Assembly (NCBI GenBank): GCA_000004985.1
Contig: GG738917.1
DNA: 64,000 nucleotides
Source: Naegleria gruberi
Lineage: Eukaryota
Strand: one strand, 5' to 3'
In this document: positions 1 to 64,000 of the stretch, one piece after another
Layout: each line of letters begins with the position of its first letter
How positions within the stretch are numbered: the first letter of the stretch is position 1
Notes under the pieces: generated by a model
Told to the model about the DNA's origin: nothing
The model's input: the letters and a program-made list of their open reading frames with translations, nothing else
Databases searched by the model: none
Position numbers and translations under genes: made by a program

Positions 1-948
1 GCAAGCTCACCTAATATATTTAAACCTCAAAGTTTTGACGACAACAATTTTGGAAAGAAAATTCAAGATGTTACATTTAAGTGTTGGGGTTTGCAAAATG
101 TTGAGAACAAAAAAATTCACACCAGAATTTACAATTGCGATTCAGAGCAAATAATCAGCTACATTTGCTATGGTGAAGGCACATTAATAGATGGGACTAA
201 ACCTGTGTTTGTAAAGATTCACAGCGGTCATCCAATGGAAACCTATAATGCAGAATGTGTTACAAGTTTTGCATGTGACAGAATTCAAACAGATTGCTTG
301 GATGCTAAAAATACTATCAAAATCTACAAGTATTTCATTGAGAAAAGAAGTGTCCCTTATGAAATTTTTGGGGATATTTCCACACCATACAAGGGTTACA
401 TTACTGATGTAACAATATCAGAATTGTTAACTACTGTTGAAAATTCCATATTTTCACAAACAAAACACCTTGACGATAATGTCAAATTATTGACTTTGCT
501 CTATGTTATGGATGGGTGCATTAGGGGTATTAATTTTATGACTAATCATCTGAAATTGTTACACAATGATATTGCCTTTAGGAATGTAATGGTAAGGGAA
601 AATACAAACAAATCTGGCATTTCCTCTCTGATAGATCAATATTGTAATTTAACTCTTACAGACTTGGAGTTTAAGAACGACATGAAATGTTTAGCCAAGG
701 TCTTTATTGAATTTGTATCTTTTCTTTTTGGGAAAAATTCAAATGATTTGCAATTACTTTCAAATATGGAACCCCATTTTGATGGAGACTTTAAAATAGT
801 ACACTTGTGGATAGTACAAACTATTGAATCGTTACAAAGTAACTGCAAAAAGAGCTTTCTTTCAGAATTTCAGGATATTAACTTCCTAAAGGTCGTACAA
901 CCTTTGGATGAGATGGTGATTGCTTTATTGCTTCGTAGCTCTAATTAA
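1..948 (+). CDS. Protein kinase-like domain protein, 5'-partial (likely pseudokinase). Frame 1 is open from the window edge; the ORF track start at 91 is a TTG, not a real start.
   Basis: No stop in frame 1 from nt 1 to the TAA at 946-948. Kinase-fold landmarks are degenerate: VKIHSG (beta3 Lys-like), LKLLHNDIAFRNVMV in place of HRDxxxxN, LTDLEF in place of DFG. Confidence 0.45.
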   Translation, partial: ASSPNIFKPQSFDDNNFGKKIQDVTFKCWGLQNVENKKIHTRIYNCDSEQIISYICYGEGTLIDGTKPVFVKIHSGHPMETYNAECVTSFACDRIQTDCLDAKNTIKIYKYFIEKRSVPYEIFGDISTPYKGYITDVTISELLTTVENSIFSQTKHLDDNVKLLTLLYVMDGCIRGINFMTNHLKLLHNDIAFRNVMVRENTNKSGISSLIDQYCNLTLTDLEFKNDMKCLAKVFIEFVSFLFGKNSNDLQLLSNMEPHFDGDFKIVHLWIVQTIESLQSNCKKSFLSEFQDINFLKVVQPLDEMVIALLLRSSN

Positions 949-1144
949 TTGAAAAAGAGTAAAATTGTCTGTTTGTACCAATATACTATATTAACACTTC
1001 AACTTTAATGTTTGAAAATACTCCCTTTGGTTGGTAAATGGATGATTGACCATCCACTGGAAGGTGATATTTTGCGTTCTCCCTGACTGAAGATGAGCAA
1101 CTTATAAGTTGGTTTTGCTTTTGACTTGATAAAAATTGGATTAG

Positions 1145-1417
1145 TCATTGTTTGTTCTTGATTTTTTCAGCTTGCTTGACTAATTTACTTCTGACTTCAT
1201 TAATATGTTTTATAAGTTCTGATTCATCACCGTCTTCGAACCACACAATAACTTCTTCTTGTGCTTTATTTTCTCGTTTTTGTTCAAGTGGCACGGATTG
1301 TGTTGTGTTAGCAGATTTAATAGGAGTTAGCATTGTTTTGTTTTGTTTTGATATTAAAAATAAATCTTGAGGTGTCAATTTCCAGAAAATTTGATCATTA
1401 AAGGTCTTGCCACACAT
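1145..1417 (-). CDS. Hypothetical small protein (90 aa)
   Basis: ATG-initiated minus-strand ORF with a charged C-terminus. No recognisable domain. Overlaps an antisense ORF of similar size, so it may be spurious. Confidence 0.2.
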   Translation of the reverse strand: MCGKTFNDQIFWKLTPQDLFLISKQNKTMLTPIKSANTTQSVPLEQKRENKAQEEVIVWFEDGDESELIKHINEVRSKLVKQAEKIKNKQ

Positions 1418-1554
1418 CTCGGTTTCTAGTTGTTTTTGTTTCCTTCAGGTTTCTGGAAGCATTTTGAGATGAGTTAGACAATTGTGAAATTTAATGGATA
1501 CCTTTATTAGGTTAAACAATTGGAAAGGATTTCAAGACAGCACTTTACAAAAGC

Positions 1555-1832
1555 ACAATATTGGATTAAGAGAAGGAACTAACTAAGGATATAAAGAAAG
1601 AAGTCTATATGTAGTATCAATTATGATTACCGTGNNNNNNNNNNNNNNNNNNNNNNNNNNNNNNNNNNNNNNNNNNNNNNNNNNAGCAAAATATTGGATT
1701 AAGAAAGCCAAAGAAGGAAATAACTAAGGATAAAGAAAGAAGTCCATATGTCCTTATCAGTCCTTTTCTGTACACTTGTGAGATGCAGAGTGGAAAGATT
1801 ACATGTAGTATCAATTATGATTACCGTGTGTG
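1555..1832. repeat. Tandem repeat (~80-140 bp units) flanking and probably collapsed into assembly gap 1
   Basis: Unit 'a(c/a)aatattggattaaga..aactaaggata(t)aaagaaagaagtc(t/c)atatgt' occurs at 1555-1634 and again at 1685-1750. The 26-mer 'atgtagtatcaattatgattaccgtg' occurs at 1609-1634 and 1805-1830. Confidence 0.6.
1635..1684. other. Assembly gap (50 N)
   Basis: Run of N. Confidence 0.99.
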
Positions 1833-1892
1833 AAAAGATTCTTCACAAATAAAATTACAACAAATTATTCAATAATTATAAATTTAAAAAAA

Positions 1893-2738
1893 ATGGAGTG
1901 TTATGTTGTGGATGCTTTTACTGAAAATATTTTCGAAGGAAATCCAGCAGCAGTTTGTGTAATGAAAAATTGGATATCTGATGAATTGATGCAGAAAATT
2001 GCTGCTGAAAATAATCTATCCGAAACAGCTTTCACAGTAAAGGAAGATGATGGAAGTTATCACCTTCGCTGGTTTACACCACTCTCAGAGATAGATCTAT
2101 GTGGTCATGCAACTTTAGCCACTGCTTTTGTGATTAATAATTTCTATGATTCGGAAGTGAAAATTCTCAAATTTAAAACTATGAGTGGAGAACTAGTTGT
2201 GGTTAAGAAAGAAGACTTGTTTGAAATGGATTTTCCTAGTAGAATGCCAACTCCTTTCACAATCAGTGAACAACTAATTGATGCCTTAGGAATAACACCA
2301 ATTGAAGCTCATATTAGTAGAGATCTAGTTCTTGTTTTGGAAAATGAAGAGCAAGTTCTTAATGCCACTCCAAACTTTTCCAAATTGAGAGAAATACCTG
2401 ATGGTTTAGGAGTCTTGATAACCTCAAAGAGTGAGAAGTATGATTTTGTTTCGAGATGTTTCTTCCCAAAATTGAATGTTAATGAAGACCCTGTCTGTGG
2501 ATCTGCCCACACCAGCTTTATTCCTTACTGGTCCAATATTTTGGGCAAGAAGGAAATGATAGCCAGACAAGTCTCCAGCAGAGGAGGTAAGTATTATTTT
2601 CTTCTCCATAATACTCAATGTGTACTCTTAAAATTTCAAGGTACTCTCTATTTAAAACATGAGGGTGAAAGAGTGAAAATTGCTGGCAGAGCCGTTCTAT
2701 TTTCAAAAGCACAACTTCAAATCAAATTTAATAACTAG
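1893..2738 (+). CDS. PhzF family protein (phenazine biosynthesis-like / PBLD-type epimerase fold); join(1893..2586,2641..2738)
   Basis: ATG at 1893 (MECYVVDAFT..). PhzF-type motifs (VDAFT, NPAAV, TAF, CGHATLA). A 54-nt intron 2587-2640 (GTAAGT...TTTCAAG) restores a typical PhzF C-terminus (..SRGG|TLYLKHEGERVKIAGRAVLF..). The unspliced read-through is what the ORF track shows. Confidence 0.8.
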   Translation: MECYVVDAFTENIFEGNPAAVCVMKNWISDELMQKIAAENNLSETAFTVKEDDGSYHLRWFTPLSEIDLCGHATLATAFVINNFYDSEVKILKFKTMSGELVVVKKEDLFEMDFPSRMPTPFTISEQLIDALGITPIEAHISRDLVLVLENEEQVLNATPNFSKLREIPDGLGVLITSKSEKYDFVSRCFFPKLNVNEDPVCGSAHTSFIPYWSNILGKKEMIARQVSSRGGKYYFLLHNTQCVLLKFQGTLYLKHEGERVKIAGRAVLFSKAQLQIKFNN

Positions 2739-3429
2739 GTAACACAACCTCCGAACAAGATTATCACAACTCAATGGTGTTTTCATTTTTTTTTGAATTT
2801 TCTTCCGCCTTGTTTTTACAACTGTAAAATAAGGCGCCAGAATAAGGCTCTCAAGTCTACGTGTCACAAATCCCCACCTTAATAAACACTTTCTCTTCCA
2901 ACACCACACAAATCATCATCTCTTTCTCAATAGCAAATTCCATACTTCTTTTAAGGTTCAACCAATTGATTCAATATCTTCCTCTCATCCTTGTGACCAA
3001 ATTTTGATAATAAATGTGTTGCTGATGATGAAAAAATTATTTATTGAAAAAAACAGCCACCTTCTTCTTCATCCTCTCAACATTTGGACTGTCACACAAG
3101 GCTTGCACGACCGATACACACCATACTGTCGATACAACACACAAATTTAGGAAGACTTTTTTCATCACAACCAAAACGAACAGGATTCACTCTCTCCAGC
3201 GCAATAATAGTTACTTTGTGTGGAGAATATATATTTCATTGAACAGTAAGTAGATGAATGTGACAAGAAGTTTTCACACACACACTTGCTCCATAAATGA
3301 TGACCACTATTATACACACTACTATATACATCATCTCTCTTTATCAAATTGGAATGAATATTATCAATACAATGTGTATGCGTGACAAATTATTAATTGT
3401 GACACAATTTACAGCAACAACTTTTAATC

Positions 3430-4794
3430 ATGACAACAACAATGAATGATGAAACAACAAGCAAAATATTGATGTCATCAAACACAATAACAGCAGCTCC
3501 ACTCATAATAGATGCCAATCCACATGATCCTAATCTTGTTTTTGGTACTAATAATTTCACAATTCGTAAACCATTTCCATACAAGAACGCACAAGGTGAC
3601 ATATTTTGTATTGTTTGTTGCTTGCAAAAGGGTGAATTAGTTTTTCAACCAAAAGCTAATTTCAAGGTATGTGTATTTAATGGAATATTAATGTGTGTGT
3701 GACAATTTGAATATTATATTTGGTTCAATATTGTTGCAGATTTTCAGAGAAAGAGGAGCAGTGATAGGAGAGAATTCTGATAGGTCTGCTTTAGTGGAAA
3801 AGTTATTTGGTTTTAAGAATGTTTGTGGAGGTAGATTGTGTGACTCTCACTATCGATACAGTAAGTAATACACATTGTGAAAATCAATCTTAATATGAGC
3901 TACTCTCTTGATTTAATTACACACAAATTCAACTCTATTTTCACACCAATTTCACACAATGCCCTACTCGACCTCTCTGGTTAATAACAAATATTCGCAT
4001 GGACAATCCAACTTGGAAAACCATGGTTTGGAAATACAGTCATGAAATTCAAAAACAAATCTGCATCCAATAATGACTCACCAACCAGCAACTCAATAGA
4101 TGGAGAACCAACAACAAAACGAAAGAAGAGGAAAACAGATCTCAAGACCATCTCATCATCAACAGATATTGACTCTCTTGGTAACTCTGCATTGGGAGGG
4201 ATAGCAAGTGTGACCAGAAAGAAAAAGAAGGAACAACAACAGCAACAACACTATTCCGAATTGAATGATTCCTCAACCACTGTAGATATTGCCATCAATA
4301 ATGTGAATAATAACATACCCAGCAGCAATTATGGTATGAATAATAATGAAACAAACGAGAGGGAAATTGATGAACAATCAATTAATTCATCATCTTATCA
4401 AGTCATTGTGAGTGAACCAAATTCAACACAACCAATGATGAATAATTTGCATCACACAACTTATTCCAGCACCAGCACTACCAACAATAATCATCTGTAC
4501 AGAAGTAGGGATGAAATTGCACGTGAGGAAAGATATGCCACCAAGAGAAGATTTAATTTTCTTGTTCGGTTAGTAGAGGAAATGGTTGATGAAGAAGAAA
4601 TTCACTATCACTATCAACTCTATTTGAGACAACAAGAAGAACTCAAGAGAAATCCATCACTACGTTTTAATTCTACAACAACAACTACTATGCAAGGTGT
4701 AGAATATTTAGAGGAAGATGAAGATGAATCATCACTGTCATCTTCATCAAATAATCAAGAGGAAGATCAAATCATTACAAACGAGTACCGATAA
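3430..4794 (+). CDS. Hypothetical protein, possibly 3 exons: join(3430..3666,3740..3860,4040..4794). N-terminal Cys-cluster region (CIVCC..CGGRLCDSHY) followed by an N/S-rich region with KRKKRK.
   Basis: Exon 1 ATG at 3430 ends in phase 0 at GTATGT (3667). Acceptor at 3739. Exon 2 ends at GTAAGT (3861), phase 1. Acceptor ..atacag at 4039 joins in frame to the 4042 ORF (a+tc=Ile, then MKFKNK..). The second intron (179 nt) is longer than the others here, so 4042-4794 could alternatively be a separate gene. Confidence 0.4.
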
Positions 4795-4922
4795 AACAGT
4801 TTTGAATTAACTAATAATTATATATGAAAGGGAACAATAAATCAAAGGTTCCATCACATTATTAGAGGGCAATTGTCAATGCCACAACTCAACCATCAAC
4901 AAATCAAAAAAAATATTTGCTA

Positions 4923-5994
4923 ATGAAGAAACTAAAGAATACATTTCGCTCTTCTTCAGTTGATCCACTTGATCTTGTAGAAGCAAATGATGCTTCCATG
5001 ATGTGTAAGTTATTCTCCAAGATTTTCAATGTTAAATATTTAAAACATTGTAAACTGTGATGATAATAATTTACAACAACAATTAATCATAATTTAACAT
5101 ATTTAAATAGGTATGACATTGGATGAAGTAAAAGGAGAATTGGAAAAGTTGATTGTTTCCATGCATGTTGAAACTAAATCTGATAGTAAAAACTCAGAGG
5201 AAGAAGGAGATGATATCAGTTTTAATTATGATGTGATTGGTAAGGACGTTCCTAGATTGGTTGGAAAGACCTATGTGAATGGTGTGAAAATGTCAAATGT
5301 TCCACATTTTATTGTTTCACTTATTGATTTAATTTTAAATAGAGGAATTCCAACTGAATTACAACAACCAGGTGATAACTGTGCTGTTGATGTTCATGAA
5401 TATTATAATAATTTATATGCTCAATTGAGTTCAGTGATGAAACAAAATAATATTGTAGAGGATAGTGTTTCATTGACAAGTTATTTAAAGTCACTCTTCA
5501 TGGTCCACAATCCAGTCTTTCAACTTTTGAGATCATATAATCAAAATGCTATTTCTCAACCTGTTACATATTACAAATTAATTTTACAAACAGTTCACAA
5601 ACTTCAATTCCAAGATAAGGATTGGAATGTTTACTGGGACATTACAGATCATGACATGTATGGTAAAAAGAGAACTATTTCAGTTACACACGTAAGATCT
5701 GAAAAATACCTCTCAGATAGACAAATTAAATTTAGTTTTTCATGGAGTATTAAATTCGAATATGAACAAGTTGTTAAGAGTATTGAGGAGTATAATAGAA
5801 GTCCAGTTTCAAACTTGGAATTAATTGCCCAAAAGGATTACACTCCAGCTCGTTTAACTCAAGTCACCATGAGCTTTAATAATCTTGATGAATTCTATGA
5901 AAATGTTCCATGTGAAAATGCTTCCTTCTCCTCAAAGGAAAGTACCATTGCCTTCTTGGAATACATTTTCGAGAGCACTTCTATCAAGTTTTAA
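4923..5994 (+). CDS. Hypothetical protein; join(4923..5004,5111..5994)
   Basis: The 293-aa ORF from ATG 5113 has no recognisable domain. An upstream exon (ATG 4923, MKKLKNTFRSSSVDPLDLVEANDASMM) ends in phase 1 at GTAAGT (5005). The acceptor 'aaatag' at 5110 joins in frame (t+gt=Cys, then MTLDEV..). Confidence 0.45.
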
Positions 5995-6079
5995 ATGTAT
6001 CATAGAAAAACTTTTGATAAACAAAGGTTTATTTACAATATTTACAAATGTTATTGGATTTGATAATGAAATGAAGTAT

Positions 6080-6691
6080 TTAAATGATTGGTGGATTTTC
6101 GTAAATTTGGACACTATCATTATTGGCTTGAATCTTTTGTTGAATCAATGGAGGTGGTGGTTGAATGGAAATTGAATGTTGAATGGGGATAACTTCTGCA
6201 AGATGTGTTGCATCATTATTGTGGCAATCTGCTTGCTTACAATCTTGCAGATCAAAAGCTAAACTAATTTTATCTACTACAGCAATCAATTCTCTAATTT
6301 GAACTTGAAATTTAGTAAGATATTTAAAGCTAATGGTTGAAATGACATCCGTCATTCTATCGTAAAAGTGTTGTGATCTGAAACTTCTAATAAATATTTC
6401 AAGAATTCGTTGATTGCTTGCGGCAGTGAATAGTCCTTGCAATACTTTAACAATAATCTTGAGGAGTTTTGGTTTTTTCTTGCCTTTGCACTCTGCGATC
6501 AATCTAATAAATTGTTGTCTAAGACTTTCTGTGTACTCTAAATTGTCTTTGTGATCGAAGAATGTTCTAATGTACCTGCATATTCTGTTCACTTCCAAAT
6601 TGTAGCTTTTCTTCTCGATTGCTCTTTTCATGTGTTTGTTCAACTTTCCGACCAGTCTTCTAAATTCTTCTGAGGTTCCTTGCTGCTTCAT
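6080..6691 (-). CDS. Hypothetical protein (203 aa, starts MKQQGTSEEFRR..)
   Basis: ATG at 6691. The ORF-track N-terminal 34 aa reads through a probable 5' intron: the minus strand has GTAAGTGAAT at about 6790 and ..tcatcag at about 6712 just upstream of the ATG. No domain recognised. Pro/Gln-rich C-terminus. Confidence 0.45.
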   Translation of the reverse strand: MKQQGTSEEFRRLVGKLNKHMKRAIEKKSYNLEVNRICRYIRTFFDHKDNLEYTESLRQQFIRLIAECKGKKKPKLLKIIVKVLQGLFTAASNQRILEIFIRSFRSQHFYDRMTDVISTISFKYLTKFQVQIRELIAVVDKISLAFDLQDCKQADCHNNDATHLAEVIPIQHSISIQPPPPLIQQKIQANNDSVQIYENPPII

Positions 6692-6934
6692 TTTTTCAGG
6701 CTTGGAAAATGCTGCTGATGATGATAAATATAAAATTGTCTCCTTGCCAACAACAATAAAATTTGTTTTGAATAAAATGATAAATATATTCACTTACCCT
6801 TATTTGTGTGATAGTAGAAACAATGTAACGATATATAATTTCTAAACAATTACAATTGGGTATTGGCTGACATCAAGCTATTTAATCTTGTTGATTACTA
6901 ATATTAATAATTTAAAATATATTAAATTAAAAAA

Positions 6935-9175
6935 ATGTCTTTAAACGTGGACTCACAAACAGCATCACGTGTTTCGCAATTGTATGAAGATTTAAAAACC
7001 ATTCCTACTTTATCAGGTGGTTTAATTCTTCCATCGTCTTGTATTGAAATTAATTGTACAGTCTCCGATCATCAGAATGATAAGAATATTAGTCTTTCTA
7101 AACAATATCAATTAGTAAATGATCATCAAGTTGTTGGATCTCCATATCCATCAATTACTCCTGCTGATATTCATTTAGTTTCTACTTCTCCAAGTGGAAA
7201 GAGAAGGGCTGTTTTTAAATGTATTGCTTCTGATGGTAAACCAAATGCAAATACAGCAGCTTTAGATTATCAAATTGAAATTTATTCTAATCAAGTTTTG
7301 CAATTGAGAATTTTGGTGAAGGATATTCATGGAAAGGTATTTACTGATGAAACTTTTGGAAGAGTTTCTTGGTCTTCATGTGAAAACAAGTTACTCTACG
7401 TTGCTGAAATGAAACAAGAACTTGTAAAGCCATATTGGGAAAAATATAGTAGAACTAACGACAAGCTACCTGAAAATGATAATCCATATCAATATAAGTA
7501 TGATTATGAAGCTAAAGAGGATTGGGGAGAGCAAATTTTATTGAAAACTCCACATATTTATGAATTGGATATTTTGGTAAAGAAGGTAACTCATATTGAC
7601 TTGATTCCTGCTACTGACAGTGCTGGTTCTCCACACTATCTTCCAGGATCAACTAATTTTGTTTATACTGCTTTTGAAAGACCTGTCAGAAAGTTAGGTA
7701 TTAGATTTTGTGTTCAAAGAGATGCCAAATTATTTTACTGTGACAGAATTTCTGTAAAACAAATTGCCTCAGAATATAGAGGACCAAGAAGACCAGTCTT
7801 TTCTCCTTGTGGAACAAAGTTGGCCTTTTTAGCTATTGAAAATAGTGTAAATTATCACAATTCCACTTCCAAGTTGGTAGTGGTAAATTGGACAACTGAA
7901 GGAGCTAAGGACTCTCAAGTTATTGTAGATATTGTAGATGAAGTTAAATGTAATGATGAAATCGAGGCAATGAACACCTTCCCAGGATTGTATAATATTG
8001 ATTTGCCTCTTTCATGTTGGAGCTCTGATTCCAGATATATTGTTATGAATTCCACTTGGAGAAGTGTCCAATCTATTGTTGTAATTGATACTCAAAAGAC
8101 ATCCAACAATGTTAGAAGACTCTTCAACAGTAACACTTATGAATCCTATGTGCTACTTTCTCATGAACCACAATCAAAGAAAGTACTCTACTACAAGACA
8201 ACTCCAACTATGCCATATCAAATTTATGTTGGTAAATTGGATTATGATTCATTAGAAGTATCAAATATTACATTGATAGAAGATGCTCTCTCACTCATCA
8301 ATACAGAGCTCAATGATAGTGGTATTAAGGAAAAACTTGAATCAATTTCTTGGAAGGTATTGCATATTCCAATAGAAAAGGGATCCAAGGTTTACATGGA
8401 CTGTATCTTGTATATTCCAAAAGGTCCAAAGTCATTCGTAAATGGTTCTGGTAGTGATAAGCACAGCCTTTTATTAATCCCTCACGGTGGTCCGCATGGC
8501 TCTTGCTCAACCATCTTTGCTGCAAGATTTATTTATTTTGCTCTTTGTGGTTATGCTGTTTTGCTTTTGAATTATAGAGGTAGTGTTGGATTTTCTCAAA
8601 GTTTTGCTGGATGTCTTCCTGGAAATATTGGTGATATGGATGTTAAAGATTGCTACAATAGTTATAGATATATTTTGGATGAGAATGTTATTCCAGTTGA
8701 TGAGAATAGTGTATCTGTGTACGGAGGATCTCATGGTGGTTTCCTTTCAGGACATTTAGTTGGCCAATATCCATCTCAATTTAAAGCTGGCATTTTACTT
8801 AATCCTGTTATCAATCTTGCAACAATTTTCAGTGAATCTGATATCCCAGATTGGTGTTATAATGAATCTTTAGGAAATGATTACTATGATGAAGCTTGTG
8901 TCACAAAAGAAATGCTTACTCAAATGTATGATCGTTCTCCAATTGCACATGTATCAAATGTTACTGCAGCAGTTTTATTACTTGTTGGTGAAGTGGACAG
9001 AAGAGTTCCAAAAGAACAACCAAGAGAATTCTATCATTCTCTCAGATTATTAGGAAAATGTAAAGAAGCACGCATGCTTGTTTATCCTGAGAATGATCAC
9101 CCTATTGCTAAACCAAAGGATGATTTTGATTCGATGGTCAGCTCTGCTCTTTTCTTGTATAAACATTCTAATTAA
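6935..9175 (+). CDS. Acylamino-acid-releasing enzyme / acylaminoacyl-peptidase (S9C prolyl-oligopeptidase family)
   Basis: 746-aa single ORF. N-terminal beta-propeller-like region, then a C-terminal alpha/beta hydrolase. Ser nucleophile in GGSHGGFL, Asp in VGEVDRRVP, His in ENDHPI. Confidence 0.85.
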   Translation: MSLNVDSQTASRVSQLYEDLKTIPTLSGGLILPSSCIEINCTVSDHQNDKNISLSKQYQLVNDHQVVGSPYPSITPADIHLVSTSPSGKRRAVFKCIASDGKPNANTAALDYQIEIYSNQVLQLRILVKDIHGKVFTDETFGRVSWSSCENKLLYVAEMKQELVKPYWEKYSRTNDKLPENDNPYQYKYDYEAKEDWGEQILLKTPHIYELDILVKKVTHIDLIPATDSAGSPHYLPGSTNFVYTAFERPVRKLGIRFCVQRDAKLFYCDRISVKQIASEYRGPRRPVFSPCGTKLAFLAIENSVNYHNSTSKLVVVNWTTEGAKDSQVIVDIVDEVKCNDEIEAMNTFPGLYNIDLPLSCWSSDSRYIVMNSTWRSVQSIVVIDTQKTSNNVRRLFNSNTYESYVLLSHEPQSKKVLYYKTTPTMPYQIYVGKLDYDSLEVSNITLIEDALSLINTELNDSGIKEKLESISWKVLHIPIEKGSKVYMDCILYIPKGPKSFVNGSGSDKHSLLLIPHGGPHGSCSTIFAARFIYFALCGYAVLLLNYRGSVGFSQSFAGCLPGNIGDMDVKDCYNSYRYILDENVIPVDENSVSVYGGSHGGFLSGHLVGQYPSQFKAGILLNPVINLATIFSESDIPDWCYNESLGNDYYDEACVTKEMLTQMYDRSPIAHVSNVTAAVLLLVGEVDRRVPKEQPREFYHSLRLLGKCKEARMLVYPENDHPIAKPKDDFDSMVSSALFLYKHSN

Positions 9176-9215
9176 ACAATTTTTGATTCCAATTAAGCCA
9201 TCAAATTTGATCTGG

Positions 9216-10040
9216 TTACAGCTTTGAGTATTTGCTTGCATTATTAAATAGATCCCCCAAATGCTTTTTTCTATCTTGCAGTTTCTTATTCAAACTCTTC
9301 AAAAACTCATTCACTTGATCGAACAATTTATTCCACAATTCCACATTCTTGGATATTTTGGAAATAAACTTCGTTTCTTTTCTTCTGATTATTATTCCTT
9401 TTGAATATTTAGATTTCTTAAGCAATATCAAGCAAATTAATAAATGTTCTATTATTTCTTTTAGTTCCATTAAATTTTCTTGTTTTATGTATGTTTCGAT
9501 ATGTTGGGAGAAATTGGATTTTAATATCTCAAATAATCTTTGATTTTCTGACTTATCCAAAAACAAATATCCTCCCAAGTTGACTTGTTTCGTTTCGAAA
9601 TGAAGCTCCAAGAATGTAGATGCTGGTTGATTTATCATTTTTGAAAGTAAATTGATATTATCTGATTTTAGATAATTCATTCCAACTGTGAATGGGAATT
9701 CATCATCCAATTCAAAATTATTAGACATTTTCCCACCCCCTTCCAAAAACAGAATATTAATATTATCAAAACTAATTCTACTTTCTTTCAATTGTTGATT
9801 TATGTATTTCTCCAATATCTTTTCATTACTAAAATTCATATAAATAAATAAATGCTTAAAACTATCATTTCTTCCGATACTATTCACATCTAAAGCTGTA
9901 GGTTCGGAATTGTATCCAATAACATATTCCAACCTTGGTTCGTAATGAGAAATTAATTGACAAATTCTTGTTTGATTCCTCGCAAATTCCAATCCAACCA
10001 CATGTGGTTGTATGATTATAAATTTGGAATTTGGGAACAT
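9216..10040 (-). CDS. Hypothetical protein (274 aa)
   Basis: ATG-initiated minus ORF of coding-like composition. No domain recognised. Confidence 0.45.
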   Translation of the reverse strand: MFPNSKFIIIQPHVVGLEFARNQTRICQLISHYEPRLEYVIGYNSEPTALDVNSIGRNDSFKHLFIYMNFSNEKILEKYINQQLKESRISFDNINILFLEGGGKMSNNFELDDEFPFTVGMNYLKSDNINLLSKMINQPASTFLELHFETKQVNLGGYLFLDKSENQRLFEILKSNFSQHIETYIKQENLMELKEIIEHLLICLILLKKSKYSKGIIIRRKETKFISKISKNVELWNKLFDQVNEFLKSLNKKLQDRKKHLGDLFNNASKYSKL

Positions 10041-10238
10041 TGAGTGATGATTATTTTTTTTTCATTTTTTTTTAATTAAATTAATTTTAATATTTCAAAT
10101 AGGTATTAGATCTGATAATTATTTGAACGAGTATTTAAATTGAGAAATTTCTTATATTGCTCATCATCACAATATTGCCTTACTGTTTTGGAAGTATAAT
10201 TTTGGCGCCAACTTGCCTACAAATTTGCATTAAAAAAA

Positions 10239-12023
10239 ATGAGAGCAGTTGTGAGGTTATGCCCTCATCATACTTATCCGACCAATAATAATAATAATAT
10301 TAATAATTCATTGAAGACCGGAAGGGAAACATCAGAGGTTCCCTCACCAAACTATTATTATGAAGCAACGGATTTGGAACATTTTACAGTGTATGAAAAT
10401 AATGTTAGGGAAAATGGAAAAACCTTCGAATGTAAACATATTTATGATAGCAGTGCAACACAATTTGATATTTTTGCTAATGAAGTAGTTCCGTTGATTG
10501 AGAAATGCTTTCAGGCTCAGGATTGTGCTGTTCTTTATTTCGGAAGTGATTTTGCTGGAAAACGATTTTCACTAGAAGGATTACCTGAATATCCAGGATT
10601 TTTCTATAGAACTATTGAGCTTTTATTTGACACAATAGGTAGGATTAATAATCTATTTCTGTTAACTTATCATTTAACCAGCTGGTGAGGATCCTTCAAA
10701 CAAATGTAGACTATTTTACTCTTCCTTCACTATTGAGAAGGAAACGATATTCGACAACTTGCCTAGTGATTCCAGTTCTCAAATAAAATTGAGAGATGAT
10801 AAAAAGAAAGGAATAATAGCAGAGGGTGGAACCTTAATAGAACTGTACGATATTCAACAAGCTCTTCAAGTTTATTATGAATCAACGTAAGTGGATTTTA
10901 GTTTCAAGTTACCAAATTTCTTAGATCAAAATTTTATAAATCCCTCTCCATGGGTCAGAATAAGCATTTAGTTATAAATATCAGGATTGATATTAGCAAT
11001 GCTTGCAAATCTAATTTTACAAAAGGAGAATACGGCATTTTAAGCATGGTTTCAGTTGGGAGTCCTACAATTAAACCTCAATCTTCAGTGGAAAAGAACC
11101 AAGAAATGGAAGTAGCTAATTTTTGGGTTAACCACTTAGGTAGTTGCATGAATTCATTACACAATTCTGTGAATCCCTCAATTCCATTTCACAAATCAAA
11201 ATTTACTCTTCTTCTTAGAGATTTTCTAATGAGAAACAAGGACAGCACTTCATTGTTCAATCTTAGCCCTCTTCATGAAAGTTACAAGTTTGTTGTTCAA
11301 ACTTTAACAATATGCAACAGAATATGTAAGACAACGCCAGCTAGTGTTGAAACGAAAAAGACAATAACCAAGAGCTCTGCTAAAACAAGTTCAGCCACAG
11401 AAAGGAAAACCACTAATTCAGATCTAGAAAAGAAAACTCAAGAAGTTGACGCCTTAACAAGAGAAAACAGAGAACTTTCTGATAAGATGAAGGCAATAGA
11501 GGACCAATTAAGGAAGATCCAAGAAAAACAAGAAAAGCAAACGATTCAAATTAATGCTCTATCGCCAACAAAACCAAAAGACGATGATGGATTACGGGTT
11601 TCAAAAAAGATGGCCAGACCTTCTTCTTCCAAATCGATACTGAATACGAGTGCTAGCAGCGAACTAGACAGATACAGAGAGGTAATGGAAGGAACATTAA
11701 CAAAGTTAAAAAACCAAATTAAATCATTGGAGATTGAGAACTCTGAGGTAAAGAAAGAAATGACTAAACGTGAGAATACATACAAGAAGAAAATCTCAGA
11801 GCTTGTAAATGATGTCAAAAGAGATAGTTATCAAAAGCAAATTCAAGAATTACAAACTAGAGTTGAATCACTAACAAAAACTGTACACGAGCTGAAAGCA
11901 CAAAAGAAAAACTTAACAGAAGGAGAAAAAATATACAGAACTCAGTTTGAAAAATTATCAAAAGAAAACCAAGAACTAAAACAAAAACTAGGAATAGTCT
12001 CTCATTCAATTGCTTCTAGCTGA
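10239..12023 (+). CDS. Kinesin-like protein with a degenerate (probably catalytically inactive) N-terminal motor domain plus coiled-coil stalk; join(10239..10638,10682..10886,10925..12023)
   Basis: Motor-domain landmarks are aligned but mutated. The P-loop GQTGSGKT becomes GSDFAGKR. The 'YLEIYNE..DLL' motif becomes SFTIEKETIFDNL. Switch I NxxSSRSH becomes NACKSNF. Switch II DLAGSE becomes NHLGSC. Conserved HIPYRDSKLTRLLQDSLGG becomes HKSKFTLLLRDFLMRN. Two short introns (43 nt at 10639-10681, GTAGGA..CCAG; 38 nt at 10887-10924, GTAAGT..CTTAG) join three ORF-track fragments in frame. The C-terminal ~300 aa is heptad-rich. Confidence 0.7.
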
Positions 12024-12285
12024 ATGAGGAAGAATATGAAGTCCACAGCCTAGATGATGATAGTGAATTTATGAACGAGCCTAGTGAGCTACCTCCTGAA
12101 AAATCTGATCATGAAAGAAAGTTGGAAAGAGAAGTAATTTTACTGAAGGAGGCTCTGCAGTTTGCCCTCTCTCAAAAACAATCAAATCCAAACGCTTCAC
12201 AACAGGGATCTGGATCAGTCAATCCTTTCAGGATTTCTAATGTTCAACCTCCTTTCTTGAAAAAAAAATAATTTAATAATTAAAA

Positions 12286-15200
12286 ATGATTAACGACAAC
12301 AACCAGGAACCTCCATTAACACCTTCTCAAACGCAACATAGAAGAACACAATCGGAATTCATTCAAACTTCTCAATCATCTCCACCAGACAATATAATTA
12401 ATCCATCTCCAATTTCTACTCCGATTCATTCTTCATCAACCATTGAATCCATAGAATCCGACAATAATTTCGTAACGCCAACAACTCTTATTAACAACCA
12501 AGAATCAAGTCAAAAGTCAACAACCCATCACGAAAGAAAATTTAAATCAAAACATTTTTCATTATTCGAATTAAATGGAAAGGAAGATAATAGTCACATC
12601 TACACACCTTCTTCATTGATATTTTATACTCCATCATCAAGAAAGAAATCACTTGTTGTTTCGAATAATAACAATCCAAATAATGATATTGATAATAATT
12701 TACTTTTAACACCCCGAGCTACAACAACTTCGACCGAAATGAGCTTGTCACCAACACCCAAAATGAGAACAAGCTCACTTTTTGTAAAATCACCAAATAC
12801 CAAAGAGAAATCACCTCATCAGCAAACATTGTCATTGGAAGAGTTTCCATTGCCAGATTTTTCAAGTTTGAGAAAATTTAATCATATTACTTTTGATCAA
12901 TTTGAGATAAATCAAACAAATCAACAACAAACTAAACTAGAGAATGATACAGCGGGAGTAATTGAAGAAAGTGAACTTTTGATAGAGGATGGAAAGCCTT
13001 CAAGTGTGAGGAATGAGTTTTTTCAAAGCCCTTTGCCAAGCGTAAACGAACTATTAACTCAAAATGTAGAGAAGAAGGAAAATACTGTAAATATTGGTCC
13101 TTATTCGATTTATACAGACACCGAGTATCCATTAAAATCTAATTCTAAAACCATTGAAATGGTTTTCGGTAATATTACTAAGAATTTACCTGAGAATGAA
13201 AGTGGTATTACTGATAAATACTTTTATGATGGAATTAATACCATAACAAATGAGAAAGTGAATGTAATAAGTCAATTAGTTAGTGCAGAGTTTGTAGAAA
13301 CATACAGAGAAAGATCGAAAAAGTTACTTTTAATAGATAATGTAACTGGAATAATCAGATTTTTGGACGTTGCTGAAATCCAATTGAACAAAAATAATAT
13401 TGAGTCTATCGATTTCAATACTGGAAACATTTCATCAGCTGGCTCAATATTCTACATTTTCGTAGAGCCTTGTTTATTAATGTACAAAATTATTCAAAAG
13501 ACTAAAATAGAGGAAAAGAAATTTTCTTACCCAATTTTATTAGAATGGTTGAGCCAATTATCTGATGGATTAGCAAATATTCATGAGCAACTTGAGACTG
13601 TGCATGGAAATATTGACGTGAACTCTATATTTTTCTCCAAACTTGAAGAAAGTATGAAAATAGGAAACATGCTACTTATTACACCACAAATTCTTGCAAG
13701 TGCTGATCCAATGAAATCTCCAAGTATTGACAAACCAAGTGAGAGAATGTTTGAAGCCACTTCAAATAAGCCAATATATCACTCATTTACACCTCTAGAC
13801 TTGGGAGGAGACAGGTATGGAGGTGTTTGTAGGTATGATTTTAAAACTGAAGTGTGGTTATTTGGCATCTTGATGATTACAATCATCACTATGAAAAATA
13901 TGAATGTTATCACGCATAGCTTCTTAGACAATGACCAGTCTTTTGTTTCTTCTATATTCCAGTTGATAAGTAAGCAATATAATGATAGATTTAGTGCACT
14001 TATTTGGAGATGTTGTCACTATGACCCAAGTTGCAGACCTAACATGAGAGAATTATGTCAACAACTTGCTCTTTTAAAGAAATATAGAAGTATTTCTGGA
14101 TCCACAACAACCAGTTCAACTTTCAATACCTCATTTTACGAAAATGATGTTAATCAATATCAGAAAAGATTAGACGATATTCGTGTAAACATGGAATTGG
14201 GAAGTATTTTGAGCGATTTATATGAATGTGAGGATGGAGCAAGTGAAAAACAATCTGGTAACAGATTACCAACAAGAAATAGTAACAGCTACGACATTTT
14301 ACCACTATCAAGTATGGATGGCCCAGCTGTTCTTCCCTCTCTTATTTCAATAGGTAGAACAATTATGAGATACGTTAATAAGCACTACAAAATCAAAGAC
14401 AAGAAAAAGAAGAAACTAAAATTAGCAACTATGAAAACAAAACTAATGAAAATTGCACATATACAAGAAACAGAAGTTGATAACAGAAGATCTAGTAAAA
14501 AAACCTTGGAGGAAGAGTTGAAATTGAGAAACCACACCAGAGTCTTTGAACATCAAGAAGAGGTAGATCTCAAAATACTCCAAGCTAAAATTGCCAATCA
14601 ATACTCAATAATTTCAGTAATTGGGAGTGGTAGTCAGGGAACTGTCATCAAAGCATTCGATAGCCAAAATAATAGATTTGTAGCAATCAAACGTATTAGA
14701 ATGAAGGATAATAATGATACCATGTTGGCCTCCAAAGAAATTTCAGCCATGTTCTCACTCAATGACAATGATAACATTTGTAAAATTTACAACTGGTTTA
14801 TTTATTGTGAGAATAGAGAAGATAAGAAAATAATTACCTCAGAAAATCTTTCAGATAGTGAGGATGAGCATGATTTTGATGAGGAAGATGACGAGGAGGA
14901 TGAGTACGATTTCAAGGATTATGCTAACGAGACTTGGTACATTGGAATTGTAATGGAATATTGTTCTGAAGGAGATTTGAGAAAAGCCATGAGATACTGT
15001 AGAGAATGCAATACTTACTTTAAAAATTCAACAGTTAAAAAGTGGCTCAATGAGTTGATTTGTGCAACAGATTATATTCATAGAAGAAATTTAATGCACA
15101 GGGATATTTCTACAAAGAATATTTTCCTTCATAGCAACACTGAATTACAACCATCTAGCACATTAATTGGAACACCTCCATCATATTTTGACGCTTGTCA

Positions 15201-16421
15201 TGTAAAAATTGGAGATATGGGACTTTCCATAAAGTTAGAAGAACTCAATAGAAATAACTCGGCTTGGGGAACCAGACGATGGATGGCACCTGTAAGTAAT
15301 TATCAATTAATATTTCTAAAATCTCAATATAGGAGCAACGGTTGGGTAAAAGATATGACTCTACTGTGGATATTTGGAGTTTAGGATGTATTGCATTAGA
15401 AATGGTTTTACAATATTCGTATTCGATGGTTGTAAAGTCAAGTAATTCAATGGACAATATGGATCATGATATGAGACATGTGGACTATTATCAAGAAATT
15501 AAGAATAATCCTAACTTTTTGAATGATATACTAAGACCACTGGAGTCATACTATGATGACAATATAATAGAATTCATTAAAAAGTGCCTTGTTATTGAAC
15601 CATGGAAACGAGCCAAGGCTCAACAATTATATGGCCTACTCAATCAAGATATTAGATCAGTGGAGAACGCTGAGGTTCACTATGACCAGAGCCTTGAAGA
15701 GTTTCATCCATCTCCCTTCTCTGTGGAAAAGAAAGGATTGGAACAACTCCATGCAGCAACACCCACCGCTGCCAATATCCCTAACAAATTAATTGAAAAT
15801 GCAAGTCTAAGTAACTTGGCGCTCTTACAAAACGAAAGGGATAAAGTGAATGCATTGATAGAGAAAGTAGAAGAATCACAAAGTATTCGTAAAATATCCA
15901 ATCCAGTATTTATAGAGCTTGGAGCTGATAACAAAAAATATACTAAACCAGAACCAAAAGCAACCCACAAACTAACATCCACCATGACAATCGAAAGTAG
16001 AAATGTTCTCACAAGCCATGGATTAAGCACATTTTTCAAAGAAATTGAAGTTGAAGAAAATCATGAAAAAGAAAGCCAATCACTGAAAGACCACAATGAA
16101 TCCTCATCAAGCAATAATGAAATGCTTCCAGAAGAATTTTCCACACAAGTTAAAAGAGGTCATGAAAAGTCACTCCACAAACTCTTGCAAAAATCAATAT
16201 CTGATTGGACAACAAACGATGTAGGAATTTGGCTCATTTCAATTGATTTTAGCAAATTTGTTGAGAATTTTCAATCTCAGAATATTACCGGAAGAGCTTT
16301 ATTGTTAATAAGAGAAGAAGATATGAAAGATGTGGGTGTAGTTAAATTGGGAGACAAACTTTTATTGTGGAACATGATTCAGAATTTAAGACAACTTCAC
16401 GATAGAAAGCAAAAGAAATAA
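12286..16421 (+). CDS. Large Ser/Thr protein kinase: N-terminal low-complexity region, pseudokinase-like domain, active kinase domain, C-terminal SAM domain; join(12286..15291,15333..16421)
   Basis: Active kinase motifs: GSGSQGTV, VAIK, HRDISTKN, DMG, then GTRRWMAP|EQRLGKRYDSTVDIWSLGC restored by a 41-nt intron 15292-15332 (GTAAGT..TATAG). The upstream domain has a degenerate C-lobe (HGNIDVNSIFF, DLGG, KTEVWLFGILM, CHYDPSCRPNMREL). The C-terminal DWTTNDVGIWL..LGDKLLLWNMIQNL is SAM-like. Confidence 0.75.
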
Positions 16422-16442
16422 AAGTCCAGGCTATTCTAGAAT

Positions 16443-16469
16443 GGCGCCAAATATCTAATCTTTCCCGCC
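16443..16469. promoter_or_regulatory. Two E2F-like motifs (TTTGGCGCC on minus at 16443-16451; TTTCCCGCC at 16461-16469), ~180-200 bp upstream of the SMC3 ATG
   Basis: Both fit the E2F consensus TTTSSCGC, read from the sequence. SMC3/cohesin genes are classic E2F targets in other eukaryotes. Confidence 0.3.
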
Positions 16470-16646
16470 ACATTTAAAAAAAATTCAACACAAAAAAATA
16501 CCATCATATCAAACACCTGGATCATCTTTCCGCTTGTTAAAAAGACTATCATCATCTTTTGATAATCATCAATAACCTAGATAGTACGAGCGGCCCAGGA
16601 AAAACAACAACAACACTAATTTATTATTTAAACAACACATATAACA

Positions 16647-19600
16647 ATGCACATTAAATCTGTAACGATACAAGGCTTTAAATCATATCGTGATCAAACT
16701 TTCACTTCACAAGAATTTTCAGCCTCACAGAATATAATCGTTGGTAGAAACGGTAGTGGTAAATCCAACTTTTTCAGTGCCATCTCGTTCGTACTGAGTG
16801 AAAAGTTTAGTAAACTCAGAAGCGAAGAAAGACAAGCCTTTTTGCATGAAGGTACAGGTAGAGGTGTCATTTCTGCCTTTGTTGAAATTGTTTTTGACAA
16901 TTCTGACAACAGATTACCAACAGATAGCAAAGAAGTGGCTATTAGAAGAACCATTGGTTTAAAGAAAGACGAATATAGAATTGATGGCAAAGCTGTGACA
17001 CAACGTGAAGTATTTAATTTATTGGAATCTGCTGGTCTCAGTTCAAGTAATCCATACTATATTGTAGAACAAGGTAAAGTCTCTAGTTTGACAACTATGA
17101 AGGATGCGGAAAGACTTGAATTGTTAAAAGAAATTGCGGGAACTAAAGTTTACGATCAAAAGAGAGCAGAATCATTAACAATCATGAAAGATACTGAACA
17201 AAAGAAACAAAAAATTGATGAAGTTATTGAATATGTACAAGGTCGTCTTGATGAACTAGAGCAAGAAAAAGAAGAACTTAAAGAATTCCAAAAGCTTGAC
17301 AAGGATAGAAGATGTGTAGAATATGCCATTTTCGAACAAGAACTAAGCGAAGCAACTAAAAATTTAGAAGAAATAGAAAAAGCTAGAGAAAGTCAACATA
17401 CCCTCGCTAATCAATTGCATATGGACAAGATGCATTTACAACAAAAACTAAAGGACTACGAAAGGGATATTAAAACTGCTAAACTTCAAAAGGATACTAA
17501 GCAAAAAGAAAAAGAAATTTTAGAAAGTGAAAGACAAGACTTAATCAGACAAAGAACTAAGGTTGACCTAGAATTAAAAGACTACCAACAATTACATAAA
17601 GATGATGAAAGCACTCGTAATGACTTTGAAGAAGAACTTAGGGAAATAGATGAAAAGATCAATGATTTGAACTCACAATTGAATGATGAACTGATTCCAC
17701 AATTAGATTTATTGGTTAGAGAAGAAAAGGAAATTTCTGATAAATTACAACAAAGTGAAAGAAGAATGAACGAACTTTTGAGTATCCAAGGTAGAAAGAA
17801 TAAGTTTGATAATGTAAAAGACAGAAACAAATGGTTAACTGAAGAAATTAACAAATTAGAAAAAGTTAACGCAAGTTATGATGAACAAATTACAACAAGA
17901 ACTTCTGATGTTAAAAAACTTAAAGAAGCACTTTCTACCTATGAAAGAACTATTCAAGAAAAGGAAAAATCATTCTCTGACAATAGAAAGAAAATTGAAC
18001 AATACCAAAGAAATTATGTAAACTTAAAGGATCGTAGAGATAATCTTACCAATCAAAAGAAAGAATTATGGAAGGAACAAAATGATGTTGAAAAGGAAAC
18101 ACAAAGACTTCAAGACGAACTTGTCAGAGCTGAAAGAAAGTTAGATATGACTTTCCCAAAGTCTATTTCATCTGGTGTTCGTTCTGTAAATACTATCAAA
18201 AAGGAAAGAAATCTCTCTGGAGTTTATGGTACAGTTATTGAATTAATTAGATGTGATCCAAAATACCATAGAGCTGTTGAAGTTACTGCTGGAAATTCTC
18301 TCTACCATGTTGTTGTAGAAAATGAAAAAGTTTCTGGTGATATCATCAAAATTATGAATGAAAGTAATGCTCCTGGTAGAGTTACCTTTATCCCACTCAA
18401 CAGATTAAAAGCTTTGGACAGTGATGACAGTATTGGTACATCTGAATTCATTCCTCTTTGGAAGAAGATCGATGCTGATTCAAAGTTTAATGAAGTTGTC
18501 AAGAGTTTGTTTGGAAAGACTTTCTGTACCAAAACATTGGAAGATGGCGCTCAATTTGCTAAAGATCACAATGTAAACTGTGTAACTCTTGCTGGTGATC
18601 AAGCTAATAGAAAGGGTACTCTTACTGGTGGTTATATTGAACAAAAACAATCCAGATTAGATTGTTGGAAACAAATCAAGGATTTGAGAAAGACATATTC
18701 TGAAAGCTTTGATAAGTCCAAGAAGATTAAGGCTTCAATTGCCACTCTCGAAGAACAACTCAACAGTTGTATTACTGATTTACACAAGGTTGAATCTGAA
18801 GTTCACAACTCTAAGAATACCATTCAATACGAACAACAAGAAATTCACAACCTTACTGTAAGAAGAGATCTTATCAAGGACAATCTTCGTTCAAACGAAG
18901 AATTGTTGGAGAAGGTCAAATCTATCCTCTCTTCCAACAAGGAAACCATCGAATCATACACCAAGGAAAAGGATTTACCACTAGATGCTACACTCAACTC
19001 TAGAGAAAAGCAAGAACTTGAAAAGTTATCAAAGTCTGTTACTGAACTGACAACCAAGTTACAAGGTGTCTCCAAGAACAGATTAGAAAAAGAAACCAAG
19101 AAAGAAAGTCTTAGAATTCAATTGACTACAAACTATATTCCAAGAAAGTCCGAACTTCAAGTCTTGATAGAAACTCTCCCAACAGATAATTCTATTTCAT
19201 CCTCTCATCAAACTTTAATGCAACTCCAAACTGAGAAGCAAGTTACAGAAGAAAGAATTAAAGATACAACTGAATCAGTTAAGAGACTTGATCAAGAAAT
19301 TGATGAGTTGGGCGAAACCATCAGAAATAAGCAAGAACAATTGGAAACTGAAAAGTCTGAAGAAACAAAGAAATTACAAACTCTTCAAGAAAAGGCCAGT
19401 TCTCTTGAAAAACTTCTCAACAAGAAGAAGATTTGGTCTCAAAAGAAGGAAGAATGTATTAAACAAATCAAAGAATTGGGAACCCTTCCATCAGACTTTA
19501 GAAAATATCTTGAAACTGATCAAAAGTTATTGCTCAAGAAATTGCACAATACCAACGAAAAGCTGAAGAAATTCGGTCATGTCAACAAGAAGGCTCTTGA

Positions 19601-20339
19601 TCAATACGAACAATTCAGTAATCAAAAGGAAGAATTCCTGGAAAAGAAGAGTGAACTTGATAGCAGTGCTAAAGCAATTAATGAACTTATCCAAGTTTTA
19701 GATAAGAGAAAGGATGAAGCAATTGTAAGAACATTTAAGCAGGTACAAAAAAACTTCCAAGAAATTTTCCAAAATCTTGTTCCAGGTGGTCATGCTTCTC
19801 TGTCTATGAAATATAGAAATGGTGAAGATGAAGAAGAGGAAGAAGAAGAAGATGAAGAAGCAAAGGAAGTTGAACAATATGCTGGTGTTTCCATCAAGGT
19901 CTCTTTCATGTCAAGTGGTGACTCTGAAGAAGATCAATCATACCATCTCATGCAACAGCTTTCAGGTGGTCAAAAGTCACTTGTAGCTCTCTGTCTTATT
20001 TTTGCTATCCAACGTTGTGACCCTGCACCATTCTATTTATTCGACGAAATTGATGCTGCTCTCGATCCTGCCTACAGAACATCCGTTGCCAATATGATTG
20101 ATACTCTTTCAACGAAGGAAAAGATTCAATTTATTACAGCAACGTTCAAACCAGAAGTTTTAGAAACAGCTGAAAACTTTTATGGTATTTCATTCAAGAA
20201 TAAGGTTTCTTCAATCAAATTGATTTCAAAGAACGAAGCTCTCAAAGTTTTGCAAGAAGAAGAAAGACTAGGTGGCAATCCTCAAGAAATTGAAAGACCA
20301 TCGTCACCTGCAAAAGTTGATGAAATGGAAGATGAATAA
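16647..20339 (+). CDS. SMC3: Structural maintenance of chromosomes protein 3 (cohesin SMC3)
   Basis: 1230-aa single ORF. N-terminal Walker A (IVGRNGSGKSNFF); VEIVFDNSDNRLP; long coiled coils flanking a hinge; C-terminal ABC signature/Walker B/D-loop (QQLSGGQKSLVALCLIFAIQRCDPAPFYLFDEIDAALD); FITATFKPEVLE. Many segments match SMC3 rather than SMC1/2/4. Confidence 0.9.
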   Translation: MHIKSVTIQGFKSYRDQTFTSQEFSASQNIIVGRNGSGKSNFFSAISFVLSEKFSKLRSEERQAFLHEGTGRGVISAFVEIVFDNSDNRLPTDSKEVAIRRTIGLKKDEYRIDGKAVTQREVFNLLESAGLSSSNPYYIVEQGKVSSLTTMKDAERLELLKEIAGTKVYDQKRAESLTIMKDTEQKKQKIDEVIEYVQGRLDELEQEKEELKEFQKLDKDRRCVEYAIFEQELSEATKNLEEIEKARESQHTLANQLHMDKMHLQQKLKDYERDIKTAKLQKDTKQKEKEILESERQDLIRQRTKVDLELKDYQQLHKDDESTRNDFEEELREIDEKINDLNSQLNDELIPQLDLLVREEKEISDKLQQSERRMNELLSIQGRKNKFDNVKDRNKWLTEEINKLEKVNASYDEQITTRTSDVKKLKEALSTYERTIQEKEKSFSDNRKKIEQYQRNYVNLKDRRDNLTNQKKELWKEQNDVEKETQRLQDELVRAERKLDMTFPKSISSGVRSVNTIKKERNLSGVYGTVIELIRCDPKYHRAVEVTAGNSLYHVVVENEKVSGDIIKIMNESNAPGRVTFIPLNRLKALDSDDSIGTSEFIPLWKKIDADSKFNEVVKSLFGKTFCTKTLEDGAQFAKDHNVNCVTLAGDQANRKGTLTGGYIEQKQSRLDCWKQIKDLRKTYSESFDKSKKIKASIATLEEQLNSCITDLHKVESEVHNSKNTIQYEQQEIHNLTVRRDLIKDNLRSNEELLEKVKSILSSNKETIESYTKEKDLPLDATLNSREKQELEKLSKSVTELTTKLQGVSKNRLEKETKKESLRIQLTTNYIPRKSELQVLIETLPTDNSISSSHQTLMQLQTEKQVTEERIKDTTESVKRLDQEIDELGETIRNKQEQLETEKSEETKKLQTLQEKASSLEKLLNKKKIWSQKKEECIKQIKELGTLPSDFRKYLETDQKLLLKKLHNTNEKLKKFGHVNKKALDQYEQFSNQKEEFLEKKSELDSSAKAINELIQVLDKRKDEAIVRTFKQVQKNFQEIFQNLVPGGHASLSMKYRNGEDEEEEEEEDEEAKEVEQYAGVSIKVSFMSSGDSEEDQSYHLMQQLSGGQKSLVALCLIFAIQRCDPAPFYLFDEIDAALDPAYRTSVANMIDTLSTKEKIQFITATFKPEVLETAENFYGISFKNKVSSIKLISKNEALKVLQEEERLGGNPQEIERPSSPAKVDEMEDE

Positions 20340-20556
20340 CTTTGTTTTCTTTTACTTTTTAAATAAATTATTTGTAAATATTTACTTCAGTGATGCTCTG
20401 TCATAATCATATTTCTTATCCCGTTTCCATGATCAGTAAAATTCCAAGCAAACGACGCTTTTGGTGAATAAAATTACTAAGCTTTGATTCCAACAAATAT
20501 TTCTTGTTGAAGATTTAAGGCTCAACTTTTTCATTAACTCAAATTTTGTAAAAAAA

Positions 20557-20964
20557 ATGACTAGAAAACCAACATCTACTAAGACATGTACCATCAAAAA
20601 GAATAGACCATCATCTTCTCAAACTCTACATGATGAAAAGGTAGATATCTTCTTTGGTTTGGTATTTCCAAATGATTCACTCCCGTTATCAAGGGTTCTC
20701 TTGAATCAGAAATTAAAGATTCAGAAAAAAAGATCCAACAATTAGAACAAAAGGTTAGCCACGTTGCTCCTAAAGTTATAAGAGAATATATTCAATGTTT
20801 GCAAGCAGTACAACATATGTTCGTAAGGAAGATATTGAACATTTAGATGTTTTACAAAAAATAATTCCTTACTGACAGCTCTGTTTCAGGAGACGAATAT
20901 GTTGCATGGTTCAATTCATTGTTCTACCGTCAAACAGATTAACCACATACAGACATATTTGTAG
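20557..20964 (+). CDS. Putative small coiled-coil protein with ~3 exons (tentative): join(20557..20640,20694..~20820,20890..20964)
   Basis: ATG 20557. The candidate introns are GTAGAT..ATCAAG, and GTAAGG..TTTCAG containing a TTACTGAC branch-like motif. Alternative splice phases are possible, so the structure is unresolved. Confidence 0.2.
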
Positions 20965-21053
20965 CCCTTATACTTGGCGGTTAAATTAAATATTATGGAA
21001 AAATGCTCAGTACAAGATCATCTTACACCTTATGAAATTACCGAATATCTCGT

Positions 21054-21103
21054 NNNNNNNNNNNNNNNNNNNNNNNNNNNNNNNNNNNNNNNNNNNNNNN
21101 NNN
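21054..21103. other. Assembly gap (50 N)
   Basis: Run of N. Confidence 0.99.
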
Positions 21104-21208
21104 TTAACTCTTGAATGAATATGAATAAATTAGTCTTAGGATTCAGAAAATTGTTTCGTTAGTAAAATGTCAAAATTGTTTGTTTTTGAGGAGTAGGTAA
21201 CAATTAAA

Positions 21209-22360
21209 TTACTTCTTTTTGGCCTTCTTTTCTTTCTTTTTATAAATTGCTAACAGTTTCTCAAACTCCTTATCATACTTGATATCAAATCCATGAGCTG
21301 TATTCACAAAAGTTTGTTCAATCTTTTCCTGTTCTTCATCTGAAAATTTAATCTCAGAATCGCTAAAATCCAACTGTCCCACCAACTCCATTTTCACACT
21401 CTCAATCTTGTTTAAATTATGTGGACACAATTCAAAATAAAGTTTCCATTCGAATGTGTACAATTTTCTAATCATATCAGGCATGGAAGGTTTATACAGG
21501 GAACTAGTTGATGAAGAAAATTGTTTACTCTTTGAAGCCATTTGAGAAGTTGGAATGGAAGGTAAACTTGCAGAATGAGGAGTAAAATCAAAGAATTGAC
21601 CAGTCACTCTTTCCTTTCTTCTATGGCAAACAGTTACTTTTCCATTCGAAGGATCGATTATTATATCAATAAACCAAAATCCAGAATCTTTTATCATCAT
21701 ATTAATATATAAATTGAATTTTTGATTATATTTACCTTTGTACCTAAATAATTGTCCCAATTGTCTTTTAAGGGCAATTACACCAGGTGCTATTATAGAC
21801 TGATTGCAAAATTTTAAAATAGTTAGTACAGGTGATGCTTCTCCAAAATAATTAATTAGAAATGTTTCCAATGTTTGATAATTACTAAAATTGACATTAT
21901 TTTCTAATAATCGACAAGTAAATGATTGAATATTATTACCATTGACAAGACATGATTCAGAAAGATGCGGATCATTCATAGATTGTATCTAAATATAATT
22001 CATTTAATCAATTATATGAAATCAATATATTTACCTCACTGTACAATATTGAAAGTATTGAATGAATAACTTTGGTCAATTTGTTTTCACATTCAAAATC
22101 TTCTTCTTGAATATTAGAGTTGGGTATTGGATTCTTGGTATTTGGTTCTAAAACAGTTATCTTGTTACATAATCTTATCAAATCTTTAGCTACAGGTAGA
22201 TCAATGACTTTCCTATCATACAATGACACAAACAAATTATTTTAAAAACTTACTGTTGTGATATTCTTCTCACAGAATCGGCTGTTTCTACAAAATCCAA
22301 CAAATAAATTGGTGGTGATGTTGGTGAATTTTTAATGTCCTTTGCGTGTTTTGATCCCAT
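21209..22360 (-). CDS. Hypothetical protein (~354 aa) with N-terminal myristoylation-type motif (MGSKHAK); complement(join(21209..21988,22035..22212,22254..22360))
   Basis: Exon 1 ATG at 22360 (MGSKHAKDIKNSPTSPPIYLLDFVETADSVRRISQ). A 41-nt intron (GTAAGTTTTT..TATGATAG, 22213-22253). A 46-nt intron (GTAAATAT..ATATTTAG, 21989-22034). Both junctions keep frame and merge the ORF-track pieces 22008-22235 and 21209-21979. Lys-rich C-terminus. Confidence 0.55.
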
Positions 22361-23762
22361 TCTTATTTTTATTCGAAACTAATTTTACTAAACATAGAGT
22401 CAAAATACAACTTCCAATGATTGTTTTCTTCTTCCTGCCGATGATGATGATGCTGCTGGTGGAATATTCTTTGAAAAAAAAAAGAGTAATGAGTATCAAA
22501 GTTTGCCGTTTTTTTTTAGTTTTTGAAAATAATTGTTCTGAAAAGGCAGCATTTCTTCTTGAAAGGTCGAATGGCATACAAATTTAGAGAAAAACGTACG
22601 AAACAACTTTTTGTAAATGTGCACTGCAGTGATGATTCGATTCGATGGCTCAATATTTATCTCATTCAAACAAATCATATTAGACTATTAGATATCATCA
22701 TATAGAAGTCAACTGAAAATGAAAAAATGTAGTAACAAATACAATCATACGAAGAAAATGAAAACGTTTGTGTATTATGATAAACAGATGGATCATGTGG
22801 ATGATGAAAGTTCAGTATATCCACACAATCTAGCCATACAGTTAGAAGGCCTTCCCTTTGATTTTCAATGAAAAAACGCGGGTTTTCCTTAAATTAAAAT
22901 TGGAACAGCTTCAATTAAGGAAACCGTAGTGAACAGATGAAATTCATGTAGACACTGTGAAGGAAAATGATCCATGAAAATAAGAACTTGCTCCTTTATA
23001 TTAAGTTACTGCACGAATCAGAGGAAATGAAAAATTATTCTTTATTTCGAAAGGACATGATTCTTTTTTCACAAATCGGTGACAATTCGTTATTAGAACA
23101 AGTCCCTTTTGGGTTTCCCTAATATTCCTTCTTTTTACTTACTGGGTATCACCAATTAATTGAATTTAAATCATTTAATTCTTATCAGCTCGAGTTAGTA
23201 TTGGATTGCTGACAATTCAAGTCTCAGACATGTCTCATTGAATGAAGCAACGTTATTTTTCTAACGTCTTCTAAGCAATCGTACCAGAAAGCCTTGATCA
23301 TCAAAATTTGGTATCGAGAGCTCTTCAGACACAACACACGACAAGATTTAACATCGAGTTATGTTGTTGTGCTGTTTGCTTTCGACATCAACAATGTGTC
23401 TTCTCGTGTTGCTGTTGCTTGGTTCTTCATCAAATTACCAACTCCTTTTTCTCTTCTATTTTTAACGAGAAAAAAGGAACGCAACAAGTTGGCACCACAC
23501 AAAGTTGAAAAAAAACCACAACGATTTTTCTCTGAGAAGATTTTACTTTGCTTCCAATACCGACAGCACAAAGACGACAATTATTGGGAGCACATTACAC
23601 AAATAACAACAACACCACTTACATTCTGAACAATAGTGTTTTTTTGTCAAAAGCAACTATTTTATACTATTTAGCAAGAGAAATAGGTGTTCCATATAAC
23701 CTTTATATTTTGGAGTAACATACATATATTCATAATTAATAGATAAAACACATCAAGGAATC

Positions 23763-26306
23763 ATGTACACCACAATGATACCACAATCACAAACCACATC
23801 GTCATCACCATATAATGGGCATTCTCCTTCCTATTATTCTGATCAAAATAGTGGAAATTCGTCTAGTACATCAATTTCCTCCCCTTCCATGTACTCTTAT
23901 TCATCTTCATCTAATACCTCTCCAACTTCGATAACACACTACCCAATGCAGCAAACAATGCAAAATAATGGAATGGTTTCTAATATTATGGATTTTTATA
24001 TTCATGATGTAAACTTCTCCTTGCATACTAAAGCATCACCTGAATGCGAAATTCAATTGTACAGATTAACCAACCCAATGGATGCTCAAATTACTTTTGT
24101 CAACACTCACCCACAGTCAACACCTCCTCCACATCTCTCAACTGTTGTATATGCTTTACAAATCCAATTAGAAAAGTTCATGTCTCAAACAAATCAATGG
24201 GTACCTTGTACTAACGATACTCCTTCTTCAAACTTGTTTAAAGACTATGAAGCTAATGTTCTGTATAACCAAACTAATAATCAATCAATTACACAATTAA
24301 TTCAAACAGATGGAAAGTCACTTTATATACAGTTACCACTTCAATTAGGACTTTTCAGTAACCAATATACTTCTATGACTTTCCGTTCCAAGTTAAATAC
24401 AAGCAAGGAAAAACAAGGTTTTAAAAGAGGTGAAGTGGCAATCTTTAGAGTTGTTTTCACTCTTCTTAAACAACAACAACAATTGCATACCTATTTCCAA
24501 AATAAGTATGATTCTGTGCCGTTTGGAATAATTAACCATGGTAAAAACAGTACAGCTGTGGGAATGTATAAAAACATTAAACTGAGCTCTATCCCTGGTA
24601 CTGTTGAGTATAACATGCTCATCAAGCAACAACAACAACAAACTTACACACCTCAAATGCACAGTCCAAACAGCAGTATTTATACTACTCCGAACACAAG
24701 TGTTGGAACCAGTGATTATTCAAACAATTCTCCATATGGAGGAAATCAATATAGTGGATATAATGGCCAATCTATGGGTCTGGATGTAATTGATGAAAGT
24801 AGACAAATACAGGAAATGTTGGACATTCTGAATCAAGAAGAAGAAATGGCAAGACAATATTACAACTCCAATTCTTCAAATGATAGTGGATCTGGAGATG
24901 ATATGATGTACATGACTGACGACGAGGACATGTTCAGAGAAATTAACTCTATGGAAGATTACTTCTCTCAAAGTCAAGAAACAAACACAAGTCCTGGACA
25001 ATCCGATCAAAATTATGAAGATATCAAATGGGAAGATGACCCTAATGAAGATTTCCATGGCTTTACAACTCAATCAGATTCAGCCAATGTATTCTTATGT
25101 GATGATGAATGTGATGGAATGGACTCTTACTATGCTGACTATTCTGCTCCATCAACGCAACCCCAAAGCGCAACTTTGTCTTCTGCTTATAGCACCCTTT
25201 TCAAAAGCTCAGTTGTTCCACAACCATTGGCTAGTAGTGCTGGTAGAAGTGTTGAAAGAAGAAGTCTTTCTAAACAAATGGATTCATTTGCACCTCCTCC
25301 TCCAGTTATGAGAAGTAAGGAATCTTCATTGTATTCATTGCCTCCACCATCATCAGAATCAAGAAGTAGATCCTCCCTTGGTAATACTATTCAAGCATCA
25401 ATTACTCCATCTATTAATCAATACGAAACATGGAGCAGTCCTATTGTTTCAGATTCTCGCCAAGAACTCGTTCGTTCTGTTGCTTCTCAACCTTCTCAAC
25501 CTCCAAGAATGACCTTTGGAGCTCACTATATAAGATCTGATGTTGCAGCAGAGCTCAAACAACCTGTAGAAGAAAAGAAAAAGAAGAAGCTTTCACTTGG
25601 AAAACTTTTCAAGAAGAAGGATGAAAAAGCTCCAAAAGAAAAAGAAAATGAAGAAAAGGCCAAAAACCCACTGTCCAATCAATCTCATGCATCATTCTTT
25701 GCAAACTTTAAACCAAGCACTATGGTTACACTTAATACAAATCAGTTACCTGAAAATGTGAGACAAGTCTCTAAAGTTACTCAAGCACAACAAAAACCAA
25801 CAGAAGATTCTACAAGTACAGCCGAAGACGAACTTGCTGAAACACTTTCCAAATTGAATATCAATAACACTGCCCTCACCACTAAATTTGATCCAAAGAA
25901 GATTACTTTCACTCTTGAAAAGAAAGGAAGCAAGGAAGTTTATGACTTGACCAACCCTTCCAAAGAGAAGAAGTCCATTCCATCATTCAATCCAGGAGAT
26001 GTTATTCAATTTTCAGTTAAGAATAATAATGAGAAAGAATTTATCGAAAAGACAAACCTGATTGTGGGTACAACTATTCCAAGAAGGTCGATTGTCACAT
26101 TCTCTGACAAGTCAACTGGCTTTACTCAAATGAAAGAAACTGTTGCCACAAGTCAAATAGTACAAATTCCAAATATAAGAGTAACTAATCCAACATGCAA
26201 GAAGAAGGCAAAGATTGTCACAATTGTATTATTTGTTAAATTTATCGAGTCCGGAAAAGAAAGAATTTTCACAACCAAGAGAAGAATAATGGTTGTTAAT
26301 AAATAA
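23763..26306 (+). CDS. Hypothetical Ser/Thr/Asn/Gln-rich protein (847 aa)
   Basis: Single ATG ORF with coding-like composition and no recognisable catalytic motif. Antisense ORFs within it are low-complexity artefacts. Confidence 0.55.
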   Translation: MYTTMIPQSQTTSSSPYNGHSPSYYSDQNSGNSSSTSISSPSMYSYSSSSNTSPTSITHYPMQQTMQNNGMVSNIMDFYIHDVNFSLHTKASPECEIQLYRLTNPMDAQITFVNTHPQSTPPPHLSTVVYALQIQLEKFMSQTNQWVPCTNDTPSSNLFKDYEANVLYNQTNNQSITQLIQTDGKSLYIQLPLQLGLFSNQYTSMTFRSKLNTSKEKQGFKRGEVAIFRVVFTLLKQQQQLHTYFQNKYDSVPFGIINHGKNSTAVGMYKNIKLSSIPGTVEYNMLIKQQQQQTYTPQMHSPNSSIYTTPNTSVGTSDYSNNSPYGGNQYSGYNGQSMGLDVIDESRQIQEMLDILNQEEEMARQYYNSNSSNDSGSGDDMMYMTDDEDMFREINSMEDYFSQSQETNTSPGQSDQNYEDIKWEDDPNEDFHGFTTQSDSANVFLCDDECDGMDSYYADYSAPSTQPQSATLSSAYSTLFKSSVVPQPLASSAGRSVERRSLSKQMDSFAPPPPVMRSKESSLYSLPPPSSESRSRSSLGNTIQASITPSINQYETWSSPIVSDSRQELVRSVASQPSQPPRMTFGAHYIRSDVAAELKQPVEEKKKKKLSLGKLFKKKDEKAPKEKENEEKAKNPLSNQSHASFFANFKPSTMVTLNTNQLPENVRQVSKVTQAQQKPTEDSTSTAEDELAETLSKLNINNTALTTKFDPKKITFTLEKKGSKEVYDLTNPSKEKKSIPSFNPGDVIQFSVKNNNEKEFIEKTNLIVGTTIPRRSIVTFSDKSTGFTQMKETVATSQIVQIPNIRVTNPTCKKKAKIVTIVLFVKFIESGKERIFTTKRRIMVVNK

Positions 26307-26422
26307 TTTTCACCTTATTGATTTAACCATGCGTTATGTAAAACGCAATCAAACGAAATTCTACTTTGCCATGTTTAAGCTATTATTATTATACTAAGGA
26401 TATATTCTAGGATTTAATGAGA

Positions 26423-26494
26423 TCCCGTGTAGTCCAATGGCTAGGATACCTGGCTTTCACCCAGGAGGTCCGGGTTCAATTCCCGGCATGGGAG
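26423..26494 (+). tRNA. tRNA-Glu (anticodon UUC)
   Basis: Cloverleaf: acceptor TCCCGTG/CATGGGA; anticodon stem CCTGG/CCAGG with loop CTTTCAC; T-arm GGTTCAATTCC; discriminator G. Confidence 0.9.
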
Positions 26495-26578
26495 GATGAT
26501 TTTACTTTGGAACATTATTATCATAAATGTTTATTTCTCTCGTTATTAAAGGTAATTAGAGAAAATTTGTCATTTATT

Positions 26579-27550
26579 TTACAAGGATGGTTTGATGATT
26601 GGCTTTGATGGCTTCTTGCATGTCTTTCTCTTGATACAAATCTTCTTCTTAATTGACTTGCAACACTTCTTCTTTCCACCAACTAATTTGAATTTCTTAC
26701 AAATCTTCTTTCCCTTTGAACGTTTCAAACACTTCTTATAATACTTCTTCTTGATACATCTTGGAGGAATGACAATTGACTTGGCACAATACTTCTTCTT
26801 ATTATATTTAACACATTTAGAAAGAGTCTTCTTGTGCTTACAGAACTTGATGGTCTTATGTTTGGCACAGAAGTATTTCTTCTTAATGAGACAACATTTC
26901 TTGACTGATTTTCTCTCCTTACAGTATTTAACCTTCTTATACTTGGCACATTTCTTTGCCCATGAAACAATCTTACACTTTTTAACATATCTACATTTGG
27001 CAACCTTCTTATTGTAGGAATCAACAGTGTACTTGTCACAAATCTTCTTCTTTTCACACTTCTTGATTGGAACCTTCTTGAATTTCTTACAGACCTTCTT
27101 ATATCCATTCTTGAAACACTTGTTGATAATCTTATATTTGGCACAGAATTTCTTGAAACCCTTCTTAACACAAATCTTCTTAGTTCCATAAGAATCACAA
27201 ACTTTCCAGTACTTCTTCTTGGCACAACCAACAATCTTATATGCATGCAAGACACACTTCTTTGTTGGCTTGCTATACTTGTCACATTTGGAATATTTCT
27301 TATGTTTGAGACATTTACCAGCCCCTACAATTGCATATTGATCACAGACCTTCTTTTGACCAACAAGTTTGTGTTTCAAACACTTCTTAATCCACTTGTG
27401 CTTTAAGCATTTTCTCTTACAATGCTTTGGCTTGTGATACTTGTCAACAACAACAACTGGAGGTTTAGTTTGATAGCTGTCACTTGCTTGAACTGAGAGG
27501 ACTGCAAGTAAAAGTAGAAGTGCAATTGAAAAGATTAGATTTGCTTTCAT
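26579..27550 (-). CDS. Secreted hyper-basic Lys/Cys-rich repeat protein (~324 aa precursor from MKANLIFSIALLLLLAVLSVQA)
   Basis: ATG at 27550 followed by a canonical hydrophobic signal peptide. The mature part has about 30 Cys at a regular 8-12 residue spacing, embedded in Lys runs (recurring KKC / KYxKKC units). Roughly one residue in three is Lys. The ORF-track version (347 aa) starts at an upstream in-frame codon. The antisense ORF 26725-27285 is an artefact of the repeat. Confidence 0.7.
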   Translation of the reverse strand: MKANLIFSIALLLLLAVLSVQASDSYQTKPPVVVVDKYHKPKHCKRKCLKHKWIKKCLKHKLVGQKKVCDQYAIVGAGKCLKHKKYSKCDKYSKPTKKCVLHAYKIVGCAKKKYWKVCDSYGTKKICVKKGFKKFCAKYKIINKCFKNGYKKVCKKFKKVPIKKCEKKKICDKYTVDSYNKKVAKCRYVKKCKIVSWAKKCAKYKKVKYCKERKSVKKCCLIKKKYFCAKHKTIKFCKHKKTLSKCVKYNKKKYCAKSIVIPPRCIKKKYYKKCLKRSKGKKICKKFKLVGGKKKCCKSIKKKICIKRKTCKKPSKPIIKPSL

Positions 27551-27867
27551 TTTTTGTTGGATAGGATAGTTCAACCATGGTGCTAATTTAAACCATTTCG
27601 AATAATTTTTCATTTGGAACAAGCTTTAAAAAGTTGGTTGTAAGGTTCCAAATTTGGAAAGAAAATTGATTTCCCTAACCAAACCTTCAATGATTCAACT
27701 ATCAACTCATCATTCCAAAAGTATTCTTATTATCAACAGATATGTTGAATGATTTACAACCTGAACAATTTCAAGCACCTGTGAAAGACATTGCTAATGT
27801 ACAAGATGGTTTTATTACAATATGACATATAAATATGTTAATGGTGTGTCTACAATAATCAAATTGG

Positions 27868-29426
27868 TTAAACAATACTGTTCTTTAATTGAATGTCTCT
27901 AGAGAAGGAATACTTTTTGAATTCAGAAGTTTCTTTCAATCGTTCAAAAGTATCATTAAGATTTAACATTAACTCAGTTGTTACAATATTTCTAATGAGG
28001 GACAATTTGACTGGTTGTTGATTTTCATAGATAGATACAAGTTCCTTCTTTGCTGGCGATGGAAGATTGACTTCATATTTTGAAAGAGATTGAAAGTAAG
28101 TTTCAAATAAATGTTTGAAAGTTTCCACTGTCACTAATACATCATCCTTCTCTTTCAGATTTTCTAATTCTTCATATAAGAGTGCATTTTCTAGTGAAAA
28201 TTCCTTAGCGCAATACATTTTAAACAATTCCTTAAAAGTGTCATCTTTCATTAATTCTTCCAATCTAGATTCTTGTTTAATATTATCTGAAACTGCGTTT
28301 CTCCTCTTTAAAATAAATCTTCTCCATTCCAATACAATTGCTGTTCCTCCCCCAAGACCGTATGTACATAAGCATGCGAGAGATGACAACACAGAGGTCA
28401 CAACTTCCTCATAATCATACGTGAATTGAGAACAAATTGCAATCACAATGGTAATTAACATGATACACAAGAAATAAATCAAATCAATTCTCAACCCAAA
28501 TGGATCTTCAAAGGAAAGAAAATTCAACAGACCCTTATCCTTAATCTTTTTCCAGTTTAAGGCAATATCAATTAGAATTATCAAGGAACCAATATTGTTC
28601 CTAATAAAATTTGAACAGCATACATTATATTCAATTCGGCTTGTAAGGAGTATTGTTTTTGATCAACTATATAAGGAATGCAAATAATCATCCAAATACA
28701 GGCATAGGTAAATCCACTCACAAATGAACCAATGATACCAAACCAACTGGATACCAGAAACTTGTGAATCTTGATAGTAGTTTCGCTCTTTGCCTTTGAA
28801 AGAAATAGATAAAGATATCTGAGGTAGGAAAATCTTATTAGGGAAAATCCATAAATTCCAACAATGGCAGATAAAAAGCAAATACTCAATACATAATTGA
28901 CAGATCGACATGAAAGGGTATATGATGTAAAGCTAATATTAAATACAATTATCAAAATAGGTAATGCATAAGGAGCTGTCAATCTTCTTTTCACAGATTT
29001 GGTTTTACAAACTGTCAACAAGGCCAAATAGAATAGAAAACCAATAATGACAGTAGCCCAAATAACAGACTCATACACAATCTCTGCGTTTCTATCAACT
29101 TCATTAGAACAAACATTGTACTCGTCACTGAATTTTTCATAACAATACATTTCATTAATGGTCATGAATGAAGTTGACTGATTGTAATAATACTGAGATT
29201 GTAATTCATAATCTAAAACGTATTTTTCACTAGAAAATGGATAAAAGAGTGCATTGTGTTTTCTAACTAGTGGAATGTCATTGAATTGATTCAGATAATA
29301 GGTAAGAAACTCCTTTTGATATCCTGAAATGTTACCGAAACCATTTTGATAAAACATGTAACCAATATTTCTCTTGATTTCAAAATATTTCATTGTTGTA
29401 TTGGTACCAATGAAATACTCATTCAT
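27868..29426 (-). CDS. Seven-transmembrane protein with C-terminal RGS domain (7TM-RGS). Two ORF-track frames (28581-29426 and 27868-28584) need joining.
   Basis: Hydrophobic helices: ATVIIGFLFYLALLTVC, ALPILIIVFNISFTSYTL, VLSICFLSAIVGIYGFSLI, VSSWFGIIGSFVSGFTYACIWMIICI, IDLIYFLCIMLITIVIAICSQF, VLSSLACLCTYGLGGGTAIVL. The RGS domain is FKELFKMYCAKEFSLENALLYEELENLK... A -1 frame change occurs near 28600-28640 (unresolved: tiny intron, frameshift or error). Confidence 0.65.
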
Positions 29427-29465
29427 TCTCTTGTAGAGCGAATCAAGATGATTTTCAATTATTGT

Positions 29466-30146
29466 TTAATTTAAATTAGTTTCATTATAATAAACTGAAA
29501 CTGAAATAGGTACTTGAAATTCAGAAAGAAAAGAAAAGTCACTCCACTCATACAATCCATTCCATTCCCTTTTCCTTGGAAGACTTTGTACGAAACTACG
29601 TAGAAAATCTTCACTGCTCATCACAAACACATCATACAAGTCAATTGGATTTCCAAAAATACAATCAATATATAAATAATTAAAAGTCTGTACACTTTCA
29701 GGAATAATCTTTGATTGGTTACCATTCTTATTGTACATTTCTAATTGACTTTTGAAAACTGTTTCTGTCAAGACCAAATCACTAACAAGTATTTCACTTT
29801 CGTCTTGATTATACACATTTTCAGCAGGAGAGTATGGATGAATAATCACAATTCGTTTACCATGCAAATCTAGTGGTGAGGATAATGACATCTTTGGTGA
29901 GAAGGAAAAGACTGTCAAGTAATTTAATGATGAAATAATGGACGGATGGAGAGATTGTTTAATCATGGATTGTTTGATTTGAAGGAGAGAATGTTCTTGA
30001 AGTTGTGGGTGTTGTTGTGAGAAAGATCTATCTGTGTTAATGAGTGCTAGGAATGAAAGGATCAATAGGAAATGAACAAGAGTTCGTGTCATTTTTTTTT
30101 GACTATTCAGGTGGAATTTACCCGTGATTGTTGATATTTGTTTCAA
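29466..30146 (-). CDS. Signal-peptide-bearing ectodomain ORF, possibly the 5' part of the 7TM-RGS gene downstream
   Basis: Internal Met starts a signal peptide (MTRTLVHFLLILSFLALINT). The ORF ends at a TAA (29466-29468) that lies in the same frame as the next ORF's ATG (29424-29426), 39 nt away. A GTTTAT..CTACAAG 66-nt candidate intron would remove the stop in phase. The downstream ORF has an N-glycosylation-rich ~120-aa pre-TM region that would need a signal peptide. Confidence 0.4.
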   Translation of the reverse strand: MKQISTITGKFHLNSQKKMTRTLVHFLLILSFLALINTDRSFSQQHPQLQEHSLLQIKQSMIKQSLHPSIISSLNYLTVFSFSPKMSLSSPLDLHGKRIVIIHPYSPAENVYNQDESEILVSDLVLTETVFKSQLEMYNKNGNQSKIIPESVQTFNYLYIDCIFGNPIDLYDVFVMSSEDFLRSFVQSLPRKREWNGLYEWSDFSFLSEFQVPISVSVYYNETNLN

Positions 30147-30339
30147 TTAGTAGAGCTGCTGTTTGCCATCGTCTAATTAGAAATTTGAACTACTACCTTA
30201 ACAACTGTTGTTACATAAATTCTATTATATAATACATATTCTATTACTATAAATCAACATTAAAACATGAGAAAGGTTGCCAACACAAAGGTGCAATGGT
30301 TTAGTTACGAATTAAGGATACAATACTAGTGAATGAGAA

Positions 30340-30409
30340 GCGTCGATGGTTTAGTGGTAGAATACGGCGTTGCCATCGCCGTGACCCGGGTCAATTCCCG
30401 GTCGACGCA
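30340..30409 (+). tRNA. tRNA-Gly (anticodon GCC)
   Basis: Acceptor GCGTCGA/TCGACGC; anticodon stem CGGCG/CGCCG with loop TTGCCAT; T-arm CCGGGTCAATTCCCGG; discriminator A. Confidence 0.85.
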
Positions 30410-30972
30410 TTCAAAGATAACAATTTTTACTTTCTACATACAATATTATAATATTGTATATAATATTGGACCAAAGCCTTAATATCATTTGTATCATTCA
30501 TAAGCATTAGTTATTGCAATTCTTGATAAATATTCAATCCCTTTTTCTCCAATATTAATAAATTAGATCAAAGATTGGAAATTTCCTTTTATCCTTTCTT
30601 CTGACACATTTCTATTCAACGTTAAACATTCAGTTGTCGCAAATTTTGACAAATAGATCGACTTCCTACATCTTGAACCTATGCTGAAATCAAGTTTAGT
30701 TTCGTTAAAGTTGAAGTTTTTATTTGAAATTAAATTAGCTCCTTCACTTCCCAATTTTACATGTTTCATTTCATTTTGGAACTATATCTTAATAAATCAA
30801 AATTGAGATCAATCTTAAAAGGTTAATCTTTTCAGTTTCGAACACTTTGAAAGGTGTTTAACAGTTTCATCTCCTACCACTCCATTAATTCCCTCTATCA
30901 ATGCTAAACCTGAAAGTAATTCATTTTTTCTTTTCTTCATGGAACTTTGATTGTTGTTGAAAACGTTGTAAG

Positions 30973-31053
30973 GCGGTCTTGACCGAGTGGTTAAGGTGAT
31001 TGACTAGAAATCAATTGGGGAGACCCGCACAGGTTCGAGTCCTGTAGATCGCG
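30973..31053 (+). tRNA. tRNA-Ser (anticodon AGA), class II with long variable arm
   Basis: Acceptor GCGGTCT/AGATCGC (one G-U); D-arm CCGAGTGGTTAAGG; anticodon stem ATTGA/TCAAT with loop CTAGAAA; variable arm GGGGAGACCCGC; T-arm CAGGTTCGAGTCCTG; discriminator G. Confidence 0.85.
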
Positions 31054-31127
31054 ATTGTTTTTATTAAGGTATCACATGTTAAAGTGTGATATTATTTTGA
31101 TTAATAAACATATTGTTATTGGGAAGA

Positions 31128-31200
31128 TCCCCCTTAGCTCAGTCGGTAGAGCGTCAGACTGTTAATCTGCAGGTCGGTGGTTCGAGCCCACCAGGGGGAG
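31128..31200 (+). tRNA. tRNA-Asn (anticodon GUU)
   Basis: Acceptor TCCCCCT/AGGGGGA; D-arm GCTCAGTCGGTAGAGC; anticodon loop CTGTTAA; T-arm GGTGGTTCGAGCCCACC; discriminator G. Confidence 0.85.
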
Positions 31201-32559
31201 ATTAAGTTTTGCTTTGACCTTTTGGTAAATTGAGAGGGTGTTTTACACTATGTTATTGTTAACTAATAATTCTGCCTAATAGAGGTTGTTTGCTAACTGT
31301 TTATTTCAATTGCAATATCTCTTCTTGCTGGCTTGAATTTGTTCAACATATTTAGGACTCCAGAAAAGGCAAACATTATTGAAATGAACGACTTCGATGA
31401 AAAGTGGAGTCTAAATTGTTTCCTAAAAACATGATTGGCTTTGAGTTGTTTAGGTTGACTAGTAATAAAATCATCATTTGGAACTTGTTGCGCATTTGCT
31501 TAATACCCAAGTGTAGGAGACTTGACATAAACCTCTAGAATCCTCAACCCATCTATACTTTCCTTTCTGTATTTAATTTTGTTTTTTCATCATTGTTGTT
31601 TTAATATGTTTACCAAATTCTTCTTGTTCCATAGCTTTCAGATTTTTTCGATTTATGATTCCCAGAGTGTTTTAACAAATCCTCTCTTTTCTGATTGAAT
31701 AATGAATAGTTACCATGAATTTATTCAACCGAAACCTCCAGTCTCGATATCAGCATTAAAGTTGAAAATTTTAATGGTAGCAATGCTCCAAGCAAAAGCT
31801 TTCCGATCAATAAATCCATTTAGTAACAAGTAAAACCACTGGAAGATTCCTCCCAATTCATCTACCTACGCCTTCTCAAATTCTGAACCTTGTTCTTTAG
31901 AATTACTCCTCCAAAATATGAACCAACTACCAAGATCCATCATAAACTGATTCAAATATAATGAACATATCACATCATGTAGACTTTAAACGACATGCCA
32001 TAGATACATCACCACAACAAAAACATGTTCTCCTCCAATAATTCCTTATCGTTCCAACAAGTGTGTTTAAATTCAAGAGCATTGAATTTAAAAAGTAATA
32101 ACTATGGTCCACTCAGAATGTCTCTTGATGAGTATCCAATTTTCTTACATAGAGAAGGCAGAAACAATAACAATTAATTCCTCTATCACATCCGTAATAA
32201 ACTTCATCATACAAACATGAAAGAGGATGTTCCAAGATAATCATACAGGGTACTACAGAAAGAATGATGAAGATTTGTTTACCAAGTCACAGAAAGGAGG
32301 AAACAAGAAGAAGGAATACAAATGGAGGTTAAGAATACTTCCCTAAACTGTTCATAACAGTAATTATTATTATACTATTCAACATGTTGTTTTAAATTAG
32401 TTAGCGATCAACCTATCGATGCTGGTAATGGCTAAAGAATACGATGAAGCATTTTTAATTTTTACTGTTCAAAAATTAGATTGTAAACAACGAGCACATA
32501 ATGGTAAACCAAGTTTTAAAAATTTTGTTGAAAAAAAAATCCATTAATCCATATTCACA

Positions 32560-33102
32560 ATGCCAAAGGAAACCGTTGACAGAAAACTCAAGAAGGACAA
32601 TCCAATGAGAAAGGTCCAAATCCAAAAGCTTTGCTTGAATATTTCCCCTGGTGAAGGTGGTGATAGATTGCAAAAGGCTGCTAGAGTCTTGCAAGATTTG
32701 ACTGGTCAAGCTCCAGTTTTCCACAAGGCCCGTTTGACTATCCGTTCTTTCGGTATTAGAAGAAACGAAAAGATTGCCTGTTCCGTCACTGTTAGAGGTG
32801 AAAAGGCCTACGAATTGTTGGAAAGAGCTTTGAGAGTTAAGGATTTCGAATTGAGACAACGTAACTTCTCTGATGCTGGTAACTTCGGTTTTGGTATCCA
32901 AGAACACATCGATCTTGGCTTGAAGTACGATCCTAACATTGGTATCTTCGGTATGGACATCTTCGTCGTTTTGGGTCGTCCAGGTTTGAGAGTCTCCAAG
33001 AAGAAGAGAGCTCCAGGTAAAATTGGTGTTCAACACTTGTTGAGCGAAAAGGATGCCAAGCAATGGTTCGTTGATAACTTCAAGGGTACCATCTTGAACT
33101 AA
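32560..33102 (+). CDS. RPL11: 60S ribosomal protein L11 (uL5)
   Basis: 180-aa ORF: [69 protein letters not shown]. Codon usage is markedly GC3/optimal-codon biased relative to neighbours, as for highly expressed ribosomal protein genes. The antisense 229-aa ORF is an artefact. Confidence 0.95.
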
Positions 33103-33262
33103 ATTAAAAAATAAATCAAAACATAAAATTTCATAAATTGCATTTAAAAAACAATAATACAACAATATTCATCAACGAAGATCACCAACAAATACTCAAC
33201 TAATTTTTGTTAACTCTGATTAAAGAAGGTTGTCATCAAAATGTCTTCTTCAAGATTAAAAA

Positions 33263-33736
33263 ATGTCAAACAACAACTCCTTTGATGTCATTCGTTTTCG
33301 CTCCTTGCTCAAAAAATATGCTAAACCACAAAGTGAAGAAATTGAAACAAGTCAAGTTGTTGATTTATTAAAAGAATTTGATAAGAAAAGATTTGGAACA
33401 TTAACAATCAAAGATGTACAATCACAAATTGATATTGATAAATATGGATCTGTTTGTTTTTCATCAGTGGAAAACTTTGCTTGTCATCACACTTTAAACG
33501 ATCGTTCAACATTTGTGACAGATACCATTTCATTATTCTACAATAATTATTCCTCGGATAAAGGTAAAAGATTAGATAACAAATCCGATAGATTAATTGA
33601 AGAAAATGATATGATCAAATTAATAATTCAAATGTCAGACAATTCTCTTTCCACTGAAGATGCTTCTCGAATGATAAAGGAATTACAATCAAATCAATTG
33701 TACAGTGTAAAGAAATTAGCTGAAAAGCTTTTATAA
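33263..33736 (+). CDS. Hypothetical protein (157 aa), weak EF-hand-like loop (DKKRFGTLTIKD)
   Basis: ATG ORF with coding-like composition. The motif is degenerate, so the call is weak. Confidence 0.35.
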   Translation: MSNNNSFDVIRFRSLLKKYAKPQSEEIETSQVVDLLKEFDKKRFGTLTIKDVQSQIDIDKYGSVCFSSVENFACHHTLNDRSTFVTDTISLFYNNYSSDKGKRLDNKSDRLIEENDMIKLIIQMSDNSLSTEDASRMIKELQSNQLYSVKKLAEKLL

Positions 33737-34117
33737 TTTATTGATGATAAATTTCATTCAATTGATTACATTATTTAATAATAATAATAATATTCAATCT
33801 ATTATTTGATTATAAATATTGAGGAGAATGACAGCCACTTCCATTCATTCACTCACTCTCCAACATGAACCCATTAGGAGGAACAGTCCACACAACCATG
33901 TCTCAATTTGTATTTGGATCGAATTTTAAATGTAACGGTCATATTTTTAAACAAACATCCTCAGTTCGAAAAATTACACGAAGTCAAGTCCGCACAAGCA
34001 TCAAAGAAATGGCAATTTTCAATCGAACAACAAATTCAAAAAAAAGAGTACAACATATTGTTGCAATTTTCAAAATTTCAATCAATTGAAAACAGCTACA
34101 TTTAAATTCACTCCATT

Positions 34118-34939
34118 ATGAATAACCTTCTCAAAAGTATCCGAAGTCAAATCCATCAACATTTTACCTCCTCCAATAATAATAATAATACAGCTACTAC
34201 TTCATTACTTGGTAGTTATATGTTGAGTAGGAAAAGCTGCACAACCAAACAATGGAATGTTTTTGTGATTGCCTGTGATGGAAATATCGGAGTTGGTAAA
34301 AGTACACTCTGCAAGGTGATGCAACAATATATTCATAAAGAGTTTAGTAGTAGTATACTGTTGTGTCATATTGAAGAGGATGTTGAGAAGAATATTGAAC
34401 TCTTTAAAAAGTACTTGTCCAATCAGAGAGAATATGGTCTTGAATTTCAGAAATGGATTATTAAAGATAAGATTCAACAATTCTTAGATAAGGTTTCAAT
34501 ATGGGAAGATGAAAATGTTGAGCAGGATAAGATTGTTGTCATTATGGATAGATCATTGTTGGCAGATCGTTTTGTCTTTTTCAGAAATTTATTAGAAAAG
34601 AAACTAATGAGTCAAGAACAATTACAAGATTATGAACAAACATTTGAGAAAATGTCTAGAGAATATCCAGTTAACTTGTTTTATCCAGATTTTCACATCA
34701 TTTTAGAAGCTTCAATTGATGTTGCTATGGAAAGAATTAATAGAAGAAATAGAGTTGGTGAAAGTTCAGTTTACAATAAGAATTACTTACAAATGATTGA
34801 AGATTTCCATCTTGACATGTATAAAACCTTACCAGTGAGAGAAGGAGCAATTGTATATAGACATGATAACAGTATTAATCAAAGTATTACAAATATTGAA
34901 CAATTTCTTACAGAATCACCACACAATAGATTTGTGTAA
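34118..34939 (+). CDS. Deoxynucleoside kinase family protein (dCK/dGK/dNK-like) with N-terminal extension
   Basis: P-loop IACDGNIGVGKSTL; the family 'ERS..DRY' segment present as MDRSLLADRFVF (compare dCK ERSIYSDRYIF); Arg-rich lid region INRRNRVGE. Confidence 0.75.
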   Translation: MNNLLKSIRSQIHQHFTSSNNNNNTATTSLLGSYMLSRKSCTTKQWNVFVIACDGNIGVGKSTLCKVMQQYIHKEFSSSILLCHIEEDVEKNIELFKKYLSNQREYGLEFQKWIIKDKIQQFLDKVSIWEDENVEQDKIVVIMDRSLLADRFVFFRNLLEKKLMSQEQLQDYEQTFEKMSREYPVNLFYPDFHIILEASIDVAMERINRRNRVGESSVYNKNYLQMIEDFHLDMYKTLPVREGAIVYRHDNSINQSITNIEQFLTESPHNRFV

Positions 34940-34999
34940 TTATTAGTCAAACCTAATTTTGTAAATATTTCAACAACCATATTAAACAACCTAATTTAT

Positions 35000-37900
35000 T
35001 TAAAGCTTGAAGAATTTAGAATATTTGCCCATATTTAAGAGACCATTGTTTGCTTCAACAGTTGGATGTACAAGGAATGCAATTGAATTTTCAGCTTTGA
35101 GCACAACATTAACTTCTGGACAACACTTCTTAACTGTTTCAATAGTTTCTTGGAATACCTCTTCAACATTCTTAAAGTTAACAAATGAATAGCTTACTCT
35201 CTTGTCATTAGTTAATTGAATGCATTGTCTATTACTCATATTCCTCTTTCCAACCTTGGAGATCTTTACAAGTTGAGAGTATGGAAGTATCATCTTTAAA
35301 CATGAACCACTATTAACAGTTGTAGTGAAACATAGACAATCTGTGAAAATGTAAAATTCACCAATCAACTTGGTATCATAATCAGTACAACTGTACTTGT
35401 TGAATAATCTTGTTTCTGGTTTGAGATTAAATGTCTTTCTAACAACATCAGAGACAGGATATCCCTTCTTTGAGATAACCTTTTGTTGAGATGCAATATC
35501 AGAATCCTTATCATCCTCCTTTGTAGTGTTAATAAATAAGAGCTTGTTAACAAGTGATGAATCTTTTGCTTTGAATTCACTTGCATTCTTCAAGATGAAT
35601 GTTTGAATAACTTCAAATGCCTTCTCTCTATCTTTGAAACATGAAAATTGGAATTCCTTCTCAGATTTGGAAACAGTAATTGAATTATCGAGTGCTCCTG
35701 CACCAAATGTAGATCTGAATACACTCTTAATTTTACCTATAGAAATCTTGATATAATCAATTTGAGTGTTATATTGAGGTTCTGATGTGAAAAAGTTAGC
35801 AGTTCCTCTAATTGCAGTCATTGGATTCAAGTAATGTAGCATTGAATATTCCTTGTTTGTTGCTTCAATTGTAACATCAAGTTTAAATAACTTGATAAGG
35901 GATGATATTGGAATCCAACTGATACAAATATCAGGTGAACTCAAAATACAAATAAATCCGTCATTTCCTTTGTACATGCATCTGAAGAAATCAGTGATAA
36001 CTAATTTAATTTCTTCGTCAGCTCCAGTAATCTTTGTTGGGAACTTTAAAAAGTTCATGAATTCTTCGCCAAGTTGACCTGCAAGCCCTTTTCTACATGA
36101 TCTTACAAAAGCATCCAATCTAAAAACAATATCTTTCAAATAATCAGAGCTTTCCATTTCAAAGAATTCGGATTCAATCATCTTGGCTTCATTTTCCACC
36201 ATTTCTGTAATATTCTTCTTTTCAAGTTCAAGGATGGCTTTTTGATGAAGGAGAGATTCAATTTCCTTTCTCAAATCCTTTGCTTTAGATCTTGTTTGTT
36301 TTCTTTCATTTGTAATTACTCTCATAGATTTAACATGTTTGTATTTCTTTTTCAATCCATCAATTTCCTTTCTCAAATTATCCAAAGATTGTTTGGATTG
36401 TTGATAATTATCTTTAGCAGTTTTAAGTGCTTTTTGGAACATGTCAAAATCACTATTAATTAAAGCTTGATTACCTTCAAACAATGACATTTCTGAAGTA
36501 ACAAACTTGTTAGCATCAGGGTCATTCATTCTCTTATTTCTTGTTTCAATGGCTCTTCTGTGCAGAATAGCAAATATATAATTACTTGTTACAATAATCT
36601 TACTCTTAACTTCTTCTGCATCAGCAATTTGATCTTTCAAATCATGAATTTCTTCTTCTTTATCTTTTCTAGCTAAATCCTTATTCATTGTTTCTATGAG
36701 ATTGGCAACATCTTCAATTTGGATTGATTTTTCATTGTATTCATCAATTAGCCTCTTTGTAGATGTCAAACTCAATTGGAATAATTCAGAAATAAAATCA
36801 AAATGTTCCTTAATGTACTTTACATCAAGACCAGATCCATTTGCATTGAAATAATCCATGAAAGATTCAAATGTTGTTTTGAATTTTTCAATTTGAGATC
36901 TTGTTAGAGTTGGTCTATCAGCAGGAGGAATAGCACATTCCTTCAACTCATCAATTAACATGTTAAAGATATTTCTAAGAACAACCTCAAATACCCTATC
37001 ATTGAGGACACTATAAAGAGTAGCCAATTGATCATCCAAATAATCAAAAAGTGGTGTCATGAGCGAGTTGAGATCAATCTCAGAAACATTTGGTTGTAAA
37101 TTATTAACTGGTAGTCTATTGGATGATGTAGTTCTTGTAGGAGTTGAAGGATTACTTCTTGTAGGAGTTCCTGGAGAAGAAGGAACAGCACCAGGTTGAC
37201 TAATCTTTGTAATTGTATCAATTAAACTTTCCTTCATGGTCTTGAAGATTAATTGTGAAAGGTGGTTATTCATCTTTTCTTGGATCATTGACTTTAAAGA
37301 TGTTAACAATACTTTCATAGTATCGTGCATCATTCTCATACCTTCCAACAGGTCATCCTTCTTCTTTTGTGAATAAGATGAAGTTACGGATGTACTTAAA
37401 TCAATAGATTGAGATTCATCATCTTCATCCAAGGATCCTAAATCATAATCTTCGATTTGATTGGCAATTTCAGATTGTTGCTTCAGCAATTGTTTGTGAA
37501 TATCTTCAGAGAGTGATCTCACTTGATTAATAGTTTCTAAAATATTATTCATACATAAACCCATTTTAGAAACAATTTGTTTGTGAACATCCTTTCTAGT
37601 TTCTTCATACAAATCTTCTTCCTGTTGTTGTTGTTGAACAGTAGTTTTTCTCTTCAATAACATATCCTTATATTTGGCACTTGTTTTTCTATTGACATAT
37701 TCTTCTTCAATCTTTTTCATCTTTGTGGTATTATCAATAAATATTTCCAAATTCATAGTCGCATAATTTTCAATAACTGTTGCAATAACGTGTGTATAGG
37801 TTACATAGATGAGAGGAAGAGTTTCAAGTGAAGAGTTACCTGTTCCAAACTTGGAATTTGTAGACTCAGCCAAAGTTCTAAAAGAATCCAAAATTGATTC

Positions 37901-40900
37901 AGAGGCATATTGGGCAGGTGGTTGAATTTCTGATTTTAAGAATTGTAAACTTGTTTCTAAAATAATTAAACTTTGTCTTAATGATGTGAATGTATCAATA
38001 ACTGATGTAGTATAACTAACATCTTGAGTAATTGGTTTCCATTCACCATAGTCAACTGCCTTCTTACACCATGAAGTTGCACTCTTTTCAAACGTTTCAA
38101 TCCACTTGTAAACATATGGAATGAAGATATCTTTAAGTGCATATGGTTGAACATTAGCATGGTCAGCTAATAATTGATAAATCTTTTCAATCTTTGATGG
38201 TAAATCGAATAAACCTAAAGGAAGTTCTCCTCTATCAGTGTAATATCTAAATTTGCTTGATTTTAACTTGTGTAGTTCAATTTCAATACATGAATAGACT
38301 TGATTAGACACAATTTTCATTACACCAACACTTGAAGGGAAAGTAGGTTCGAAATGAGTTTCATATCGTGGTAAATGTTCATTTAAAACTTCAATGAGAC
38401 ATAATAATTGAACTGGATGAAGACCTCCACTCTCATCAGGTTGTAAATTTGGATCTTTCTCTGCTAATTTGTTAATAATTTTACCTCTATAATAATCAAA
38501 CAAATTAACCATACTATTTTCGATACCTTCCTTTGTTGCAATTGAAAGTGATTTGTAACCATGATTAATACCATCAGGATCTGCCATACATGAGAAGGCA
38601 TGAATTAAAGTTGAAACCTTAACAGCAAACATGATAATGGTATCCATAGTTTCATTTGCTGATTTCCAGTGATTGTCAATAATGAAACTCAACTCTCTAT
38701 TAATATTCTTTGCTGCTTGGGCAAAGATTCTCTTCTCAGAGGATGTCAAATAATATCTATCAATAACTGGATCATCATCAAGTAATTTGTCCTTCTTTTT
38801 CAATTTTCCTGCAGCAGAAAGATTTCTTGTAATAATGGTTCTTACCAAGTGAAGTAAACACTTGTAAATATTACCAATTTCAGAGTAGGAATGTTTGAAT
38901 TGTCTTGAGAGTTTTTCCAACAAGACCAAGAATGCAAAGACACCATCTCCATATCCATAAAAGTTAGAAACAGCTTGAATAACTTCGAGAGATTCATCTT
39001 TAAGTGTCAACATCTTAGTTTTAACTTTGGTTGATTTATCTTCTTCCTCATCTTCATCATCGCTATCAGCTGCTGAGCTTCTCTTTTCTTCAACAGTAAA
39101 AAGTGAATATTGAAGAATACAATCAATAAATTGTTGGATAATAACATGTCTATATCTAACATCTTCATCACCATTATCGTGCCTCTTCTTTACATCATCA
39201 AGTGATAAACTGAATTGAGAAAGTGCTTCATCAATATTCTTTGTTTCAGTTTCAATGAAATTGTCATATTCACGATCTGATTCAAAGTGCTTTTTAGCAT
39301 AGAATGGGTGTTCATCTTCAGAATCAACAAATCTGTGATATCTTGTTGTACATTCTTCTAAAAGTAGATTTTTAACTCCTAGTTTTTTCAATTCTCTCAA
39401 TTTGTAGTCTTTCAGATCATCTCCAACAAAACAAGCTTCCGCAACAATATTATACAAAATATTGAACTTTTCTGATGGCATACCAATATTAACATCAAAG
39501 TACATTACAAAAACAGCTCTAGCAGCAAGATTAAATGCTTCCTCACGTTGGGATTTCAAAATAGTAACAGAAGCTCTTGAAAATCCTGTTAAAACTGCTC
39601 TAATATTAGAAAATGGATCTCTCATAATGTTATTTTGTCTATCCATTTCATAGAGCTTTTTGGTAAATTCAACTTGTTCTTTTCTGTTTGAAATTTTGTG
39701 AATTTTAACAGATTTTCTATTCTTTCCAGTTGGGATCACAGGGCTGGTTGCTTCATCTTGAGTATTTTTGAGTAAATCTTCAAAATCTTCACCATCCAAT
39801 AATTCATCAAGACTCAAACTTGGAACATTGACATCTTGATCTGCTTCCTTCTTATTCTTTGTTGAAGGAGTATTAATGGTTCCAATAACATTATCCATAA
39901 TTTCATGACCTTCCAATTCTTCGAAAGCTGTAGCACTATCAAATGCCATTTCAGACTTGTCTTGAACTTTACCAAGTTTTTTCAAAGTCTTTGAATTCTT
40001 CATGATTGGAATTTCATAATTATCAATAATATTGAGAACAGTTCTAAGAATTTGAACAGATAAACCCTGCCTTTCTCTATCATGTTCTAAACCCATAACA
40101 GATAAGAAGAGTGACTCGTAGGTATTTCTGAATTTTTCTGCATGTAATTTGGCAGCTGTACAGAAACCGTCAGTATAGTTAGGGAACATTTTGATCATCG
40201 TTGCAGATTGAGTCATTGCTTCATCATGTCTTTCAGGGTCTTTATCGAGCATGAGTGATTCAATGTGGTGACGAAGATATCTCTTATTGTTTGGTTCCAA
40301 TAAGACAGCTTCAGAGAATAATTCTTGTGCCTTTTGAAGATCTTCATAACTGTCATCCTCTTCTTCAATTTCAATCTTTTCTTTCTTTCCACCATAACTA
40401 AAGACACTGAGTGCACTAAATATGGATGTGTAGAGACTTTCATCTTCTTCCTTTGAATTTTTAATTTCTTGTTTGATTTCATCTTTTTTACGTTTCAAGA
40501 ATGCTGTATAATTTTCAAAGAAGATTTGACCTTCTTCATCTTTTTCAGCTGCAGTAATACTCTTTGATTCTCTATCATAAATTTCATCTTTCAATAAGAG
40601 TAAGTTATCCATAGCTTCTTCATCGTCAAATGTTAAACTTTCTTCAATAATTTCCTTAGCCTTTTCATAATCACACAATTCCAAATAGATTGTTGCAAGG
40701 GTAGCATAAACTTCTTCACTAGTATCATGTAGGAGAGCTTCTTGAGCGTCTTTCAATGCAATTTCTGGTTGAGAAAGTTTAAGTAACACTCTGGCTCTTC
40801 TACATAAATATTGGGCACAATCATCGTGTAGGTGAATAGCACTAGAGTAGAGTTCAAGTGCTTGTTCATAATTTCCATTGGCATAACAATCTTCAGCATC

Positions 40901-43900
40901 TCTTGCTCTCAAATAGGCTTCATTCCATTGGCTTTCAATTCTGATTAATTTTTCCAATCTCAATCTCAAAGTTTGATCATTTGGATACATATCCATACCG
41001 TTTTGTAATAAGGTTTTAGCTTCTGAGAAATTTTTGAGTTCTAAATGGATATCAGAATGTAATCTAATAGCAATAATATTCTTTGGATCGAACTTTAAAA
41101 CCTTGGTGGAATCATCAAGAGCTTTTTTGAACTTTTGTCTCTCGAATAATGCTTTCGATCTTGCCAATAAATATTCAATATTATTTGGACGTAATCTGAT
41201 GGCCTTATTCAAACAATTAATAGCTACATCAAATTCTTCAGCTTCAATGGCTTCTCTTCCTTCTTCAAATTTCTTCTCTGCATCAAAACTAGCTGTTTGA
41301 AGTTTTACATTATGCCAAACATCATTGAGTGGTGTATTGAATGGAGATTGAGCAAGAGCACTATTACACAATTCAATACTTTCTTCAAGATTTCCTGTTT
41401 CCATCAATGATTTACACAATAATACATAAAAGTGGGGGAATGTACTTTCTAATTTAACAGCTTGTCTACAATCTTCAATAGATTTTTCAAATTCTTCATT
41501 CTCATAATAGCATTCAGCTCTTTCAAAGTATAATGAAGCATAATCTCTATCATCTTGAGTCTTTTCTTCACTATCTTCTATTTTCAATGAGAGAGCTTCA
41601 GTAAATTGTCTTATCGCTTCATAAAAGTCATTTTTGGACTTGGATTTCATACCTGCTTTAACAAGGAAATCAAACTTGTCTCTTGTTCGTTTCAAATCTT
41701 CTACTTTCTTTGTTAAATCTTCTAACTTTTCAATATGTTCAGATTGAAGATACAAGTGACGTTCATATTCTTCAATTTTTCTCTTCTTTTGTGCTCTATG
41801 TTTAAAAGTCATATCTTTAAGATAGTTAGTGGCAATATCGAATTGACGCATTGAGGTATAAGCTCTTGCACCAAGAGAAATAGCTTCATAAATGACGTCT
41901 ACATTAACTCTATCGACTGTATCTTCCTTCTTTTCATCATCAGTTTCTGCCTTTTTATATCTTTGACCAAGGAAGGAAAGATAGAGACCATCAGTAATTT
42001 GTCTCATCACTTCAATAGCCTCCTTAATATGCGATACACAATGAATATATTGTCTGAGTAAATATTTACATCTTGCTTTGGATAAATAAAAATCTGCACT
42101 GTGTGGATAAAGATCAATGGCTTCATCCAATAAACTGACTATTTGTTCAATTTGTGCAATGGTCTTTTGGGGAAGTTCTAAACTTGTAATATTAATTTTG
42201 TAAAGTGTAAATTTAGGATTTTCAGTGACAATTTCCTTTTCGACATCTTGGAAAATAAACAAGGCTCTTTCATATTTCATTTGGGCAAGTTGTTTCTTCT
42301 TATATAAATCCTTAGACTTCATGAATTGACTCTTAATGTTTGAGTTTTCAGGGAACATTCTCATGGCTGCTTCCAGAACTGTAATAGAATGATGGTATCT
42401 ATTTAAAAACTGTAAAGCAACACCCTGACACAGGTAACCTTCATAACTCTTTGGTGAGATTCTAGAGGCGAGAACGGCAACTTTCAAGGCATTCAAGTGT
42501 TTCTTCTTTCCTAACAAAATATCAACCTTATCTGAAAGATAGGAAATATTAGTTGGATCCTTTTCAATAACTTCATTGATAGTGAGTAGGGCGTCTTCAT
42601 AATTTCCTTGTTGGAATAACTGTTTGGCATAAATTGATAAGTTGGCTGCTTTTTGCATGGTTTCCTTCTTCTTTTCTGCGTCCTTGAGTGCTTGTTTTAA
42701 TTGATTGAACCCTTCATTAACTGAAACTCCATCCATTTCCAAGAATTCATCAGCAGCATTTACAACCTCACAGTTTTCAACACCTTGTCCAAAAAATTCA
42801 ATAGCCTTGGTAACCTTTCTTTTGGCCAAATAACATGAACCAATAATATAATAGGCTTTCCAATAGTCGACAGCCATTTCCAAAACTTTCTTTGCATATT
42901 TTACGCATTGCTTATAGTCTGTCTTGAGATAAAAAGCATCAGCCAAGGCAATAATGTACTTGACACCAAATGGCTCGAATGAAATAACTTTTTTTAACAA
43001 ATCAATAGCCTGATCACAATCAGATTGTTCCATATTTACATCAATTTCCTTAAATAAATATTCTTCAAAGAAAAGATCAAGAGTTTGAGATTCTTCTTCT
43101 ACAATTTCTTCTTGCTCTTTCATTCTAATTTCATCAATCTTATTAATTTTTTCTCTGTAAGATTCTAATAAATCCTTAGCTTTGTCAAACAAACTTTCAA
43201 CAATCATACTTCTATCCCTCTTTTCAGAGAGGAATCGTTCAAACTTTTCAAGTTTTTCTCTCAGATAAACATCTTGTGGTTTTTCATTTTTGAATGAAAG
43301 AATATTTGAAAAACTGAAATTAGCAGCCTTATTGGCCTTTTTGAAAAATTGTTGAATTTGCTCTTCAGCACTGTCAATGGTGGTCAAGCCAGTGTCATAT
43401 TGCTTCTTTCTTTCAAATGCTGTGGCCTTTACAATATATACAGAGGTCATCCAAGATCCAATTGAAGCGTAATCAATTGTTTTCTTTTCCTTGATATCTA
43501 TCATATCAAGCATTTCAACATATTTGAGGAATCTATTGGCATCATTGATTGCCTCATTAAAGTTACGTTCTTTAATTCTACACTTTGCTCTGATCTTGTA
43601 ACTCCTCAATATCAAATTGTTAGGGAATTTACCCTTCATTAATTTTGATTCTTCATCTGAAATTACATCTGTTAACATTAATCTGGCAGAAATATGATCA
43701 TTGAGTCTGTAAAAAATAATACCCTTCTTGGTTTTAAAATCACTATCATCGTGTCTGAGTTTCAGACCTTCCTCTACATCAATATTAGCCTTGTCCCACA
43801 TTTTCAATTTCATATAACACTCAGCTCTTGTTCTATATTGTTCTATATTCTTAGGATTCTTTCTAATTTTGATTGTTTCTGCTTCAATCAATTTTACAAG

Positions 43901-45741
43901 TTGATTCTTCTCTTCTTGTGTTTTATCAACTTTCACATCTTCATACAAATGTTTTTCAGTAGATTTCAATTCATTTTCTGCTTTCACGACAACATCATCT
44001 TCTTCACTAATATTCAAATCTCCAACACCAACTTTAAGTAAATCAATAACTTGTTTAACATCAACAGTAGCAATACCAGCTTGAATACCTTGTTTAAAAT
44101 TACTACCTCCATTTACATAAACACAATCATCACTTGAATCGTAAATCATGATGTGTCCTTTTCTTGCAGTTGGCCAAGAGTCATTAAGTTTAATCATTCT
44201 TGGAAGTGGAACAAATGATTCATTTACAAGATCCAAAATATGACAATCTCTTCTATGTGTGTAATCTCTTACACCACCAAATATTAAAATACATCCTCGT
44301 CCAATATTTACAGCTGCAGATGAATATCTTTCATCAGGAGGTTGGTCTAAAGTTGTTGCAACAGAACCATAACTTGTTGTGCTACTGTAGGAGTAAAAAG
44401 GTGTGAATCGTGCAATTTCTGACCAAGCTGTTTTACCAGAAATTCCCAATTGTTTACCAAAACCTTTCACTTGAGAAACTGTAGCATTTGTAACACCTTT
44501 TGTAACATCAACTACTTTTGTAATAATATTCTTATCCTTATCATCATAAATACTTTTTGATGGATCTGTCAAACAATGCCATTTGCTTGTTGTAAAACTA
44601 AATGACCAAACATCATTAAAACAAGTTCCACCAATATTTTTAGTATTCAATGCTTCAGTTATTTTACCTATATACATTGCATGAATATTTGAAAATCCAA
44701 ACATGATAACCATATGATGTTGATTCTTTTCGATTGTTGGCATTTTAATTTCACTCTTATCAATTTCTGATTTCATCATTTCAATATATAATTTCTTAGC
44801 TTGGGCTTCAAAAACAAGACTCATATCCATAATAACACCAGAATGTCCATATCTAGCTTCTGGTGCCTTAGTTCTATCAAAAGCAACTTGTGTCCAAATT
44901 TTAGTTTCCAAATCCAAACACCAAAAATCTGCCAAAGGCTCAGATCCACTATATCCACCAAATACCCACATACAGTCATTACTTTGAGTTCAAGTATTAT
45001 AATTATAATCAAAATTAGAAATCAATTATTAAGAGAGAAAAGAAATTATAATAAAGATTCAATAGATAACATACTAAACCATAGCTGTATGCATAGATCT
45101 TCCCATTGGACGACTTTGTTTTTCATCAATGTCACACCGAGTCCATTTCCATTCAGTTGTATCCAAAACCCAAACATCATTCAGATAATTACTTCCATTA
45201 TATCCACCAAATAAAATTACTTGTTCTTCCATAACATATTCCTCTGCTTTTGTTATTGGATTAATTTTCAATACTTCAGTTTCCCACACAGCAGTTGTTT
45301 GTCCTTCTCTTGATGAAGGAAATTGTGGTCCACTTGTTGTCAAGTTATTATTGTTTTTTCCTAATCCAAAAAGTCCAAGCATTGAACTCTTCTTTCCCTC
45401 GTATGAGTTTCCTTTAGAAACTATTGAATAGGTCCATTCTATCATTAAAATATTTTCAAATAATATAGTATTTAATTTGTTTCATCATAATTCAATTTCC
45501 GATATTGTCAATTTTCAAATCTACTTGCTTGACTGAACATACCAATATTATCGTGTTGAGGATTTTCATGTTTTTTAAATTGAACAACATCATTATATTT
45601 AGAGTACTTGGATGATCCTCCAAATATATAAAAACTTGATGGTGTTCTTTTTAAACTAAAACATGAATGATTTACTCTTTCTTCAAAAAAGACATGATCA
45701 TCATATTCAGGCTTTACTTCTCCTGATAATTTCCACTCCAT
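35000..45741 (-). CDS. Giant (~3500 aa) Kelch-repeat / TPR-repeat protein with C-terminal GRAM-like domain; complement(join(35000..44981,45075..45438,45543..45741))
   Basis: Three ORF-track pieces join in frame through a 104-nt intron (GTATGTTC..AATGATAG, 45439-45542) and a 93-nt intron (GTATGTTA..ACTCAAAG, 44982-45074). The N-terminus has Kelch blades (FYIFGGSS..YNDVVQF; LFGGYNGSNYLNDVWVLD; WVFGGYSGSEPLADFWCLD; ILIFGGVRD). The middle has >1500 aa of TPR-like helical repeats and coiled coil. The C-terminus (..FNLKPETRLFNKYSCTDYDTKLIGEFYIFTDCLCF..LVKISK..) fits a GRAM/PH-like fold. Confidence 0.8.
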
Positions 45742-46219
45742 TTTCTATTAAAACTCTCCGAAATATATAATATTCAACTCCAATATTATTGTTCTAATGC
45801 CAAACACACAAAGAAGCGAACTGACAAGTGTGGAGAGTGAAAGTGGTAATAAATTAAAAAGTTGTTTTGATGATTTTTTTAATCTTGTTGTTTGATGACA
45901 ATTATCTAAATGGAAAGGATTTGGAGCAAACAACGATTACTTTTCAATGCAAGTATCGTCATAAATTGTGAGAAGATCTTCCGCTTCTAATGAAGATGAC
46001 GAACAATTTAATAACAACGAAGTTGAGGCAATTTACAATTTTAGAAAGTCCAACACTATTGCAACATAGAAGAGAATTATTCTAATGAAGGCTACTGTAA
46101 ATACAAACAAATAATAGAAAATATTATTAAATGATAAATTAGTTATCAGTCATGATTGAAGTTTCTACTATATTACTCATCAAGAGGAATTACAATTCCG
46201 ATAAAAACAAAGCAAAAAA

Positions 46220-49200
46220 ATGGAACAAGATACATTGCTGGAGGAGGAAATAGATTTTGATCAACAACAAGAAGAACAGCAGCATTATCATGGAGAGGAT
46301 ATCCACTCGGATGAAAATATTTTGAATGAATCTACAAGTAATGATAATCAAGAGGAAATAGTCAATAGTGATGAACAAGGACAAGACGAGGCTTTGTGTA
46401 GAATTTGCAAACAGCCTGCAGCTGATGATGACCCTCTTTTCCATCCGTGCAAGGTATGTTTTAAATATATTATATATTAGTATTGATATTGTAGTGTTCC
46501 GGAAGTATTAAATACATTCACGAATCATGTTTAAATGAATGGATGAAACACTCTAACAAGGGAAAATATTGTGAAATATGTAAACATCAATTCAAGTTTG
46601 AAAAAGTGTATACTACAGATGCACCTATTAAATTGTCACCCTTGCAATTTATTTTAGGCTTACTTTCGGTTGTATTTAGTTATTTAAAATCAATTAGTAG
46701 AATTCTTCTTGTAGTATTCATTTGGATAGTTTTAGTACCTTTTATTACCTATCAGTTTTATAGGATTGTGAATATAACCTCATGGAGACAAATACTGTCA
46801 ATAGTTGAGTTTGAAACTCTATTCGAAGATTTTTCTCTCTTATTATTCATCAGGGATTGTATGTTAGGAGGAACAATTTGTTTATTTGTACTACTTTTAG
46901 ATTTGATTACTGCTGGAGTTTTAGAATTCATCAAGTCTAATTTGGAGTTGTTAGAAAATTATGTTAATCCTCAACAACAAAATCAAGTGGCAAATAATCA
47001 ACCACAACCTGTTAATGCTCAAGTAGCTAATAATGCTAATAATAATAACAATGAAGTTTTAACATTGAGGGATTTGCTGAACCAAGAGCAAGAAATGCAA
47101 GAAGAGGATGAAAATAATGGGAATGAAAACAATGAAGATCAGGAAGAAGAGGAAGAAGAGGAAGAAGAAGAGAATATTGAGAATGAAAATAATGATAATC
47201 AGCCAAACATTATTCAACCTCCTCAACCAATTGTTAATAATCAACCACCAAATAATCCTCCACAACAACAACAACAACCTAGAGAGGAATTGGATTTGGA
47301 AGAAATGATTGGTATCAAGGGAAAGATTTCTCATTTGATTGAAACTGTTGCTTTGGTACTTTTCGTCAATTCTCAACACATATTGTTGTTACTCTTCCTT
47401 CCTCTACAAATTGGAAGGTTTTTATGCACAACCATTGTTCAAGAATTGGATATTTCGTCAGTAATTTATCAAGTCTTGGCTGAACATAATTTATTGAAGA
47501 ACACAACTCAAATTATTTCCAATGTTACCCAAACCATGAATGAGGTATTTAATCAAACTATTACCACTAATGGAACCATGGCCAATGAACCTAAGGAATC
47601 TGTGGAATTGACTAGTATTATGGTGTTTGCCGAAAAGATAGCACATATTTTGACTGGTTATGCATTTTTGATAGGAATGATTTATACCTATGTAGTCATC
47701 AATTATTTGCTACATTATGGTATTTCTAAGAAGTACTTCCCAATAAGTGGATTGGCTAAGAAATTGGTTTATTATACCAAGTATGTGTTGCTCCTTGTCA
47801 AGATTGCTGCAATTCTTGCCACCAACTTTATTTTAGTTCCTTTCTTAGTAGGAATGTTACTTGTCTTTTCAACCATTGAATTCTTTAAAAGAAATGAGAA
47901 ATCAGTTCTTCCTCAAGACTTTACAACAACATCCAATTCTACAAGTTTCTCTATTGCAGACCAAGCTTCAATGATTTATAATAGTACTGCTCCAATAGTC
48001 CAGGAATTTACTGAGAAAAATGCTACTGAATTAGTAAGAGGTTTAATTATTGGTACTCATGCTTATTTCCAATCAGTGTCTGTGGAGTGGGTTCTTTCAA
48101 GAATGGTTTACATCATGAGTGTATCATTTATTTATTTCGTATTTGGTATCGTTGTAGTAGTAATTGCTAGTAGCTTTATTCAAATGCTTAGATCCTTCCT
48201 CTCAAAGAGAGTACTTTGGTTTTTGAGAGATCCAGACGACCAAAATTTCCACTACTTGAAGGAGCTAGTGACTCTTGGAGTTTTCACACATATGCGTAGA
48301 ATATTCTTCTCCTTTGTGTTTTTATCAATTCTTGTACTTGCATTAGTTCGTACTCCTTTGAAGCTTGCTAGATTTATTCTTCAAGATTATGATATTTTCC
48401 CTCTTAGATTGAGCTCTAACTTGAGTGAGTCTACCACAATAATTGAGCTTACAGTGGATGCTTCACTTCCAATAATTACTTTCAATTATATGCAACAAAG
48501 ATGGCTCAGNNNNNNNNNNNNNNNNNNNNNNNNNNNNNNNNNNNNNNNNNNNNNNNNNNGCTGAATTGAAAAATCATCATTTCTATACTTACATTGTTGG
48601 ATTTTACTTGATCAGTGGTGCTATTTATTTGGTCAATTATGTTTATACTCACAGATCACTTACTGAAGCTATCAAGTGGACTTTGGTTGTATTGAAATCA
48701 TTTATTATGGGAGTATTTTCTATTGTGTTGATCCCATTACTCATAGGTGGTGCTGTACATATGTCTGTAGTGGTACCAACCACTTTATTTATTAGCAAGC
48801 TTGAATCTGAGGATCTAGATGATAGTTTGAGTGGCTCTCAACCTGTTCTTATGTTGGCAGAGGTATGGTCAACTGGGTTGTTATTCACAATTGTAGCTTA
48901 CAAAGTGGTTAAGTTCTTGCCAGGTACGGAAGAAATATACACAGAAATTTCCCGCATCAAGACAAATGGATTCAGAAATGTTGAATTTATTAGACCTTTG
49001 AATCGAGTGCTTTTACCATTTGTGTATAATTTGGTTCTTTTCTTGACTTTACCATTTATTGTTTCCAAGTTAGTTGTTCCATTCTTTGTTACTCCATATG
49101 TTCAATATCAATTGTTTGTGTTGAGCTATCCTGCTCTTGTTTTTTGGATTGTTTCAAAACATATTTATTTTGTGTTAGCCAAATTATACCACAAACTTCA

Positions 49201-49270
49201 TGATTTAGTTATGGATCAACTATTCCTTTCACAAGAAAGATTAATCAATCACAGAGATCAACAACAATAA
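46220..49270 (+). CDS. Doa10/TEB4 (MARCH6)-type ER membrane RING-CH E3 ubiquitin ligase; join(46220..46453,46495..49270), interrupted by assembly gap 48510-48559
   Basis: A 41-nt intron (GTATGT..ATTGTAG, 46454-46494) reconstitutes the RING-CH finger CRICKQPAADDDPLFHPCK|CSGSIKYIHESCLNEWMKHSNKGKYCEICKHQF. It is followed by an acidic low-complexity insert and more than 10 hydrophobic segments. The frame across the N gap is undefined. Confidence 0.8.
48510..48559. other. Assembly gap (50 N) inside the Doa10-like gene
   Basis: Run of N. Confidence 0.99.
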
Positions 49271-49274
49271 ATTG

Positions 49275-50708
49275 TTATTGTCCATTCTTACTGAGATCTT
49301 TTTTTAAATTAATTTCTTTCCATTCTTGAACAATTCTTTTAGCCTCCATATTTTGAGATTTTAATCTTTCAAAACAATCTAACATATCATTCATACAATG
49401 AATTGAAATCTTATCAAACACACCACTTGAAATTGATTGATTTTGGATTGAGTTTAATATTTCATCATGAGTTTCAACCAATTTAGGATAATTTAACTCT
49501 AATGGTGAGCCGTGTTTTAAATAGGTATTTAAAATTTGTAAAGCAATTTTAACTCTATTCTTTTTAGCTGATTTTTTAAATGTTTCAATATGTTTATAAC
49601 ATAAAATACTTTCAGGTGCGTAGCTTCTTCTAGCGAAATCTAAAAGCATGTTAAATGTTTTTTTCTGAATTAGGAAATATTTAATTTCAGAATTTTCAAT
49701 AATTAAACTCATTTTTCTATCATATCTAATTGCATAAATAATTGGAAGTAAAACTGTTACAATTACTTCTGTAAATGAATAAATAATAAATAAATATCCA
49801 TATGGAATAAAAAAATCCAGTAAATATTTAAAAACTGGAATGAAGGCAAAAATTATAAATAATACTATTGTTAATATTTGAATAATTACTATAAATATTG
49901 CCTCCCTTTTAATAAAATATGTATCCTTATCTGTGAAAAAGTATAAAACTAGTCCAATCAATTCAAATATCATGTAAAATATTGTTGTAACTGCAACAAT
50001 GATTAAAACATTTGTTGTACTACTACAACCTCTATTGAATACAAAAATTCCACCTCCTTCTGTAGCAAATATCTTATCTTCCAAAGGAGATTTCTTCAAA
50101 CTCACTCCATATTCAATTCCACCCAATAGAATAAATATTAATATATGAACAATTGAAACCAATACATAAACTGGTATAATAAATTTGTAACTCACTAGAA
50201 AGTTCATAATTTTGTGAGATTTTTCATTGGAAAATCTATTGAAAATATTAAATTTTCCACCAACTTGTAAATTATTGTTTTGTTGAAAATCAAAAATTTC
50301 ATTTGGATGAATCCAAGAAATAGAATCTTGATCTTGTGCAGTATTTGTTGTTGATGTATCTTCCATATCCATTATATCATATATATTTTCCTGATGATCA
50401 TTTGGTATTTCATTAAATTTATCATTTCCAATATTATTAAAAGTGGTATCATTATCAATAGTATTAGGAGTATTATTGTTAGTGTTGTTGTTATTGGTAT
50501 TGGATGAATCTATTGTTGATAATTCTGATTCAGTACTTTGAATTTTTTGTAATGATTTTTCATTTTTTAAATTTTGAAATGTTGACTTTTCCATAATAAA
50601 TGATTTTTCCTTCTTATTTTCATTACTGTTAATAGTAAATATATTAGTTTTATGTAAATTCATCCAATGCATGTAATATAATCTGAATAATCTAAATATG
50701 GAAGGCAT
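49275..50708 (-). CDS. Multi-pass membrane protein with C-terminal RGS domain (second 7TM-RGS-type gene; this ORF carries 5 predicted TM helices plus RGS)
   Basis: Hydrophobic segments: FIIPVYVLVSIVHILIFILLGG, VLIIVAVTTIFYMIFELIGLVLYFF, IFIVIIQILTIVLFIIFAFIPVF, YLFIIYSFTEVIVTVLLPIIYAI. RGS domain: FNMLLDFARRSYAPESILCYKHIETFKK..ALQILNTYLKHGSPLELNYP. An N-rich insert sits in the first loop. Confidence 0.7.
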   Translation of the reverse strand: MPSIFRLFRLYYMHWMNLHKTNIFTINSNENKKEKSFIMEKSTFQNLKNEKSLQKIQSTESELSTIDSSNTNNNNTNNNTPNTIDNDTTFNNIGNDKFNEIPNDHQENIYDIMDMEDTSTTNTAQDQDSISWIHPNEIFDFQQNNNLQVGGKFNIFNRFSNEKSHKIMNFLVSYKFIIPVYVLVSIVHILIFILLGGIEYGVSLKKSPLEDKIFATEGGGIFVFNRGCSSTTNVLIIVAVTTIFYMIFELIGLVLYFFTDKDTYFIKREAIFIVIIQILTIVLFIIFAFIPVFKYLLDFFIPYGYLFIIYSFTEVIVTVLLPIIYAIRYDRKMSLIIENSEIKYFLIQKKTFNMLLDFARRSYAPESILCYKHIETFKKSAKKNRVKIALQILNTYLKHGSPLELNYPKLVETHDEILNSIQNQSISSGVFDKISIHCMNDMLDCFERLKSQNMEAKRIVQEWKEINLKKDLSKNGQ

Positions 50709-50744
50709 AATAACAGCAGAAGGTAAAGCAAAATAGGAAAGTAA

Positions 50745-51170
50745 TTAAATTCCACAACTGAAATATTTTCTTCCAATAGCAAAACGAAGACATAATGTTA
50801 TAATACACCATGAACTTGCAAATAAAGTCATTATCATATAAATTGGATGTCTTGCTTTGATATGTTTACTGTTTCTCTTCCAAAAAAGTCCAATTCCACA
50901 TAAAACTAAAACAATTAAATAAAGAGTTAGACATAAAATAGATATTGATGATGATAACCATGTTTCTGGACATATTCCATATTCAATTATTCCTTTATCT
51001 TTACTAAAATCTCCTAATTGACTTAAAATTGAATAACACAATGTTACGTTAGTAGTGGTAGTTGTATTACTGTAAGTATTATTGTATGCATTTTCATTAG
51101 TTAACGATATTGAATAGATGCGAAATGTATCAAATAGAATAGAAGATGATTCCAGAGCTTTTGTTGCCAT
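50745..51170 (-). CDS. N-terminal 2-TM segment (N-glycosylation-rich N-terminus, then 2 helices), probably the 5' part of the RGS gene downstream. Same frame, separated only by a TAA.
   Basis: The stop TAA at 50745-50747 and the next ATG at 50706-50708 are 36 nt apart in the same frame. 2+5 helices would give a 7TM topology. No frame-preserving GT..AG intron could be found that removes the TAA. Confidence 0.4.
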   Translation of the reverse strand: MATKALESSSILFDTFRIYSISLTNENAYNNTYSNTTTTTNVTLCYSILSQLGDFSKDKGIIEYGICPETWLSSSISILCLTLYLIVLVLCGIGLFWKRNSKHIKARHPIYMIMTLFASSWCIITLCLRFAIGRKYFSCGI

Positions 51171-51246
51171 AATTTGTTGTGTGATTGTTTTAAAATGTTG
51201 ATTATTAACAATAATGGAAGGTAATCATTTGTCCGGACAAAAAAAC

Positions 51247-51476
51247 TTATTTGCCACACTCGTTTTTGAAGAATGTTGGGGTGTTAATATGATGAACTTG
51301 GAATAAACTGAGGTTTCGAACAAGAAGCCGAAAGGGTGTTGAGGCAATTTTTTTAAAACTTTTCAATGGAAACCCAACAAGGCTCAACAACTCGTTGATC
51401 TTCCTGTGTGTGAAATATTGATCCATCATTTATATGAGTTCAACACAATACTTGGAAACTTTAATTGATCAAACAT
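51247..51476 (-). CDS. Small protein (60 aa; MFDQLKFPRKINELLSLVGFPLKSF..), 2 exons: complement(join(51247..51403,51451..51476))
   Basis: A 47-nt intron (GTATTGTG..CACACAG, 51404-51450) joins an 8-codon first exon to the ORF-track 51247-51429 frame. Exon 2 uses GC-ending 'optimal' codons (atc aac gag ttg agc ctt), as in highly expressed genes. No family recognised. Confidence 0.35.
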
Positions 51477-51691
51477 TTTGATGGAATTGAAATTAATCTA
51501 GAACGATATTCCCATCCATTATCCATTTCAATATTTGATAATTTGTGTGCAATTAACTTGTAGTGGGGTGATTTGTTTTCTAATAGAATAAATCCAGGAT
51601 GTTTCTGAATTGAAAAGTGAATGTAAATTAGATTTTCATCAAATAATTCATAATGAACACGTCCACCATTCTTACTAATTTCCCTATGCAT
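51461..51691 (-). CDS. Small hypothetical protein (76 aa, MHREISKNGGRVHYELFDENL..). May be the N-terminal part of the 51247-51476 gene if a -1 frameshift is present.
   Basis: ATG ORF whose 3' end overlaps the start of the next small gene in the -1 frame. The same frame is open a further ~40 codons upstream without an ATG. Confidence 0.25.
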   Translation of the reverse strand: MHREISKNGGRVHYELFDENLIYIHFSIQKHPGFILLENKSPHYKLIAHKLSNIEMDNGWEYRSRLISIPSKCLIN

Positions 51692-51825
51692 TGTTGGAGT
51701 AACTTTAACAATTACTCTATCAATTTCTTCATTTGTAATTTTAGGTCTAGTATTTTTATAATTGGAATTTAAGGGAATACTATTACTAGGTAGACTATTA
51801 TATCCAAGAATTATAAATGTATTTC

Positions 51826-52848
51826 TTAATAGATTAGAATTGGCACGTTAAAATTTCTTGAATTTAGTTTTAAATTTCTAACGTGAATTGGTAAATGATT
51901 TGTAATTGGTGTAAAATTACCAGATTCAATACTAAATTCATAAACATTACACAATTGAAGACTTTCCATATTATCAAAGGTAGAACAATTAATTGTAATA
52001 ATTGAAATATTAAATTCTTTACAAATTTCAGAAACTGGTTTAAACTTGTTTAAAAATTCAATTGAATTAACATTAAATAATTTAATATTAACATTAATTC
52101 TTCCAAAACTCAAACATTGAATTAATTTTGATAATAATTCATTATTTCCTATTAAAGGTTCACAATTTAAAGAGAATGAAATGTTTTTCAAAGTTGATTT
52201 TAAAATACATTCAATAAATCTTTGAATATGATTTTCTGTTCTTAATAAAATAGTTGAATTAAATGTTTGTAAAATTCCATTATTTAAAACTTGTTCACAT
52301 GCAGATAAAATAATATCAGCTTGAACACTATTACTAACAATTAATTTCAATACTTTTAAATGTTTAAATGTATTTAATTGTGAACATGCAAATTTAGCAA
52401 ATTCAGTATCTATGAATATACATATAGATAATTCTTGTAATGAATCTTTACTTGTTTCAATAATTTTCTTTAACAATTCAATTTGATTTCTATTAAAATT
52501 TAAATCTAATCTTTTAATTGTATCTTTATGATTAGTTAAATATTCAATAAATTCAATGGATCTCTTTTCTGGAATTATTGATTCTATAAATTTATTAGAA
52601 TCACTCATTTCAATAGTTTGAACTTTTGTATAGTATGGTTTAATTCTTTTTAATTTTTCATAATATTGTTCCGAGAATGTCCATACTAATCTATTATAAT
52701 TATAGGGTTGATGACATAATTTATTTAAATATTTACAAGTTAATGAAATAGTATCTAATACATAGGAACGTTCTAAAAATTCAAATACATTCAATAATAT
52801 ATCATCTATTAAAAGTGAGTGAAGTGTTGATGATTGTTTAAATGACAT
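51826..52848 (-). CDS. F-box-like / leucine-rich-repeat-like protein (340 aa)
   Basis: The N-terminus LLIDDILLNVFEFLERSYVLDTISLTCKYLNKLC fits the F-box pattern (LPxEIL..IF..L......VCK.W). The remainder has periodic L/I/N repeats typical of LRRs. Confidence 0.5.
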   Translation of the reverse strand: MSFKQSSTLHSLLIDDILLNVFEFLERSYVLDTISLTCKYLNKLCHQPYNYNRLVWTFSEQYYEKLKRIKPYYTKVQTIEMSDSNKFIESIIPEKRSIEFIEYLTNHKDTIKRLDLNFNRNQIELLKKIIETSKDSLQELSICIFIDTEFAKFACSQLNTFKHLKVLKLIVSNSVQADIILSACEQVLNNGILQTFNSTILLRTENHIQRFIECILKSTLKNISFSLNCEPLIGNNELLSKLIQCLSFGRINVNIKLFNVNSIEFLNKFKPVSEICKEFNISIITINCSTFDNMESLQLCNVYEFSIESGNFTPITNHLPIHVRNLKLNSRNFNVPILIY

Positions 52849-53103
52849 TTTTTATGAGCTATTTAAGTTTTGTTTCCTGAGTGCGAATTGTTTAGGAAAT
52901 AATCAATATTAATAGGACCTTTTTAGCAGTTACACTGAACTATGGTTCGAAAGTGAACTACAATTTACCATTGTTTTTCGTGTTCATTGGTATTTGGTAG
53001 GAGGGATGGAAACTCATTTGTAATAATAAAGCAAATGCAAAATGCTAAGGATGAAGGTAGCAGTTTGGCGCTAAATTTAATAAAAATTTAAAAATCATAA
53101 AAA

Positions 53104-53873
53104 ATGTTCTTCTTGCCATGGGGAGTGAGATGTTTTCTCGGATCATTCACATTGTACGTTTTCTAAAATAATGATCATCAACCTTTGAATATTCATCTAT
53201 TATTATAATAACAATAACAACATCATCATGATCATATTACTTTGGAATATTTGGAAATACATTTTATAGATTTAATTGTAACGTTTTTGCGAGTTATCAA
53301 AGTTACAAGGCTTTGTCTCAAAAGAATGCTAAAGAATCAGCTAGATGGTTAATGTATTGGTGCGTGATGGCAGCCTTCCTCTCATTGGAAAATATCTTCT
53401 ACTTTGTATTATATTCACTAGTACCTTTTTATCCGGAAATCAAAGTAGTTTCTCTTTTGATTTTAGTAGTTTCAAACTATGCACCAATCTATGTTTTACA
53501 TCAATGGGTTATTCCAAAATTAGAGAGTTTAAATATTCCTTATTACGTTAATCATGTATTCGTAAATCATGCAGTGACTTACCTTACATATGGAATTAGA
53601 TTCATTTTCAGTAAATTAGCAAAGAAGAGTGCTCAATTGAATAGAGATAATTTGGAACAATTGGATTCAATGATTGGAGCTATTGATGATATTTCATATG
53701 AATTGAAAAAGATTAGAAAAGAAACTCAAAGATTACATCAACGTGGAAGTTCTAATAGTTCAAGTGGAAAAGTTCTAACATCCACTACCAGTTCTGATGC
53801 CTTAAGAAGAGTAAGCTTGGGAATTGGTGATTTAATATCTAACTCCTCCCTGATTAGTTCAACCACACATTAA
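53104..53873 (+). CDS. Yop1/REEP/HVA22 (TB2/DP1) family membrane-shaping protein; join(53104..53153,53270..53873)
   Basis: Core family block ARWLMYWCVMAAFLSLENIFYFVLYSLVPFYPEIKVVSLLILV..YVLHQWVIP (compare REEP5 TQWLTYWVVYGVFSIAEFF..LSWFPFYYMLKCGFLLW). The ORF-track start is a TTG. A 116-nt intron (GTACGT..TTTTATAG, 53154-53269) links an ATG exon (MFFLPWGVRCFLGSFTL) in frame. Confidence 0.65.
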
Positions 53874-54170
53874 GAGTGAGTGGTTACAGAAACAATCATT
53901 CACATAAAGATATCTTCCCCTTTTTGAATAATAAAAATATTTCAATTTTTTTAAAAAAATATTTTAAACCATAAATGCTACCTTGAAACTGTTATCCAAA
54001 GTTAGCACAGAGAAAATAGTTATTGATAAGTTAATGATGATTTTGTTCTAACTAAATTGTATGAAGAGCGAGTGATTATTTATACAAATTCATGGTCTTC
54101 TATCCCCGGCTGATTAGCAATATTTTTATTCACAACAATCAAATGAGTTTTGTTCTTTTCCTTAAACATT

Positions 54171-56600
54171 TTATTGTTCTGCCTCCAAGTCTGGATTTAA
54201 TTTCAAGAATACTTGTTCTAATGTGGATTGAGTTACTATGAATGATTGCAAACCAATTTCATCCTTCTTTTCTGTTAATTGTTTAAAAAGTGTTGGGAAT
54301 TGTGGCAGTAAATCGTTTGATAGGGTACATTTACATTCATTTCCACTTGATTCAAATTCAAACTTGGTTGGATCTGAAATGAAATTAGAAATAAATTGTT
54401 CAACCTTTCTAATAGATTCACCTCCATCTCTACAAATCATATCAAGACTATAACCAATGCCAAAATGATTTTTCAAATACAAAGGACTTCCAGAAACTTC
54501 TAATTTTCCATTCTTTAAAATATGAATAATATCTGAAATAGCATCAGCTTCTTCCATTTGGTGTGTTGTTAAAAAGATAATTTTACCATTCTTTCTAAAC
54601 TTTTGTAAAATAGTCCAAATTAATTGTCTATTTTGAATGTCCATTCCAGAGGAAACTTCATCTATGAGTAAAATTTCTGGATTACCAATAATTGAAATGG
54701 CAAATGCAAGTTTTCTCTTTTGACCACCACTCAAATCTGATGCAATTTTATATTTAAAATCCATAAATTCTAATTCATTTAGAATTGAATCAATTATTTT
54801 ATCCATATCTTTAAAATTTCTAATAACACCATTTCCATTTAAACTTGTTTTAATAATTGCAAATATTCTTAAATGATCTAAAACTGATAAATTTTGGAAA
54901 ATTAAATCATCTTGAGGACAAATGCCTAATTTAGATCTAATATCATCAATATTAGTGTTAACATTTAAATTATTAATATAAATATTACCATCATTAGGTT
55001 TTAATAAACCAACAATTAAAGAAAATAGAGTTGATTTACCACATCCATTTTTACCTAATAAACAAGTAATTTCACCTTTTTTAATTTCCAAATCAAGTTC
55101 ATTTAAAACTGTTAATATTTCAGTTTTAGGTTTAAATAAATTTAGAATTGAATTTGTTTTGGAAGTATCTTTTTTAAATGTTTTTGTAATTTTTTCAATT
55201 TTAATATTTAATTCAGAATTATTTACATGTTGTTCTTGTTGTGTTATATTTTTAAAAAATTCAAAAATTGATTGATTTTGTCCAAATGTTAATTTATCAA
55301 ATAAAATTGCAATTAAAATATATAAAAATAAATCTAAAAATAAATATCCAATTAATAATCCAAAATTAGTTTGAATTAATTGATTAAATTCATGTTTAGA
55401 AACTAATTCATAAATTAAATCTGAAAATGTAATAGGACTAAATAAATAAACAAAATAACGTAAATAATTAAAAGTATTTTCTGATAAAATTGGTAAAACT
55501 AATCTAAAAATAACCCAAAGTATTTCTAAAAACATGAAAAATAACATTGAAACAAATAATGCTTTCTTTGGATCATTAAACATTGAACCAATAATTAAAA
55601 TTAAAGGAATTCCACTTGATAAATATAATGTTAATAAACTTGCAAATATAAAAATATTTAAATTTTTAAAAATATTTAAAATTAAAATTGAAGTACAAGT
55701 TAAAAACATTAAAATTAAAATTTCAATAAACCAAGACATAAAATAAGATAAAATATAACTAGTATTATTACATCCCATTAAAATCATAAAAGATTTAATT
55801 TTTGATTGTTTTTCTGTTACAATTGTAATTAAATTTGGATTAAAAAAATTTAAAATACTAAAAGAGAATAACATTGCATAGGTTATTGTTATTGTAAATG
55901 ATGAAACTGTTGCTTCTTGTGTATTTGGTAAATTTAATGAATTAATTTTCATTGAATTTAATGTTTTTTTAGTATTTTTAGAATTATAAACTGCCATATT
56001 TGTATATTTTTGTAAATCTAAATAATATTTAAAATCTTGATATTGATTTTGATATAATGAACTTGTTCTATTTGTAAAAATTACACTTTTAGATTTAATA
56101 TTTATAGAAAGTAAATAATTTTTATAATTTTCTAAATATTCTGCATTTGTATTTTCAATATTAAAATTAATTCGAGTTTTGTTTTCCAAAATTGAGAGTA
56201 AATTATTTTTTAAAACATCACTTCCACTATTAGATATGACATAAATAGAATAATCTTTTATATTTTCTTGTTTATCCAATATAATATTATTAATAGTTGA
56301 AATATTTCCGTTGTTTGAAGTTGTAAATAAAAAGTTACTTAAAATCCACAAAATAATTACTAATTGTATTGGAAATGTAAAGGCTGAAATGGTTTGAAAT
56401 GGTTTTTTAACTTTATATTTAATATTTTTATAACATAGAATAATTGTTTGTTGTATTACTGATTGAATAAATAGTTTCAGATAGGATGTTTGATTTGTTT
56501 CATGTAAATTATCATCATCATGATAATGATGAATAGAATCTTGTTGATCATCAATGATGGATGGTGTATCATCCTCTTCCGATAGTTGTTGTTGTTGCAT
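54171..56600 (-). CDS. ABC transporter, ABCA-type half transporter (TMD then NBD)
   Basis: 809 aa. The first TM helix is followed by a ~170-aa extracytosolic loop (an ABCA hallmark), then 5-6 more helices. The NBD has Walker A LLGKNGCGKST, the ABCA-like signature LSGGQKRKLAFAISIIGNPEILLIDEVSSGMD, and the H-loop. Confidence 0.85.
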   Translation of the reverse strand: MQQQQLSEEDDTPSIIDDQQDSIHHYHDDDNLHETNQTSYLKLFIQSVIQQTIILCYKNIKYKVKKPFQTISAFTFPIQLVIILWILSNFLFTTSNNGNISTINNIILDKQENIKDYSIYVISNSGSDVLKNNLLSILENKTRINFNIENTNAEYLENYKNYLLSINIKSKSVIFTNRTSSLYQNQYQDFKYYLDLQKYTNMAVYNSKNTKKTLNSMKINSLNLPNTQEATVSSFTITITYAMLFSFSILNFFNPNLITIVTEKQSKIKSFMILMGCNNTSYILSYFMSWFIEILILMFLTCTSILILNIFKNLNIFIFASLLTLYLSSGIPLILIIGSMFNDPKKALFVSMLFFMFLEILWVIFRLVLPILSENTFNYLRYFVYLFSPITFSDLIYELVSKHEFNQLIQTNFGLLIGYLFLDLFLYILIAILFDKLTFGQNQSIFEFFKNITQQEQHVNNSELNIKIEKITKTFKKDTSKTNSILNLFKPKTEILTVLNELDLEIKKGEITCLLGKNGCGKSTLFSLIVGLLKPNDGNIYINNLNVNTNIDDIRSKLGICPQDDLIFQNLSVLDHLRIFAIIKTSLNGNGVIRNFKDMDKIIDSILNELEFMDFKYKIASDLSGGQKRKLAFAISIIGNPEILLIDEVSSGMDIQNRQLIWTILQKFRKNGKIIFLTTHQMEEADAISDIIHILKNGKLEVSGSPLYLKNHFGIGYSLDMICRDGGESIRKVEQFISNFISDPTKFEFESSGNECKCTLSNDLLPQFPTLFKQLTEKKDEIGLQSFIVTQSTLEQVFLKLNPDLEAEQ

Positions 56601-57081
56601 TTTTTTAATTAGAAGACACTACTCGGTTTCATTAAGAATTATAAACAGTCTGTGTTATTTCAAGATTTTGAAGTGCATTTACACCACGATGCAGACATTG
56701 TATTTAAATTCTGGTTAACATTTTAACCCCACTAATATCACTATTACTAAGTTTCGTCAAGAATAGTTCCAAAACAAGTGTTTGTCTTTTGATTCAAAAT
56801 ATTCATCTATTCTTTAACAACCAAGATTAAGAAATCATAATGAAGAATCCAACCTGATTCTTAGGAGTTGTTAAAAAAAGGCTGGAGTTGGCACGAAGGA
56901 GTCACAATGTTTTTAATTTTAATAAAAAAATTTTTAAAAAACAAATAGCACTCCGACCACTAGCCTATTTTCCCGTTGTGGCCAGAAATTTCATCATCAA
57001 AAATCTCTTTTTCATCATCTTATAAATTTTGTAATAATAATTAAACTCTAGTAATATATAAATATAATTGTACTTTAGAAA

Positions 57082-58284
57082 ATGTTGAAAAGAATTCAAT
57101 CCGGTTCAAATTATGATTCCTCTCCAACTTCACCTACCTATCATTCAAGTGGTGGTAGTAATTCATCATCATCATCATCAGCCTCATCTTCATCAAATAA
57201 TAGAGATAAACAACAAGAACAATTTAGAAAAATTCTATCAGTTTTAATTAAAAAACCAGGAAATGGAGAATGTGCTGATTGTACAGAAGCAAGACCTGTT
57301 TGGTGTAGTGCTACTTTTGGTACATTTATTTGTTTGAGATGTGCTGGTATTCATCGTTCATTAGGATCACACATTTCATTTGTTAGATCTGCTGAAATGG
57401 ACAAGTGGGATGAAAAACATGTTAAAATTATGCAATTAATGGGAAATGAAAGAGCAAAACAATATTTTGAATGTAATTTACCAGAAGATAAAAAGAAACC
57501 AGCACGTATAGATTCTACTCAAGTTGTTGAACAATATATCAAGGAGAAATATGTTAATTTGAAATATGTCCCTAAAAAAGAAGATGGTAAAAAGATGACT
57601 TTTAAGGAATTTTTGGAATTGGCAAAACAACATGATGAACCTAATGAAGATGACACTCTTCCACAACAAAAGAAAAAGAAGGAAAAATCTGAAAAATCTG
57701 AAAAGAGTGAAAAGACAACTGTAAAGAAAAAGAAAGTTAAGAAAGTTGTTGCAGATGAATCATCATCATCACCAACAACAACCACTTCAAAGAAGAAGAC
57801 TGAAACAACAGTTGAAGATTTAATTGGAATTACAACCTTGTCACCATCAAGTACACAAAACTTGACAAGCATTGATGATTTTATGAGTGATATTATTTCA
57901 CCAATTACACCTTCAATGAATGAAATTCCAACACCTGTCTCTGCAACTGATAATACTCTTCTTGGATTTTTAAGTGACAAGTTTTCATTAATTGATTTGG
58001 GTTCATCCAATGCTGGTACTACTAAGGGTTCTGCCTCTCCAACTGTTTCACCAAACGTTGTTAGTAATAATACCAGCTCTACAATAACTGAAACAACAGC
58101 TCCAAAGAAAAAGACAGTCAAGAAGAGTGTTAAACCAATCAAGACTAAGAAACAAGAATCATCTGATAATGAAGATGAAGATTCTGCTGATGAATATGAT
58201 GCAATTTTCCAAAAGACAACCACTCAAAAAGCAGCTTCTCAAGATGAAAAGAAGAATGCCATCTTGGATTTGTGGGGACATTAA
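57082..58284 (+). CDS. ArfGAP domain protein (SMAP/AGFG-like) with low-complexity C-terminus
   Basis: C4 zinc finger with Arg finger: CADCTEARPVWCSATFGTFICLRCAGIHRSLGSHISFVRSAEMDKWDEK. The antisense ORF 57519-58223 is a low-complexity artefact. Confidence 0.85.
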   Translation: MLKRIQSGSNYDSSPTSPTYHSSGGSNSSSSSSASSSSNNRDKQQEQFRKILSVLIKKPGNGECADCTEARPVWCSATFGTFICLRCAGIHRSLGSHISFVRSAEMDKWDEKHVKIMQLMGNERAKQYFECNLPEDKKKPARIDSTQVVEQYIKEKYVNLKYVPKKEDGKKMTFKEFLELAKQHDEPNEDDTLPQQKKKKEKSEKSEKSEKTTVKKKKVKKVVADESSSSPTTTTSKKKTETTVEDLIGITTLSPSSTQNLTSIDDFMSDIISPITPSMNEIPTPVSATDNTLLGFLSDKFSLIDLGSSNAGTTKGSASPTVSPNVVSNNTSSTITETTAPKKKTVKKSVKPIKTKKQESSDNEDEDSADEYDAIFQKTTTQKAASQDEKKNAILDLWGH

Positions 58285-58460
58285 CTCTGTGTGCTATCCA
58301 ATTAGTAAAATTTATCGTGTCCGTTCATTCCTTTCATCAAACAATTTTATTATCAAAAAAAACAACGAAACATAATAACAGTAGTTAATTCTCATCATTA
58401 TCACTATATTTAATCATCATTATCATTATATTTAATTTATTATATACATTTATTAAAATC

Positions 58461-60087
58461 ATGATTGAAATATCATCACGTTATCCACTCAATCATATCA
58501 AGACACTTCTCGTCAATTCATCCACAACAACAAATTTATCATCACAAGAATTAAATCAATTAATTAATAATATTAATAATAATCTTTATTCCGATCATCA
58601 ATCTTCTTCATCCTCACAAAATAATAATTCTTTCCATATTGATAATAATTCTAATAATATAAATAATTCTAATATAAATATAAATAATAATATAAATATA
58701 AATAATGAAATAATACAAATAAATAATTANNNNNNNNNNNNNNNNNNNNNNNNNNNNNNNNNNNNNNNNNNNNNNNNNNNNNNNNNNNNNNNNNNNNNNN
58801 NNNNNNNNNNNNNNNNNNNNNNNNNNNNNNNNNNNNNNNNNNNNNNNNNNNNNNNNNNNNNNNNNNNNNNNNNNNNNNNNNNNNNNNNNNNNNNNNNNNN
58901 NNNNNNNNNNNNNNNNNNNNNNNNNNNNNNNNNNNNNNNNNNNNNNNNNNNNNNNNNNNNNNNNNNNNNNNNNNNNNNNNNNNNNNNNNNNNNNNNNNNN
59001 NNNNNNNNNNNNNNNNNNNNNNNNNNNNNNNNNNNNNNNNNNNNNNNNNNNNNNNNNNNNNNNNNNNNNNNNNNNNNNNNNNNNNNNNNNNNNNNNNNNN
59101 NNNNNNNNNNNNNNNNNNNNNNNNNNNNNNNNNNNNNNNNNNNNNNNNNNNNNNNNNNNNNNNNNNNNNNNNNNNNNNNNNNNNNNNNNNNNNNNNNNNN
59201 NNNNNNNNNNNNNNNNNNNNNNNNNNNNNNNNNNNNNNNNNNNNNNNNNNNNNNNNNNNNNNNNNNNNNNNNNNNNNNNNNNNNNNNNNNNNNNNNNNNN
59301 NNNNNNNNNNNNNNNNNNNNNNNNNNNNNNNNNNNNNNNNNNNNNNNNNNNNNNNNNNNNNNNNNNNNNNNNNNNNNNNNNNNNNNNNNNNNNNNNNNNN
59401 NNNNNNNNNNNNNNNNNNNNNNNNNNNNNNNNNNNNNNNNNNNNNNNNNNNNNNNNNNNNNNNNNNNNNNNNNNNNNNNNNNNNNNNNNNNNNNNNNNNN
59501 NNNNNNNNNNNNNNNNNNNNNNNNNNNNNNNNNNNNNNNNNNNNNNNNNNNNNNNNNNNNNNNNNNNNNNNNNNNNNNNNNNNNNNNNNNNNNNNNNNNN
59601 NNNNNNNNNNNNNNNNNNNNNNNNNNNNNNNNNNNNNNNNNNNNNNNNNNNNNNNNNNNNNNNNNNNNNNNNNNNNNNNNNNNNNNNNNNNNNNNNNNNN
59701 NNNNNNNNNNNNNNNNNNNNNNNNNNNNNNNNNNNNNNNNNNNNNNNNNNNNNNNNNNNNNNNNNNNNNNNNNNNNNNNNNNNNNNNNNNNNNNNNNNNN
59801 NNNNNNNNNNNNNNNNNNNNNNNNNNTGTTATGGTAAATTATTTATTTGGAATGTACATACTAAACAATTATGTGCCATTTTAAATGATCATTCAGAACA
59901 TGCCTATATTAGAAATACACTTGTTATTAATCAATTTGATAATATGAATAATACTAATAATAATTGTAATGGATTTTATTTATTTACAAGTGGAGATGAT
60001 AGTATTACTAATATTTATGAAACAACAATTAATAATAATAATAATAACTTATCAACCCAAAGATTGGATCAAGTTTATAATAATTAA
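58461..60087 (+). CDS. Asn-rich protein with C-terminal WD-repeat-like segment, spanning the 1.1-kb assembly gap (internal sequence unknown)
   Basis: The 5' part has ATG 58461 and N/S-rich sequence up to the gap. The 3' part (59827-60087) encodes ..CYGKLFIWNVHTKQLCAILNDHSEH..GFYLFTSGDDSITNIY.. and ends at TAA 60085-60087. The ORF-track entry 58461-59837 is an artefact of translating N. Confidence 0.4.
58620..58729. repeat. AT-rich low-complexity (AAT/ATA)n tract abutting the large gap
   Basis: Runs of aataat/ataaat immediately before the N run. This likely caused the assembly break. Confidence 0.5.
58730..59826. other. Assembly gap (1097 N)
   Basis: Run of N. Confidence 0.99.
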
Positions 60088-60355
60088 TAATAATAACATG
60101 ACCCTTACATCTTCAAGAAAGAAATAAAGCCTTTCTTTTTTTTTAACATCATTGAAGCATTCTATGATTATTACATATCGGATCATGAAACATCATCCTC
60201 TTCAAAATATAAACAATTGTAATATTACCGAACATTATCACTTCATCAAATAATTAAATTGTTATTTGATGATAATTTTGATGGTGCAATAAAATTTTTG
60301 AAATTTTGCTCTTTGAAAAAAAAAACAACAAACCACTCCTACACAACTTTAAAAA

Positions 60356-61755
60356 TGCTCACTGATACTGCATTTGAAAAATTATATCAATCTGGTAATG
60401 ATGCTTCATCAACATCAAATGTTATTTCATCCATCTCTTGGGTACCTAAAGGTGCTTTTAAATTAATTCCAACAATTTTAGCAGATTCCATGACAGAACC
60501 ACCAAAAGATCCAAAGGAACAACAAGATGATGATGATGAAGATAATGAAATGGAAGATTCTGAAATGAATGATGATGAACAAGTAGAAGAAGAAGAAACA
60601 AGTAAAATTGGAGGATTGGAAGAAATTTCACTTGAAGAATTATTATATAAATCAGTTGGAGGTAAAAATTTAACCATGTATGAAAATAATGAACAAGATC
60701 CATATTTAAAAGGACGAGGATTGAGTGATTCAAGTGAAGAAGAAGATTTTGAATTAAAAGCAACAGATTTACCACTTGTTGCTATTCATAATGAAGAAGA
60801 TGGATTAACAACACTTCAAGTTTGGATTTATGAACAAGAAGAAGATAATTTATTTATGCATCATGATTTATTATTAGGAAATTATGGTCTTTGTACACAT
60901 TGGTTAAATTTATCATCAATTTCACAACCATCAAATTGTATTGCAATTGGTACATTTGAACCACAAATTGAAATTTGGGATTTAGATATTGTTGATCCAA
61001 TTGAACCTGTTATGATTTTAGGAAATGAAACTGATTCTAAAAAGAAGAAATCACAATCAATGGGACATAAGGGTGCAATTTTATCAATGTCATTCCGTTC
61101 TTCTGATTCAAAATTAGCTTCTGGAAGTGATGATAAATCAATTGTTATTTGGGATTTATCAAATCAAAAACCTTTTTATCAAGTTAAAGGTGCAGGTGCT
61201 TCTCCAATTCAATCAGTTCAATTCCATCATACTGAACAAAATATTTTATTAGCATGTCCAATTTCTGATCATGTTTGTAAAGTTTTTGATGCAAAACAAC
61301 AAAATTCAAAACCAAAATCATTTAATTTGCAAAAATTCAATAATGTATTCCCTGATATTGAATCTGCTATTTGGAATCCAAATAATCCTTATGAATTTGT
61401 TTGTGCACAAGATAATGGTTTTATTACTTGTTTTGATATTAGAAATGAAAAGACTCCAGTTTACAATATCAATGCTCATTCAGGTGCTTCATGTAGTTCA
61501 ATTTCATTCTCCAATTTGAAATCAAATTTAATGGCTTCTGTTGGTTCAGATTCCTGTGTTAGATTGTGGAATACAAAGACATCAACTCCTGAATTAGTTT
61601 ACACAAAGAATGTAAAGAAGAGTATGTCTGATATTTATAGTTGTGCTTTTGCTCCTTCAACCCTCAATGATGATATCATTTTAGCTTATGGTGGTTCAGG
61701 AGGAAATTTGAGTGTTTTGAATATTTCTCTATTGACTTCCCAATCATACAACTGA
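60356..61755 (+). CDS. PWP1: Periodic tryptophan protein 1 (PWP1)-like WD40 protein
   Basis: ATG at 60356 (the ORF-track start at 60259 is a TTG). Acidic N-terminal region, then blocks matching PWP1: LFMHHDLLLGNYGLCTHWLN; NCIAIGTFEPQIEIWDLDIVDPIEPVMILG; KKKKSQSMGHKGAILSMSF; SGSDDKSIVIWDLS. Confidence 0.8.
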
Positions 61756-61886
61756 ATCATCTTCAACACCATCTCAATAAATCATTACCTTATTTAAATT
61801 ACTAAATCATTGTAAGGGAGGCGAAAGTAATAAATTCAGAATCAATTCATTTGTATCTAAAGTTAAAAAACAACTGCAAAAAGTCA

Positions 61887-61958
61887 TAGCAAATCTAGGT
61901 TTCGATCCTAGGACCTATGGGTTATGAGCCCATCGCGCTTCCGCTGCGCCAATTTGCT
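61887..61958 (-). tRNA. Initiator tRNA-Met (anticodon CAU)
   Basis: Minus-strand reading: AGCAAATTGGCGCAGCGGAAGCGCGATGGGCTCATAACCCATAGGTCCTAGGATCGAAACCTAGATTTGCT + A. It has A1:U72, three G-C pairs in the anticodon stem, and the GATCGAAACC T-loop (A54/A60), all typical of eukaryotic initiator tRNA. Confidence 0.85.
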
Positions 61959-62100
61959 TTACGATTATGTTTTTCAAAAAAAATTTATTTCGCTGGTTAC
62001 ATCTTGTAATTATCTGGCATCATTAAAGGTTTTATAGGGTTCATAATGTAATAATTTAAACTTAATATAAGTACAAATAGGATTATACCGAAGGAGCTAA

Positions 62101-62383
62101 NNNNNNNNNNNNNNNNNNNNNNNNNNNNNNNNNNNNNNNNNNNNNNNNNNNNNNNNNNNNNNNNNNNNNNNNNNNNNNNNNNNNNNNNNNNNNNNNNNNN
62201 NNNNNNNNNNNNNNNNNNNNNNNNNNNNNNNNNNNNNNNNNNNNNNNNNNNNNNNNNNNNNNNNNNNNNNNNNNNNNNNNNNNNNNNNNNNNNNNNNNNN
62301 NNNNNNNNNNNNNNNNNNNNNNNNNNNNNNNNNNNNNNNNNNNNNNNNNNNNNNNNNNNNNNNNNNNNNNNNNNNNNNNNNNN
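62101..62383. other. Assembly gap (283 N)
   Basis: Run of N. Confidence 0.99.
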
Positions 62384-62795
62384 AAATAAATAGGAGAGAT
62401 TTGAAATCTAGAATTAAATAATAATATACATATCAAAAGTTGCAACCCTTAAATAAATCCTTAATTAAATAAATTGTTTATTTTTAATACTCTAACAAAG
62501 TTCCAGACAACAATAGAATAAGATCTTATTATTGTTGAGGTACAAGTATCTAATAATTTATGGTAGGAGTGGAAAATCTCTGTTCGATTTTACAAGTTTT
62601 TCAATTTTATTGTGGAATGCATGTCGGGTCGGGACTGAGAAGAAATGGATTTAATCGGAAGAGGGAAGAAGGAAGAGGAAATTACTATAGGAGAGTTATC
62701 TTGGATATCTAACAAAAGTGTTTGCTGATTAAAATTTGTTTTGCGTAACGCTGTGGTAGAGGTGGATATTGTTATTACATATTGTTCACATTAAT

Positions 62796-64000
62796 CTATT
62801 CAAAAAGACCATCTGATTCCCATATTTCAAGTAAAATTTGAATCATATCATTTAGAGGAATAGGTTTTTGAAAAGCAGGTTTTTTAGGATTGACTAAATG
62901 TTCAACAATTGAATCAACATCCGAAGGTTGACTTGATGGATCTCTAATAATTGTTTGTTTATCTGATGCAAATGCTCCGGTTACCCAAGCATTTCTGATG
63001 GCTTTCCATCTTTCATAACCAACACCTAATTCAGGTGCCACAGAATCATACCTTGTCATTGGATCATTTGGATCATTACCACTGCTTTTATAATCAGCAT
63101 GTTGTTGACCATTAATATTTGTGGACATGATAAAAGATGAAATATGAGGTGGAGGTGATGATTGATAATGTTGTTGTTGTAACAATTGATTCGGAGATAA
63201 ATATTCAATCTTTTGTCCACTCGTGGATGAATGTAAAGATGAGGATTGGCAAGTTGAGTTGCTGTTAATTAACTCTGAGGAATTTTGTTGAATATTTTTT
63301 GAATTGTTTTTCTTGTTTTGTTGTCTTGTTGTTGTTTGAAGGTTCGCAGCAGTATTCGAGTTGTTTGGATGATGATGATGAGTATGACCAGTAGTAGTAG
63401 CAGCACCCATCATTATACCACCGACAAGACCACCACTCACTGTTTGTAGTGATGGTACGGATGTGGTTGGATTGATTATTCCACCTATTGTTGTAGCTTC
63501 TCCACCACTGCCACTACTTGTACTCTGTCGACGGAAGAGATTAGTATTATTACTTTGTGTTGTTGTGTGTGATTCATCTTCGTTAAATCTTGGTATTGGA
63601 GTGGCATCTTCTTCCTCATCTCTTCTCTTTCTTCTTCCATCTTCATCTGAACTTGAATATTGAACAGATTGTAAATTATTGTTATTTGAAGATAATTCAT
63701 CATCACCACTTTCATGATGATTATTAGTATCTTCTTGAATATTGGAAGTGTTAACAAATAAACGATGAGTCTTTCTAGTTGAAGAATTATTATTATTACT
63801 ATAATTATTTGTTGTTATTGTATTATTATGCTCATCATCCATAGTAAGATTAGATTCATCAGAAGAACTATATATATTGTATTTTCTTCTTCTCAGAGAA
63901 TGATTAATTGTAGGAAGGTTATGATGAAATTCCTCACCTATTGAAGCATCTCTTAAAATACCACCTTCTCCTATAAAGTAATCACCAATTGTGTTATCTT
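62796..64000 (-). CDS. Hypothetical N/S/T/H-rich protein, 5'-partial (ORF open to window end), with a conserved-looking C-terminal block (YERWKAIRNAWVTGAF..IVEHLVNPKKPAFQKPIPLNDMIQILLEIWESDGLFE)
   Basis: The minus-strand frame is open from the window edge through the ORF-track Met at 63842 to TAA at 62796-62798. No domain recognised. Confidence 0.45.
   Translation of the reverse strand, partial: DNTIGDYFIGEGGILRDASIGEEFHHNLPTINHSLRRRKYNIYSSSDESNLTMDDEHNNTITTNNYSNNNNSSTRKTHRLFVNTSNIQEDTNNHHESGDDELSSNNNNLQSVQYSSSDEDGRRKRRDEEEDATPIPRFNEDESHTTTQSNNTNLFRRQSTSSGSGGEATTIGGIINPTTSVPSLQTVSGGLVGGIMMGAATTTGHTHHHHPNNSNTAANLQTTTRQQNKKNNSKNIQQNSSELINSNSTCQSSSLHSSTSGQKIEYLSPNQLLQQQHYQSSPPPHISSFIMSTNINGQQHADYKSSGNDPNDPMTRYDSVAPELGVGYERWKAIRNAWVTGAFASDKQTIIRDPSSQPSDVDSIVEHLVNPKKPAFQKPIPLNDMIQILLEIWESDGLFE

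What the first reader, a model, noticed from the sequence alone, without database searches (positions are those of the whole stretch)
10239..12271. Kinesin-like gene with every nucleotide-handling motif degenerate (candidate pseudokinesin)
The motor domain aligns block by block with kinesin, but the P-loop (GSDFAGKR), switch I (NACKSNF) and switch II (NHLGSC) have all lost the invariant residues. The microtubule-facing HIPYRDSKLT-like block and the neck/coiled-coil stalk are retained. The architecture is N-terminal motor plus stalk, unlike the yeast Vik1/Cik1 C-terminal motor-homology domains. This would make it a separate example of an ATPase-dead kinesin, likely a scaffold or regulator. Also, ORF 12071-12271 in the next frame starts right after the kinesin stop and continues with a charged, coiled-coil-like sequence. 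The annotated stop may therefore be a frameshift artefact, and the true protein ~70 aa longer.
Basis: partly seen in the sequence, partly recalled or inferred. Interest (0 to 1): 0.6.

Follow-up and report, generated by a model that had tools for sequence, protein, structure and literature searches.

The report
Conserved ATPase-dead kinesin of discoban protists
This is a real, intact gene for a kinesin-shaped protein that has lost the residues needed to burn ATP; the same losses recur in relatives from Naegleria-type amoebae to diplonemids, so it is a conserved, undescribed "dead motor" family, not a sequencing error.

Summary
The gene is real (+ strand, 10239-12271).

Switch I is GQNKH (10953-10967), not NACKSNF. 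Switch II is SVGSPT (11052-11069), not NHLGSC, which is helix alpha4. The P-loop GSDFAGKR still keeps G-x4-G-K; only the final Thr is lost (to Arg).

The same substitutions occur in Willaertia magna, Naegleria lovaniensis, Percolomonas cosmopolitus, two Diplonema species and about ten unnamed metagenome or read-archive proteins. This rules out a sequence error or a recent pseudogene.

The family shares a strongly conserved L12/alpha5 block (PSIPFHKSK), a stalk motif (Y-R/K-E-V-M-E) and a C-terminal helix. The ORF at 12071-12271 is the homologous C-terminus. It is joined either by a 23-nt GT..AG mini-intron (11997-12019) or by a one-base indel, giving 642 aa.

Most likely it is a non-catalytic, dimeric microtubule-binding or adaptor subunit. 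Dead kinesins with an N-terminal head are already known (trypanosome KIN-B, kinesin-11). This is therefore a new member of a known kind. No named member carries more than an automatic label ("hypothetical protein" or "Kinesin motor domain-containing protein").

The parts
10239..10638 (+). Exon 1 (residues 1-133 plus 1 nt). Start Met, beta1 motif RLCP (10254-10265, in place of RxRP), a poly-Asn disordered loop, the conserved block NYYYEATDLEHFTVYENNVRENGKTF (10350-10427) and the P-loop remnant.
   Evidence: The N-terminus MRAVVRLCP matches the orthologue starts MRSVLRICP, MRLVLRLCP and MRVVLRICP.
10542..10565 (+). P-loop remnant GSDFAGKR (canonical GQTGSGKT/S). G, G and K are kept here; T is replaced by R. 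Across the family the Lys is not conserved (K, R, D, E), while the Arg is.
10639..10681 (+). Intron 1, 43 nt, GTAGGA...AACCAG, phase 1. Absent from the Willaertia and N. lovaniensis orthologues.
   Evidence: Reading through it hits a stop at 10688. The spliced product aligns without a gap to the orthologues.
10682..10886 (+). Exon 2, including the L8-like block IKLRDDKKKGIIAEG (10783-10827).
10887..10924 (+). Intron 2, 38 nt, GTAAGT...TTCTTAG, phase 2. The position is conserved in N. lovaniensis (about 41 nt, GTAAGT..AATAG) and in contig L002 (about 37 nt, GTGAGT..GGTAG).
10925..11996 (+). Exon 3: the second half of the head (switch I and II remnants, alpha4, L12/alpha5, alpha6) and most of the stalk.
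10953..10967 (+). Switch I remnant GQNKH (canonical SSRSH). Only the His is conserved in the family.
11052..11069 (+). Switch II remnant SVGSPT (canonical DLAGSE). Asp and Glu are absent in every family member except P0008, which has a Glu at the Gly position (SLGENV).
11121..11159 (+). Helix alpha4 equivalent FWVNHLGSCMNSL. The Trp is near-invariant in the family.
11175..11222 (+). L12/alpha5 block PSIPFHKSKFTLLLRD (canonical HIPYRDSKLTRLLQD). It is the most conserved segment of the family, at 65% mean pairwise identity against 30% for the whole head. Signature changes are R to H and D to K.
11556..11579 (+). ALSPTKPK: a conserved [ST]-P-basic site just after coiled coil 1. It may be a proline-directed kinase site (inference only).
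11670..11690 (+). Stalk motif RYREVME at the start of coiled coil 2. All 16 family members examined have it, as [FY][DE]xY[RK]xVM[ED]xx[ILV]xx[LM].
11997..12019 (+). Frame junction. Either a 23-nt mini-intron GTCTCTCATTCAATTGCTTCTAG (phase 0), or the site of a one-base indel (12017-12021). A 32-nt alternative runs 11997-12028. Unspliced, the ORF ends at TGA 12021-12023.
12020..12271 (+). Exon 4 (the tail, 83 codons plus stop). It holds an acidic linker, a conserved helix ERKLEREVILLKEALQFALSQ (12113-12175) and the terminal ISNVQPPFLKKK (12233-12268).
   Evidence: Homology to the C-termini of P0002/P0153, P0001, P0005, P0007, P0128 and P0155.

Best explanation
The locus encodes a 642-aa pseudokinesin. 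The N-terminal domain (residues 1 to about 335) has the kinesin fold but cannot bind or hydrolyse ATP in the canonical way. RxRP has become RLCP. The P-loop Thr has become Arg. Switch I (SSRSH) is GQNKH. Switch II (DLAGSE) is SVGSPT.

These losses are ancient and are held under purifying selection in a family that spans Heterolobosea (Naegleria, Willaertia, Percolomonas and the window organism) and Diplonemea.

Selection has instead preserved four things:
- the L12/alpha5 face, the main microtubule-contact element of kinesins, in a modified form (PSIPFHKSK);
- the L8 block;
- a fixed motif in the coiled-coil stalk (Y-R/K-E-V-M-E);
- a short C-terminal amphipathic helix.

The inferred mechanism is as follows. 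The protein dimerises through its roughly 200-residue coiled coil. It uses the dead head as a nucleotide-independent (rigor-like) microtubule- or tubulin-binding module. It uses the stalk motif and the C-terminal helix to dock a partner. It would thus act as a static tether, cross-linker or non-catalytic subunit of a motor complex in the spindle or the flagellar apparatus.

Shown here: homology, fold, motif loss, family-wide conservation and gene structure. Inferred only: dimerisation, microtubule binding, the existence of a partner, and the cellular site.
For: - Homology: Pfam Kinesin 114 bits, E 9e-33. All family members with a head exceed the cut-off.
- Fold: the AF2 model of the Willaertia orthologue has head pLDDT above 90. 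Foldseek against PDB returns only kinesin motor domains, TM 0.7-0.8 normalised to target.
- Motif losses are shown against solved kinesins and against canonical kinesins in alignments A3 and A7. They are shared by 16 family members. The P-loop Lys varies between K, R, D and E, so nucleotide binding is not under selection.
- Within the family, L12/alpha5 has 65% pairwise identity and L8 has 43%. Switch I has 17%, L11 has 7%, and the head overall has 30%.
- The stalk motif and the C-terminal helix are conserved from Naegleria-type amoebae to Diplonema.
- ORFs are intact, one intron position is conserved, and neighbouring genes are shared with N. lovaniensis and Willaertia (GlfB_C and kinase-SAM genes; ABC, ArfGAP and WD40 genes).
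- The model shows long helices after the head: 313-356, 366-415 and 447-565.
Against: - There is no experimental or expression evidence for any family member.
- Key microtubule-contact residues are altered. By kinesin-1 numbering recalled from memory, R278 has become His and R284 is not conserved. L11 is not conserved, and the conserved Asn/Ser of alpha4 is replaced.
- The best-studied analogue, KIN-B, does not bind microtubules (PMC10987093).
- Conservation of L12/alpha5 could reflect a different ligand.
- Dimerisation is inferred only from predicted helices in a monomer model.
- The 3' junction is unresolved, so a truncated 567-aa product cannot be excluded in this organism.
Confidence: 0.6

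Rival explanations
1. Pure protein scaffold of the KIN-B type. The dead head no longer touches microtubules. It serves as a protein-interaction domain, while the coiled coil heterodimerises with an active kinesin that provides all microtubule binding and motility.
For: - KIN-B has the same layout (N-terminal inactive head plus coiled coil). It lacks the P-loop, switch I, switch II and many alpha4-L12 residues, pairs with KIN-A, and its head fails to bind microtubules (PMC10987093).
- Here too the canonical alpha4 residues, R278 and L11 are changed.
- The invariant stalk motif looks like a specific partner-recognition site.
Against: - L12/alpha5 and L8 are the best-conserved parts of the head, and basic residues are kept (H-K-S-K). 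That is not expected if this face were unused.
- No partner kinesin is encoded in the window, and none has been identified.
Confidence: 0.25
2. An atypical but still active NTPase. The remaining G-x4-G-K plus the new Arg and His residues support slow or non-canonical nucleotide binding, used as a switch rather than as a motor.
For: The window protein and the Willaertia protein keep GxxxxGK. The His of switch I is invariant in the family.
Against: - The P-loop Lys is replaced by Arg, Asp or Glu in other heterolobosean members, and N. lovaniensis has a two-residue deletion in the loop.
- The Mg-coordinating Thr/Ser, the switch I Ser-Ser-Arg and the switch II Asp-x-x-Gly-x-Glu are missing throughout.
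Confidence: 0.07
3. A decaying pseudogene or an assembly artefact. The degenerate motifs and the frame break at 12020 would reflect loss of function or sequencing errors in a gapped draft scaffold.
For: - The window is a draft scaffold with five N-runs.
- The frame changes at 11997-12023, and the candidate intron there has an atypical GTCTCT donor and is only 23 nt long.
Against: - The same substitutions occur in independent genomes and transcriptomes at 20-50% identity.
- All four exons are open.
- The tail frame stays open for 84 codons in 70% A+T DNA and keeps the family's C-terminal motifs.
- The intron position is conserved.
Confidence: 0.03

Closest known systems
Trypanosoma brucei KIN-B (Tb927.7.5040), the inactive kinesin of the kinetoplastid chromosomal passenger complex
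   Same: [quoted passage not shown]
- It occurs in a discoban lineage.
- Its phyletic distribution is complementary to this family. KIN-B is reported only in trypanosomatids and bodonids, not in diplonemids or euglenids (PMC10987093). This family is found in diplonemids and heteroloboseans.
   Different: - Homology to KIN-B could not be tested because its sequence was not obtainable with these tools.
- KIN-B has also lost many conserved alpha4-L12 tubulin-contact residues, and its head does not bind microtubules. In this family L12/alpha5 is the most conserved block.
- The stalk and C-terminal motifs were not found among the KIN-B cross-linked peptides in that paper's supplement (an incomplete sample).
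Yeast Vik1 and Cik1 motor-homology domains (partners of Kar3)
   Same: They have a kinesin fold without a nucleotide site, joined to a coiled coil, and act as the non-catalytic half of a dimer that still binds microtubules. This comes from established knowledge and was not tested here.
   Different: - Their motor-homology domain is C-terminal and so diverged that sequence profiles do not detect it.
- Here the domain is N-terminal and still scores 114 bits on PF00225.
- Neither appears among the best 60 of 157 PDB matches (E up to 0.001) of the family profile.
Kinesin-11 group (KIF26A/B, C. elegans VAB-8, yeast Smy1) and Drosophila Costal2
   Same: They are N-terminal kinesin-like heads with degenerate ATPase motifs that act as microtubule-bound scaffolds or regulators. 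This comes from established knowledge and was not tested here.
   Different: - They come from opisthokonts and have different tails.
- No sequence comparison could be run.
- The stalk motif Y-R/K-E-V-M-E and the FHKSK signature returned no relevant hit in a full-text search of the held papers.
Canonical kinesin motor domains (closest by score: Plasmodium kinesin-8B, 7z2a)
   Same: The whole head aligns block by block. The single sequence gives E 6.5e-19 and the family profile gives E 2.3e-40. The fold matches at TM 0.7-0.8.
   Different: - All four nucleotide motifs fail.
- Kinesin-8, -14, -2 and -5 score nearly alike (142 to 120 bits), so no subfamily can be assigned.
- No neck linker is recognisable.

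Membership tests
Kinesin superfamily (motor-domain fold, Pfam PF00225) | Profile match above the curated threshold | tested here: met
   114 bits, E 9.2e-33, against a cut-off of 29.3; residues 43-334 match profile positions 23-323 of 327.
Kinesin superfamily (motor-domain fold, Pfam PF00225) | Three-dimensional kinesin fold | tested here: met
   Tested on the Willaertia orthologue (46-50% identical across the head). AF2 head pLDDT is above 90. All top Foldseek PDB hits are kinesin motors, E about 1e-24, TM to target 0.7-0.8. The window protein itself could not be submitted because it is spliced.
Catalytically active kinesin motors | Walker A / P-loop GxxxxGK[ST] | tested here: not met
   GSDFAGKR: the Thr/Ser is replaced by Arg. 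The Lys is not conserved in the family (R, D, E).
Catalytically active kinesin motors | Switch I NxxSSRSH | tested here: not met
   GQNKH: only the His is kept.
Catalytically active kinesin motors | Switch II DxxGxE (DLAGSE) | tested here: not met
   SVGSPT: no Asp and no Glu.
Catalytically active kinesin motors | Adenine-binding RxRP in beta1 | tested here: not met
   RLCP in the window; R[LI]CP, RITP or RVEP in relatives.
Catalytically active kinesin motors | Microtubule-stimulated ATPase and motility | not testable with these tools
   Needs biochemistry.
Catalytically active kinesin motors | Microtubule-binding L12/alpha5 motif (H[IV]P[YF]R[DN]SKLT) | tested here: inconclusive
   SIPFHKSKFT: I, P, S, K and T are kept, but R is replaced by H and D by K. 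It is the most conserved block of the family. Whether it still binds tubulin is unknown.
Discoban pseudokinesin family defined here (Willaertia ABK040_010515, N. lovaniensis XP_044548168.1, Percolomonas A0A7S1KWE4, Diplonema papillatum KAJ9471505.1) | Dead head with a P[FY]H[KR][SH][KR] L12 signature, plus the stalk motif Y[RK]xVM[ED], plus a C-terminal LxxEVxLLxxAL helix | tested here: met
   The window has PFHKSK, RYREVME and LEREVILLKEAL. It is 41-50% identical to the Naegleria and Willaertia members, with shared neighbouring genes.
Kinetoplastid KIN-B | Sequence orthology to Tb927.7.5040 | not testable with these tools
   No KIN-B sequence was obtainable. The published search found no KIN-B homologue outside kinetoplastids.
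Kinetoplastid KIN-B | N-terminal inactive head plus coiled coil | tested here: met
   The architecture matches.
Vik1/Cik1 motor-homology proteins | C-terminal motor-homology domain after the coiled coil | tested here: not met
   The head is N-terminal, at residues 1 to about 335.
Kinesin-11 (KIF26/VAB-8/Smy1) | Phylogenetic grouping with KIF26, VAB-8 or Smy1 heads | not tested
   No reference sequences were available. Profile scores against solved kinesins give no subfamily signal.

The most novel reading that the evidence does not exclude
This family could be the missing non-kinetoplastid counterpart of trypanosome KIN-B. On that reading, an ancestral discoban dead kinesin is the obligate coiled-coil partner of an active kinesin, possibly within the chromosomal passenger complex. 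The conserved stalk motif (Y-R/K-E-V-M-E) and the C-terminal helix would be the partner or cargo docking sites. The phyletic distributions are complementary: KIN-B occurs only in kinetoplastids, and this family occurs in diplonemids and heteroloboseans. That pattern is what very divergent orthologues would show.
Probability: 0.15. Interest if true: 0.7.

Novelty: new member of a known kind. Interest (0 to 1): 0.45.

Why it matters
Dead motors are informative because they show which part of a motor domain is useful without the engine. Here a kinesin head lost ATP handling before Heterolobosea and Diplonemea diverged, yet it has been kept since. Its tubulin-facing L12/alpha5 strip is the most constrained segment of the head.

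Naegleria builds microtubules only for mitosis and for flagella, and it is reported to lack PRC1-type bundlers (PMC10802493). A dimeric, rigor-like kinesin head is therefore a concrete candidate for a static cross-linker, or for the non-catalytic half of a motor.

If the family proves related to KIN-B, it would extend a "kinetoplastid-specific" chromosomal passenger complex component across Discoba.

On the practical side, two things follow:
- The N. lovaniensis gene model starts 87 nt too late.
- Two 23-nt GT..AG junctions in this window suggest a class of mini-introns that gene predictors would miss.

Tried and rejected
- **Word-indexed protein searches** returned only Willaertia and one metagenome protein. 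With the full-length query, only the 8,000 candidates sharing most words were scored, probably crowded by coiled-coil words. The other family members came only from the exhaustive HMMER search.
- **That profile (A2)** lost its first ~107 N-terminal columns, so the N-terminal block did not contribute to the search.
- **The piecewise alignment A1** mis-aligned exon 3 and was discarded.
- **Provenance.** Exact look-ups of four window ORFs found nothing. The query turned out to be an ORF kept open by a 1,097-base N-run, so that look-up is void. The organism remains an unidentified heterolobosean close to Naegleria and Willaertia.
- **Subfamily assignment.** Profile scores against PDB are flat across kinesin-8, -14, -2 and -5.
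- **KIN-B comparison.** afdb50 was unavailable. The eLife supplement holds only cross-linked peptides, none with the family motifs, and that sample is incomplete.
- **Taxon of P0008** (TSA GILK01): not found in the literature.
- **Motif strings** returned no relevant hit in paper full texts.
- **A paralogue comparison** to validate the second 23-nt junction was uninformative.
- **P0154** is a canonical kinesin-14, not a family member.
- **No second kinesin** is encoded in the window.
- **Programmed ribosomal frameshifting** at 12020 was considered and rejected, because there is no slippery heptamer.
- **Longer introns** ending at 12019 were rejected. Homology to P0002 runs up to about 11990, and the only other nearby GT gives a length that is a multiple of three.
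Full report
**Gene structure**

The region is A+T-rich eukaryotic DNA (window G+C 30.5%). An ATG at 10239 opens a reading frame that is interrupted twice. Removing 10639-10681 (43 nt, GTAGGA..CCAG) and 10887-10924 (38 nt, GTAAGT..TTAG) gives one frame ending at TGA 12021-12023, a product of 567 aa.

Intron 2 lies at the same codon position in the Naegleria lovaniensis orthologue (about 41 nt, GTAAGT..AATAG) and in metagenome contig L002. Intron 1 is absent from N. lovaniensis and Willaertia, but the spliced product aligns to them without a gap. The start is confirmed by the shared N-terminus: MRAVVRLCP, MRSVLRICP, MRLVLRLCP and MRVVLRICP.

**The 3' end**

It encodes an acidic linker, the helix ERKLEREVILLKEALQFALSQ and the terminus ISNVQPPFLKKK. 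These align with the C-termini of P0002/P0153 (NLEREVEFLQEAL...ISNVKPPFLRNQ), Willaertia (KLEMEINLLKEAL), P0005 (KLEFELSLTRQAL...NNIVPPFINNNN) and others. The tail therefore belongs to the gene, which makes the protein 642 aa.

Homology to P0002 runs up to about 11990, so the frames must be joined between 11997 and 12021. Three options remain:
- A 23-nt GT..AG segment (11997-12019, GTCTCTCATTCAATTGCTTCTAG, phase 0) joins the frames exactly.
- A 32-nt variant (11997-12028) also works.
- One base missing near 12019-12021 would work as well.

Against the intron: the well-supported introns of the window are 38-46 nt with GTA[AT]G-type donors, and the window is a gapped draft scaffold with five N-runs. 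For the intron: a second 23-nt candidate on the minus strand (28623-28601, GTATGCTGTTCAAATTTTATTAG) has a good donor and the same central TTCAA. It fuses two adjacent ORFs into one coherent 511-aa multi-pass membrane protein with an RGS-like C-terminus. I rate the mini-intron and the indel as about equally likely. A genuine truncation is unlikely, because 84 codons stay open in 70% A+T DNA and keep the family motifs.

**Kinesin homology and motif table**

The spliced protein matches Pfam Kinesin PF00225 at 114 bits, E 9.2e-33, against a cut-off of 29.3. It matches solved kinesins down to E 6.5e-19. Alignment to those structures and to canonical kinesins gives these correspondences (coordinates):

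| Element | Canonical | Window | Coordinates |
|---|---|---|---|
| Beta1 adenine motif | RxRP | RLCP | 10254-10265 |
| P-loop | GQTGSGKT/S | GSDFAGKR | 10542-10565 |
| Switch I | SSRSH | GQNKH | 10953-10967 |
| Switch II | DLAGSE | SVGSPT | 11052-11069 |
| Alpha4 | LxxLGxxIxAL | WVNHLGSCMNSL | within 11121-11159 |
| L12/alpha5 | HIPYRDSKLT | SIPFHKSKFT | within 11175-11222 |

Two assignments were wrong, however. NACKSNF is a loop after the switch I strand, and NHLGSC is alpha4. The P-loop in this species still has G-x4-G-K.

After alpha6 comes a Ser/Thr/Lys-rich linker, not a recognisable neck linker. Two coiled-coil segments follow, separated by a basic Ser-rich linker.

**It is a family, not an accident**

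An exhaustive HMMER search of 1.84 billion representative proteins found only ten proteins at E below 1e-10. The named ones are:
- Willaertia magna ABK040_010515;
- N. lovaniensis XP_044548168.1, labelled 'Kinesin motor domain-containing protein';
- Percolomonas cosmopolitus A0A7S1KWE4.

Weaker hits that lack switch I and II but carry the same stalk motif include Diplonema ambulator and Diplonema papillatum KAJ9471505.1 ('hypothetical protein'). There are also about ten unnamed metagenome or read-archive proteins.

In a 16-member alignment the pattern is consistent:
- The P-loop Lys varies (K, R, D, E), and N. lovaniensis has a two-residue deletion there.
- Only the His of switch I survives.
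- The switch II Asp-x-x-Gly-x-Glu pattern is absent throughout; only P0008 has a Glu there, at the Gly position.
- All members share P[FY]H[KR][SH][KR] in L12.
- All members share the stalk motif [FY][DE]xY[RK]xVM[ED]xx[ILV]xx[LM].
- Most share a C-terminal LxxEVxLLxxALxxAL helix.

Every member that retains a head still passes the Pfam threshold.

Neighbouring genes are shared with N. lovaniensis and Willaertia: a GlfB_C gene and a kinase-SAM gene, and with Willaertia also ABC transporter, ArfGAP and WD40 genes. The window organism is therefore an unidentified heterolobosean near Naegleria and Willaertia. Its proteins are not in the collections.

**What is conserved**

Within seven heads, mean pairwise identity by segment is as follows:

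| Segment | Mean pairwise identity |
|---|---|
| Whole head | 30% |
| L12/alpha5 | 65% |
| P-loop scaffold (not its catalytic residues) | 47% |
| N-terminal beta-lobe block | 45% |
| L8 | 43% |
| Switch II | 29% |
| Switch I | 17% |
| L11 | 7% |

An AlphaFold2 model of the intronless Willaertia orthologue is confident in the head (pLDDT above 90). It matches only kinesin motor domains in the PDB (TM to target 0.7-0.8) and continues into long helices. The family profile scores kinesin-8, -14, -2 and -5 almost equally, so the family is an orphan with no assignable subfamily.

**Mechanism**

Shown here: a kinesin fold, loss of all catalytic motifs, and long-term purifying selection concentrated on the tubulin-facing L12/alpha5 strip, a stalk motif and a C-terminal helix.

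Inferred: a coiled-coil dimer whose dead heads bind microtubules or tubulin without a nucleotide cycle, and whose stalk motif and tail dock a partner. It would act as a tether, cross-linker or non-catalytic motor subunit.

The main rival is a KIN-B-like pure scaffold whose head no longer touches microtubules. KIN-B shares the layout, and its head does not bind microtubules (PMC10987093). In KIN-B, however, many conserved alpha4-L12 tubulin-contact residues are reported lost, whereas here L12/alpha5 is the best-kept block. Residual NTPase activity and pseudogene or artefact explanations are poorly supported.

**Comparison with known systems and novelty**

N-terminal dead kinesins already exist. 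KIN-B is documented in PMC10987093.

What is new is the family itself. It is conserved across two discoban phyla. Its named members carry only automatic labels ("hypothetical protein" or "Kinesin motor domain-containing protein"). The term 'pseudokinesin' and the family's motif strings returned no relevant hit in the held papers.

KIN-B homologues were reported as undetectable in diplonemids and euglenids, and this family fills exactly that phyletic gap. A distant relationship is therefore possible, but I could not test it.

**Verdict**

This is a real and moderately interesting finding. It is a new member of a known kind.

Noticed in passing
window 28623-28601 (minus strand), with ORFs 29426-28624 and 28600-27868: A second 23-nt GT..AG candidate mini-intron (GTATGCTGTTCAAATTTTATTAG). 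It fuses two adjacent ORFs into one 511-aa multi-pass membrane protein with an RGS-like C-terminus. It has the same length and the same central TTCAA as the pseudokinesin junction, which suggests a class of about 23-nt introns that gene predictors would miss.
   Followed up: partly
window 1635-1684, 21054-21103, 48510-48559, 58730-59826, 62101-62383: Five runs of N (50, 50, 50, 1097 and 283 bases), so the window is a gapped draft scaffold. ORFs 46543-48564/48566-49270 and 58461-59837 are split or held open by these gaps.
   Followed up: partly
L003 9914-10000 (Naegleria lovaniensis PYSW02000023.1): The public model XP_044548168.1 starts 87 nt too late. The conserved N-terminus MRLVLRLCP..., which includes the beta1 strand of the head, lies upstream of the annotated ATG. 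The protein also lacks the distal stalk found in the other family members.
   Followed up: partly
window 12286-16421 (+): A large protein kinase with a C-terminal SAM domain. Its first in-frame ATG lies only 14 nt after the pseudokinesin stop. It is split by a 41-nt intron (15292-15332, GTAAGT..ATATAG) inside the kinase domain. An orthologous kinase-SAM gene lies near the pseudokinesin in N. lovaniensis.
   Followed up: partly
window 5113-5994, 54171-61755; L001; L003: Neighbouring genes are shared with Willaertia magna and N. lovaniensis around the pseudokinesin: a GlfB_C-domain gene in both, and ABC transporter, ArfGAP and WD40 genes in Willaertia. In both relatives an Fz-domain gene sits immediately upstream of the pseudokinesin, but it does not in the window.
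   Followed up: partly
window 11556-11579 and the equivalent position in family members: A conserved [ST]-Pro-basic site (ALSPTKPK) lies directly after coiled coil 1 in most family members. It may be a proline-directed (CDK-type) phosphorylation site.
   Followed up: no
window 35000-44971 (minus strand): A single 3,323-codon ORF encoding a Kelch, TPR-array and GRAM domain protein.
   Followed up: no
window 26423-26494, 30340-31200, 61887-61958: Five tRNA genes (Glu-TTC, Gly-GCC, Ser-AGA, Asn-GTT, Met-CAT). Three of them are clustered within 900 bases.
   Followed up: no
window 9216-10040 (minus strand): The 274-aa ORF immediately upstream of the pseudokinesin, divergently oriented, has no Pfam match.
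   Followed up: no

What the first reader, a model, noticed from the sequence alone, without database searches (positions are those of the whole stretch)
12286..16421. Tandem pseudokinase-kinase gene with C-terminal SAM domain, next to the dead kinesin and a further pseudokinase-like ORF at the window start
One 1364-aa product carries a degenerate kinase-like domain (catalytic HRD replaced by HGN, DFG replaced by DLG, no Gly-loop) upstream of an intact Ser/Thr kinase domain (GSGSQGTV, VAIK, HRD, DMG, WMAPE). A SAM domain follows at the extreme C-terminus. This is a JAK/GCN2-like domain logic in a different architecture. The kinase subdomain VIII-IX sequence is only continuous after removing a 41-nt intron. 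Together with the 5'-partial kinase-like ORF (1-948) and the pseudokinesin, this window is unusually rich in catalytically dead paralogs of signalling or motor enzymes.
Basis: partly seen in the sequence, partly recalled or inferred. Interest (0 to 1): 0.5.

Follow-up and report, generated by a model that had tools for sequence, protein, structure and literature searches.

The report
Naegleria pseudokinase–kinase–SAM signalling gene
This is a real two-exon gene of a Naegleria-type amoeba that encodes a dead kinase-like domain, then a probably active protein kinase, then a SAM interaction domain; the combination is restricted to this lineage and uncharacterised, but it is built from ordinary parts.

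Summary
Window 12286-15291 plus 15333-16421 (+), joined across a 41-nt GT..AG intron, encodes a 1364-aa protein. Pfam finds a kinase domain (res 773-1101, E 2.6e-46) and a C-terminal SAM domain (1293-1355, E ~1e-13). The upstream block (res ~313-592) is a diverged kinase fold: it passes Pfam's threshold and profile-profile comparison gives 99.3-99.4%.

This upstream domain lacks the Gly-loop, the β3 Lys, the HRD Asp (HGN) and the DFG Asp. The DFG equivalent is N461-M-L in KIGNMLL. The "DLG" at 505-507 sits at the APE position.

Full-length orthologues exist in N. fowleri and N. lovaniensis. A compact 941-aa orthologue lies in another assembly. The dead domain is under the same purifying selection as the live one (dN/dS 0.072 vs 0.071).

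The active domain belongs to no named family; PKR, MST1/2 and NEK score about equally. Its catalytic loop is unusual (HRDISTKN, Lys at +4 rather than +2).

The most likely function is a kinase regulated by its pseudokinase and assembled through SAM. This is inferred, not shown. Adjacency to the dead kinesin is not conserved. Verdict: a new variant of the known tandem pseudokinase-kinase kind, of modest interest.

The parts
12286..16421 (+). Whole gene: two exons, 1364-aa product, stop codon at 16419-16421
   Evidence: ORFs; splicing and translation; full-length orthologues P0001 and P0002 at 56-58% identity and 94-99% coverage
12286..15291 (+). Exon 1 (codons 1-1002)
15292..15332 (+). 41-nt spliceosomal intron, GTAAGTAA...ATATAG. 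Retaining it shifts the frame and truncates the kinase after subdomain VIII.
   Evidence: Read directly. Identical in the 99.5%-identical contig L004. Absent from the N. fowleri and N. lovaniensis orthologues, where the flanking peptide is contiguous. Two introns of 43 and 38 nt in the neighbouring kinesin-like gene are of the same size class.
15333..16421 (+). Exon 2 (codons 1003-1364 plus stop)
12286..13074 (+). N-terminal low-complexity region (res 1-263) with a few invariant short motifs (HRRTQSEF 18-25, KHFSLFE, TPSSLIFYTP, LEEFPLPDFS, NHITFDQ, SPLPSV). No Pfam domain.
   Evidence: Pfam finds nothing. Alignment A1. 33-40% identity with many gaps. dN/dS 0.56. Absent from the compact orthologue in L001.
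13075..14106 (+). Conserved pseudokinase block (res 264-607). The kinase-fold core is res ~313-592 (13222-14061).
   Evidence: Pfam PK_Tyr_Ser-Thr 29.5 bits, above cut-off 23.1. hhalign 99.4% and 99.3% over β2 to αI. AF2 C-lobe pLDDT 85-98 with only protein kinases as Foldseek hits. The L001 orthologue hits Pkinase at 41.7 bits over profile positions 27-196, so the N-lobe is detected there. dN/dS 0.072.
13600..13623 (+). Degenerate catalytic loop VHGNIDVN (res 439-446). HRD becomes HGN, so the catalytic Asp is Asn. The catalytic-loop Asn446 is kept.
   Evidence: Alignments to active kinases. Invariant in four orthologues.
13657..13677 (+). KIGNMLL (res 458-464), the true DFG position, reading N461-M-L
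   Evidence: GNM is invariant in four orthologues.
13789..13806 (+). TPLDLG (res 502-507).
   Evidence: Not conserved in the L001 orthologue, which reads RFETG.
14107..14556 (+). Conserved inter-domain linker (res 608-757), including the polybasic stretch KDKKKKKLK (704-712; 14395-14421)
   Evidence: 68-69% identity. dN/dS 0.091. Partly conserved in L001 (GGDGPAV..SLI, KKRRKK).
14602..15629 (+). Probably active protein kinase domain (res 773-1101; the intron lies inside it). Key elements: Gly-loop 14623-14646, VAIK 14680-14691, acidic β4-β5 insert 14809-14931, HRDISTKN 15097-15120, DMG 15214-15222, WMAPE 15280-15335.
   Evidence: Pfam Pkinase E 2.6e-46. PDB hits. Motif positions. dN/dS 0.071.
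16203..16391 (+). C-terminal SAM domain (res 1293-1355)
   Evidence: Pfam SAM_2 at 52.2 bits and SAM_1 at 49.9 bits. Nearest solved SAM domains are CNK, neurabin, SHANK, ZAK, SARM1 and DGKδ. 86-88% identity, dN/dS 0.013.

Best explanation
What it is. A single protein-coding gene of a Naegleria-group amoeba (Heterolobosea). It encodes a large cytoplasmic signalling kinase with five parts in order:
- a disordered N-terminal region carrying a few conserved short motifs;
- a catalytically dead kinase-fold domain (no Gly-loop, β3 Lys replaced by Ser, HRD replaced by HGN, DFG replaced by NML), predicted to bind neither ATP nor metal;
- a conserved 150-residue linker with a polybasic patch;
- a probably active, unclassified eukaryotic protein kinase domain;
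- a C-terminal SAM domain.

Shown here: the gene structure, the domain identities, the loss of the catalytic residues, and strong purifying selection on every folded part.

Inferred mechanism:
- The dead domain acts in cis or in trans as an allosteric regulator or docking platform for the adjacent live kinase, as JH2 does for JH1 in JAKs.
- The SAM domain drives homo- or hetero-oligomerisation. This brings kinase domains together for trans-autophosphorylation or recruits SAM-containing partners, as in Eph receptors, ZAK and Ste11.

Substrates and pathway are unknown.
For: One gene:
- A continuous 1032-aa ORF covers the dead domain, the linker and most of the live domain.
- The N. fowleri and N. 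lovaniensis orthologues are uninterrupted ORFs of 1618 and 1547 codons.
- A fourth, compact orthologue (941 aa, four 32-35-nt introns) keeps the same domain order.

The dead domain is a kinase fold:
- Pfam score above the gathering cut-off.
- hhalign 99.3-99.4%.
- The AF2 C-lobe is confident and Foldseek returns only kinases.
- Pfam Pkinase detects the N-lobe in the L001 orthologue.

The dead domain is dead but functional:
- HGN and GNM are invariant in four orthologues.
- dN/dS is 0.072 against 0.071 for the live domain and 0.56 for the N-terminal region.

The live domain keeps the essential residues: G-x-G-x-x-G, K802, E818, D940, N945, D977, E1003, D1015 and R1095.

SAM: Pfam E ~1e-13, and it is the most conserved part. 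Its nearest solved relatives are oligomerising or scaffolding SAM domains.

Precedents:
- JH2-JH1 regulation in JAKs (PMC8141879).
- Kinase, linker, then SAM as an oligomerisation module in Eph receptors (PMC7586955).
Against: - No experiment or transcript data were available. Splicing, kinase activity, oligomerisation and any cross-talk between the two domains are all untested.
- The N-lobe of the dead domain could not be modelled with confidence (pLDDT <50). Its alignment relies on the L001 orthologue.
- The AF2 and Foldseek result is partly circular, because kinase sequences were placed in the input alignment.
- The live domain lacks the catalytic-loop Lys at HRD+2 and has DMG in place of DFG. 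The L001 orthologue has SPQ for APE. Activity is therefore likely but not certain.
- The two kinase-like domains are no more similar to each other than to unrelated kinases. There is thus no sign of the duplication history that underlies JAK-type regulation.
Confidence: 0.6

Rival explanations
1. The dead domain does not regulate the neighbouring kinase. It is an independent scaffold or substrate-docking module (as in Tribbles or KSR-type scaffolds) that merely shares a polypeptide with the kinase and SAM domains.
For: There is no sequence sign of co-origin of the two domains (4.2 bits). The C-lobe surface and the linker are highly conserved, which fits conserved external partners equally well.
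Against: Domain order and linker are conserved across four orthologues, which argues for a functional unit. Known tandem cases (JAK; GCN2, my own knowledge) act on the adjacent kinase.
Confidence: 0.2
2. The C-terminal 'active' kinase is also catalytically impaired, so the whole protein is a non-enzymatic scaffold.
For: The catalytic-loop Lys at HRD+2 is Ser/Thr in all orthologues, whereas 114 of 118 nearest relatives have Lys. DFG is DMG or DLG. APE is SPQ in the L001 orthologue.
Against: All residues normally used to call a pseudokinase (β3 Lys, HRD Asp, DFG Asp) are present and invariant, together with the Gly-loop, αC Glu and catalytic Asn. A conserved Lys at HRD+4 could replace the +2 Lys, as the +4 Arg does in tyrosine kinases and as in TESK1 HRDLTSKN (my own knowledge, not tested here). 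dN/dS is 0.071.
Confidence: 0.1
3. The protein is a highly diverged eIF2α-kinase (PEK/GCN2) relative. On this view the dead-plus-live pair is homologous to the GCN2 pseudokinase-kinase pair, and the protein is a stress-activated eIF2α kinase that lost RWD and HisRS-like domains and gained SAM.
For: With a four-orthologue profile, PKR is the best solved match (99.8 bits), in one stretch spanning the β4-β5 insert. The Naegleria proteins carry an acidic insert at the position typical of eIF2α kinases. GCN2 also has a pseudokinase N-terminal to its kinase (my own knowledge).
Against: The margin over MST1/2 (92.7 bits) and NEK7 (87.6 bits) is small, and with the single sequence MST1/2 is best. Named database hits are mostly NEK. 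The insert is absent from the L001 orthologue. The alignment to PKR ends at the start of the αG region (PKR 'FFTDLRD'), and that stretch is variable among orthologues and largely deleted in L001. No RWD or HisRS-like domain is found. The dead domain gave no GCN2 hit.
Confidence: 0.07
4. The N-terminal kinase-like domain keeps an unconventional enzymatic activity, such as atypical phosphotransfer or AMPylation as in SelO-type pseudokinases.
For: It is under strong purifying selection. The catalytic-loop Asn446 and His440 are kept.
Against: All four nucleotide, metal and catalytic elements are missing at once: the Gly-loop, the β3 Lys, the HRD Asp and the DFG Asp. No compensating conserved Lys or Asp was seen.
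Confidence: 0.03

Closest known systems
JAK family (JH2 pseudokinase followed by JH1 kinase)
   Same: A dead kinase-fold domain lies immediately N-terminal to a live kinase domain in one polypeptide. The dead domain is conserved and presumably regulatory (PMC8141879).
   Different: No FERM or SH2 domain is present. The live domain scores as a Ser/Thr-type Pkinase, not a tyrosine kinase (Pkinase 158.6 bits against PK_Tyr_Ser-Thr 115 bits). The two domains show no specific mutual similarity. A C-terminal SAM domain is present. The lineage is Heterolobosea, not Metazoa.
GCN2 / eIF2α kinases (PEK family, PKR)
   Same: The pseudokinase-then-kinase order matches GCN2. PKR is the top solved match for the family profile (99.8 bits). 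An acidic insert lies between β4 and β5 in the Naegleria proteins.
   Different: No RWD, HisRS-like or dsRBD domain is present. The insert is missing in the L001 orthologue. The αG region is not conserved. MST and NEK score almost as well.
NEK (NIMA-related) kinases
   Same: Most named hits to the live-domain profile are NEK11, NEK8-like or NIMA (about 100 bits, 25-30% identity). Shared sequence features are NIFL after the catalytic loop, a VK[IL]GD.G motif and PEQ. The best remote hit of the dead domain (P0006) is, by my reading of its motifs, a NEK-like kinase; no source names it.
   Different: Identity is only 25-30%. The catalytic loop lacks the Lys at +2. No NEK-type C-terminal coiled-coil or RCC1 domain is present. 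No phylogeny was done.
SAM-containing kinases (Eph receptors, ZAK/MAP3K20, Ste11)
   Same: A kinase domain is combined with a SAM domain. In Eph receptors the SAM follows the kinase at the C-terminus and serves oligomerisation (PMC7586955). The ZAK SAM is among the nearest solved SAM domains.
   Different: There is no ectodomain, transmembrane segment or leucine zipper. About 190 residues of low-conservation spacer separate kinase and SAM. An additional pseudokinase domain is present.
Plant tandem kinase proteins and other protist multi-kinase proteins
   Same: Several kinase or pseudokinase domains occur in one chain. Such proteins (P0005, P0008, P0009) were among the few remote hits of the dead domain.
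   Different: Those are TKL/RLK-type repeats of similar domains. Here the two domains are unrelated in sequence and are joined to a SAM domain.

Membership tests
Eukaryotic protein kinase superfamily - active domain (res 773-1101) | Pfam Pkinase match above the gathering score | tested here: met
   158.6 bits against a cut-off of 31.7, E 2.6e-46
Eukaryotic protein kinase superfamily - active domain (res 773-1101) | Catalytic residues present: Gly-loop, β3 Lys, αC Glu, HRD Asp, catalytic Asn, DFG Asp | tested here: met
   GSGSQG 780-785, K802, E818, D940, N945 and D977 are invariant in four orthologues. Exception: the Lys at HRD+2 is replaced by Ser/Thr, with a Lys at +4.
Pseudokinase (kinase fold lacking catalytic residues) - res ~313-592 | Recognisable protein-kinase fold | tested here: met
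   Pfam PF07714 29.5 bits against 23.1. hhalign 99.3-99.4%. The L001 orthologue scores Pkinase 41.7 bits against 31.7, covering profile positions 27-196. The AF2 C-lobe has pLDDT 85-98 and Foldseek returns kinases only. The N-lobe model itself is not confident.
Pseudokinase (kinase fold lacking catalytic residues) - res ~313-592 | Loss of at least one of β3 Lys, HRD Asp and DFG Asp | tested here: met
   All three are lost (S329, N442, N461) and there is no Gly-loop.
Pseudokinase (kinase fold lacking catalytic residues) - res ~313-592 | No nucleotide binding or phosphotransfer | not testable with these tools
   Needs biochemistry.
SAM domain | Pfam SAM_1 or SAM_2 match above the gathering score | tested here: met
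   SAM_2 52.2 bits against 20.5; SAM_1 49.9 bits against 23. Solved SAM domains are hit at E down to 9e-8.
JAK family | FERM and SH2-like domains N-terminal to JH2-JH1, with a tyrosine-kinase JH1 | tested here: not met
   No Pfam domain in res 1-313. No FERM or SH2 in the full-length scan. The live domain scores higher with Pkinase than with PK_Tyr_Ser-Thr.
GCN2 / eIF2α kinase (PEK) family | RWD and HisRS-like domains (GCN2) | tested here: not met
   None found at E<=1.
GCN2 / eIF2α kinase (PEK) family | Insert between β4 and β5 | tested here: inconclusive
   A roughly 40-residue acidic insert is present in three Naegleria proteins and absent from the L001 orthologue.
GCN2 / eIF2α kinase (PEK) family | Conserved αG eIF2α-docking surface (PKR Thr487 region) | tested here: inconclusive
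   The alignment to PKR stops at the start of this region. The stretch is variable among orthologues and mostly deleted in L001. The motif itself is recalled from memory.
GCN2 / eIF2α kinase (PEK) family | Kinase domain groups with PEK kinases rather than other families | tested here: inconclusive
   With the profile: PKR 99.8, MST1 92.7, NEK7 87.6, GCN2 77 bits. With the single sequence: MST1 98.9, PKR chimera 82.9 bits. No phylogeny was done.
NEK family | Kinase domain groups with NEKs in a kinome phylogeny | not tested
   Only ranking evidence is available. Most named profile hits are NEK11 or NEK8-like, but solved NEK7, NEK2 and NEK1 score below PKR and MST.

The most novel reading that the evidence does not exclude
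Heterolobosean amoebae may have independently evolved a JAK/GCN2-style self-regulating kinase. On this reading an unrelated dead kinase domain gates a live kinase whose catalytic loop has moved its phosphate-contacting Lys from HRD+2 to HRD+4, the tyrosine-kinase/TESK-like geometry. That could confer dual or tyrosine specificity in a lineage without classical tyrosine kinases. Activation would be triggered by SAM-driven polymerisation.
Probability: 0.12. Interest if true: 0.55.

Novelty: new variant of a known kind. Interest (0 to 1): 0.3.

Why it matters
Tandem pseudokinase-kinase proteins such as JAKs and GCN2 are the standard examples of allosteric control by dead enzymes. An independent, strongly conserved example outside animals, fungi and plants would show that this arrangement has arisen more than once. 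It would also give a small, intron-poor model for study; the 941-aa orthologue is especially compact. One orthologue is in the human pathogen N. fowleri and has no close human counterpart (at most about 30% identity), so the protein could be of interest as a parasite-specific kinase. Apart from that it is one of many lineage-specific kinases in a kinase-rich protist genome, and nothing here suggests a new biochemical principle.

Tried and rejected
1. AlphaFold2 on the dead domain with only the three Naegleria sequences failed (mean pLDDT 32.5).
   - A second run with 46 NEK-like kinases added gave a confident C-lobe only. The N-lobe and activation segment stayed below 50.
   - That result is partly circular and was used only as support.
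2. MAFFT placed the N-lobe of the dead domain in a register that would delete αC and β4 in the L001 orthologue. I rejected this in favour of the hhalign and Pfam register.
3. PDB sequence searches with the dead domain gave only marginal hits (E about 0.01).
4. A full HMMER scan of 1.84 billion representative proteins found only 7 hits at E<=1e-3 for the dead domain. No deep family exists from which to infer function.
5. Looking for the exact window proteins in the big collection found nothing, neither the SMC-like neighbour nor the spliced or unspliced kinase. No annotated record or transcript of this exact gene was obtained.
6. Literature searches found no paper on this protein (Naegleria + kinome + pseudokinase; Naegleria + kinome) or on the assembly holding L001 (accession search).
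7. The idea that ORF 12071-12271 ('MNEPS...') is an upstream exon of the kinase gene, because N. lovaniensis P0001 also starts MNEPS, was rejected.
   - There is no plausible splice donor.
   - There is no conservation in any fetched locus.
8. Functional linkage with the dead kinesin was rejected, because the adjacency is not conserved.
9. Assignment to eIF2α kinases, NEK or STE20 was considered. None is supported over the others.


Full report
**Source and setting.** The window is AT-rich eukaryotic DNA (about 32% G+C) with very short GT..AG introns. It is a scaffold with five runs of N, none of them inside the gene. The closest full-length proteins are 'hypothetical protein' entries of Naegleria lovaniensis (P0001, 1547 aa) and N. 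fowleri (P0002, 1618 aa), at 56-58% identity over 94-99% of the query. The window therefore comes from a Naegleria species of the gruberi type. A metagenome contig (L004) is 99.5% identical at the DNA level over 4040 nt.

**Observation check: gene structure.**
- The ORF listing gives a 1032-aa ORF at 12286..15384 and a 359-aa ORF at 15342..16421 in another frame.
- The sequence at 15292-15332 is GTAAGTAATT...CAATATAG, 41 nt.
- Removing it joins the frames into a 1364-aa product that reads WMAP|EQRLGKRYDSTVDIWSLGC.
- In N. fowleri and N. lovaniensis the orthologous genes are single uninterrupted ORFs. They encode the same junction peptide (TMAPEQRLGKRYD) without an intron.
- A further Naegleria contig (L006) also lacks this intron. 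It has a different one, 46 nt, at KLEE^L.
- L004 carries the identical 41 nt, so the interruption is not an assembly error.
- Two introns I placed in the neighbouring kinesin-like gene are 43 and 38 nt, the same size class.
- There is no transcript evidence. The comparative evidence for the spliced model is strong.

**Domains.**
- Pfam on the spliced protein gives Pkinase at 773-1101 (158.6 bits, E 2.6e-46) and SAM_2/SAM_1 at 1293-1355 (52.2 and 49.9 bits). Nothing else appears at E<=1.
- Scanned alone, residues 266-757 hit PK_Tyr_Ser-Thr at 29.5 bits (cut-off 23.1) over profile positions 96-258, the C-lobe.
- Profile-profile comparison of the three-species alignment with seven diverse kinases gives 99.4% probability, E 1.8e-21.
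- Adding a fourth, distant orthologue and comparing with 99 kinase domains gives 99.3%, E 1.1e-20. That alignment runs from β2 to the end of the C-lobe (protein residues 313-592).
- The distant orthologue's N-terminal half hits Pfam Pkinase at 41.7 bits (cut-off 31.7) over profile positions 27-196. That range covers β3, αC, β4, β5 and the catalytic core.
- AlphaFold2 failed with three sequences (pLDDT 32.5). With 46 NEK-like kinases added it gave a confident C-lobe (pLDDT 85-98) but an unresolved N-lobe and activation segment.
- Foldseek against the PDB returned only protein kinases, including NEK7, FAK, JAK2 and RET. This structural support is partly circular because kinases were in the input alignment.

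**Motif map of the dead domain.** Alignments to active kinases show the following.

| Canonical element | In this domain | Note |
|---|---|---|
| Gly-loop | no glycine-rich loop | |
| β3 Lys | S329 (VNVISQ) | Ala in the L001 orthologue |
| HRD | H440-G441-N442 | catalytic-loop Asn446 is kept |
| DFG | N461-M462-L463 | KIGNMLL against KIGDFGL |
| APE | P503-L504-D505 | FTPLDL against YMAPEL |

It is not conserved in the distant orthologue, which reads RFETG.
- HGN and GNM are invariant in all four orthologues.
- All elements for nucleotide, metal and catalysis are missing together. This predicts a domain that neither binds ATP nor transfers phosphate.

**The live domain.**
- Present and invariant are GSGSQG (780-785), K802, E818, H938-R-D940, N945, D977 (DMG), E1003 (APE), D1015 and R1095.
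- The catalytic loop is unusual. HRDISTKN (HRDISLKN and HRDVTPKN in orthologues) has Ser/Thr at HRD+2 and Lys at +4.
- Among the 118 catalytic loops found in the 120 nearest database hits, 114 have Lys at +2. Only one shares the S/K pattern.
- From my own knowledge, tyrosine kinases (HRDLAARN) and TESK1 (HRDLTSKN) use a basic residue at +4. I therefore regard the domain as probably active, with a small chance of altered specificity or impaired activity.
- The Naegleria proteins carry a roughly 40-residue acidic insert between β4 and β5 (842-882). It is absent from the distant orthologue.

**Family placement of the live domain is unresolved.**
- With the single sequence (inserts removed), the best solved matches are MST1/2 (98.9 bits). 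A broad field follows near 80 bits: PKR, MST3/4, PAK, NEK7 and CDKs.
- With the four-orthologue profile, PKR is first (99.8), then MST1 (92.7), NEK7 (87.6) and GCN2 (77).
- In the 5.8-billion-protein search, the named hits are mostly NEK11, NEK8-like or NIMA at about 100 bits and 25-30% identity.
- The alignment to PKR ends at the start of the αG region. That stretch is variable among orthologues and largely deleted in the distant one.
- I therefore file the domain under no named family.

**Distribution and selection.**
- A full HMMER scan of 1.84 billion representative proteins with the dead-domain profile found only seven hits at E<=1e-3. Two were real relatives: the Naegleria cluster and P0004.
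- P0004 lies on a 13-kb contig of NCBI assembly GCA_016850925.1 (L001, 38% G+C; the tools did not name the organism).
- I reconstructed that gene with four 32-35-nt introns into a 941-aa protein. It has the same order: dead kinase (HGN, GNM), linker, live kinase, SAM. It lacks the long N-terminal region and the acidic insert.
- Identity between the window and the two named Naegleria species, by region:

| Region | Identity (%) |
|---|---|
| N-terminal region | 33-40 |
| Dead domain | 70 |
| Linker | 68-69 |
| Live domain | 73 |
| Spacer | 49-57 |
| SAM | 86-88 |

- Nei-Gojobori dN/dS between N. fowleri and N. lovaniensis, by region:

| Region | dN/dS |
|---|---|
| N-terminal region | 0.56 |
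| Dead domain | 0.072 |
| Linker | 0.091 |
| Live domain | 0.071 |
| Spacer | 0.24 |
| SAM | 0.013 |

- The dead domain is thus as constrained as the live one.
- The two kinase-like domains show no specific similarity to each other (4.2 bits). A recent internal duplication is excluded.

**Mechanism (inferred).**
- The strong constraint on the dead domain and linker, and their fixed position before the live kinase, fit an allosteric or docking role. JH2 acts this way on JH1 in JAKs (PMC8141879). From my own knowledge, the GCN2 pseudokinase acts similarly on its kinase.
- The SAM domain is most similar to those of CNK, neurabin, SHANK, ZAK, SARM1, DGKδ and polyhomeotic. Many of these oligomerise.
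- In Eph receptors a C-terminal SAM after the kinase serves higher-order assembly (PMC7586955).
- The simplest model is a kinase whose activity is set by its dead domain and by SAM-mediated clustering.
- Nothing here identifies substrates or a pathway.

**Context claims.**
- The upstream gene (10239..12023, introns 10639-10681 and 10887-10924) has a full-length kinesin motor match (E 6.7e-33).
- Its nucleotide motifs are degenerate: P-loop GSDFAGKR, switch I GQNKH, switch II SVGSPT. 'Dead kinesin' is correct.
- It has an orthologue in N. lovaniensis (39% identity, with a deletion in the P-loop). There it lies about 6.5 kb downstream of the kinase gene, not next to it.
- In both N. fowleri and N. 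lovaniensis the kinase gene directly follows the S9-peptidase gene.
- ORF 1-948 only just reaches the Pkinase_fungal threshold (24.9 bits against 24.1). By my reading it keeps the Lys, the HxD Asp, the Asn and a D-L-E at the DFG position, so it is not shown to be dead.
- I see no evidence that the co-occurrence of these genes is more than coincidence.

**Verdict.**
- The protein is a lineage-restricted, uncharacterised combination of well-known modules.
- I rate it a new variant of the tandem pseudokinase-kinase kind, of modest interest (0.3).
- No paper on it was found. Database entries call the orthologues hypothetical proteins or generic Ser/Thr kinases.

Noticed in passing
window 10239-12023 (+), introns 10639-10681 and 10887-10924: A kinesin-like gene with a full motor-domain match but degenerate P-loop (GSDFAGKR), switch I (GQNKH) and switch II (SVGSPT), followed by a long coiled-coil tail. 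It has an orthologue in N. lovaniensis (L003 19154-20551, 39% identity, with a deletion in the P-loop), so this dead motor is conserved in the genus.
   Followed up: partly
window 12020-12271 (+): A 66-aa ORF (MNEPSELPPEK...) lies between the kinesin-like gene and the kinase gene and is assigned to neither. It would join the kinesin tail in frame only through an unusually short 23-nt GT..AG segment (11997-12019). It is not conserved in any fetched locus.
   Followed up: partly
window 1-948 (+): A 5'-truncated ORF with a marginal kinase-like hit (Pkinase_fungal 24.9 bits against a cut-off of 24.1; motif HNDIAFRN). By my reading it keeps a β3-type Lys (VFVKI), the HxD Asp, the catalytic Asn and a D-L-E at the DFG position. 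It may be an atypical active kinase rather than a pseudokinase.
   Followed up: partly
L006 about 948-994; L002 10001-14857; L003 8001-12644: Intron positions in this gene differ between Naegleria species. The window has a 41-nt intron after MAP^EQ. Contig L006 has a 46-nt intron at KLEE^L instead. N. fowleri and N. lovaniensis have none. This indicates recent intron gain or loss.
   Followed up: partly
L001 8990-11951 (NCBI GCA_016850925.1, JAESGV010000845.1): A compact 941-aa orthologue with four introns of only 32-35 nt. The automatic gene calls split it into five ORFs. The organism of this assembly was not identified.
   Followed up: partly
window 1635-1684, 21054-21103, 48510-48559, 58730-59826, 62101-62383: Runs of N (assembly gaps). 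The apparent 0-12% G+C region around 58.5-60 kb is such a gap flanked by very AT-rich sequence, not a biological feature.
   Followed up: yes
window 16647-20339 (+): A 1230-aa single-exon ORF immediately downstream. By eye it looks like an SMC-family ATPase (N-terminal GRNGSGKSN Walker A, C-terminal LSGGQKS signature). It is also present next to the kinase gene in contig L004. It was not checked with domain tools.
   Followed up: no
window 6935-9175 (+) compared with L002 7502-9863 (-) and L003 5510-7819 (-): The S9-peptidase (APEH-like) gene is a conserved neighbour of the kinase gene in three Naegleria species. In the window it is in the opposite orientation, and two genes (9216-10040 on the minus strand and the kinesin-like gene) are inserted between it and the kinase gene. 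This is a local rearrangement.
   Followed up: partly

What the first reader, a model, noticed from the sequence alone, without database searches (positions are those of the whole stretch)
26579..27550. Hyper-cationic secreted Lys/Cys-repeat protein with no recognisable family
The gene encodes a classical signal peptide followed by ~300 residues. About a third are Lys. About 30 Cys recur with a near-regular 8-12 residue spacing inside KKC/KYxKKC units. Predicted pI is far above 10. Composition this extreme, combined with secretion, suggests either a structural protein (cyst, spore or cell-wall cross-linker) or a polycation-binding or antimicrobial-like effector. It sits next to a tRNA-Glu gene and a 7TM-RGS receptor gene. 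The regular Cys ladder argues for a disulfide-stabilised repeat fold rather than random low complexity.
Basis: seen in the sequence. Interest (0 to 1): 0.7.

Follow-up and report, generated by a model that had tools for sequence, protein, structure and literature searches.

The report
Naegleria secreted lysine-rich cysteine-ladder protein
This is a real, conserved Naegleria gene for a secreted protein that is one-third lysine and has a cysteine about every ninth residue; it belongs to a small uncharacterised family found only in Naegleria and its relatives, is probably an extracellular structural (cyst-wall or matrix) protein, and has no experimental data.

Summary
Window 26579-27550, minus strand, is a single-exon ORF of 323 aa with a signal-peptide-like N-terminus. 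It has 107 Lys (33%) and 32 Cys, most often 9 residues apart (lag-9 z = 7.95; 0 of 5000 shuffles). Net charge is about +104.

The ORF is a real gene. An environmental ortholog gives dN/dS 0.135, and 30 of 31 aligned Cys are kept. The window comes from Naegleria (gruberi type).

The protein has no Pfam or PDB match. It belongs to a family seen only in Naegleria, Willaertia and environmental relatives, with five N. gruberi paralogs. An exhaustive profile search of 1.84 billion proteins found 18 cluster representatives.

What the family conserves is two homologous Cys-ladder blocks and D-x-Y(-K-P) motifs. The extreme lysine content is specific to one subfamily. AlphaFold2 predicts two confident all-beta blocks with very long strands, and no solved structure resembles them.

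Function is inferred, not shown. My best guess (about 0.4) is a disulfide-stabilised polycationic wall or matrix protein. The main rival (about 0.25) is an antibacterial polycation. The GenBank model of this gene (NAEGRDRAFT_76199) is chimeric. I found no expression data.

The parts
26579..27550 (-). Complete single-exon CDS (323 codons plus TAA) of the Lys/Cys-ladder protein. It is the intact counterpart (one residue different over the shared half) of the chimeric GenBank model NAEGRDRAFT_76199.
   Evidence: ORF and translation. Colinear with paralogs and orthologs from Met1. dN/dS 0.135 against L001. In L001 a stop lies 6 codons upstream of the ATG, so the upstream in-frame ATG at 27613 is unlikely to be the start.
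27485..27550 (-). Signal peptide, residues 1-22 (MKANLIFSIALLLLLAVLSVQA).
   Evidence: Hydrophobic core and V-x-A at -3/-1. All full-length family members start with an equivalent M-K/R plus hydrophobic stretch. SignalP was not run.
27422..27484 (-). Pro/Tyr leader, residues 23-43 (SDSYQTKPPVVVVDKYHKPKH), with two D-x-Y motifs.
   Evidence: A D-S/T-Y motif directly after the signal peptide is seen in this subfamily and in some other members; elsewhere it lies further into the leader.
27038..27421 (-). N-terminal Cys-ladder block, residues 44-171 (15 Cys).
   Evidence: Ladder Cys columns conserved across the aligned paralogs, with occasional losses. AF2 pLDDT is 84-96 for about residues 54-123 and falls after that. 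Homologous to the C block (hhalign probability 94.9%, E = 4e-8).
26996..27037 (-). Short linker, residues 172-185 (DKYTVDSYNKKVAK), with a D-S-Y motif.
   Evidence: This is the variable region of the family. It is expanded in paralogs with extra Cys or D-P-Y-A-P-P / D-S-Y-V-P-K-P segments. AF2 confidence is low here.
26618..26995 (-). C-terminal Cys-ladder block, residues 186-311 (17 Cys, including two CC pairs), with the family motifs P-R-C, S-K-G-K-K-I-C and V-G-G-K-K.
   Evidence: Alignments. AF2 pLDDT is 85-96 for about residues 234-303.
26582..26617 (-). Basic Pro-containing tail, residues 312-323 (KKPSKPIIKPSL). It has no hydrophobic GPI or TM signal.
   Evidence: Sequence. Paralogs carry tandem (K)-V/I-D-S/T-Y-K-P(-P-K) repeats at this position.

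Best explanation
A genuine Naegleria gene encodes a protein of about 35 kDa that is secreted through the ER. After signal-peptide removal, the protein is built from about thirty 9-residue units ([A/L/V]-K-x-K-x-[Y/I/V]-K-x-C). These units form two homologous beta-rich blocks.

The Cys residues are inferred to form intramolecular disulfide 'rungs' that staple very long beta-hairpin ribbons. The ribbons are covered with lysine side chains.

The most likely role is as an extracellular structural protein of the cyst wall or pericellular matrix. In this reading the polycationic rods bind anionic or polysaccharide wall polymers electrostatically. They are then locked in place by disulfides and by oxidative or enzymatic cross-links through the D-x-Y / K-P 'handles' at the N-terminus, the linker and (in paralogs) the C-terminus.

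Shown: the gene is real; it is under purifying selection; it has a secretory-type N-terminus; there is a lineage-restricted family with a conserved ladder; the predicted structure is beta-rich.

Inferred: the disulfide pattern, the extracellular wall or matrix location, the cross-linking, and the timing of expression.
For: Gene reality:
- dN/dS is 0.135 (dS 1.04), with 78% aa identity and 30 of 31 Cys kept, against the ortholog on L001.
- Similarity is confined to the CDS; the flanks cannot be aligned.

Family:
- Five N. gruberi paralogs, plus members in N. fowleri, N. lovaniensis and Willaertia.
- Only 18 cluster representatives at E <= 1e-3 in 1.84 billion proteins.
- Apparent orthologous pairs are 58% identical (N. 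gruberi vs N. fowleri) and 63% identical (N. gruberi vs N. lovaniensis), nearly gap-free. This points to old, stable subfamilies rather than fast-evolving effectors.

What is conserved:
- The Cys ladder and the turn motifs are conserved, not the charge. Lys ranges from 13% to 33% and net charge from +30 to +104.
- Architecture is SP, Pro/Tyr leader, ladder, variable linker, ladder, tail.
- Some paralogs end in tandem KVDTYKPPK x4 (P0025/L002) or IDSYKP x3-4 (N. fowleri P0006). Others have DPYAPPK or DSYVPKPDTYNP in the linker.
- From general knowledge, this layout recalls the Tyr/Lys/Pro cross-linking repeats of extensins, PRPs and mussel mfp-1.

Structure:
- AF2 with a 13-sequence MSA gives pLDDT 69.9, with two all-beta blocks at 84-96.
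- Strands reach 35 residues and are interrupted only at conserved G/P motifs.
- The only weak fold hits are proteins with very long beta-hairpins.
- No CxxC or CxC motifs, no N-glycosylation sites, no TM or GPI tail.

Codon usage resembles the ribosomal protein gene in the same window:
- AAG 80/107, TTC 7/8 and GC3 0.44 here.
- AAG 17/19, TTC 9/10 and GC3 0.47 for uL5.
- GC3 0.21-0.29 for the other window genes compared.
- This hints at high expression at some stage.
Against: I found no expression, localisation or biochemical data. Neither the locus tags nor the UniProt IDs appear in the searchable literature or in two supplements.

The window protein has only three isolated D-x-Y motifs, not the tandem arrays of its paralogs.

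Extreme cationic charge with alternating Lys positions would also suit a membrane-active antimicrobial.

The disulfide pattern is inferred only from the DSSP string and from position sums; I could not inspect model coordinates. The AF2 MSA is shallow (13 sequences), and the middle of the protein is modelled poorly.

The composition of the Naegleria cyst wall, including whether it has an anionic partner polymer, was not retrieved.
Confidence: 0.4

Rival explanations
1. Antibacterial or bacteriolytic polycation. The secreted or phagosome-delivered protein, or hairpin fragments released from it, binds anionic bacterial envelopes and kills prey. It would act like a giant concatenated disulfide-stapled beta-hairpin antimicrobial peptide or a protein version of polylysine.
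For: Net charge is about +104, and the protein has a signal peptide. Lys is strongly preferred at positions -2, +2 and +4 relative to each Cys, with more hydrophobic or aromatic residues in between; this is a beta-strand-like alternation. The structure is disulfide-rich and beta-rich. From general knowledge, Naegleria is a bacterivore.
Against: The family is defined by the ladder, not by charge, and several members are only moderately basic. Purifying selection is strong, and apparent orthologs are stable across Naegleria species; many host-defence peptides evolve fast. The odd positions are not consistently hydrophobic: Lys is also the commonest residue at -1 and +1. At 35 kDa it is far larger than known peptides of this kind. 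There is no match to any AMP family in Pfam.
Confidence: 0.25
2. Surface coat or substrate adhesive. The Lys/Tyr-rich rod is deposited on the cell surface or substratum and mediates adhesion to negatively charged surfaces, in the way mussel-foot proteins do.
For: Lys 33% and Tyr 6%. The family carries Y-K-P motifs. The protein is secretory.
Against: There is no membrane anchor. Nothing indicates DOPA chemistry in Naegleria. The window protein lacks tandem Y-K-P repeats.
Confidence: 0.1
3. Luminal polyanion-condensing protein. It would package polyphosphate, nucleic acid or acidic glycans inside secretory or lysosomal compartments.
For: Extreme positive charge and entry into the secretory pathway.
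Against: Nothing specific supports it. The conserved, rigid ladder and the Tyr/Pro handles would be unnecessary for simple charge neutralisation.
Confidence: 0.07
4. Metal-binding (metallothionein-like) or redox-buffer protein.
For: 10% Cys.
Against: There are no CxC or CxxC motifs and only two CC pairs. The single Cys every 9 residues, together with a secretory signal, fits an oxidising compartment where Cys forms disulfides.
Confidence: 0.03
5. Not a functional gene: a chance ORF in AAG-rich low-complexity DNA, or the antisense of another gene.
For: Low-complexity composition. The exact protein is absent from the 15-billion-protein collection. The L001 ortholog carries one in-frame TGA.
Against: dN/dS is 0.135 in this frame, with Cys conserved. 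Paralogs and orthologs are present in four named species. Other-frame and opposite-strand ORFs are short (at most 88 aa on the + strand) or are Arg/Ser and Phe/Leu frame artefacts. There is no DNA tandem repeat.
Confidence: 0.02

Closest known systems
Uncharacterised Naegleria/Willaertia 'predicted proteins': NAEGRDRAFT_67458, _64980, _66117, _57793; N. fowleri FDP41_004030; N. lovaniensis C9374_009239; W. magna ABK040_005866
   Same: True homologs. They share the signal peptide, the two 9-residue Cys-ladder blocks, the G-K-C / P-R-C / S-x-G-x-K-x-C / G-G-K motifs and the D-x-Y motifs. E-values run from 1e-130 to 1e-9.
   Different: The window protein, with _67458 and environmental relatives, forms the most lysine-rich subfamily (25-33% K). 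It has the shortest linker and no tandem Y-K-P tail. The _57793 type adds a 380-aa N-terminal region of different Cys-rich 'C-P' modules.
Apicomplexan oocyst wall proteins (Cryptosporidium COWPs, Toxoplasma OWPs). From general knowledge.
   Same: Secreted wall proteins of a resistant stage with Cys recurring every 10-12 residues. They are thought to be held together by disulfides. Tyr-rich partner proteins are cross-linked oxidatively.
   Different: No detectable sequence relationship. No non-Naegleria-type hit turned up in the exhaustive profile search, and there is no Pfam hit. Period, composition (33% Lys) and predicted long-ribbon architecture all differ.
Amoeba and diplomonad cyst-wall proteins: Acanthamoeba Luke/Leo/Jonah lectins (PMC6541295, title and abstract only), Entamoeba Jacob, and Giardia CWP2 with its basic tail. 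Details from general knowledge.
   Same: Secreted, Cys-rich proteins that are abundant during encystment and bind wall polysaccharide. CWP2 carries a strongly basic extension.
   Different: No sequence or domain similarity (Pfam negative). Those proteins use recognisable lectin, LRR or CBM folds.
Disulfide-stapled cationic beta-hairpin antimicrobial peptides (tachyplesin, protegrin, arenicin, bactenecin) and defensins. From general knowledge.
   Same: Cationic, beta-structured, with Cys pairs bridging antiparallel strands.
   Different: Those are 12-45 residue peptides with 1-4 disulfides. This is a 301-residue chain with 32 Cys, no Pfam match, and slow evolution.
Extensins, proline-rich proteins and mussel foot protein-1. 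From general knowledge.
   Same: Lys/Tyr/Pro-containing short repeats used as oxidative cross-linking sites in extracellular structural proteins. Paralog tails carry KVDTYKPPK x4 and IDSYKP x3-4.
   Different: In this family those repeats are only terminal or linker appendages to a Cys-ladder core. The window protein has isolated D-x-Y motifs only.
Disulfide-braced beta-solenoid antifreeze proteins (Tenebrio TmAFP, 12-residue TCTxSxxCxxAx repeats). From general knowledge.
   Same: A short sequence period with regularly spaced Cys forming a disulfide ladder along a regular beta structure.

Membership tests
Naegleria/Willaertia Cys-ladder secreted protein family (unnamed) | Significant full-length sequence similarity to the other members | tested here: met
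   P0003 E = 4.7e-57 (44% id, 88% coverage), P0004/P0005 E = 2e-14. Profile search: 1e-130 to 4.8e-6.
Naegleria/Willaertia Cys-ladder secreted protein family (unnamed) | Two blocks of Cys spaced mostly 9 apart, with conserved G/P turn motifs | tested here: met
   Modal Cys gap is 9 in every full-length member. Ladder columns are conserved in the 12-sequence alignment. The N and C blocks are related (hhalign 94.9%).
Naegleria/Willaertia Cys-ladder secreted protein family (unnamed) | N-terminal signal peptide followed by a D-x-Y / Pro-rich leader | tested here: met
   Based on hydropathy and the -3/-1 rule; no dedicated predictor was run.
Apicomplexan oocyst wall proteins (COWP/OWP) | Sequence homology to the COWP Cys-rich type I/II repeats | tested here: not met
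   No Pfam family even at E <= 10. Every hit whose source I looked up in the exhaustive profile search was Naegleria, Willaertia or an unnamed environmental sequence.
Cyst/oocyst wall structural protein (functional class) | Expression during encystment and physical presence in the wall | not testable with these tools
   No transcript or proteome data retrievable.
Cationic disulfide-stabilised antimicrobial peptides / defensins | Match to a known AMP/defensin Cys motif or family model; small mature peptide | tested here: not met
   Pfam negative. The mature chain is 301 aa with a C-x8-C ladder.
Cationic disulfide-stabilised antimicrobial peptides / defensins | Antimicrobial activity | not testable with these tools
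   Needs recombinant protein and MIC or permeabilisation assays.
Metallothionein-like metal-binding proteins | Clustered CxC / CxxC / CC motifs; cytosolic | tested here: not met
   0 CxC, 0 CxxC, 2 CC; a signal peptide is present.
Extensin / PRP / mfp-1-type Tyr-Lys-Pro repeat proteins | Tandem arrays of short Y/K/P repeats making up the bulk of the protein | tested here: not met
   The window protein has only isolated D-x-Y motifs: DSY at residues 24-26 and 177-179, DKY at 36-38, and further ones adjacent to ladder Cys. Tandem arrays exist only in the tails of paralogs P0025 and P0006.
Beta-solenoid antifreeze proteins (TmAFP type) | 12-residue TCT-containing repeat; beta-helix fold | tested here: not met
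Giardia VSP / high-cysteine membrane proteins | Frequent CxxC motifs and a C-terminal TM anchor | tested here: not met
   No CxxC and no hydrophobic segment beyond the signal peptide.

The most novel reading that the evidence does not exclude
The family represents a previously undescribed protein architecture. It would be a rigid, polycationic 'disulfide-rung beta-ribbon', in which a 9-residue register places Cys opposite Cys along hairpins of roughly 40 residues per arm. The inferred rungs are, for example, C89-C99, C80-C109, C69-C118, C57-C127 and C48-C136. These rods would be the main proteinaceous building blocks of the Naegleria cyst wall, including that of the pathogen N. fowleri. Standard tryptic proteomics detects the protein poorly.
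Probability: 0.22. Interest if true: 0.7.

Novelty: new variant of a known kind. Interest (0 to 1): 0.5.

Why it matters
The protein composition of the Naegleria cyst wall is essentially unknown, and the cyst is the stage that resists disinfection, including in N. fowleri. A conserved, probably abundant, secreted family with no relatives outside the lineage is a concrete candidate for a wall or matrix component. If the rival explanation is right, it is instead a candidate for a new type of antibacterial effector.

The predicted long disulfide-laddered beta-ribbon has no solved analogue, so it could be a new fold and a useful rigid polycationic scaffold.

Two practical points follow.
- The public gene model of this locus is chimeric, and the intact ORF is missing from the protein databases.
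- Complete trypsin digestion leaves only 7 peptides of 7 or more residues. This covers 68 of 301 residues, so routine proteomics would detect the protein poorly.

Tried and rejected
- **Pfam.** I scanned the protein, its mature part, four paralogs and the N-terminal region of P0027. No family was found even at E <= 10.
- **PDB by sequence.** The family profile and P0027 gave nothing meaningful. The best was E = 0.25, to a phosphatase.
- **First AF2 run.** A 4-sequence MSA gave pLDDT 44.7, which is unusable.
- **Fold searches with the better model.**
  - Foldseek against PDB gave E > 4 and TM < 0.1, to the lysenin pore.
  - These hits reflect only long beta-hairpins.
  - The afdb50 library was unavailable.
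- **Domain-fusion route to function.** A homolog search with the N-terminal 382 aa of the long paralog P0027 returned nothing.
- **Genomic context of GenBank paralogs.** The look-up of encoding contigs had no record for P0002 or P0003.
- **Literature.**
  - Locus tags, XP accessions and UniProt IDs gave 0 papers.
  - Searches on Naegleria cyst-wall, proteome, encystment and amino-acid composition found nothing on this family or on wall proteins.
  - Supplements of PMC11772885 and PMC9035749 had no hits, and PMC10802493 has no supplements held.
  - PMC2824669 was irrelevant.
- **Recent DNA slippage as the cause of the repeats.** Rejected. TRF finds no tandem repeat, and the longest exact internal DNA repeat is 17 nt.
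- **Antisense or alternative-frame gene.** Rejected.
- **Parity of Cys counts as evidence for all-intramolecular disulfides.** 6 of 8 mature full-length members have an even count, by hand count. I judged this not significant.
- **Compensating indels between the two hairpin arms.** One arm is invariant, so the test is uninformative.
Full report

Yes. The ORF lies on the minus strand at 26579-27550, with ATG at 27550 and TAA at 26579-26581. It encodes 323 residues.
- Composition: 107 Lys (33.1%), 32 Cys (9.9%), 20 Tyr, and only 9 acidic residues. Net charge is about +104.
- The mature chain is about 35.5 kDa.
- The pI is 10.1-11.1, depending on pKa set and Cys oxidation state. It is limited by the Lys pKa, so 'far above 10' overstates it.

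In the same window, 30 ATG-ORFs of at least 150 aa have a median of 7.5% Lys and 1.2% Cys. The next most Lys-rich has 13.3%.

The Cys spacing is not random.
- 14 of 31 gaps equal 9, and 24 of 31 lie in 8-12.
- Lag-9 autocorrelation is 16, against 3.2 expected (z = 7.95, 0 of 5000 shuffles). Harmonics appear at 18, 27 and 36.
- BLOSUM self-similarity also peaks at lags 9, 18 and 27.

Cutting the sequence after each Cys shows the unit [A/L/V]-K-x-K-x-[Y/I/V]-K-x-C. Lys is strongly preferred at -2, +2 and +4 relative to Cys (23, 21 and 18 of 32). The in-between positions are more mixed, with more hydrophobic and aromatic residues. This is a beta-strand-like alternation.

The N-terminus MKANLIFSIALLLLLAVLSVQA|SD has a classical hydrophobic core and V-x-A at -3/-1. 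I did not run a dedicated signal-peptide predictor. There is no other hydrophobic segment, no N-x-S/T site, and no CxC or CxxC motif.

- tRNA-Glu(TTC) lies at 26423-26494.
- An RGS-domain ORF lies at 27868-28584 (Pfam E = 9.4e-9).
- It sits directly downstream of a multi-TM ORF at 28581-29426.

Two details were wrong. The '26725-27285 antisense ORF' is on the same strand in another frame; it is an Arg/Ser artefact of AAG runs. The organism is not an amoebozoan.

**2. Is it a gene?**

Yes, on comparative grounds.

A Logan contig (L001, run SRR32051688) carries an ortholog that is 80.7% identical at the DNA level. That similarity is confined to the coding region; the flanks do not align. Across 311 aligned codons:
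- amino-acid identity is 78%;
- dS is 1.04, dN is 0.14, and dN/dS is 0.135;
- 30 of 31 aligned Cys are retained, and 95 of 104 Lys positions stay Lys or Arg.

In L001 a stop lies six codons upstream of the ATG. This argues that 27550 is the start, not the in-frame ATG at 27613.

The periodicity is not recent slippage. Tandem Repeats Finder reports nothing in 26000-28000, and the longest exact internal DNA repeat is 17 nt.

Plus-strand ORFs here are at most 88 aa and are Phe/Leu-rich mirror artefacts.

Codon usage resembles that of the ribosomal protein uL5 gene in the same window.
- This ORF: AAG 80/107, TTC 7/8, GC3 0.44.
- uL5: AAG 17/19, TTC 9/10, GC3 0.47.
- Other window genes compared: GC3 0.21-0.29, AAG about 50%.

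This is a hint of high expression, and it is an inference only. I could not obtain direct transcript evidence.

**3. What is it related to?**

Curated libraries give nothing. Pfam is negative even at E <= 10, and PDB sequence searches find nothing meaningful.

Large-scale protein searches show a small, lineage-restricted family. Cluster look-ups name the following members.
- N. gruberi NAEGRDRAFT_76199. This is the same gene. Its C-terminal ~145 residues differ from the window at one residue, but the GenBank model fuses them to an unrelated SAM/PB1 N-terminus.
- N. gruberi _67458 (301 aa, 44-50% identity), _64980 (362 aa), _66117 (475 aa) and _57793 (707 aa).
- N. fowleri FDP41_004030.
- N. 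lovaniensis C9374_009239.
- Willaertia magna ABK040_005866.
- Soil and water metagenome fragments.

A profile HMM search that read all 1.84 billion representatives found only 18 at E <= 1e-3. The exact window protein is not in the 15-billion-sequence collection.

Apparent orthologous pairs are 58% identical (N. gruberi vs N. fowleri) and 63% identical (N. gruberi vs N. lovaniensis), almost without gaps. The paralog subfamilies are therefore old and stable.

**4. Anatomy of the family**

The layout, from N- to C-terminus, is:
- signal peptide;
- a Pro/Tyr leader, often with (V)D-S/T-Y;
- ladder block 1 (window residues about 44-171);
- a variable linker. In the window protein this is just DKYTVDSYNKKVAK. 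Paralogs expand it with extra Cys or with DPYAPPK and DSYVPKPDTYNP segments;
- ladder block 2 (residues about 186-311), with the conserved motifs P-R-C, S-x-G-x-K-x-C and G-G-K;
- a tail.

In the _64980 subfamily the tail is a tandem array: KVDTYKPPK x4 in P0025/L002 and IDSYKP x3-4 in N. fowleri.

The two ladder blocks are homologous to each other (hhalign probability 94.9%, E = 4e-8 over 104 columns).

The modal Cys gap is 9 in every full-length member. Lys content, in contrast, ranges from about 13% (the _57793 type, rich in Thr/Gln/Glu) to 33% here, and net charge from +30 to +104.

So the conserved determinant is the ladder. The hyper-cationic surface is a subfamily specialisation.

**5. 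Structure**

AF2 with 4 sequences failed (pLDDT 44.7). With 13 family sequences the mature protein reached pLDDT 69.9. Two all-beta blocks scored 84-96. These are model residues about 31-100 and 211-280, which correspond to precursor residues about 54-123 and 234-303.

The DSSP strands are very long, up to 35 residues. They break only at the conserved G/P motifs: V-G-Q, V-G-A-G, S-K-P, I-P-P, S-K-G and V-G-G.

My inference is as follows. Each block is a long two-stranded ribbon. Because both arms share the 9-residue register, Cys faces Cys as disulfide rungs. Around the S-K-P turn (93-95), the position sums fit C89-C99, C80-C109, C69-C118, C57-C127 and C48-C136. I could not inspect coordinates, so this pairing is a prediction.

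**6. Mechanism**

*Shown:* a secretory-type precursor; a conserved periodic Cys scaffold; a predicted beta-rich structure; strong purifying selection; restriction to one lineage.

*Inferred:* in the oxidising ER the Cys form intramolecular disulfides, producing stiff Lys-coated rods.

I favour an extracellular structural role (cyst wall or pericellular matrix), with probability about 0.4. The rods would bind wall polymers electrostatically and be fixed through the D-x-Y / K-P handles and disulfides. Four reasons support this.
- The family conserves the scaffold rather than the charge.
- The 'rod plus terminal or linker Tyr/Lys/Pro repeats' layout is typical of cross-linked matrix proteins such as extensins, PRPs, mfp-1 and oocyst-wall proteins (general knowledge).
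- Evolution is slow and orthology appears stable.
- Codon usage suggests abundance.

The main rival (about 0.25) is an antibacterial polycation for a bacterivorous amoeba. The charge, the K/hydrophobic alternation and the disulfide-stapled beta structure all fit it. Size, conservation pattern and the weakly basic paralogs argue against it.

Minor rivals are an adhesive coat, a luminal polyanion condenser, metal binding and a non-gene. They are scored in the rival list.

**7. Comparison with known systems and novelty**

The protein is a member of an unnamed Naegleria/Willaertia family; all three defining features I tested were met.

It fails every sequence or motif test for COWPs, AMP/defensin families, metallothioneins, Giardia VSP/HCMPs, TmAFP-type solenoids and extensin-type repeat proteins (see the membership table). 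It may nevertheless work like a wall protein of the COWP or extensin kind.

Paralog sequences already sit in databases as 'predicted protein', but I found no paper that mentions them.

I rate it a new variant of a known kind (secreted, periodic-Cys, cross-linkable extracellular proteins of protists). The predicted fold is possibly new.

Interest is 0.5. The gene is real, extreme in composition and conserved in a genus that includes a lethal pathogen, but its function remains inferential.

**8. Limits**

- No expression or localisation data.
- A shallow MSA for AF2.
- No access to model coordinates.
- No signal-peptide predictor.
- dN/dS rests on one pair, with dS near 1.
- Heterolobosean genomes other than those present in the protein collections could not be searched.

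Noticed in passing
window 26579-27550 versus GenBank XP_002668872 (NAEGRDRAFT_76199, P0002): The public gene model is chimeric. A SAM/PB1 N-terminus (residues 1 to about 296) is joined to the C-terminal ~145 residues of this ORF, which differ from the window at one residue. The SAM/PB1 part is not adjacent in this window. The intact 323-aa protein is absent from the 15-billion-protein collection.
   Followed up: partly
L001 629-631: The ortholog on Logan contig SRR32051688_570309 has a single in-frame TGA (KIN*C, where the window has KIVGC). Its reading frame otherwise remains conserved to the normal stop. The cause could be a sequencing error, a polymorphism or a very recent pseudogene.
   Followed up: no
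window 1635-1684, 21054-21103, 48510-48559, 58730-59826, 62101-62383: Runs of N (assembly gaps). The 1097-nt gap explains the apparent 11.7% GC at 58-60 kb and the spurious 458-aa 'ORF' at 58461-59837.
   Followed up: yes
window 49000-64000: ORFs in the last 15 kb have much lower GC3 (0.09-0.18) than those in the rest of the window (0.21-0.31), and regional GC drops to 0.22-0.29. The cause was not examined.
   Followed up: no
window 30340-31200 and 61887-61958: A cluster of tRNA genes (Gly-GCC, Ser-AGA, Asn-GTT within 860 bp), plus tRNA-Met(CAT) on the minus strand. tRNA-Glu(TTC) lies 85 bp beyond the stop of the Lys/Cys gene, on the opposite strand.
   Followed up: no
window 27868-29426 (-): The multi-TM ORF (28581-29426) and the RGS-domain ORF (27868-28584) overlap by 4 nt in different frames. 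They are probably one 7TM-RGS gene interrupted by a short intron or a frameshift.
   Followed up: partly
window 32560-33102 (+): A ribosomal protein uL5 (L11)-like gene with strong codon bias (AAG 17/19, GC3 0.47). The overlapping 229-aa minus-strand ORF at 32476-33165 looks like an antisense artefact.
   Followed up: partly
window 35000-44971 (-): A very long uninterrupted ORF of 3323 aa. It was not characterised.
   Followed up: no
L002 about 1250-1364 (P0025), and the P0006 C-terminus: Paralog tails carry perfect tandem 9-residue repeats: KVDTYKPPK x4, and IDSYKP x3-4 in N. fowleri. These look like Tyr/Lys/Pro cross-linking motifs.
   Followed up: partly
P0027 / P0026 / P0017 residues about 100-385 (N. 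gruberi NAEGRDRAFT_57793 and environmental relatives): The long paralogs carry about seven copies of a different ~40-residue, four-Cys module (C-P-x6-9-C-x2-G-x15-20-C-x3-4-C) upstream of the ladder domain. It has no Pfam, PDB or homolog hits.
   Followed up: partly
window 16179-16394 (+): A SAM-domain-like stretch, 40% identical to the N-terminus of P0002, lies inside the 339-aa ORF at 15402-16421.
   Followed up: no

What the first reader, a model, noticed from the sequence alone, without database searches (positions are those of the whole stretch)
27868..30146. Receptor-like 7TM-RGS gene A: signal peptide/ectodomain ORF, in-frame TAA, 7 TM helices, internal frame break, RGS domain
A seven-helix membrane domain is fused to a cytoplasmic RGS domain. 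A GPCR-like sensor built into its own GTPase-accelerating domain is known from plant AtRGS1 and a few protists. Upstream in the SAME frame, separated by a single TAA, lies an ORF with a signal peptide and a Cys-containing ectodomain. A 66-nt GTTTAT..CTACAAG candidate intron would splice out the stop in phase. Within the gene there is additionally a -1 frame change near 28600-28640. A 23-nt GTATGC..TTATTAG segment would repair it, but that is below normal intron size. Either this is a degenerating locus, there are sequence errors in a draft assembly, or the splicing is unusual.
Basis: partly seen in the sequence, partly recalled or inferred. Interest (0 to 1): 0.6.

Follow-up and report, generated by a model that had tools for sequence, protein, structure and literature searches.

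The report
Broken Naegleria 7TM-RGS receptor gene
This is a single-exon gene of the amoeba Naegleria gruberi for a membrane receptor with a built-in G-protein brake (7TM-RGS), a known and very large family there; this copy is knocked out by one stop codon and one missing base, and neither break is an intron.

Summary
On the minus strand, 30092-27868, three ORFs encode a signal peptide and ectodomain, seven TM helices and an RGS domain (Pfam E=3e-8). They are interrupted by an in-frame TAA (29468-29466) and a frame break.

The splicing interpretation is refuted. The window is Naegleria gruberi DNA. An orthologous metagenome contig (L003, 97% identical in the coding part) reads through both sites. 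It has GAA where the window has TAA. It has one extra A between window 28591 and 28590, which gives ...NIMYAVQILLGTILGSLIILIDI... The 23-nt "intron" encodes conserved TM5 residues present in all 17 aligned homologues. The 66-nt "intron" is coding and would need an AAG acceptor.

The official model XP_002670320.1 uses the 23-nt intron, which I read as an annotation artefact. L003 has its own TAG and a 5-nt deletion. dN/dS between the two copies is about 0.2, and all 14 family-conserved residues are kept.

Best reading: a recently inactivated copy (null allele or young pseudogene) of a Naegleria/Willaertia family whose ectodomain may be PBP-like. Naegleria 7TM-RGS proteins are already published, so this is ordinary. 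A second 7TM-RGS gene in the window (51170-49275) also carries a nonsense TAA.

The parts
27868..30092 (-). Whole gene A. It was ancestrally one uninterrupted exon of about 741 codons: signal peptide, ectodomain, 7TM, RGS. Stop codon TAA at 27870-27868.
   Evidence: Repaired with the two L003 states it reads as 741 aa, collinear with 650-750-aa paralogues.
30048..30092 (-). Start ATG (30092) and hydrophobic signal-peptide-like N-terminus, MTRTLVHFLLILSFL.
   Evidence: Kyte-Doolittle peak of 1.68 at residues 1-19. It aligns with the N-terminal helix of P0123. No dedicated signal-peptide predictor was available.
29103..29930 (-). Extracellular domain (about residues 55-330), with N-glycosylation sequons and a Cys-containing stalk (CYEKFSDEYNVCS). 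It may have a periplasmic-binding-protein type II-like fold.
   Evidence: ORF1 residues 112-206 match the ectodomains of P0123, P0125, P0127 and P0192 at E=1e-7 to 4e-4. In the Foldseek search of the P0123 model, ArtJ, polar-amino-acid SBPs and Thi5 match at prob 0.98-0.99, E about 0.015, TM about 0.3. A sequence profile gave no PDB hit.
29466..29468 (-). Lesion 1: in-frame TAA nonsense codon. The orthologue has GAA (Glu).
   Evidence: Codon alignment with L003. P0216 reads ...YYNETNLNETIIENHLD....
29430..29495 (-). It is coding ectodomain sequence.
   Evidence: 62 of 66 nt are identical to L003, where the segment is open and translated in frame. Every in-frame GT..AG option across the TAA ends in AAG or GAG and has a weak donor.
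28558..29102 (-). TM1-TM5: TM1 29102-29010, TM2 28976-28911, TM3 28907-28818, TM4 28784-28665, TM5 28652-28558.
   Evidence: Mapped from the helices of the P0123 AlphaFold model through the family alignment. Hydropathy.
28601..28623 (-). It is coding sequence for the TM5 residues (M)YAVQILL(G).
   Evidence: 23 of 23 nt are identical in L003, where it is translated in frame. All 17 aligned homologues have residues here, with no gap. TM5 hydropathy is 2.53 with the frameshift repaired and below 1.5 if the segment is spliced out. P0271 contains ...ELNIM|NNIGS....
28590..28591 (-). Lesion 2: 1-nt deletion. L003 has an extra A: atattAggttcc gives I-L-G-S. It shifts the frame and leads to the TGA at 28583-28581.
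   Evidence: It is the only gap on the window side within the coding alignment. The restored Gly is shared by 14 of the 17 aligned homologues.
28279..28494 (-). TM6 (28494-28426) and TM7 plus its cytosolic extension (28416-28279).
   Evidence: The family motifs FxDPxxxRxDL and GG...E are retained.
27883..28263 (-). RGS domain, intact. It retains KEFSLEN, EVNLPS and NLNDTFERL.
   Evidence: Pfam E=3.1e-8. PDB RGS17/RGS10 at E=4e-5. In the paralogue model this domain superposes on RGS9 and RGS1 at TM 0.72-0.76. All nine near-invariant RGS residues of the family are kept.

Best explanation
Gene A is a copy of a Naegleria gruberi single-exon gene. It belongs to a Naegleria/Willaertia subfamily of 7TM-RGS receptors. 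The family architecture is a signal peptide, an ectodomain of about 280 aa (possibly PBP type II-like, ligand-binding), a seven-helix GPCR-fold domain nearest to class C GPCRs, and a cytosolic RGS domain. In intact members the RGS domain would accelerate GTP hydrolysis on G-alpha subunits, and the ectodomain/7TM part presumably modulates that brake in response to an external cue. That mechanism is inferred from AtRGS1 and from GAP assays on N. fowleri 7TM RGS domains. In this window the copy cannot make the full-length receptor. A G-to-T change turned a Glu codon into TAA after residue 208. A 1-nt deletion in TM5 shifts the frame. Neither break is an intron. The inactivation is recent, because the rest of the sequence still looks like a selected gene. 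It is a null allele or a young pseudogene in a fast-turnover gene family.
For: Organism: the SMC3 ORF in the window is 99% identical to N. gruberi SMC3. The locus is annotated as NAEGRDRAFT_74779 on the same 223,047-bp scaffold.

Orthologous contig L003 has the same downstream gene and is 97% identical in the coding part. It reads GAA at the TAA position and has one extra base at the frame break. Those are the only differences that affect the window's frame.

The 23-nt segment encodes TM5 residues present without a gap in all 17 aligned homologues. The restored Gly is shared by 14 of the 17 homologues. TM5 hydropathy is 2.53 when repaired and below 1.5 when spliced.

ORF1 is homologous to the ectodomains of full-length paralogues.

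Introns recognised in the window are 38-46 nt with GTAAGT or GTATGT donors and YAG acceptors.

No in-frame GT..AG pair across the TAA has a YAG acceptor.

Recent inactivation: there are 27 synonymous and 21 nonsynonymous differences from L003. That gives omega of about 0.2, with binomial p=4e-8 against neutrality. Coding identity is 96-99%, against 59-81% with seven indels in the adjacent intergenic DNA. All 14 (near-)invariant family residues are retained.

Relaxed constraint at the locus: L003 carries its own TAG and a 5-nt deletion.

Assembly quality: the other long ORFs in the window are uninterrupted, up to 3323 aa. Single-stop interruptions of long ORFs occur only in the two 7TM-RGS genes.

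Against: No read-level or transcript data were available, so errors in the 2010 draft assembly cannot be excluded. The window has five N-runs.

omega of about 0.2 and full retention of the conserved residues are also what an intact, functional gene would show.

Two independent pairs of lesions in two close lineages is an unusual coincidence if both inactivations are very recent. L003 is a metagenome assembly and may itself contain errors; its TAG lies in a cluster of 4 mismatches within 6 nt.

Whether another haplotype of the sequenced clone has an intact allele is unknown.
Confidence: 0.8

Rival explanations
1. The gene is intact in the organism. The TAA and the missing base are errors of the draft Sanger assembly, or of the haplotype consensus.
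For: The assembly is a draft with gaps. Apart from the two lesions the sequence looks fully functional: omega is about 0.2 and all conserved residues are kept. The orthologue has the intact state at both sites.
Against: Neither lesion lies in a homopolymer run longer than 2. All other long ORFs in the 64 kb are clean. All three single-site lesions in the window fall in the two 7TM-RGS genes, which are roughly 11% of my rough estimate of the window's coding sequence, so about p=0.001 if errors were random. The orthologous contig is independently broken at two other places, which suggests the locus really is decaying.
Confidence: 0.12
2. Unusual splicing, as proposed by the first reader and, for the 23-nt segment, as used in the official model XP_002670320.1. 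A 66-nt intron removes the TAA and a 23-nt intron restores the frame.
For: Both segments begin with GT and end with AG, and removing them gives an open 711-aa frame. The JGI/NCBI model contains the 23-nt splice.
Against: In L003 the 23-nt segment is 100% identical, yet there it must be translated, because removing it would break the frame. It encodes residues conserved in all homologues, and splicing would cut 8 residues from TM5. 23 nt is below the 38-46-nt introns seen here and below the 30-bp minimum used for N. fowleri (PMC8296547). The 66-nt segment has a GTTTAT donor and an AAG acceptor, and it is open coding sequence in L003.
Confidence: 0.03
3. The upstream part is dead, but the last ORF is still used. 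Translation from the Met at 28461 would give a 197-aa protein with part of TM6, TM7 and the RGS domain: a small membrane-anchored GAP.
For: All four lesions in the two lineages lie upstream of this Met. Both lineages keep the 197-aa ORF open (P0121). The RGS part has 4 synonymous and 0 nonsynonymous differences. The syn/nonsyn contrast between the upstream and downstream parts gives Fisher p=0.014.
Against: RGS domains are more conserved than ectodomains even in intact genes, so the contrast is expected anyway. The chance that four random lesions all fall upstream is about 0.26. There is no promoter or transcript evidence for an internal start.
Confidence: 0.08
4. Translational recoding: TAA readthrough together with a ribosomal frameshift yields the full-length receptor.
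For: Two 7TM-RGS genes in the window each carry an in-frame TAA.
Against: The window uses the standard code, with a 3323-aa ORF free of any stop. No suppressor tRNA is among the five tRNAs found. The TAA corresponds to Glu in gene A's orthologue but to a conserved Tyr in gene B's paralogues, so no single reassignment fits. There is no slippery heptamer at 28590.
Confidence: 0.01

Closest known systems
Naegleria fowleri 7TM RGS proteins (28 genes; Nf 7TM RGS1-4 studied; Bosch et al., J Biol Chem 2022, PMC9283941)
   Same: Same genus. Same architecture, with a seven-helix domain and a C-terminal RGS. The RGS domains are shown there to be GAPs for Nf G-alpha subunits, including self-activating ones. 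N. fowleri proteins (P0272, P0273) fall in the same 90% cluster as hit P0124 of this subfamily.
   Different: The ectodomains described there are EGF-like, lectin and GPS-containing. This subfamily's ectodomain matches none of those in Pfam and looks PBP type II-like in a predicted model. This particular copy is disrupted.
Arabidopsis AtRGS1 (plant 7TM-RGS)
   Same: 7TM domain fused to a cytosolic RGS domain. The presumed logic is a receptor that holds a G-alpha protein off through GAP activity (PMC9283941, PMC8584482).
   Different: AtRGS1 has no large ectodomain (my own knowledge). Sequence similarity was detected only in the RGS domain, and common descent of the fusion was not tested. N. 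gruberi has 229 RGS proteins, whereas plants have one (PMC3971589).
Class C GPCRs (GABA-B, mGlu, TAS1R, GPR158)
   Different: Class C GPCRs use a PBP type I Venus-flytrap domain and act as GEFs. Here the ectodomain is at best PBP type II-like and the output is a fused RGS (GAP). Sequence identity is 5-14%.
N. gruberi NAEGRDRAFT_74779 / XP_002670320.1 (the existing annotation of this locus)
   Same: It is the same DNA. The 500-aa model covers 29393-27868.
   Different: The model starts at an internal Met, omits the signal peptide and half of the ectodomain, and bridges the frameshift with a 23-nt intron that the comparative data contradict.

Membership tests
7TM-RGS receptor (Naegleria / AtRGS1-type architecture) | C-terminal RGS domain above the curated threshold | tested here: met
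   PF00615 scores 34.4 bits against a cut-off of 23.9, E=3.1e-8. PDB RGS17/RGS10 match at E=4e-5.
7TM-RGS receptor (Naegleria / AtRGS1-type architecture) | Seven transmembrane helices with a GPCR fold, N-terminal to the RGS | tested here: met
7TM-RGS receptor (Naegleria / AtRGS1-type architecture) | RGS residues that contact G-alpha (RGS4 E87/N88, N128 and D163/R167 equivalents) are conserved | tested here: met
   KEFSLEN, EVNL and NDTFERL are present. All 9 near-invariant RGS columns of the family are retained. The residue equivalence to RGS4 rests on my own knowledge.
7TM-RGS receptor (Naegleria / AtRGS1-type architecture) | GAP activity on a G-alpha subunit | not testable with these tools
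   It has been shown only for N. fowleri 7TM RGS2-4 domains (PMC9283941).
7TM-RGS receptor (Naegleria / AtRGS1-type architecture) | An open reading frame able to produce the full-length protein | tested here: not met
   TAA at 29468-29466 and a 1-nt deletion at 28591/28590. By descent the locus belongs to the family, but as assembled it is not a functional member.
Spliceosomal intron (the 23-nt and 66-nt segments) | GT...AG boundaries with an acceptor and a length typical of the organism | tested here: not met
   The 23-nt segment is shorter than the 38-46-nt introns in the window. The 66-nt segment has a GTTTAT donor and an AAG acceptor.
Spliceosomal intron (the 23-nt and 66-nt segments) | The segment is absent from the coding sequence, so homologues lack the residues it would encode | tested here: not met
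   Both segments are translated in frame in the orthologue. The 23-nt segment encodes TM5 residues present in all 17 homologues.
Spliceosomal intron (the 23-nt and 66-nt segments) | Spliced junction observed in RNA | not testable with these tools
   No transcript data were accessible.
Pseudogene / null allele | Disabling lesions relative to an intact ancestral frame | tested here: met
   One nonsense codon and one frameshift, each polarised by the orthologue and the family alignment.
Pseudogene / null allele | Neutral evolution (dN/dS near 1, indels as in flanking DNA) | tested here: not met
   omega is about 0.2, and there are only two indels in 1.9 kb against seven in 470 nt of flank. The inactivation must therefore be recent, or the lesions are errors.
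Periplasmic-binding-protein type II-like ectodomain | Significant structural or sequence match to SBP_bac_3 or NMT1-type proteins | tested here: inconclusive
   Foldseek gives prob 0.98-0.99 but E about 0.015 and TM about 0.3 to ArtJ, polar amino-acid SBPs and Thi5. One of 70 members hits Pfam NMT1 at 1.4e-4. A profile of 18 ectodomains finds nothing in PDB sequences.

The most novel reading that the evidence does not exclude
The subfamily to which gene A belongs may be an undescribed receptor class in heterolobosean amoebae. In that class a bacterial-type (PBP type II, amino-acid-binding-like) sensor domain sits on a class-C-like 7TM domain whose output is a fused RGS GAP. This would be a small-molecule sensor built as the functional mirror image of metabotropic glutamate and GABA-B receptors. 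The named members found here come from N. gruberi, N. fowleri, N. lovaniensis and Willaertia magna, and 375 representatives matched at E<=1e-3. Gene A would be a recently lost member, which illustrates rapid birth and death in the family.
Probability: 0.3. Interest if true: 0.45.

Novelty: new member of a known kind. Interest (0 to 1): 0.2.

Why it matters
Mostly as a correction. The public model of this locus (XP_002670320.1) contains a 23-nt intron that appears to be a gene-prediction device for stepping over a frameshift. It also misses the signal peptide and half of the ectodomain. Counts of Naegleria RGS and 7TM-RGS genes (229 RGS proteins in N. gruberi) probably include such broken copies; two of the two 7TM-RGS genes in this window carry nonsense codons. 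The structural hint of a PBP-like ectodomain on a class-C-like 7TM-RGS scaffold could guide ligand searches for the intact paralogues, including those of the pathogen N. fowleri. It is only a prediction.

Tried and rejected
1. Ciliate-type genetic code (TAA = Gln) with Paramecium-like tiny introns. I rejected this because the window has a 3323-aa ORF with no stop of any kind and is N. gruberi DNA.

2. The first homology search, with the spliced 711-aa protein, returned nothing. That was a false negative of the word-indexed search. The exhaustive search with ORF3 found 375 relatives, including the annotated model of this locus.

I folded the intact paralogue P0123 instead. The single-sequence run was useless, with pLDDT 36.7.

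4. Synteny with N. lovaniensis and Willaertia around SMC3. Gene A is absent there, and the 22.2-34.2 kb segment of the window is rearranged, so no orthologue was obtained that way.

5. Exact look-ups of the window's ORF products and of P0271 or P0002 in the contig index found nothing. I could therefore not check the lesions against independent N. gruberi data.

6. Two exact-pattern scans of JGI metagenome contigs for further alleles found nothing.

7. A sequence-profile search of the ectodomain against PDB sequences gave no significant hit.

8. The bacterial promoter/terminator scan is irrelevant for a eukaryote.

9. The afdb50 fold library was unavailable.

Full report
**What is there.** On the minus strand, three ORFs lie head to tail: 30146-29466, 29426-28581 and 28584-27868.
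- The first in-frame ATG is at 30092. It opens with a hydrophobic signal-peptide-like segment.
- ORF1 and ORF2 share a frame and are separated by a single TAA at 29468-29466.
- ORF2 and ORF3 overlap in different frames.
- The last ORF contains an RGS domain. Pfam PF00615 scores 34.4 bits against a cut-off of 23.9, E=3.1e-8. PDB RGS17/RGS10 match at E=4e-5, with the EFSLEN and EVNL motifs aligned.
Removing them gives an open 711-aa frame.

**Whose DNA.**
- The window is 32% G+C and gene-dense. It uses the standard genetic code, with one ORF of 3323 codons free of any stop.
- Its SMC3 ORF is 99% identical to the N. gruberi SMC3 entry, 77% to N. lovaniensis and 66% to Willaertia magna.
- The locus is annotated in N. 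gruberi as NAEGRDRAFT_74779 / XP_002670320.1, on the same 223,047-bp scaffold as SMC3.
- It is a draft assembly with five N-runs.

**Introns in this genome.** A kinase gene in the window is interrupted inside its catalytic domain by a 41-nt GTAAGT...ATATAG intron. Other junctions between long ORFs are bridged by 38-46-nt segments with GTAAGT, GTATGT or GTAAAT donors and YAG acceptors. For N. fowleri, a 30-bp minimum intron length was adopted after inspection of gene models (PMC8296547).

**The decisive comparison.** An exhaustive HMMER search with ORF3 found 375 relatives. Two of them, P0216 and P0121, come from one 2677-nt metagenome contig, L003 (ENA ERZ929261).
- L003 is 96-99% identical to gene A across successive coding blocks (about 97% overall). 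It continues into the same downstream gene, so it is the orthologous locus of a close relative.
- The nucleotide alignment has only two indels in 1.9 kb of coding sequence.
- Where the window has TAA, L003 has GAA.
- At the frame break, L003 has one extra A (atattAggttcc). It reads ...LNIMYAVQILLGTILGSLIILIDIALNWKK....
- The 23-nt segment is 23/23 identical in L003. It must be translated there, because removing it would destroy the frame.

**Family alignment and hydropathy.**
- In an alignment with 17 homologues, the residues encoded by the 23-nt segment (YAVQILL) are matched without a gap in every sequence.
- The Gly restored by the extra base is shared by 14 of the 17 homologues.
- TM5 has a Kyte-Doolittle peak of 2.53 in the repaired reading. 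It stays below the 1.5 threshold if the 23 nt are spliced out.
- No in-frame GT..AG pair spanning the TAA has a YAG acceptor or a good donor.

Both proposed introns are therefore coding sequence. The gene was a single exon of about 741 codons.

**The existing annotation.** The official 500-aa model (P0271) starts at an internal Met (MKYFEIK, about 29393) and contains ...ELNIM|NNIGSLII... So it uses exactly the 23-nt splice. I read this as an artefact of gene prediction stepping over a frameshift. That step is an inference. My first word-indexed search with the spliced protein returned nothing, which was a false negative.

**Is it a pseudogene?**

*Evidence for decay:*
- There are two disabling lesions here.
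- The orthologous contig has two different ones. One is a TAG where the window has GAT, at about 29609-29607. The other is a 5-nt deletion corresponding to window 28487-28483.
- In the whole window, only gene A and a second 7TM-RGS gene have long ORFs split by one stop. Genes of 3323, 1230, 1032, 847, 809 and 746 codons are clean. This argues against random assembly errors.

*Evidence that the decay is recent:*
- The copies differ by 27 synonymous and 21 nonsynonymous changes. That gives omega of about 0.2, with p=4e-8 against neutrality. The RGS part has 4 synonymous and 0 nonsynonymous changes.
- The intergenic DNA just past the stop is only 59-81% identical, with seven indels.
- All 14 invariant or near-invariant residues of the family are retained.

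A rough calculation shows no contradiction. If about 5-15% of the divergence time were neutral, one would expect roughly 2-4 disabling events, which is about what is seen. The best reading is a recently inactivated copy, either a null allele in the sequenced clone or a young pseudogene. Assembly error remains a minority alternative (about 0.12).

**What the intact protein is.**
- Every member for which a source gives an organism is a 'predicted' or 'hypothetical' protein from N. gruberi, N. fowleri, N. lovaniensis or Willaertia magna.
- Full-length members are 650-750 aa. ORF1 residues 112-206 match their N-terminal ectodomains.
- With a 70-sequence alignment, paralogue P0123 folds with pLDDT 82.3 and pTM 0.81.
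- Its C-terminal domain superposes on RGS9 and RGS1 at TM 0.72-0.76.
- Its ectodomain gives weak but consistent Foldseek matches to type II periplasmic binding proteins (ArtJ, polar amino-acid SBPs, Thi5), at prob 0.98-0.99, E about 0.015 and TM about 0.3.
- One of 70 members hits Pfam NMT1. A sequence profile of the ectodomain finds nothing in PDB sequences. The PBP-like assignment is therefore tentative.

**How it most likely works.**
- *Shown here:* the domain order, the GPCR fold, and an RGS domain that keeps its G-alpha-contact motifs.
- *Inferred:* in intact members the RGS domain acts as a GAP on G-alpha subunits, and the ectodomain/7TM part modulates that in response to an external ligand. 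This follows AtRGS1 and the N. fowleri 7TM RGS proteins, whose RGS domains are GAPs for self-activating and conventional G-alpha subunits (PMC9283941).
- *For gene A as assembled:* translation from 30092 stops after 208 residues. A full-length receptor cannot be made.
- *An unproven side possibility:* a 197-aa TM6/7-RGS remnant starting at the Met at 28461 may still be used. All four lesions lie upstream of that Met and the ORF is open in both lineages. The statistics are weak.

**Comparison with what is known.** 7TM-RGS proteins are established in plants, Trichomonas, Naegleria and several other lineages. N. gruberi has 229 RGS proteins and N. fowleri has 28 7TM RGS genes (PMC3971589, PMC9283941). 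Gene A is one more, and a broken, member of that known kind. The ectodomains described for N. fowleri are EGF-like, lectin and GPS types. A PBP-like one is not mentioned in the passages of that paper I retrieved and would be a modest addition.

**Verdict.** The 7TM-RGS reading is right. The splicing hypotheses are refuted, and 'degenerating locus' is supported. The finding is ordinary, and its main value is in correcting an annotation.

Noticed in passing
window 49275-51170 (minus strand): There is a second 7TM-RGS gene ('gene B'), from a different subfamily with a short Cys-containing N-terminus and Asn-rich loops. It has an in-frame TAA at 50747-50745 inside TM3, where four paralogues have a conserved Tyr. 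No plausible intron spans it. No hit of 90% identity or more exists, so it appears to be unannotated. It is probably another nonsense-bearing copy.
   Followed up: partly
window 28601-28623; NCBI XP_002670320.1 / NAEGRDRAFT_74779: The public gene model for this locus contains a 23-nt intron and starts at an internal Met. Comparative data show the 'intron' is coding TM5 sequence, so the model is a frameshift work-around.
   Followed up: yes
L003 (ENA ERZ929261 contig k127_168404), positions about 168-170 and about 1290: The orthologous metagenome contig carries its own TAG nonsense codon, within a cluster of 4 mismatches in 6 nt. It also has a 5-nt deletion in a short tandem repeat (ttgat). Both are at sites different from the window's lesions.
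   Followed up: yes
window 26579-27622 (minus strand): A 347-aa ORF encodes a signal peptide followed by an extremely Lys/Cys-rich repetitive protein (CxKHK, CxKYK motifs). I did not scan it against Pfam. Its start is 97% conserved in L003, immediately downstream of gene A.
   Followed up: no
window 26423-26494, 30340-30409, 30973-31053, 31128-31200: Four tRNA genes (Glu-TTC, Gly-GCC, Ser-AGA, Asn-GTT) flank gene A. tRNA-Gly lies only about 250 nt upstream of its start codon.
   Followed up: no
window about 22240-34210 compared with L001 (N. lovaniensis): There is a synteny break. N. lovaniensis has SMC3, GlfB_C, RNB, HVA22 and dNK, followed by the giant Kelch/TPR/GRAM gene. In N. gruberi the RNB gene is absent and HVA22 sits at 53268-53831. 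A 12-kb segment takes their place, holding an 847-aa ORF, the K/C-rich gene, gene A and the tRNAs.
   Followed up: partly
window 1635-1684, 21054-21103, 48510-48559, 58730-59826, 62101-62383: Five runs of N mark assembly gaps. The gap at 48510 lies inside a MARCH6-like gene. The 1.1-kb gap explains the apparent 11.7% G+C dip and the spurious 458-aa ORF at 58461-59837.
   Followed up: yes
window 10887-10924, 15292-15332, 46454-46494, 21989-22034: The likely genuine introns in this window are very short (38-46 nt), with GTAAGT, GTATGT or GTAAAT donors and YAG acceptors. The published mean for N. gruberi is 203 bp, so the window's introns are far below that mean (PMC8296547).
   Followed up: partly
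tool behaviour, one search compared: The word-indexed protein search returned no hit for the 711-aa spliced query. Yet a 500-aa protein identical to its C-terminal 500 residues, and a representative about 96% identical over 279 aa (P0216), are both in that collection. Null results from that tool should not be taken as absence.
   Followed up: partly
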